From the NCBI GenBank assembly GCA_048939245.1, contig JBHLPR010000039.1:1-19366 (forward strand): a stretch of DNA of 19,366 bases. Direction: 5' to 3'. Under the pieces are notes generated by a model, which saw only the letters and a program-made list of their open reading frames with translations, made no database searches and was not told where the DNA came from. The translations under genes were made by a program, and so were the position numbers. The stretch comes from Promethearchaeota archaeon (lineage in GTDB: Archaea; Asgardarchaeota; Hermodarchaeia; Hermodarchaeales; Hermodarchaeaceae). This document shows positions 1 to 19,366 of the stretch, one piece after another (positions within the stretch are counted from its first letter, which is position 1; the number at the start of each line of letters is the position of its first letter).

Positions 1-75
1 ATGATTATGCACTTCCTAGTTACTCATTCGTAAGTCGTTTACCTATTTGTGATTAACCTGTAAAAAATGGCATCG

Positions 76-2349
76 TTAAGGGGGTTTCGAACTACTCACA
101 GGAAGGTATACTAAAAACACCGTACCTTTTTCGTAATGGCCTGGGACCCGGTCCTGCACGGCAACCCAGCCCCCAAAGGCTTCACTTAAAGCACGTACAA
201 CTGAAAGCCCTAATCCGGTTCCATGAGCGCTGTCCATATAGCGATTGAATAGTTGGGCTTTACGCTCAGGAGAAATTCCCCGTCCAAAGTCGATTATTTG
301 AATTTCCCACCATGGTCTATCGCGATTTTCCAGGTGTTTTATTTTTACTTCAATCTCCTTTTTGTCATTTGAATATTCTATAGCATTGCGGATGAGATTT
401 TGAAAGAGGTCAACTAACAATAGATTTGCATCAGCATAGCACTGGCCCTCGCTTCGGTTACATTTCAAGGTGAAATCGTCGTCTCCCAAAGCATGGGTAA
501 CTTGGTCGAACGCCAGGGTGATATATGTCACCAAATCGAGTGGTTTGAAGGTGGTTGAAGGCATCTGTTCAACCTTTCCTAGGCGACGGACGTTTTTGAT
601 GAGGTGATCTGCTCGTGAGAGGCTTTGATGGATCTGTTCTAATGCTTGAGCATGGATTTCTTCAGGTACATCTTCTAGCTCAATGAGTTCTAATGATGTC
701 AAGATGGCTTGGTGATAGTTGCTGATATCATGAGCGAGAATATCGGCATAGAGGGTTGCTCGTTTTTCGGTTTCTTCTGTGGTTCTTAGGGCTCGTAAAT
801 AGGCGATACCAAAGATGATAGGGACAACCATCAATCCTCCTAAGATGAGGAATTCCGCTGCCCACCAACCCCATTCCCACATTAAGAAGATGCTTTTCAA
901 CATACCTGGAATGATCCAAAGCATAAGAAAACTCAATCCCAAAATCTCGATAGTGATTGTGCCTCGGGATTCCTGTAAATAGTAATAACCTAGGATGCTA
1001 AAAACAAACACATTAAGAAAGCTGAAACAGATAAGAATTATTCGATCAAGTGGAGAGGCAAAGGAGGCAGGATTATTCACCAATAACCAATTTTCAGCAG
1101 TAATGCTGATTACAAGCGCAACCACGATTCCCATGATGCCAATAACTATTCGGGCGATAGGAAGATCGGATTTCGTGGTTTTAGGTGGATGCTGTTTCCA
1201 GTAGAGCGCAGCAAGGAGCAGGACAAAGACCATCAAATATCCAACGATGTAGGGAACAAGTGATTCTTGGTAAAGTGAGAAAACGGGTCCAAGCACTAAA
1301 AGAAAGACATCAACGATAACCCAGGTCGCAAAAGCGAGCATTAAGGGAATGAAACTTCGGGTAAATTTCTGTTTCGAATACATATATAGTAGAAGGGCAA
1401 TTCCTACCGATATGATTACAGCACCTGCTCGAATAAGCAGGTATAATTCATAGCTGATCATCGAAACGGAATAAAAGAACTCGAGAAAAAATGCCACACC
1501 GAATGGTAAGATGACGAATAAATTAAGAATGAACGCGTATCGGAAGGAATTTTTTGTGCTCATTCCTGTAGATCGGAAATGGGGGATTGAAATCCCAAGA
1601 TTGAGGGATACAAAACCAAATAAAAGAAAGAGAATCGCTATGAGCCAGACTTGATACAGCGTTATTATGGAAATGAGGTAAAACGGAACTCCGAAAAGGA
1701 ACAGAAAAAACGCATTAACAAGCCAGAACTCATTATAATTTTGTCGTAGCTTATCCGAGTGTACAATGAAATAGATTAGAGCTGCGGCAATGCTAATGGT
1801 AGCAATAGTAAGATAAGTACCCATTGCATCGAGAACGAGGGGCGGAAGTAGAGGTAAGACTTCAAAATAATAGAAAGTATAGCTTGCTAAACTACCAATT
1901 ACTATGATCCCTCCGATGATCCGTGAGTCTTTAATTGAAACGGGTAAATCATGATACAATTGTAAAAAGATAGACGAAGCGATGAGTGCTAAAAAGATAA
2001 TGACCTCGATGATATTACCCACAAGCCTGTAGGGCACAAGGTATGATCCTGGTGAAATGAATCCGACTATGAATAGCACTGCTGCAATGAGATGTAAGAG
2101 TCCTAGAAATAAAAAAGCTGAATAAAGAATAACATTCGAAAGACGAAATTTTTTTCGTGAACGAAGAATAGCTACTGCACAACCTATCAGTGCAAGTAAA
2201 CCAAGTAAAACTTGAATAGAGATATTCGTGTTGGGACGAGACCAGCTGATTTGGGGTAACAGGAACAGGCCAATAACAGCCATTGTGAATGTTAGGATTT
2301 GATTTATCCCAATTCGAACAGCTATTCGATTCTCTGGTTGTGCTTCCAT
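76..2349 (-). CDS. Membrane-bound sensor histidine kinase (about 16 TM helices + HisKA + HATPase_c)
   Basis: 757-aa ORF. H-box LAHDISNYHQ, N-box LFQNLIRNAIEY, G1 DFGRGI, G2 GTGLGL. The N-terminal ~520 aa is a run of hydrophobic helices. Confidence 0.95.
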   Translation of the reverse strand: MEAQPENRIAVRIGINQILTFTMAVIGLFLLPQISWSRPNTNISIQVLLGLLALIGCAVAILRSRKKFRLSNVILYSAFLFLGLLHLIAAVLFIVGFISPGSYLVPYRLVGNIIEVIIFLALIASSIFLQLYHDLPVSIKDSRIIGGIIVIGSLASYTFYYFEVLPLLPPLVLDAMGTYLTIATISIAAALIYFIVHSDKLRQNYNEFWLVNAFFLFLFGVPFYLISIITLYQVWLIAILFLLFGFVSLNLGISIPHFRSTGMSTKNSFRYAFILNLFVILPFGVAFFLEFFYSVSMISYELYLLIRAGAVIISVGIALLLYMYSKQKFTRSFIPLMLAFATWVIVDVFLLVLGPVFSLYQESLVPYIVGYLMVFVLLLAALYWKQHPPKTTKSDLPIARIVIGIMGIVVALVISITAENWLLVNNPASFASPLDRIILICFSFLNVFVFSILGYYYLQESRGTITIEILGLSFLMLWIIPGMLKSIFLMWEWGWWAAEFLILGGLMVVPIIFGIAYLRALRTTEETEKRATLYADILAHDISNYHQAILTSLELIELEDVPEEIHAQALEQIHQSLSRADHLIKNVRRLGKVEQMPSTTFKPLDLVTYITLAFDQVTHALGDDDFTLKCNRSEGQCYADANLLLVDLFQNLIRNAIEYSNDKKEIEVKIKHLENRDRPWWEIQIIDFGRGISPERKAQLFNRYMDSAHGTGLGLSVVRALSEAFGGWVAVQDRVPGHYEKGTVFLVYLPVSSSKPP

Positions 2350-2476
2350 GCTCGTTCTATCCCCAAAGACTGTAACCCATTAAACCGAGTTCCTTTCAAT
2401 CCGCAAGCAAGTTCAATAATTCTAAGTCGAGCTTTGATTCTGTCATTTTAAAGCTACTCCAAATTAGATTCTATTA

Positions 2477-2571
2477 GAGGATTTTCTACAAAATCCTCAA
2501 AAAGGCGCTTTGAAATTCTTTACTTTCTTGAACCATCGATTTCAAAGTTTAACCTAGAAATAGCGCCTTTT
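2477..2571. promoter_or_regulatory. Inverted repeats in the divergent kinase/HEAT intergenic region
   Basis: Perfect 9-bp stem GAGGATTTT-ctac-AAAATCCTC (2477-2498). AAAAGGCGCT (2500-2509) pairs with AGCGCCTTTT (2562-2571), with inner TTGAAAT/ATTTCAA. Function not determinable from sequence. Confidence 0.45.
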
Positions 2572-2673
2572 AGAAAAATTGTTGCAAAACGGTGGAGCAA
2601 ATCTCACAGTCATACAGATTTTTACCCTTTCAAACCTAAGGTAATCCGATGGTAAATCTTTGAGGTTGGCATC

Positions 2674-3162
2674 GTGAGCAGCCAGAAGAAAATTGAACAA
2701 TTGGCCAAAATTCTGCAAACCCATCCTGATCCAAAAGAGCGGGCTCGTGCCGTCTTAGAACTGGGTGCCATGCGAAATGGACCTGCATATGAGGCGCTTG
2801 GCATTGCGATGCTTGACAGCTCTCCAGATGTCAGAAAAGCTGTCGTCCAATCTTTTGAGGAGGTGGGTGCAGATTGGGTGCTGGCACCAGTTCTCATTCG
2901 ATTACGCAGCAATGATCCAGGGGCACGAATGGTTGCTTGTCGAGAACTAGGTCGTCTCGGTGATACTGAAGCCGTCCTTCCGCTGATTAATCGACTAAAT
3001 GATGCGAATTTTCAGGTCCGAGTTGCAGCCGCGTACGCGTTGGGCCAGCTGGGTGATACACGGGCCATTGAGCCTTTGCAGCAATTAATGCGACGGGCGT
3101 TGAACATGTCAATGCGCCAAGCCATTCAACGGTCTCTGTCATTGTTAATGCAAAAGACGTAA
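2674..3162 (+). CDS. HEAT-repeat (PBS lyase-like) protein
   Basis: GTG start after GAGGT. Repeated HEAT_PBS motifs (ERARAVLELG, VRKAVVQSF, ARMVACRELGRLGD, VRVAAAYALGQLGD.RAIEPL). Confidence 0.92.
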   Translation: MSSQKKIEQLAKILQTHPDPKERARAVLELGAMRNGPAYEALGIAMLDSSPDVRKAVVQSFEEVGADWVLAPVLIRLRSNDPGARMVACRELGRLGDTEAVLPLINRLNDANFQVRVAAAYALGQLGDTRAIEPLQQLMRRALNMSMRQAIQRSLSLLMQKT

Positions 3163-3274
3163 AATACCTAGACTCAGACGCCTCGGCTTATTCGTTTCTC
3201 TGAATGCATGATTCGGAAAGCATAAAGCACGCAAAAGTAACGGGGGAGTAAAAATTCGGATTGAGTGAAGGGGG

Positions 3275-5314
3275 TTGAAGAAGAATCTAATTTTGTTGGT
3301 ACTCCTTTTTTGCATAATGGGAACTCCGCTCTTGAATTTAACTACCATAACTTACTTGCGAGGGACACAACTCACTGCAGTTTTAAATACACCAAACAGC
3401 GATAACATTTTTGATAAAATAGAACTCAATCCTACAACCTCAAACGATCTTCTCGTAAATGAGAACGCTTCTGATGCGAAACCGATTCCAGTTCCCGCGA
3501 TAATTGATCAGGTTTCATTTTCAAGTTATCAGACTTATCTAACTCATTTATGCAATAATATCGGGAGTCGAGTTTTTCCCTCAGATGGGAATATGGAAGC
3601 AGCCGAATTCATTGCTGACCAATTCGAATTAGCAGGGCTTGAGGTTATGTTCCACGAATTTATCTCTGGTGGACCAAATGTGGTAGGAATTCTCCCTAGC
3701 GGTAGTGTTCTCAATAATCAATGCATTGTGGTGGGAGCACACTTTGACACTATTCCGGGAAGCTCCGATGGAGCTGATGATAACGGATCCGGGGTCGCCG
3801 CCGTTCTAGAAATTGCACGGGTTCTTTCACAATATCAATACAACTATACCTTCTACTTTGTCGCATTCAATGCGGAAGAAATTGGATTACATGGAAGCCA
3901 AGCCTTTGCCCAATATCTCCAAAATAAAAGCATTCCCGTGGCTTGTGTCTATAACTTTGATATGATCCTCTGGGATAACCCGGAAGCACCTGCAAATGCA
4001 AAATATGAAATCATTCATAACGGGGGGGCAAGCGAAGCAATTGCCCTCCATGCCGCCAACATCGGCATTGAAAATGGATTTCCTGTTATTGCTAGTTACG
4101 GACCAGGAATGTGGATGAGTGATCAGGCCTCCTTTTGGGATTATGGCTACCCTGGCGTGTGGTTCTTCGAATCTGCTGGCCTGACTAACCCCTGGATCCA
4201 TTCTGCAGCTGATACCCTATCCCGCCCTGAGTACTCTATTGAATTAGGAGTTACAGCCACTAAAAATGCCGCAGCCGCGCTCGCAGATTTTGCAAAACCT
4301 GTATCTACTGCGACAGGATTTCCACACGCCTCGTTTGTATCGCCAACACCAATAGATTTTGTTCCACCAAAAGCGAATATTCCTCTGGTTATAGAAATCA
4401 AGGATGCATATAATGATGTAAATCACGTTGAACTATCAATCAACGATGAGCCCCTGATCGACATCTCATCCGGATTAAATGCCACTCATTGCACATACTT
4501 GTGGAATGCTACAAATTACTACGGTACTACAAATATACACGCCCGCATCTACGATGCCGTAGGATGGTGCACTAGTACAAGCCACACACTACTCATCGAT
4601 AAAGGACTTCGTCTTGACATCACTTCACCTCAGCCAGGAGAGCAAATCTCCCAAGGTACCCAGTATACAATCTGGATAAATGCTTCCGACCTTGATAGCC
4701 CTCAATTAGCCTATGTGCTTGTCAACGTGAATAACACAGAATGGGAATATGCTATACAACAGACACACAACCAACGCTACTATTACAACTGGACTGTAAC
4801 AGGTGGAGGACCGCTCTCTATTCAAGTCCGAGCACGAGATTCCAATGGCTTTACAAACACCTCCATCGTTGAGGTTTATGTAATCCGTTACCCTCCAGTT
4901 ATTGAGGAGGTCACTATCTGGCCGAATCAACCACAACATACCGACCTAGTTCAAATATCTGCCCGAATTATTAGGAACCCCTTGGGAGCAGAAATCTACA
5001 CTATTTTAGTTGTCTATAGCGTGGATAATGGAAGCTGGAAGACTCGACGATTGCTCCCCTCCGAGGAAGATATCTTTATGGAAATGATTGGACCATTCCC
5101 CATTGGATCCTCCATACGTTTCTATATTGAAGCACAGGATTGGAATAATAACGTTGTACAAGACACCCGTGATGAGTTATATTATCGCTTCGTTGTGACT
5201 GCAAATCCAACTAATTACATACTCATTGGTAGCCTTAGTGTGATTACCTCCATAGTGATTATGAGTGGATTCGTCATTTGGCGAAGAAAACGAAAGCAAA
5301 CTGAAGGCATCTAA
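3275..5314 (+). CDS. Secreted, C-terminally anchored M28-family metallopeptidase with Ig-like domains
   Basis: Signal-peptide-like N-terminus. M28 motifs GAHFD, GADDNGSG, FNAEEIGL.GS, NFDMI, SDQ and IHS..DT. Beta-rich Ig-like repeats (FVSP.., ITSPQPGE..). C-terminal TM helix followed by RRKRK. Confidence 0.93.
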   Translation: MKKNLILLVLLFCIMGTPLLNLTTITYLRGTQLTAVLNTPNSDNIFDKIELNPTTSNDLLVNENASDAKPIPVPAIIDQVSFSSYQTYLTHLCNNIGSRVFPSDGNMEAAEFIADQFELAGLEVMFHEFISGGPNVVGILPSGSVLNNQCIVVGAHFDTIPGSSDGADDNGSGVAAVLEIARVLSQYQYNYTFYFVAFNAEEIGLHGSQAFAQYLQNKSIPVACVYNFDMILWDNPEAPANAKYEIIHNGGASEAIALHAANIGIENGFPVIASYGPGMWMSDQASFWDYGYPGVWFFESAGLTNPWIHSAADTLSRPEYSIELGVTATKNAAAALADFAKPVSTATGFPHASFVSPTPIDFVPPKANIPLVIEIKDAYNDVNHVELSINDEPLIDISSGLNATHCTYLWNATNYYGTTNIHARIYDAVGWCTSTSHTLLIDKGLRLDITSPQPGEQISQGTQYTIWINASDLDSPQLAYVLVNVNNTEWEYAIQQTHNQRYYYNWTVTGGGPLSIQVRARDSNGFTNTSIVEVYVIRYPPVIEEVTIWPNQPQHTDLVQISARIIRNPLGAEIYTILVVYSVDNGSWKTRRLLPSEEDIFMEMIGPFPIGSSIRFYIEAQDWNNNVVQDTRDELYYRFVVTANPTNYILIGSLSVITSIVIMSGFVIWRRKRKQTEGI

Positions 5315-5352
5315 AAACAGTTTCAAGTCAAACGGTTTCAATTCAAGGTTTC
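5315..5352 (+). repeat. Short degenerate tandem repeat (15-bp unit, ~2.5 copies)
   Basis: AAACAGTTTCAAGTC / AAACGGTTTCAATTC / AAGGTTTC immediately after the M28 stop codon. Confidence 0.5.
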
Positions 5353-5461
5353 TATGAGTAATTGATTAGGTTCTAAAAGTTGGATAAATTTGTATTTTTA
5401 TACAAAATCGCCTATACAGATGCCCACATTGTCACAAGTCTAACTACGACGGAAATGATGT

Positions 5462-6745
5462 GTGATGAGTAAGAAATCAAAAAAGTCGAAAAAGAAAGGA
5501 AGCAGTAGGCAAACCATACTCGCTGCTTTGGTATTGATTCTCATCATCACAAATGTCGTCACCCTCGTCTACTTTATGTTTGTTGATCCCTCCGTCCCAA
5601 TAGAAAATATACCCTTAGAGATCGGGGATGTGGCAGCAAATAGTCCATTATATCTGGGGAAACCGCTCACCTTGAAAGGCTACTATGTTATTAGTGCAGG
5701 TTACAACTTGTTGGTTTCACATCCTCTCTTGTTCTTCAACAACTCCCTCAACAATGACAATTATGTGATCCTGACTCGAGGAGTTACCGAACAGATGTCC
5801 CAAAGTTTTGGAAAACAGATCGCTGTGAAAGGCATCCTGGAAAGAGTGGACCCTGACCTTGGGACCCTGGAATTCAGCGTAGAGTCTTTTTTCGACATCT
5901 CCTCAATTGTAATGGAATTTGGTAGCTACGATGATGAATTGTTTTATCCTTATGACTACTTTGATTCTATTCCACACCTCTTTGATCCAAACCCTGAAAA
6001 ATACGCCGTACTATTTAGTGGGGGGATAAAGCCAGAGAAAGCACACTCGCGCTATTGGAATGACATCATTTACATGTATTTCATCCTCCAAATGCATGGA
6101 TACGAATCTGAAAATATCTATGTCATTTACAAAGATGGAATCGGTGAGGATTCCTATACTCCGGTCCATTATCCCGCCACCCATGCGTCGATGAATACTG
6201 TATTTAATTTATTGAGTCAAGAAATGGGAGCAGCAGACACACTCTTCTTCTACACAACGAATCATGGAGGAAGTGGGGGCATCAGTGTATGGGGTCCTAT
6301 GGATTCAAGTGGTGCTTTGACCCATTCCCAAGTATCAAATTGGCTTGATTCCATCACTTGTAGAAATATGATTATTGTAATGGAACAATGTCGTTCAGGA
6401 AAGTTCATTTCACATCTCAGCGCACCTGGACGCGTCATACTAACTGCATGTAAAGACGATCAAAGCTCCTATGGCTGTGATAAGGAAGGCAATTGGGATG
6501 AGTTTGTCTACCATTTCATGTGTGCCTTGGTGAGTATCCCCTGGAATGGCGATGATGTAACCGTTGATGCTGATCTCAATGTTGACGGACAAATCTCCAT
6601 GCGCGAAGCTTTCGTATGGGCTGCAGCCTTCGATAGCCGAGCTGAAACCCCCTGGTACAACGATAATGGAGATGGCTACGGATACCATGTCATGCAGGTC
6701 GCCTTCGGATCAGGTCCATGGTACGGAGATACGATATTTCTGTAA
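5462..6745 (+). CDS. Membrane-anchored C13-family cysteine peptidase (legumain/Gpi8-like, clan CD)
   Basis: Polybasic N-terminus + TM helix. KYAVLFSGG..RYWND..MY.IL..HGY..ENIYV matches the C13 N-terminal strand/helix pattern. Catalytic His in FFYTTNHGG, Cys in IVMEQCRSG, plus ILTACKDDQSSYG. The start may be ATG 5465. Confidence 0.88.
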   Translation: MMSKKSKKSKKKGSSRQTILAALVLILIITNVVTLVYFMFVDPSVPIENIPLEIGDVAANSPLYLGKPLTLKGYYVISAGYNLLVSHPLLFFNNSLNNDNYVILTRGVTEQMSQSFGKQIAVKGILERVDPDLGTLEFSVESFFDISSIVMEFGSYDDELFYPYDYFDSIPHLFDPNPEKYAVLFSGGIKPEKAHSRYWNDIIYMYFILQMHGYESENIYVIYKDGIGEDSYTPVHYPATHASMNTVFNLLSQEMGAADTLFFYTTNHGGSGGISVWGPMDSSGALTHSQVSNWLDSITCRNMIIVMEQCRSGKFISHLSAPGRVILTACKDDQSSYGCDKEGNWDEFVYHFMCALVSIPWNGDDVTVDADLNVDGQISMREAFVWAAAFDSRAETPWYNDNGDGYGYHVMQVAFGSGPWYGDTIFL

Positions 6746-6878
6746 AAAATCCATCAAAGATCATCTATTACTGTGTATAAAAAGAGGCAGTATCACTTTC
6801 TACAACTTTATTCATACAAAATGGAAAGATAATCGCATTTATATTCAAAGATTGTAGAATGGCGCCAAGGTGTTTCTA

Positions 6879-7475
6879 ATGACAGAAGAAGAAATGTCAA
6901 TTGAGAAAAGTTCTGAAGAAAAATTCTGGAGAAACTTGGCAAGACAATATTGGTATATCGCCGTAATTTTCGGTATAATCCTAGTCGGTGCCATTATTGG
7001 TTTCATTCTTACCTTAGACTGGTACGTAAAAGTTTCAGCAATCGGTGGCTTTGGTACCTGGACATTCAACGAATTTTCATTAGGAGAAGCTGTCCTATGG
7101 TGTCTCTTCTTTGTACTGTGGTTACTCCTATTCGTTGGGTTACCAACCATAGCAGCAGGAGGACTTGTCGCTGCTATTACGTGGTTTGTCGTTCTGCCTC
7201 CTGAAATCAAAGCAGAAATTAAGGCACAACCTAAGAGCGTAGCAGGTACAAAAGAAACCGGTGGTAGCGGAGGATTTAGCTTCCTACTCTTTATAGGCGT
7301 ATGCCTTAAAATCTGGCTTGATGGAAACTGGTTCACCAAATTTGCTAGCTTACCAATCGGTTATTTCATATACACATGGCTCTTTGTTCTCGTCTGGGCC
7401 CTAATCATCTTTGGAATACCAGCAGCTATCATAGGTCTAATCTGGTTTGCCACGAAGTATAAAAAAACCGCTTAA
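6879..7475 (+). CDS. Hypothetical integral membrane protein (about 4-5 TM)
   Basis: ORF 6870-7475. ATG 6879 preferred because an SD-like AAGGTG lies upstream. Several hydrophobic helices, no recognised family. Confidence 0.8.
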   Translation: MTEEEMSIEKSSEEKFWRNLARQYWYIAVIFGIILVGAIIGFILTLDWYVKVSAIGGFGTWTFNEFSLGEAVLWCLFFVLWLLLFVGLPTIAAGGLVAAITWFVVLPPEIKAEIKAQPKSVAGTKETGGSGGFSFLLFIGVCLKIWLDGNWFTKFASLPIGYFIYTWLFVLVWALIIFGIPAAIIGLIWFATKYKKTA

Positions 7476-7575
7476 TGAAATCAGATCAAAATCCTTGCAA
7501 CCTCATTCGAGTGTAGTCCTAGGCTACAGTGAAACAAAGGACTGAATGGTTGTCTAGTAAAAAATCTATACTTCA

Positions 7576-7597
7576 AAAACCAGGTCTTACTGGACTT
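7576..7597 (+). repeat. Intergenic direct-repeat motif, copy A (degenerate)
   Basis: AAAACCAGGTCTTACTGGAC-TT, 16/20 identical to copy E. Lies between convergent genes. Confidence 0.6.
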
Positions 7598-7607
7598 CTC
7601 ACCTCGA

Positions 7608-7670
7608 AGCCCCTAGTAAGATGCTTTCAACTTGTTCTAAATTGTTGAAATGTCTTAGAAAATAGGGGCT
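7608..7670. terminator. Long imperfect hairpin between convergent genes (possible terminator or structured element)
   Basis: Nested stems AGCCCCTA/TAGGGGCT, TAAGA/TCTTA and TTTCAAC/GTTGAAA, followed by CTGTTTTTT. Confidence 0.45.
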
Positions 7671-7719
7671 CTGTTTTTTATTCAATCTCACGACAGCACA
7701 CGGATATCTCTATCAACTT

Positions 7720-8337
7720 TCATTTTGGATATCCTACTGTCTGTGCGAATAATATACGCTGAGTAGGACGCAGATTGAATTCCTTTTCGATGCTAACTTT
7801 TTCACAATTATGAAACCATACTGCCAGCCCCGCTGAAGCAGCAAAAAGGTAGACGTTCTGAGCAATGAAGCCTGTATCTGTATAATAATAAGATTTCTGC
7901 ACTTCGGAGTCTCCAATGCTTGGATCCGGTTGGTTTGGTCCAAGATCATAGTGGGAAAGGTCTGCAACATAAAAGATATTTACTGGCGTGTTGCTTGTAA
8001 GGCGCGCTGCCCTACGGCTACAGGAGAATATACGAAAGTCCCCTGCAGAAATAGGAGTCAGTTGATGAGGAATAGCTTCATACAAATAGAGGCCATCCTT
8101 CAATGCTACGTAAAGATCAATTTCTTGAGAATTGCTTGCCGAAGGCGCTGTCCTTCCTGGCTTGTTAAAGCTGGTCTTCTGACGATTTACTCCAAAGGCA
8201 GCCCAGAGGAGGTTTGAAAGAAGCTGAAGTGGAAGCTCTCTCGAATCAATCTCTCGATTAGTCACCCTAAGCTGTAAAGCTTCCAATAAGGTTTTTCCAC
8301 CTTTTCTCTCAGGTTCTGGTAACATAATCGGTTCCAT
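7720..8337 (-). CDS. Nitroreductase family protein (SagB/ThcOx-like)
   Basis: I.LPEP...GG..L.EALQLR.T.R, LSNLLWAAFGVNR, RTAPSASNSQE and DTGFIAQNVYLFAASAGL, ending QTVGYPK. ATG 8337 chosen over 8370 because it follows an SD-like GGGTG and avoids overlap with the upstream gene. Confidence 0.92.
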   Translation of the reverse strand: MEPIMLPEPERKGGKTLLEALQLRVTNREIDSRELPLQLLSNLLWAAFGVNRQKTSFNKPGRTAPSASNSQEIDLYVALKDGLYLYEAIPHQLTPISAGDFRIFSCSRRAARLTSNTPVNIFYVADLSHYDLGPNQPDPSIGDSEVQKSYYYTDTGFIAQNVYLFAASAGLAVWFHNCEKVSIEKEFNLRPTQRILFAQTVGYPK

Positions 8338-8360
8338 TGTACACACACCCTTTCTTGTTT

Positions 8361-9179
8361 TTACTCCCATTTCCGGTAGACAGCTTCGATGCCATCACCG
8401 ACGACTTCAATGTCAGAAATCTCACCCATGCCCGCCTTATGGAGCCACCGAACATGATCAATGGCGTAGGGATCGATTCCAATACATCGCGCCGCAGTGG
8501 CATCTGCTGCGACCGGGTCAACACTTGCGATGATGGTGTCCATCTTTACAGGGGGCCCACTCCAAGGCCCAGGACCAGACTTGCCATAAAAGCCATCGAT
8601 CACACTAAGCGTGGGTGGGAGCGTCCTGCAAATATCATAGACGAAGTTACTTGTACCATATTGATGAAGGCCGTATTTGTTCTGGGTGGATAGCATCCCG
8701 AACATATTCTTCAATCCCATTGTAATAGTTGTATGTTGGAGTGTCTTCATTGATGGCACCGAAATGATCGCAGACTCGATGGCGAGACGGGCTACCTTAA
8801 AGGACTTTATCCCACGATGATTTTCTACCTTTAGTTCAACTTGATCGTCAAGCTTCCCCAAGTTGATATACTTGGAACCCAATCGTTCAATAACCGCCAT
8901 CATCCCCGTCTCAATGATCGCTTCGTCCGGCGAGGTGATTCCCCCCTCGGTCTCAACCACAATTACTTTCTTGTCTAGTTCCTGGAGCTTCAAAATCACA
9001 GCTTCCAATACGATGGGATCTGTGGTGATTCCGGTTTCAAATGTGTGGCTTGTGATAAGATTCGGTTTCACTAAAACTGTTTCATAGGGCTCAAGAGCTT
9101 CTCGGAACGGTATTAACTCCATAGCCCGAAAGACGGGTTTAACACTTCGTTCTCCCTTAACTACCGCTACCAATGACAT
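8361..9179 (-). CDS. DUF362 domain-containing protein
   Basis: VLVKPNL, TTDP, P.MKT..HT.ITMGLKNMFG, IDG..G..GPGP..G and ASVDPVAADA are typical DUF362 motifs. Confidence 0.9.
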   Translation of the reverse strand: MSLVAVVKGERSVKPVFRAMELIPFREALEPYETVLVKPNLITSHTFETGITTDPIVLEAVILKLQELDKKVIVVETEGGITSPDEAIIETGMMAVIERLGSKYINLGKLDDQVELKVENHRGIKSFKVARLAIESAIISVPSMKTLQHTTITMGLKNMFGMLSTQNKYGLHQYGTSNFVYDICRTLPPTLSVIDGFYGKSGPGPWSGPPVKMDTIIASVDPVAADATAARCIGIDPYAIDHVRWLHKAGMGEISDIEVVGDGIEAVYRKWE

Positions 9180-9318
9180 AGCAGTATCTACAGAACATCA
9201 GATATTAAAATCCAATATCAGGTGGAATGTTTTTATTGTGATCAAAAAGGTTCATGGTAAAAGCAATTACAAAAATCTTATACGAATGAATTCGGCTGTA
9301 ACCTATAGGGGAGTTAAG

Positions 9319-9948
9319 TTGCTGCAATTAGCAGTTGATTGGCTGTCTTTGACCAGTTGGTTGCTGCTAGTATTCTTTATTTTACTCATCATAACGATTT
9401 CTTACAACTTTTATCGAGAATGGGGGCGCATTCCTGATGAAAGCCAATGGATCGCTACAAAGGGGAAGCTCCTCAGCACTAAAACCGAGTTTAAGGCTGG
9501 TGTCCGTCTTTCTGTTACACCTAAAAACCCCCGGATTCGTCGTCTTGATCTAGGCTCCTATACGATCTGGCGTCCATATGGCCGAGGAGTAGATTCCAGG
9601 TTCTTTCGCATGCGCCTCCATTTAACTTTAGACTGTGGAATCCACTTTGAACTGACCTCCAAGAACCATGTTCCAGGTGGCATCATATTTGATCCAAACG
9701 AAGCCATAATCGGTAATGAGGTCGTTGATCACCTTTTTTACACGGAAACAACCACTCCCAAAGAAACTAGCACTCTTCTCGAAACTCCCAAACTACTTAG
9801 TCTCATCGAACAACAACCAGAGCTCCAAAAACTCCAAGTCAAAGGAGACCAAATTGAACTTATTTTCAAACGAAAAATCAGATTGCTAGAACCATTCTAT
9901 CAACTGGCACTCATCCTTGCCAATCAGCTCGAAGAACTCTACCTGTAA
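9319..9948 (+). CDS. Hypothetical protein with N-terminal TM anchor
   Basis: ORF 9238-9948. In-frame TTG 9319 follows SD-like GGGGAG. One TM helix then a soluble domain. Start uncertain. Confidence 0.7.
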   Translation: MLQLAVDWLSLTSWLLLVFFILLIITISYNFYREWGRIPDESQWIATKGKLLSTKTEFKAGVRLSVTPKNPRIRRLDLGSYTIWRPYGRGVDSRFFRMRLHLTLDCGIHFELTSKNHVPGGIIFDPNEAIIGNEVVDHLFYTETTTPKETSTLLETPKLLSLIEQQPELQKLQVKGDQIELIFKRKIRLLEPFYQLALILANQLEELYL

Positions 9949-10018
9949 CTCAATCACCCCTTATCGAATTGCGTACATCACAATTTTTCCCCACACTTTG
10001 TATCACTAATATACTCGA

Positions 10019-10050
10019 AACCCTACACCCTACTGAACCTTTTTTCATTT
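10019..10050 (+). repeat. Intergenic direct-repeat motif, copy B
   Basis: AACCCTACACCCTACTGAAC, 15/20 to copy E and 16/20 to copy C. Its tail (C)TTTTTTCATTT is shared with copy E. Confidence 0.7.
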
Positions 10051-10135
10051 TAATTCATAGCTAAGACCTTTAAGGCACTCATTAGCATTACATGATAGCC
10101 ATACATAATTTGAAGAAACGGAGACAGCAAATGAA

Positions 10136-10489
10136 ATGAGTAACACTGAAACTTCATCTATGCTTGTAAGGATTGGTGCCTGGCTCCAGATTCCTTTCTC
10201 ATTCTTTATCATCGTCATTATTGCATGGATGTTTTGGATTTTATGGCCAATTATGCTTGATCCTATATTTTGGACAGCCTTTGGATGGTGGACAACGGTA
10301 CTCTTGGGGTTAAGCATCTTCGCAGGTATATTGGGACTAATTCTCGCACTATTTTGGTTTAAGTGGCGAAATGATATACCTACTCATAAGAACGATTTCA
10401 TTAAGACCGGTATTGTCGGCATGATTTTCACGGGAACGGTTCCCGGCTTACTTGTACTCATTGGAGCAGCTATTCACCCATCCAAATAG
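10136..10489 (+). CDS. Small hypothetical membrane protein (about 3 TM)
   Basis: 117-aa ORF with hydrophobic helices and a C-terminal PGLLVLIG motif. Confidence 0.8.
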   Translation: MSNTETSSMLVRIGAWLQIPFSFFIIVIIAWMFWILWPIMLDPIFWTAFGWWTTVLLGLSIFAGILGLILALFWFKWRNDIPTHKNDFIKTGIVGMIFTGTVPGLLVLIGAAIHPSK

Positions 10490-10554
10490 CACACCAATCC
10501 TCTGTAGAGTAACGCAAAAAAGTGGTGGTAGATACAAATAGTTTAGGTTTTGAA

Positions 10555-10761
10555 ATGCCAATTGCTCACATTCATCTATGGAAAGGGTTCTCGGAAGACA
10601 AGATCAAAGAAATAATTGAGGGAATAACAGATGTATTTGTTAAAATCGGTATCCCCTCACGTGCAGTTGAAGTCGTTGTTCATGAAATTCCCAAAACACA
10701 TTGGGGCGTTGATGGTAAACCAGCAACCCAATCGTTGAAGGATTGGCAACCACCTGAATGA
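10555..10761 (+). CDS. 4-oxalocrotonate tautomerase family protein
   Basis: ATG 10555 gives MPIAHIHL.. with the catalytic Pro1. Pattern G.S....KE.IEGITD.F...G.P..AVEVVVHEIP..HWGV.G. 68 aa. Confidence 0.92.
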   Translation: MPIAHIHLWKGFSEDKIKEIIEGITDVFVKIGIPSRAVEVVVHEIPKTHWGVDGKPATQSLKDWQPPE

Positions 10762-11047
10762 CTCATCGACTATTTATCATACTTTTTTTTATCACATTCT
10801 GAGTAATCAATGATTTCACGTAGAACGTATTTACAGAGAAAATACATCGATTTCAAAATAGGTCCAAAGAAACCCCAATTAATACTTACCATTTATTTGA
10901 ATTAAGCACAGGAATCACTGAAATACCAGGAAGCCTAGTAATGCTTCATCGTCGATTGGATTATACCGAACGAAATATTCAAAATGAAGTGATGAGAGCT
11001 CTAAGTAAAAAGGCGTTTCATACCAACAAATCTTAGGTTAGCTGTCA

Positions 11048-11740
11048 ATGGGTAAAAAAAGCAAAAAACACCAAAAGCGAAAAAAGACTACTAAGCGGAA
11101 AGTGAAGATAAAGAGTGGAAAATCATCTCAGAATTTTCCGTGGATCATTGTATTAGTTATTGTTGTAATCTGTATTGGTGTTGGTGGTGCATTAGTGTTC
11201 TTCTTGAGCACCCCACCGAGTGTTCCACCAGACTCTAATGGAACAAATCTCACAAGAGCGCCAGGCTTTTCATTGACTAGCATAGATGGTGAAGATTTCT
11301 CGCTTTCAGGTTTTCGTGGGCAAGTTGTTGTTCTTGATTTGATGGGGACAACCTGCATTCCTTGTATTGAGCAAATGGAACACTTACATTCAATCGATGG
11401 TCTTTTTGAAGATAGTATTCAAATTATTTCAATTAGTGTATCAGGGGATAGTGATGAGCAGTTGCGCCAATTTGCTTCAGATCACAATATAGATTGGCTC
11501 GTGGCCCGAGATACAGATAATGTTGGAATAGATTATAGTGTTCGCTTCATCCCAACCATTGTTATTATTGACCAAGATGGATACTTAAGAAACCGTCACT
11601 CGGGTATAGCTGCTGCATCAGTATTACAAGATGAAATCAATGTTTTACTGAATGACAATGCCTTTTCATTTGCATTGATTTTGCCCGTTATTGAAGGGTT
11701 GTCAGGAGGAAAAATTCTTTGCTGTCTCCCCTTCTGCTAG
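11048..11740 (+). CDS. Membrane-anchored TlpA/ResA-like thiol-disulfide oxidoreductase
   Basis: Polybasic N-terminus + TM helix. APGFSLTSIDG..FSLS.FRGQVVVLD, CxxC (CIPC), cis-Pro motif FIPTIVIIDQDG. Confidence 0.9.
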   Translation: MGKKSKKHQKRKKTTKRKVKIKSGKSSQNFPWIIVLVIVVICIGVGGALVFFLSTPPSVPPDSNGTNLTRAPGFSLTSIDGEDFSLSGFRGQVVVLDLMGTTCIPCIEQMEHLHSIDGLFEDSIQIISISVSGDSDEQLRQFASDHNIDWLVARDTDNVGIDYSVRFIPTIVIIDQDGYLRNRHSGIAAASVLQDEINVLLNDNAFSFALILPVIEGLSGGKILCCLPFC

Positions 11741-12414
11741 TATTGATTTATCTTGGGGGAATTGTTGCGGCCTTTGGTCCATGTTCTTTAGCGACGATTC
11801 CAGTTTATCTCGGTTATATTGCTGGAAGCGCTAACAGCCTTTGGAAAGGCATTACTTCCGGTATCGTTTTTACTGTTGGTCTCTCCTTAGTCTTTGCTCT
11901 CCTAGGGGCTGCAGCGGTTTTAATCGGAATTTTCTTGCCTTCTGTGGCAATCATCTATGCTGTTCTTGGTATCATCATGATTGTCTTTGGGGTGATGCTT
12001 TTAGGAGTGTTCCAACAATATACTTGTCGCTTTATACCGCATGAAAAAGCCACACGTTTTTCTGGCCCCTTAGGAGCTCTTGTGTTAGGATTGAGCTTTG
12101 GATTTGTTTGGACTCCTTGTGTTACACCTATGCTTGGCGCTGTGTTAATTCTAATAATGTTCAGTGGTAGCTTGCTTGTTGGTGCAGGATTACTCTTTAT
12201 CTTTGGGGTTGGATATGGCACGCCTCTAATCATTGCAGGAGGATTGCTAGCTAATGGTCAACAAATATTGGGAGAACGTTATGAGAAAGCCTCACGTTGG
12301 ATTATGCGTATTGGTGGGATTATCCTAATAGTCCTCGGCATTGACTTGCTATTACCACTTTTTGGGTTTCCAACTTTCATCTTTCGAATTCTGAATGGCG
12401 GAATCGGTCCCTGA
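11719..12414 (+). CDS. ccdA: CcdA/DsbD-beta-like transmembrane electron transporter
   Basis: Two conserved PC motifs (FGPCSLATIPVY, WTPCVTPMLG), about 6 TM. TTG start 8 nt after GGAGGA, overlapping the TlpA 3' end. Confidence 0.9.
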   Translation: MLSPLLLVLIYLGGIVAAFGPCSLATIPVYLGYIAGSANSLWKGITSGIVFTVGLSLVFALLGAAAVLIGIFLPSVAIIYAVLGIIMIVFGVMLLGVFQQYTCRFIPHEKATRFSGPLGALVLGLSFGFVWTPCVTPMLGAVLILIMFSGSLLVGAGLLFIFGVGYGTPLIIAGGLLANGQQILGERYEKASRWIMRIGGIILIVLGIDLLLPLFGFPTFIFRILNGGIGP

Positions 12415-12538
12415 GTTAGATTTTTTGAGACAAATATGGCAGATAGGACCAGCCTAGCGACGCTTTTTACTTTAGGAGATTTCATTTAGTTTTGAAGATT
12501 TTAAAAATGAAAGAAGAAGTTGATTAAATTCGTCTAAA

Positions 12539-13756
12539 TTAACACTCAAGTGCGTTGCTTTTGATTGAATTTTTAATCAGTGATTCTTTGTTTTTAGAAA
12601 CATTGGACACTAGTTTCAAAATCTGATCATATCCCTTTTGAATTAGATATGAAAAGAGGAATATAAACGGGACAAATAATAAGGCGATATAGAGGTTTTC
12701 TGCTGCCAGCATGTCGATCTGGAGACCAAAGGTCATAATTGCTGTAAAGGCGGTAAGAAAGATTCTGTGGAAGAGATAGACACTGTATGTGGAATATGCG
12801 GTTACTGACACAGCTAATACGAGTTTTCTTTTAGAGCCAATAAATCCAATTCCGCGGAAAATAACATTGGATAAGGAAAAAACGAAGATTATGAAGGACA
12901 TGATTATCAGGTTTATTAGAAGAATTGCTGGTGCTAATTGAAAGAAGCTAGAATACAATTCTAGAATAATATGCAAACTGGATGTTCCGTATTCTGCAAT
13001 GAAAGAGAGGTAGCAAAACTGCGTTAAAAACGTGAATGCAATAAAACCTAAAATAGTAGTCAATAAGGGTATGAGGAGTAAGACCTCCGGTTTTATCTTA
13101 CTCAAACGTTCTTTCACACGCTGGTACTCAGGAGAGGTATAAAATAGAGCTGAAATTATGCCAAAGATGAAAATTAAATAGTAAAGGAAAAACCTGTGCT
13201 CAACAAGCCCAAAAACCCCATTAAGAAACAGAAAGAAGAACAGAATACCAATTGAAGCAGGTATAATCCACTTAATTGATTCGAATAGATTCAAGACGAT
13301 ATAAATCAAGTAATAGATCACAATTATACCAATAAACCAAAGCGTGAGCATAGGCGGGCCAAAATACGGAGCTACTATGATTTGCAATCCCAAAAAGTGG
13401 TATATTAAGTAAAATGGGTTAATGCCTATATACCCCACAAAAAAGAGAAACAGGATAATGGCAACCCAATAAAGGGGAAAAACCCGTATGAATCTCTTCT
13501 TTAGAAAAGCGAGGATTTTCTTAGAGGAATTAAGATTTCGATTATTCGGATTCAAATAGAGACCGAATCCTGAAACAAACACAAAAGACCCCATCGCGAC
13601 GTAAATTCCGACATTATTTACTAAGAACACGCCAAATTGATCTAAGTCAAGATAGAAACAATAAGCATAGCTAAGCGGTATATGAATCAATATTACAACG
13701 ATTAATATCGATACTATTCGCATAACATCGAATTCTGGTAATTTCTGGTTTGTCAT
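12539..13756 (-). CDS. Acyltransferase-3 family membrane O-acyltransferase (OafA-like)
   Basis: FD.MR.VSIL.VV..H, FVFVSGFGL, FLKKRF.RVFPLYW, LWFI and SYSVYLFH-like (TYSVYLFH) motifs. About 10 TM. ATG 13756. Confidence 0.9.
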   Translation of the reverse strand: MTNQKLPEFDVMRIVSILIVVILIHIPLSYAYCFYLDLDQFGVFLVNNVGIYVAMGSFVFVSGFGLYLNPNNRNLNSSKKILAFLKKRFIRVFPLYWVAIILFLFFVGYIGINPFYLIYHFLGLQIIVAPYFGPPMLTLWFIGIIVIYYLIYIVLNLFESIKWIIPASIGILFFFLFLNGVFGLVEHRFFLYYLIFIFGIISALFYTSPEYQRVKERLSKIKPEVLLLIPLLTTILGFIAFTFLTQFCYLSFIAEYGTSSLHIILELYSSFFQLAPAILLINLIIMSFIIFVFSLSNVIFRGIGFIGSKRKLVLAVSVTAYSTYSVYLFHRIFLTAFTAIMTFGLQIDMLAAENLYIALLFVPFIFLFSYLIQKGYDQILKLVSNVSKNKESLIKNSIKSNALEC

Positions 13757-13956
13757 CTTCAATTATCTCACTTTGGATGGAATCACGATTCCAGCGGTTA
13801 CTATTTGGTCTATAGTCATAAAGATGACAAGGAGTTTGTAAGACTCGTTCAATTGCAAAACCCAATGTTTCGGCTTCTTTATGCGACTCACCGCTATTTT
13901 GCGATATATATTTGCATGAACCAGCAAGGTTAGGAATTAGCAAAATCACTCATTCT

Positions 13957-13989
13957 ACCTCCCGAAAACGAACCATACGGGAGGTTTTT
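13957..13989. other. GC-rich hairpin followed by a T-run
   Basis: ACCTCCCG-13 nt-CGGGAGGT then TTTT. A second perfect inverted repeat, TGGAATC-ac-GATTCCA, lies at 13778-13793. Confidence 0.4.
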
Positions 13990-14091
13990 CGAGCTATAGA
14001 GTGGAATATAACTTCGATACCATAAGGATAACATTTATTGAAACTAATTTTATTTGTAGTAATTTCGTATGAGCAAAGTCTTATTGCTCTC

Positions 14092-14114
14092 AACACTAAG
14101 CCTTACTGAACTTT
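14092..14114 (+). repeat. Intergenic direct-repeat motif, copy C
   Basis: AACACTAAGCCTTACTGAACTTT. 17 contiguous bp (AAGCCTTACTGAACTTT) are identical to copy E. Confidence 0.88.
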
Positions 14115-14137
14115 ATTCCTGATTTCATATAAAATGA

Positions 14138-14590
14138 TTAAGAGAAATCAAGAAGCGTTCTTTGAAGTTTGGTTTTTGAGAACTCTATTAACATTCCTTC
14201 TTTTAGATGAAAAACAAGGATAACCCGAGTTTCCTTGGGGAACATCTTCATATAGGGGAATTGTTGGATGAGTTTTTTCCAGTAGCCATCAAATTGAAGC
14301 GAATCAGGATAGTGAATTTCAGCGTCAGCAAGGATCTGTAAGACCTTGGCATTTTGTGTAGTTTCAGGAGTAAAGATATCATGGATTTCAAAATGTACCA
14401 TAGGATTTTCTCGGATATTGGCTACGGATATGTGTTCTTTTGAAATTTCTAAGAAAACGTTTGTTCCTTGAACACCATATTCATGGGGAGTCGCATTTGG
14501 TATTCCCGATTTTGAGGATGTAGCCATTGTTAGAAAATGATGGCTTTGAAGAAACTTTAGAGCAATCTCCTCGGGAGTTTTGGCATACAT
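14138..14590 (-). CDS. Pyridoxamine 5'-phosphate oxidase-like FMN-binding split-barrel protein
   Basis: FL..H..LTMATSS..G.P.A.P and H..VANIRENP.V.F. 150 aa. Confidence 0.85.
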   Translation of the reverse strand: MYAKTPEEIALKFLQSHHFLTMATSSKSGIPNATPHEYGVQGTNVFLEISKEHISVANIRENPMVHFEIHDIFTPETTQNAKVLQILADAEIHYPDSLQFDGYWKKLIQQFPYMKMFPKETRVILVFHLKEGMLIEFSKTKLQRTLLDFS

Positions 14591-14679
14591 ATCCTTTCAA
14601 GTGAAAGAGAATAATATTAAATGCATTTCATAAACTAGACAGTGAAAATTGGTTGTACGACCGCCGCCGTTTCACTGAC

Positions 14680-14702
14680 ACACCCAAGCCTTACTGAAAT
14701 TC
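14680..14702 (+). repeat. Intergenic direct-repeat motif, copy D
   Basis: ACACCCAAGCCTTACTGAAATTC. 17 contiguous bp (ACCCAAGCCTTACTGAA) are identical to copy E. Lies between divergent genes. Confidence 0.88.
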
Positions 14703-14805
14703 TTTTGAACAAATTAAAAAGAGAAGATAATCGACTCATCTGACCTTTTATACGACCTATGCTCTAATACCCACTAAACCAATAGAACATGTGCGGGTCA
14801 TATGT

Positions 14806-15837
14806 ATGTCTTCTTCGAGAGTCTCAGGATACGCAGCGAAAGCGGTAGGGCAGCCGCTCGAGCCATTCACCTATAACCCACCTAAATTAGGGGATCATGA
14901 TGTTCGAGTCTCGGTCACGCACTGCGGTGTGTGCCATACCGACATCCAAGCCATTGACGACTACTACGGAATAACCACCTTTCCCTTTGTCCCAGGTCAC
15001 GAAATCGTTGGTTACGTGTCAGCCGCAGGTCACAAAGTATCCGGTTTGAAGAAAGGTGACCGGGTCGGCATCGGATGGCAAGGCCGTTCTTGTGGGCAAT
15101 GTGAATGGTGCTTGCAGGGCGAAGAGCAACTTTGTATGGACATAGTCAAAGCAGGAACGTGGGTCCCCTATGGCGGCTTCTCGTCCTCTGTACTTGTGGA
15201 TAGCAGCTTTGCATACCCGCTGCCCGACGCCATGCCCTCCGAGGTAGCAGCCGTCCTCATGTGCGCAGGGATTGCAGTATACTCTCCTCTCCGATTATAT
15301 ACAGCGCAACCCGCGCAGAAAATTGGCATCATCGGCGTAGGAGGGCTGGGCCACCTCGCATTACAGTTCGCTCACGCGCTCAACTATGAAGTCACCGCCA
15401 TTTCCCATTCTCCAGAGAAGAAGGACGAGGCGCTTGCCTTCGGCGCAGACCACTTCCTCGTTTCGGACGACGAGGCCAGCTTGCGCCAGTTTGAGTTCGG
15501 TTTCGACTTGCTTCTATGCACTGCCTCTGGCAAGATCGATTGGGACATGCTTTTGACCATCTTAAAGAAAAATGGTAGATTTGTTCTTATTGGATTCCCA
15601 GACGTGGTATTCAATTCGACTGACCTCGTAGCACACCAACTGTCGATCACTGGTTCCTTCCTTGGTAACCGAACAACAATGCGGGAGATGCTCTCGTTTG
15701 CACAGACACACGGCATCGTACCTAAGGTGGAGTTGATGCCCATGACAAGGGTAAACGAAGCACTTGAGAAGGTGAGAGAGAACAAGGCACGCTACCGAAT
15801 CGTGTTAGTCAACGAACCCATCGAAGTAGAAGCCTAG
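14806..15837 (+). CDS. Zn-dependent NAD(P)-dependent alcohol dehydrogenase / aldehyde reductase (CAD/Ahr-like MDR)
   Basis: CGVCHTD, PGHEIVG, structural-Zn cysteines CGQCEWC..7..C, MCAG, GVGGLGH, C-terminal ARYRIVL. ATG 14806 (alternative GTG 14791). Confidence 0.95.
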   Translation: MSSSRVSGYAAKAVGQPLEPFTYNPPKLGDHDVRVSVTHCGVCHTDIQAIDDYYGITTFPFVPGHEIVGYVSAAGHKVSGLKKGDRVGIGWQGRSCGQCEWCLQGEEQLCMDIVKAGTWVPYGGFSSSVLVDSSFAYPLPDAMPSEVAAVLMCAGIAVYSPLRLYTAQPAQKIGIIGVGGLGHLALQFAHALNYEVTAISHSPEKKDEALAFGADHFLVSDDEASLRQFEFGFDLLLCTASGKIDWDMLLTILKKNGRFVLIGFPDVVFNSTDLVAHQLSITGSFLGNRTTMREMLSFAQTHGIVPKVELMPMTRVNEALEKVRENKARYRIVLVNEPIEVEA

Positions 15838-15860
15838 ACATCCGATATGCTTTTACTCAC

Positions 15861-15891
15861 AAACCCAAGCCTTACTGAACTTTTTTCATTT
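15861..15891 (+). repeat. Intergenic direct-repeat motif, copy E (consensus-like)
   Basis: AAACCCAAGCCTTACTGAACTTTTTTCATTT, starting 24 nt after the ADH stop. Confidence 0.88.
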
Positions 15892-15972
15892 AGGTCTGTA
15901 GTTCCTGGTTTTAATAAGATGATAATGACTGCAATGAACAATCCTAAAAAGCAATAATCGTTAAAAGAAAGA

Positions 15973-16248
15973 TTGGAGGTGGATGACATCTTAATACAAA
16001 TCTATAATCTCGGACAGCCCATCTTTGGACTCTATCTTTTTGCTGGGCTTTGGCTAGTAATGCTTATTGGAGTAGTGATTCTGCTCAGGATCGGTAGAGT
16101 ATCCCGTCACGATTTTTGGCGTTATTTCGCTGTTATCAACATCATCATGCTACCATTAACTATCATCAGCTTACTAGCCACAATTGGCATAATTCCAGCA
16201 GGAATTTTAGACAGTATCATCCGATTCCTCGATTTATTGTGGCCCTAA
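15973..16248 (+). CDS. Small hypothetical membrane protein (2 TM)
   Basis: 91-aa ORF with two hydrophobic helices, filling the gap between ADH and a convergent gene. Start uncertain. Confidence 0.65.
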   Translation: MEVDDILIQIYNLGQPIFGLYLFAGLWLVMLIGVVILLRIGRVSRHDFWRYFAVINIIMLPLTIISLLATIGIIPAGILDSIIRFLDLLWP

Positions 16249-16334
16249 TGCAGAAATGAATTTACATTTCGTGAAAAAAGGAGAAAGGCCCGCAAATACT
16301 GTGAAGTGATTGTCGGGCCCAATGCCATACTGAG

Positions 16335-17102
16335 CTAGTCTTGTTTCACACGTAGTCTTGCTATGGCTCGATTAGCTAAGGTCAGTCCAATGTAGGATAT
16401 GATTAGTCCGATAAGTGCAATAGCGAGAATTATGGGCATGAGTAATGCCAAGAATGCAACGAGTGCCATGCACATCGCAGCGATATGCCATAAGAACATG
16501 CCGAACCATGCAATCCAATTAGCAGTTCTCAAGGCACCTGTCTGCGGTTTAGTAACCCGATACACATGGTAAAATGGAACGATGAAGAAGTAGATGATGG
16601 CTAAAATACCACCGTAAGCTACAACCACCAAGGGCATAGCGAGCCAATTCATTACACCATCACTTACGACTGCTGAAGCAGCGGGAGTAGTGAAAAACCA
16701 TAGAACGACGAGAAAGGAAACGGTTGCGATGAGGAAGAGATACCTCATCCAGTGCTTTTCTTTAAACCATGGTAAGGTAAACACCAGGTTTACCAAGAAA
16801 AATCCGTATAGTGCAACACTCGACCAAGCTGCAAGGTAGTACGGGAGGAGCTGAGTGGCAGTGGCGGTGGCAGGTAGTAGGTATATCATAGCAGCAAAGC
16901 ATGTGTAGGTAAAGAGTAGGAAGAATAATATGAGGAACATCATCCAATTCCATTCTTTCTGTTCTTCCTGAGTGATTATCCAACGATAGGCAACGAAAAT
17001 ACCGTAGAGCAAGACAATCCAGGTCGCGATAATGAGTCCAAACTGGATGGGTGTTTCATGAATGTAAAGCATTCCAGAGAAACCCTCCGGAAACAAATCC
17101 AT
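16335..17102 (-). CDS. Hypothetical 7-TM integral membrane protein
   Basis: 255 aa, seven hydrophobic segments by eye, basic C-terminus, no retinal-binding Lys in TM7. Confidence 0.85.
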   Translation of the reverse strand: MDLFPEGFSGMLYIHETPIQFGLIIATWIVLLYGIFVAYRWIITQEEQKEWNWMMFLILFFLLFTYTCFAAMIYLLPATATATQLLPYYLAAWSSVALYGFFLVNLVFTLPWFKEKHWMRYLFLIATVSFLVVLWFFTTPAASAVVSDGVMNWLAMPLVVVAYGGILAIIYFFIVPFYHVYRVTKPQTGALRTANWIAWFGMFLWHIAAMCMALVAFLALLMPIILAIALIGLIISYIGLTLANRAIARLRVKQD

Positions 17103-17340
17103 AACATTTACTATAAAAGAGCTTACTTTTCAAAAAAAGAAAGGTGCTCGGAATCTCTCTTGGCGAGTAAGCCCATATACTGCTTATTTTAGAGAATCAT
17201 TTGAGATAGGCAGATCTTCCCTGAAGGCGTTTTAATCATCATACATGTATTTCTTCGAAGACCAAATTGAAGATTTATACGAAAATATATCAGAGGTTAA
17301 CCTAGCAGGTCTATTGATTTCATTCTCATGGTGAGAAATT

Positions 17341-19050
17341 GTGCCTAAAATAATGAAGCTTGCTTCACTCTTCTCCCCGTTATTCCGATTAAAAAATTAT
17401 CTGGAAAGAACCATTGCTCAACCTATACGACGTCATTTCGCACCAAAGCCTTCTGATAGTACATTTGAGCTGGGCAAGTGGAACAATGACGCAAATGTCC
17501 AGACGAAGTATGGTTTGGTTCGTGGGTTTTCAGACAAAGGCATATGGTGTTGGAAAGGAATTCCTTATGGCACGCCTCCAGTAGGAGACTTAAGATGGAA
17601 GGCACCACTTGATCCTATCCCTTGGCTCGGAACGCGTAAAACAACAAAATTCGGTAACTCTGCCGCACAGGTTATGCCCATCATGGGTTCAACAGGTTCA
17701 GAGGACTGTCTCTACCTCAACATATGGCGTCCTAAAAGTTCGGAAACTGAACTCCCGGTTTACTTGTATATTCATGGGGGAGGCAATTCCATTGGGTCAT
17801 CAGACACGCCAACCTACTACGGTAATGCCGTGGCTGAAAAATCGAACTTGCTGTATATCTCTGTCAACTACCGACTCGGTGCAATGGGCTGGTTCAAGCA
17901 CACTGCAGTGACTGGCTCAGGTTCTCCTGAGGACCAGAGCGGGAATTATGGAACTCTAGACCTGGTGAAGTCCTTAGAGTGGGTTAAAAATAACATCAGA
18001 GCTTTTGGGGGTAACCCAGACAAGGTCACAATTGCAGGTGAGTCTGGAGGAGCGTTCAATGTACTTTCACTCTTGGTGTCTCCCTCTGCAAAGAGACTAT
18101 TCCATAGAGCTATTGTTGAAAGTGGTATGACCTCGGTTTGTAGTATTGAGGAAGCAAAAGCCCAGAGTGAACAACTTCTGATTGCTCTTCTTATCAATGA
18201 TAGAAAAGTTGCGAATGAAGCTGAGGCTGTAAAGCACATTAGCGAAATGCAAGATGATGAGATTAATACATATCTACGTACGAAATCAGCCTTCACGATT
18301 ACGAAGAATATTCCAACTATTGTTTTGGGAATGGCCCGATGGCGTTCTATTATTGCTGATGGGACAGTTATACCTAAAGAGGGGTATGATGTGTTTTCAT
18401 CTGGGGAATGGGCAAATATGGTACCCGTGATCATAGGCTGCACAAAGGATGAAATGAACCTCTTTGGTTCTTTCTTTGAAGACATTCCTCGGAGCCCTAA
18501 GATATGGGAATATCATTCAATGCTATGGCGTGCAAATGGTGTCAATAAACCAGCTAGCGAAATGACTGCTAACAGCAACATACCTGTTTATGTATACAGG
18601 TTTGACTGGGGAAGCCCTAATGACAAAGGCGTGAGTGTCCTACCAAAAAACAAAGGACAGAAACTGGGAGCTTACCATGGCGCTGAGTTACCTTTCTTCT
18701 TGGGAACAAGTGGATCAGATTTTGCCTTTTTGATAGGAAAGACACACACGAAGGATAACCAAATCGGTCGTGAAAAACTGAAAGACTTGTGTATGAACTA
18801 TCTGGCTAATTTTGCGAGAGCAGGGGACCCTAATGATATTAACTTACCAAATTGGCCTGCTTGGGACAACACAGAAGGGAAAGATAAGGTTCTTGTTCTT
18901 GATGCAGATTTCAATGATTTGAGGCTTTCATACTCGAGTGAAATAATCACAGTTCATGATGTTCTAGACCGCGTTAATTCTGAGCTTGAAGAGCCGGAAC
19001 GAGGACAGGTATTGACTATGCTCGAAGAGTTTATTCCTTTTAGGGAATAG
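17341..19050 (+). CDS. Type-B carboxylesterase (PnbA-like alpha/beta hydrolase)
   Basis: WKGIPYG.PPVGDLRWKAP, SEDCLYLNIW, HGGG oxyanion hole, GESGG nucleophile, TKDE acid, HGAEL His. Start could be ATG 17353. Confidence 0.95.
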   Translation: MPKIMKLASLFSPLFRLKNYLERTIAQPIRRHFAPKPSDSTFELGKWNNDANVQTKYGLVRGFSDKGIWCWKGIPYGTPPVGDLRWKAPLDPIPWLGTRKTTKFGNSAAQVMPIMGSTGSEDCLYLNIWRPKSSETELPVYLYIHGGGNSIGSSDTPTYYGNAVAEKSNLLYISVNYRLGAMGWFKHTAVTGSGSPEDQSGNYGTLDLVKSLEWVKNNIRAFGGNPDKVTIAGESGGAFNVLSLLVSPSAKRLFHRAIVESGMTSVCSIEEAKAQSEQLLIALLINDRKVANEAEAVKHISEMQDDEINTYLRTKSAFTITKNIPTIVLGMARWRSIIADGTVIPKEGYDVFSSGEWANMVPVIIGCTKDEMNLFGSFFEDIPRSPKIWEYHSMLWRANGVNKPASEMTANSNIPVYVYRFDWGSPNDKGVSVLPKNKGQKLGAYHGAELPFFLGTSGSDFAFLIGKTHTKDNQIGREKLKDLCMNYLANFARAGDPNDINLPNWPAWDNTEGKDKVLVLDADFNDLRLSYSSEIITVHDVLDRVNSELEEPERGQVLTMLEEFIPFRE

Positions 19051-19157
19051 ATAGGCTTCACTGTTCTTCTCTCTTATTCAAACCATATAACTAAGCAGGA
19101 AATGAAGCGATACCAAGTTTTTTTAGAGCAAGATAACCATCAAAATGTTTGTCAATT

Positions 19158-19366
19158 ATGAACATAATTCAGTTAGTAAAAAGGATTGAGACTCCTGAGC
19201 CTTGGAGTGAGGGGGAAAAGATTCCTTGGAACGATTCAGGGTTCAGTGAGAGGATGCTTAAGCATCACCTTACGCAGGAACACGATCTCGCCAGCAGAAG
19301 ATTCGAGATAATCGATAGACACGTTGATTGGATCCACAACAAGTTAGGAGGAAAACCATCCAAAAT
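19158..19366 (+). CDS. Class I SAM-dependent methyltransferase, N-terminal part (runs off the window; absent from the ORF track)
   Basis: Manual translation MNIIQLVKRIETPEPWSEGEKIPWNDSGFSERMLKHHLTQEHDLASRRFEIIDRHVDWIHNKLGGKPSK. The IPWND..FS.RML..HL.Q.HD.ASRR motif is, from recall, the N-terminal signature of a methyltransferase family. The SAM-binding motif lies outside the window. Confidence 0.75.
   Translation, partial: MNIIQLVKRIETPEPWSEGEKIPWNDSGFSERMLKHHLTQEHDLASRRFEIIDRHVDWIHNKLGGKPSK

Follow-up and report, generated by a model that had tools for sequence, protein, structure and literature searches.

A likely gene-cassette array with integron-like behavior at a probable heat-shock operator in a Hermodarchaeum-type Asgard archaeon

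The DNA analyzed here, a stretch of 19,366 nucleotides referred to as the window, comes from a Ca. Hermodarchaeum-type Asgard archaeon and contains five repeats that are the joints of a gene-cassette array. This array behaves like an integron, but it has neither integron sites nor an integron enzyme. Its joints and cassettes are listed in Table 1.

The five copies of the repeat (joints A to E), all intergenic and on the + strand, begin at 7576, 10019, 14092, 14680 and 15861 and match the 20-mer by which they were first described at 16/20, 15/20, 17/20, 18/20 and 20/20 positions, respectively. A recount reproduced these figures from an earlier note on this DNA, together with its spacings (588 bp for C-D, 1181 bp for D-E) and its gene counts between copies. 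Three copies have three or fewer mismatches, compared with none in 200 shuffles. The only other good copies in the genome are C82:879, C82:2259 and C82:4044, in the same orientation, and beyond these and the window no position in the genome-wide scan scored above the reversed-sequence control; the motif is neither genome-wide nor inside genes, and the note's refuting conditions on these points failed. The repeat of about 20 bp that it described is real, but the full site spans approximately 52 bp (-26 to +26 relative to the first base of the 20-mer), with a crossover octamer, TACTCACA, immediately to the left of the 20-mer. Likewise, the B-C interval holds the five genes reported for it but hides at least one further decayed joint near 13990. 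The array reaches beyond the reported repeats on both sides. Its continuation onto contig C82 is indicated by L228, which extends the window, and by G008, in which the next gene and the first gene of C82 adjoin; on C82 it ends at a primary site, C82:5201, before htrA. A structured RNA was rejected, with no Rfam match, as was a CRISPR array, with intervals of 0.6-4 kb and no Cas1 found in this genome (G000, 88% complete). Hairpins precede joints C and D and are not a general feature of the sites.

Table 1. Joints, cassettes and flanking genes of the window
Feature	Coordinates	Strand	Details
Joint A, decayed	7550..7601	+	core 7569-7576; G013 has a strong site at the same position, after the 201-aa gene
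Joint B, decayed	9993..10044	+	core 10012-10019; right flank in common with G013:C337, left neighbor different
Joint C	14066..14117	+	core 14085-14092; homology of the PNPOx cassette to G011/G012 begins at 14084
Joint D	14654..14705	+	core 14673-14680; left-arm type L1, right-arm type R1
Joint E, consensus site	15835..15886	+	core TACTCACA at 15854-15861; L2 + R1
Conserved left flank, outside array	76..3162		histidine kinase, HEAT-repeat gene
Old distal cassettes	5462..7475	+	C13 peptidase, 201-aa membrane protein; joints lost here
A-B cargo	7720..9948		nitroreductase, DUF362, 236-aa protein
117-aa membrane protein + tautomerase cassette	10019..10880	+	bounded by two sites in G013:C337; right joint decayed here, boundary approximate
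Cargo	11048..12414	+	AhpC/TSA redoxin, DsbD/CcdA-type membrane protein
Acyltransferase cassette	12539..13990	-	decayed left arm of joint at about 13946-13990; same end meets an intact site in L232
PNPOx-family cassette, 588 bp	14092..14680	-	gene 14138-14590; other neighbors in G011, G012, G014
ADH cassette, 1181 bp	14680..15861	+	Zn alcohol dehydrogenase 14806-15837; other neighbors in G006 and L232
Carboxylesterase cassette	17206..19090	+	joints lost here; site-bounded in G011, G012, G013
Methyltransferase cargo	19149..19366	+	array continues past contig end onto C82

How these joints arose is best seen by comparison across genomes, as the same cassettes are found in different orders in 10 genomes of the genus. 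Across 60 sites, the left flank goes with the left gene and the right flank with the right gene, with no pair of sites having both neighbors in common. Where the left neighbor is the same (28 pairs), identity is 70-82% upstream and drops to background beyond +30; where the right neighbor is the same (23 pairs), identity is at background upstream and elevated downstream. Among 87 joints, left arms of six types and right arms of three are freely combined around the one octamer, with position +2 going with the right arm, and these alignments place strand exchange inside the octamer. The earlier proposal of junctions left by repeated site-specific insertion of modules is supported, and none of the note's refuting conditions held: the genes between the joints lack synteny in relatives, and breakpoints of gain and loss fall at the motif. 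Joints A and B, which had been regarded as older, decayed junctions, occupy positions at which other species have strong sites and can be accepted as decayed joints; at B, homology to G013:C337 begins at 10031. An apparent off-target site in G007:C45 was rejected because an N gap precedes it.

Cassettes carry one to three cargo genes in either orientation, while the orientation of the sites remains constant whichever way the genes point. Between species, the median identity of cassette genes is 88.5% (n=31) versus 71.1% for flanking genes (n=48). Identity to relatives is 88-91% for the carboxylesterase cassette and 72-76% for the C13 peptidase and 201-aa distal cassettes, which are site-bounded in G004, G005 and G013. 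The PNPOx cassette is absent between acyltransferase and ADH in L232, and one bacterium has a protein 83% identical to the ADH as an integron cassette.

The chromosomal entry site is a palindrome 8-26 bp upstream of the htrA start, the left arm of which is the octamer. In G003, G007, G008 and G013, htrA has retained its right arm but is preceded by a left arm of cassette type, and promoter-left copies lie displaced within arrays, so that both predicted hybrid types (promoter-left with cassette-right, cassette-left with htrA-right) exist. Because this palindrome also occurs, conserved in 14/15 genomes, between hsp20 and the gene of a Phr-like regulator and fits the HSR1 motif, CTAAC-N5-GTTAG (PMC9133787), a Phr/HSR1-like heat-shock repressor probably has its operator here. 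Repressor binding is inferred, and the Phr-like regulator, encoded at C28:57133, scores 62.8 bits, far below the NCBIfam Phr cut-off of 320; HrcA was not found, and an HrcA/CIRCE reading was dropped. The exclusion of an operator in the earlier note needs amending, as the crossover core is half of this probable heat-shock operator. In 10 genomes a second array, unlinked to the htrA promoter, occupies an operator of this kind upstream of a gene with a bactofilin domain; in G006 and in three genomes of the sister genus this operator is empty. Cassettes are never present at the hsp20/regulator operator, from which it follows that an operator alone is not sufficient.

From these sequence comparisons, the array is judged likely, although not certain, to have been assembled from gene cassettes on the chromosome through site-specific recombination, with circles and excision inferred and the enzyme unidentified. 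A cassette would consist of a right arm, one to three cargo genes and a left arm. A putative cassette circle would enter at the palindrome before htrA, strands being exchanged within the octamer, to give promoter-left with cassette-right on one side and cassette-left with htrA-right on the other. Rounds of entry, excision and re-entry could then stack and reorder cassettes while distal joints decay, and each insertion may leave the incoming genes under the htrA promoter that it displaces. Among the points against this model, neither site decay nor cassette identity shows a monotonic trend with distance from htrA.

Much the same recombination anatomy would result if no standing host system existed and integrase-carrying viruses or islands had simply integrated at the operator and decayed by internal deletion, leaving integrase-less remnants that need a new helper to move. 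Such CIME-type accretion, considered unlikely but deserving serious attention, follows an established three-step model (PMC5704250), with the Dehalococcoides ssrA islands as precedent (PMC3146451), and the array does consist of units that lack an integrase and are bounded by att-like hybrid sites at a single target. Several related elements could supply the several arm types, the ADH gene meets its L2 arm at a deletion-like 4-base microhomology just past the stop, and further arrays, with unrelated sites, occur in the genome. Nevertheless, no integrase was seen in array contigs (11 genomes and 10 metagenome contigs, some cargo being unannotated), no strong site lies within 1.5 kb of any additional tyrosine recombinase in the genus, searches of viral, phage and plasmid collections gave only chance matches to the site, and the order of single cassettes changes independently. 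No integrase-carrying element was found at the same site, but assemblies break at the array.

Target-specific transposition, in which a transposase in trans moves non-autonomous cassettes with fixed ends and duplicates an 8-bp target, is improbable. Tandem insertion would produce the same end-core-end pattern and L2 and R1 show weak inverted symmetry (8/12), but the freely mixing arms, of six types on the left and three on the right, are not terminal inverted repeats, and G000, at 88% completeness, yielded no rve, DDE_Tnp_1, IS110, Y1 or Cas1 family.

Recombination across as little as 8 bp is beyond enzymes of the RecA/RadA type. Exchanges that map to 8 bp, the arms being otherwise unrelated, are accordingly difficult to reconcile with repeats that are only operator or terminator relics reordered by ordinary recombination, a view that has very little left in its favor even though the core makes up one half of an operator, R2 arms contain a complete palindrome 19 bp beyond it and R1 has a T run at its end. 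In addition, the htrA promoter offers no source for the R1 arm, and site orientation is fixed irrespective of gene direction.

A cluster of attC sites without integrase (CALIN) or an array of dif modules is scarcely tenable, having failed on the defining features, despite the enrichment of integrons in Asgard archaea (Ghaly et al. 2022, PMC9668308), the occurrence of the ADH as an integron cassette elsewhere, the co-oriented cassettes with one entry site and an XerD-arm-like 11-mer in the htrA promoter (10/11; approximately 3% of shuffles): attC R'' and R' boxes occur in 0/60 sites, folding z averages of -0.28 to 0.08 (57 sites) are near zero compared with -2.7 for a positive-control attC, no IntI matched TIGR02249 above cut-off in 15 genomes, and the dif-like arm lacks a partner and lies 33 bp from the crossover. 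The earlier statement that the sites are not attC thus stands. A single N-terminal IntI piece on G013:C49 is probably a bacterial contaminant. The site also lacks the 28-bp dif-like organization of two 11-bp arms around 6 bp. An inverse core (9/12) occurs upstream in 12% of sites versus 4% of shuffles; the idea of left arms as attC halves was dropped, no consistent inverse box being evident by eye.

For the favored cassette array, the overlap, 7-8 bp long, almost invariant and flanked by T-rich and A-rich sequence, suggests, by the chemistry of lambda-family recombination, a tyrosine recombinase acting in trans. The recombinase is unidentified, and the only candidate found in this genome is XerA (315 aa, above the NF040815 cut-off, catalytic motif residues conserved; 164 versus a cut-off of 265 against TIGR02249), the only tyrosine recombinase found in G000. 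Its gene, at C82:20497, lies 15 kb beyond htrA and 10-18 kb from it in the five genomes with both on one contig. XerA was found in 12-13/15 genomes of the genus versus 0/4 of the sister genus, although this is a single phylogenetic contrast from incomplete genomes. No enzyme has been tied to the site, and the action of XerA on it is an inferred possibility. If the cassette-array model holds, host XerA is tentatively placed first, the integrase of a visiting element is held with slightly less conviction and another enzyme is conceivable but unlikely. In G000 (88% complete), no serine recombinase, IS110, rve, DDE_Tnp_1, Y1 or HUH enzyme was found, nor an SSV-type integrase, reverse transcriptase or Cas1, and PF07508 was found in 0/15 genomes (incomplete assemblies). 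Second tyrosine recombinases of relatives, without a strong site nearby, and a 524-aa gene after htrA, which is not recombinase-like, were rejected. No convincing dif was found, either conserved near xerA or canonical in the genome, that would indicate the sequence bound by XerA, and GC skew gave no clear signal of a switch at the array in these fragmented contigs.

A more ambitious proposal, which is doubtful at present, is host-encoded gene capture without an integrase, whereby XerA or another resident enzyme would recombine cassettes into heat-shock operators. The repressor would select or gate the entry sites, stress would open them and switch on the newest cargo, and genes would come from the bacterial integron pool by a chemistry unrelated to attC.

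These joints provide a base-resolved picture of the uptake and reshuffling of accessory genes, one of them circulating as a bacterial integron cassette, in one Asgard lineage, by a route that would escape attC-based searches for integrons. With entry sites that coincide with probable heat-shock operators in two promoters unlinked to each other, stress control may be tied to gene capture through the site, not via integrase expression. The short sites and the small size of both candidate proteins make this accessible to in vitro work that needs no culture of the organism. No report was found in the literature of a heat-shock operator as a recombination target or of this cassette system.

Among known systems, sedentary integrons and CALINs, including those of archaea (PMC9668308), are similar in their tandem cassettes of one to three genes, co-oriented joints, reordering and single entry site behind a promoter, and have cargo in common with the array through bacterial integrons. 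The Hermodarchaeum array differs from them in lacking attC boxes, hairpins, IntI and an integrase beside the entry site, in having cargo in both orientations and a conserved arm at the cassette 5' end, and in its entry site inside a probable repressor operator. CIMEs and accretion arrays (Streptococcus, PMC5704250; Dehalococcoides, PMC3146451) likewise stack integrase-less units between hybrid att sites at one chromosomal target and retain displaced copies of the target sequence. Here, however, the target is a promoter operator at the 5' side of a gene instead of a tRNA or gene 3' end, two unlinked targets have the operator in common, and units of 0.6-2 kb reorder singly across species with no integrase-bearing member seen. 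Xer-mobilized modules include pdif modules, with sites that alternate in orientation, and IMEX tandems at dif. These are also integrase-less, with host Xer as the possible enzyme, whereas the Hermodarchaeum sites are all direct and have no 11-6-11 organization with dif-like arms. Finally, in the Phr (Pyrococcus) and HSR1 (Archaeoglobus) regulons (PMC9133787), as here, the regulator adjoins hsp20 and an AC-N5-GT palindrome overlaps the promoter, but in Hermodarchaeum two of the operator-bearing promoters double as recombination targets.

Across a catalogue of 87 joints, each a full site of ~52 bp composed of a left arm, an octamer core and a right arm, the left arms fall into six types (the htrA promoter-left arm and five from cassettes) and the right arms into three (R1, to which the window's 20-bp repeat belongs, R2 and htrA-right), which combine in most pairings. 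The sole sequence common to all joints is TACTCACA, and the bases around it travel with the arms: position +2 follows the right arm, and bases to the left of the octamer follow the left arm. These two observations place the crossover inside the octamer, immediately left of the 20-mer. As the sites lack attC boxes and fold no better than shuffled sequences, the earlier note's separation of the motif from integron attC is upheld.

The five motif copies of that note stand, in position and in match count, and exceed chance expectation. A genome-wide profile scan of the source genome (G000) found three further good copies, in the same orientation as those of the window, at positions 879, 2259 and 4044 of a second contig, C82, and no more; a fourth C82 joint, at 213, has a different right arm. 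An independent assembly carries the window's end past the methyltransferase to the beginning of a further gene. In a relative (G008) that further gene stands before the one with which C82 opens, so the window's contig, C29, and C82 most likely belong to a single array.

Nine of 14 further genomes in the genus carry clustered same-strand copies; such copies were not found in four sister-genus genomes searched, and 22 other Asgard genomes searched gave no convincing copies. An array usually has a histidine kinase/HEAT block on one side and htrA on the other. Cargo families recur and their order varies between genomes, and breakpoints of gene gain and loss fall at the motif. The zinc alcohol dehydrogenase (ADH) cassette has five different left and four different right neighbours, and one metagenome contig, with the order acyltransferase-site-ADH-site, carries the window arrangement minus the PNPOx cassette. 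Among site pairs from different genomes, those with the same left gene (n = 28) share 70-82% identity upstream and reach background beyond +30, those with the same right gene (n = 23) show background identity upstream and a raised level downstream, and no pair has both neighbours in common. Median identity between species is 88.5% for cassette genes versus 71.1% for flanking genes, which indicates horizontal exchange of cassette genes in recent time. M28 and C13 peptidases adjoin in the window (3275-6745); their pairing looks accidental, since the C13 cassette occurs without M28 in G004, G005 and G011.

Homologues of the ADH are 77-84% identical in bacteria, Thorarchaeota and Hodarchaeota. In one bacterium a textbook attC hairpin lies upstream of the homologue and an attC-like inverse box after it, so at least one cargo gene comes from a pool common with integrons. 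The Thorarchaeota homologue is flanked by direct repeats of another kind, and in WOR-3 bacteria (L231:5870-5950) a short stub before the homologue resembles an integron integrase N terminus. The window's ADH kilobase (14791-15837) is ~49% G+C versus 36-39% in the two kilobases before it, and the gene likely starts at 14806, as in homologues.

At C82:5201, 8-26 bp upstream of the htrA start, lies a palindrome whose arms match perfectly around a 3-base centre; its left arm is the octamer. Promoter-left and htrA-right stand together in G000, G006, G011 and G014; a cassette-type left arm is fused to htrA-right in G003, G007, G008 and G013, and promoter-left is fused to cassette right arms within the arrays of G004, G005, G006 and G012. 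These hybrids are both products expected of circle entry at the htrA site, where a cassette circle would enter the octamer and give two hybrid joints. A second, weaker entry point lies ~88 bp upstream. Two different htrA left flanks in the G007 assembly hint at population variation.

The palindrome before htrA is probably an operator, with regulator binding inferred, not shown. Its consensus shares the form of the site of the archaeal heat-shock repressor HSR1, CTAAC-N5-GTTAG (PMC9133787). The top intergenic matches in the source genome lie at htrA, hsp20/regulator and a bactofilin-domain gene, which form one probable heat-shock regulon. Several copies separate hsp20 from a divergent Phr-like regulator, where the palindrome is kept in 14 of 15 genomes without an inserted gene. 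Cassettes stand in front of the bactofilin-domain gene in ten genomes, joined inside the operator; two occur in swapped order in G004 versus G008, the locus is empty in G006 and three sister-genus genomes, and the G014 array there holds htrA-type sites, inverted.

No recombinase gene adjoins the htrA entry site. A single tyrosine recombinase was found in the source genome: XerA, encoded 15 kb beyond htrA. Relatives of this XerA group the organism with Ca. Hermodarchaeum-type Asgard archaea; other recombinase and transposase families searched for were not found. Of the 15 genomes of the genus, 12-13 yielded a XerA; the four sister-genus genomes yielded none and, where checkable, are also without arrays. 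This is a single contrast among incomplete genomes. A near-invariant overlap of 7-8 bp suits a tyrosine recombinase, but the site does not resemble dif. A helper element absent from the bins is possible, although searches found no copy of the site in a virus or linked to an integrase.

Loci linked to the probable operator, further arrays and accessory features
Feature	Location	Remark
Divergent hsp20 and Phr-like regulator	G000 C28:56314-57669 (L139)	several operator copies
Second G000 cassette array	C10:1602-2607 and C94:2780-3352	stacked at bactofilin-domain gene operator
Bactofilin-type joints, third accessory region	G014 and G009 (L241:8431; L242:7814-8499)	
Two more arrays of co-oriented intergenic repeats	G000 C19:15525-20972, C42:378-37600	unrelated cores
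ACR3-type transporter and ArsR repressor	G000 C82:2259-4044; also G006, G013, L232	one cassette
htrA-type joint block, mid-contig	G006:C39:32485-36173 (L105)	remote from htrA; displaced htrA promoter copy
Endonuclease VII-like gene	G000 C82:17163-17777 (L122); also G003	between htrA and xerA
Conserved 10-base box, inverted pair	G000 C82:20351 and 21549	flanks xerA; upstream box kept across genus
P4-type integrases and IntI-like N-terminal piece	G013:C49 and C238	probably bacterial contaminants of bin

That the repeats constitute a site-specific cassette array is close to certain. The full model, in which a tyrosine recombinase acts in trans and the operator is the entry site, is considered likely at a clearly lower level of confidence, and CIME accretion, by which integrase-less remnants are stacked at one target, is a rival that overlaps with it. 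The literature searched yielded no published description of the cassette system. Among known systems, the array fails membership of dif; it works as an integron does although integron membership failed, and it also works in the manner of CIME accretion.
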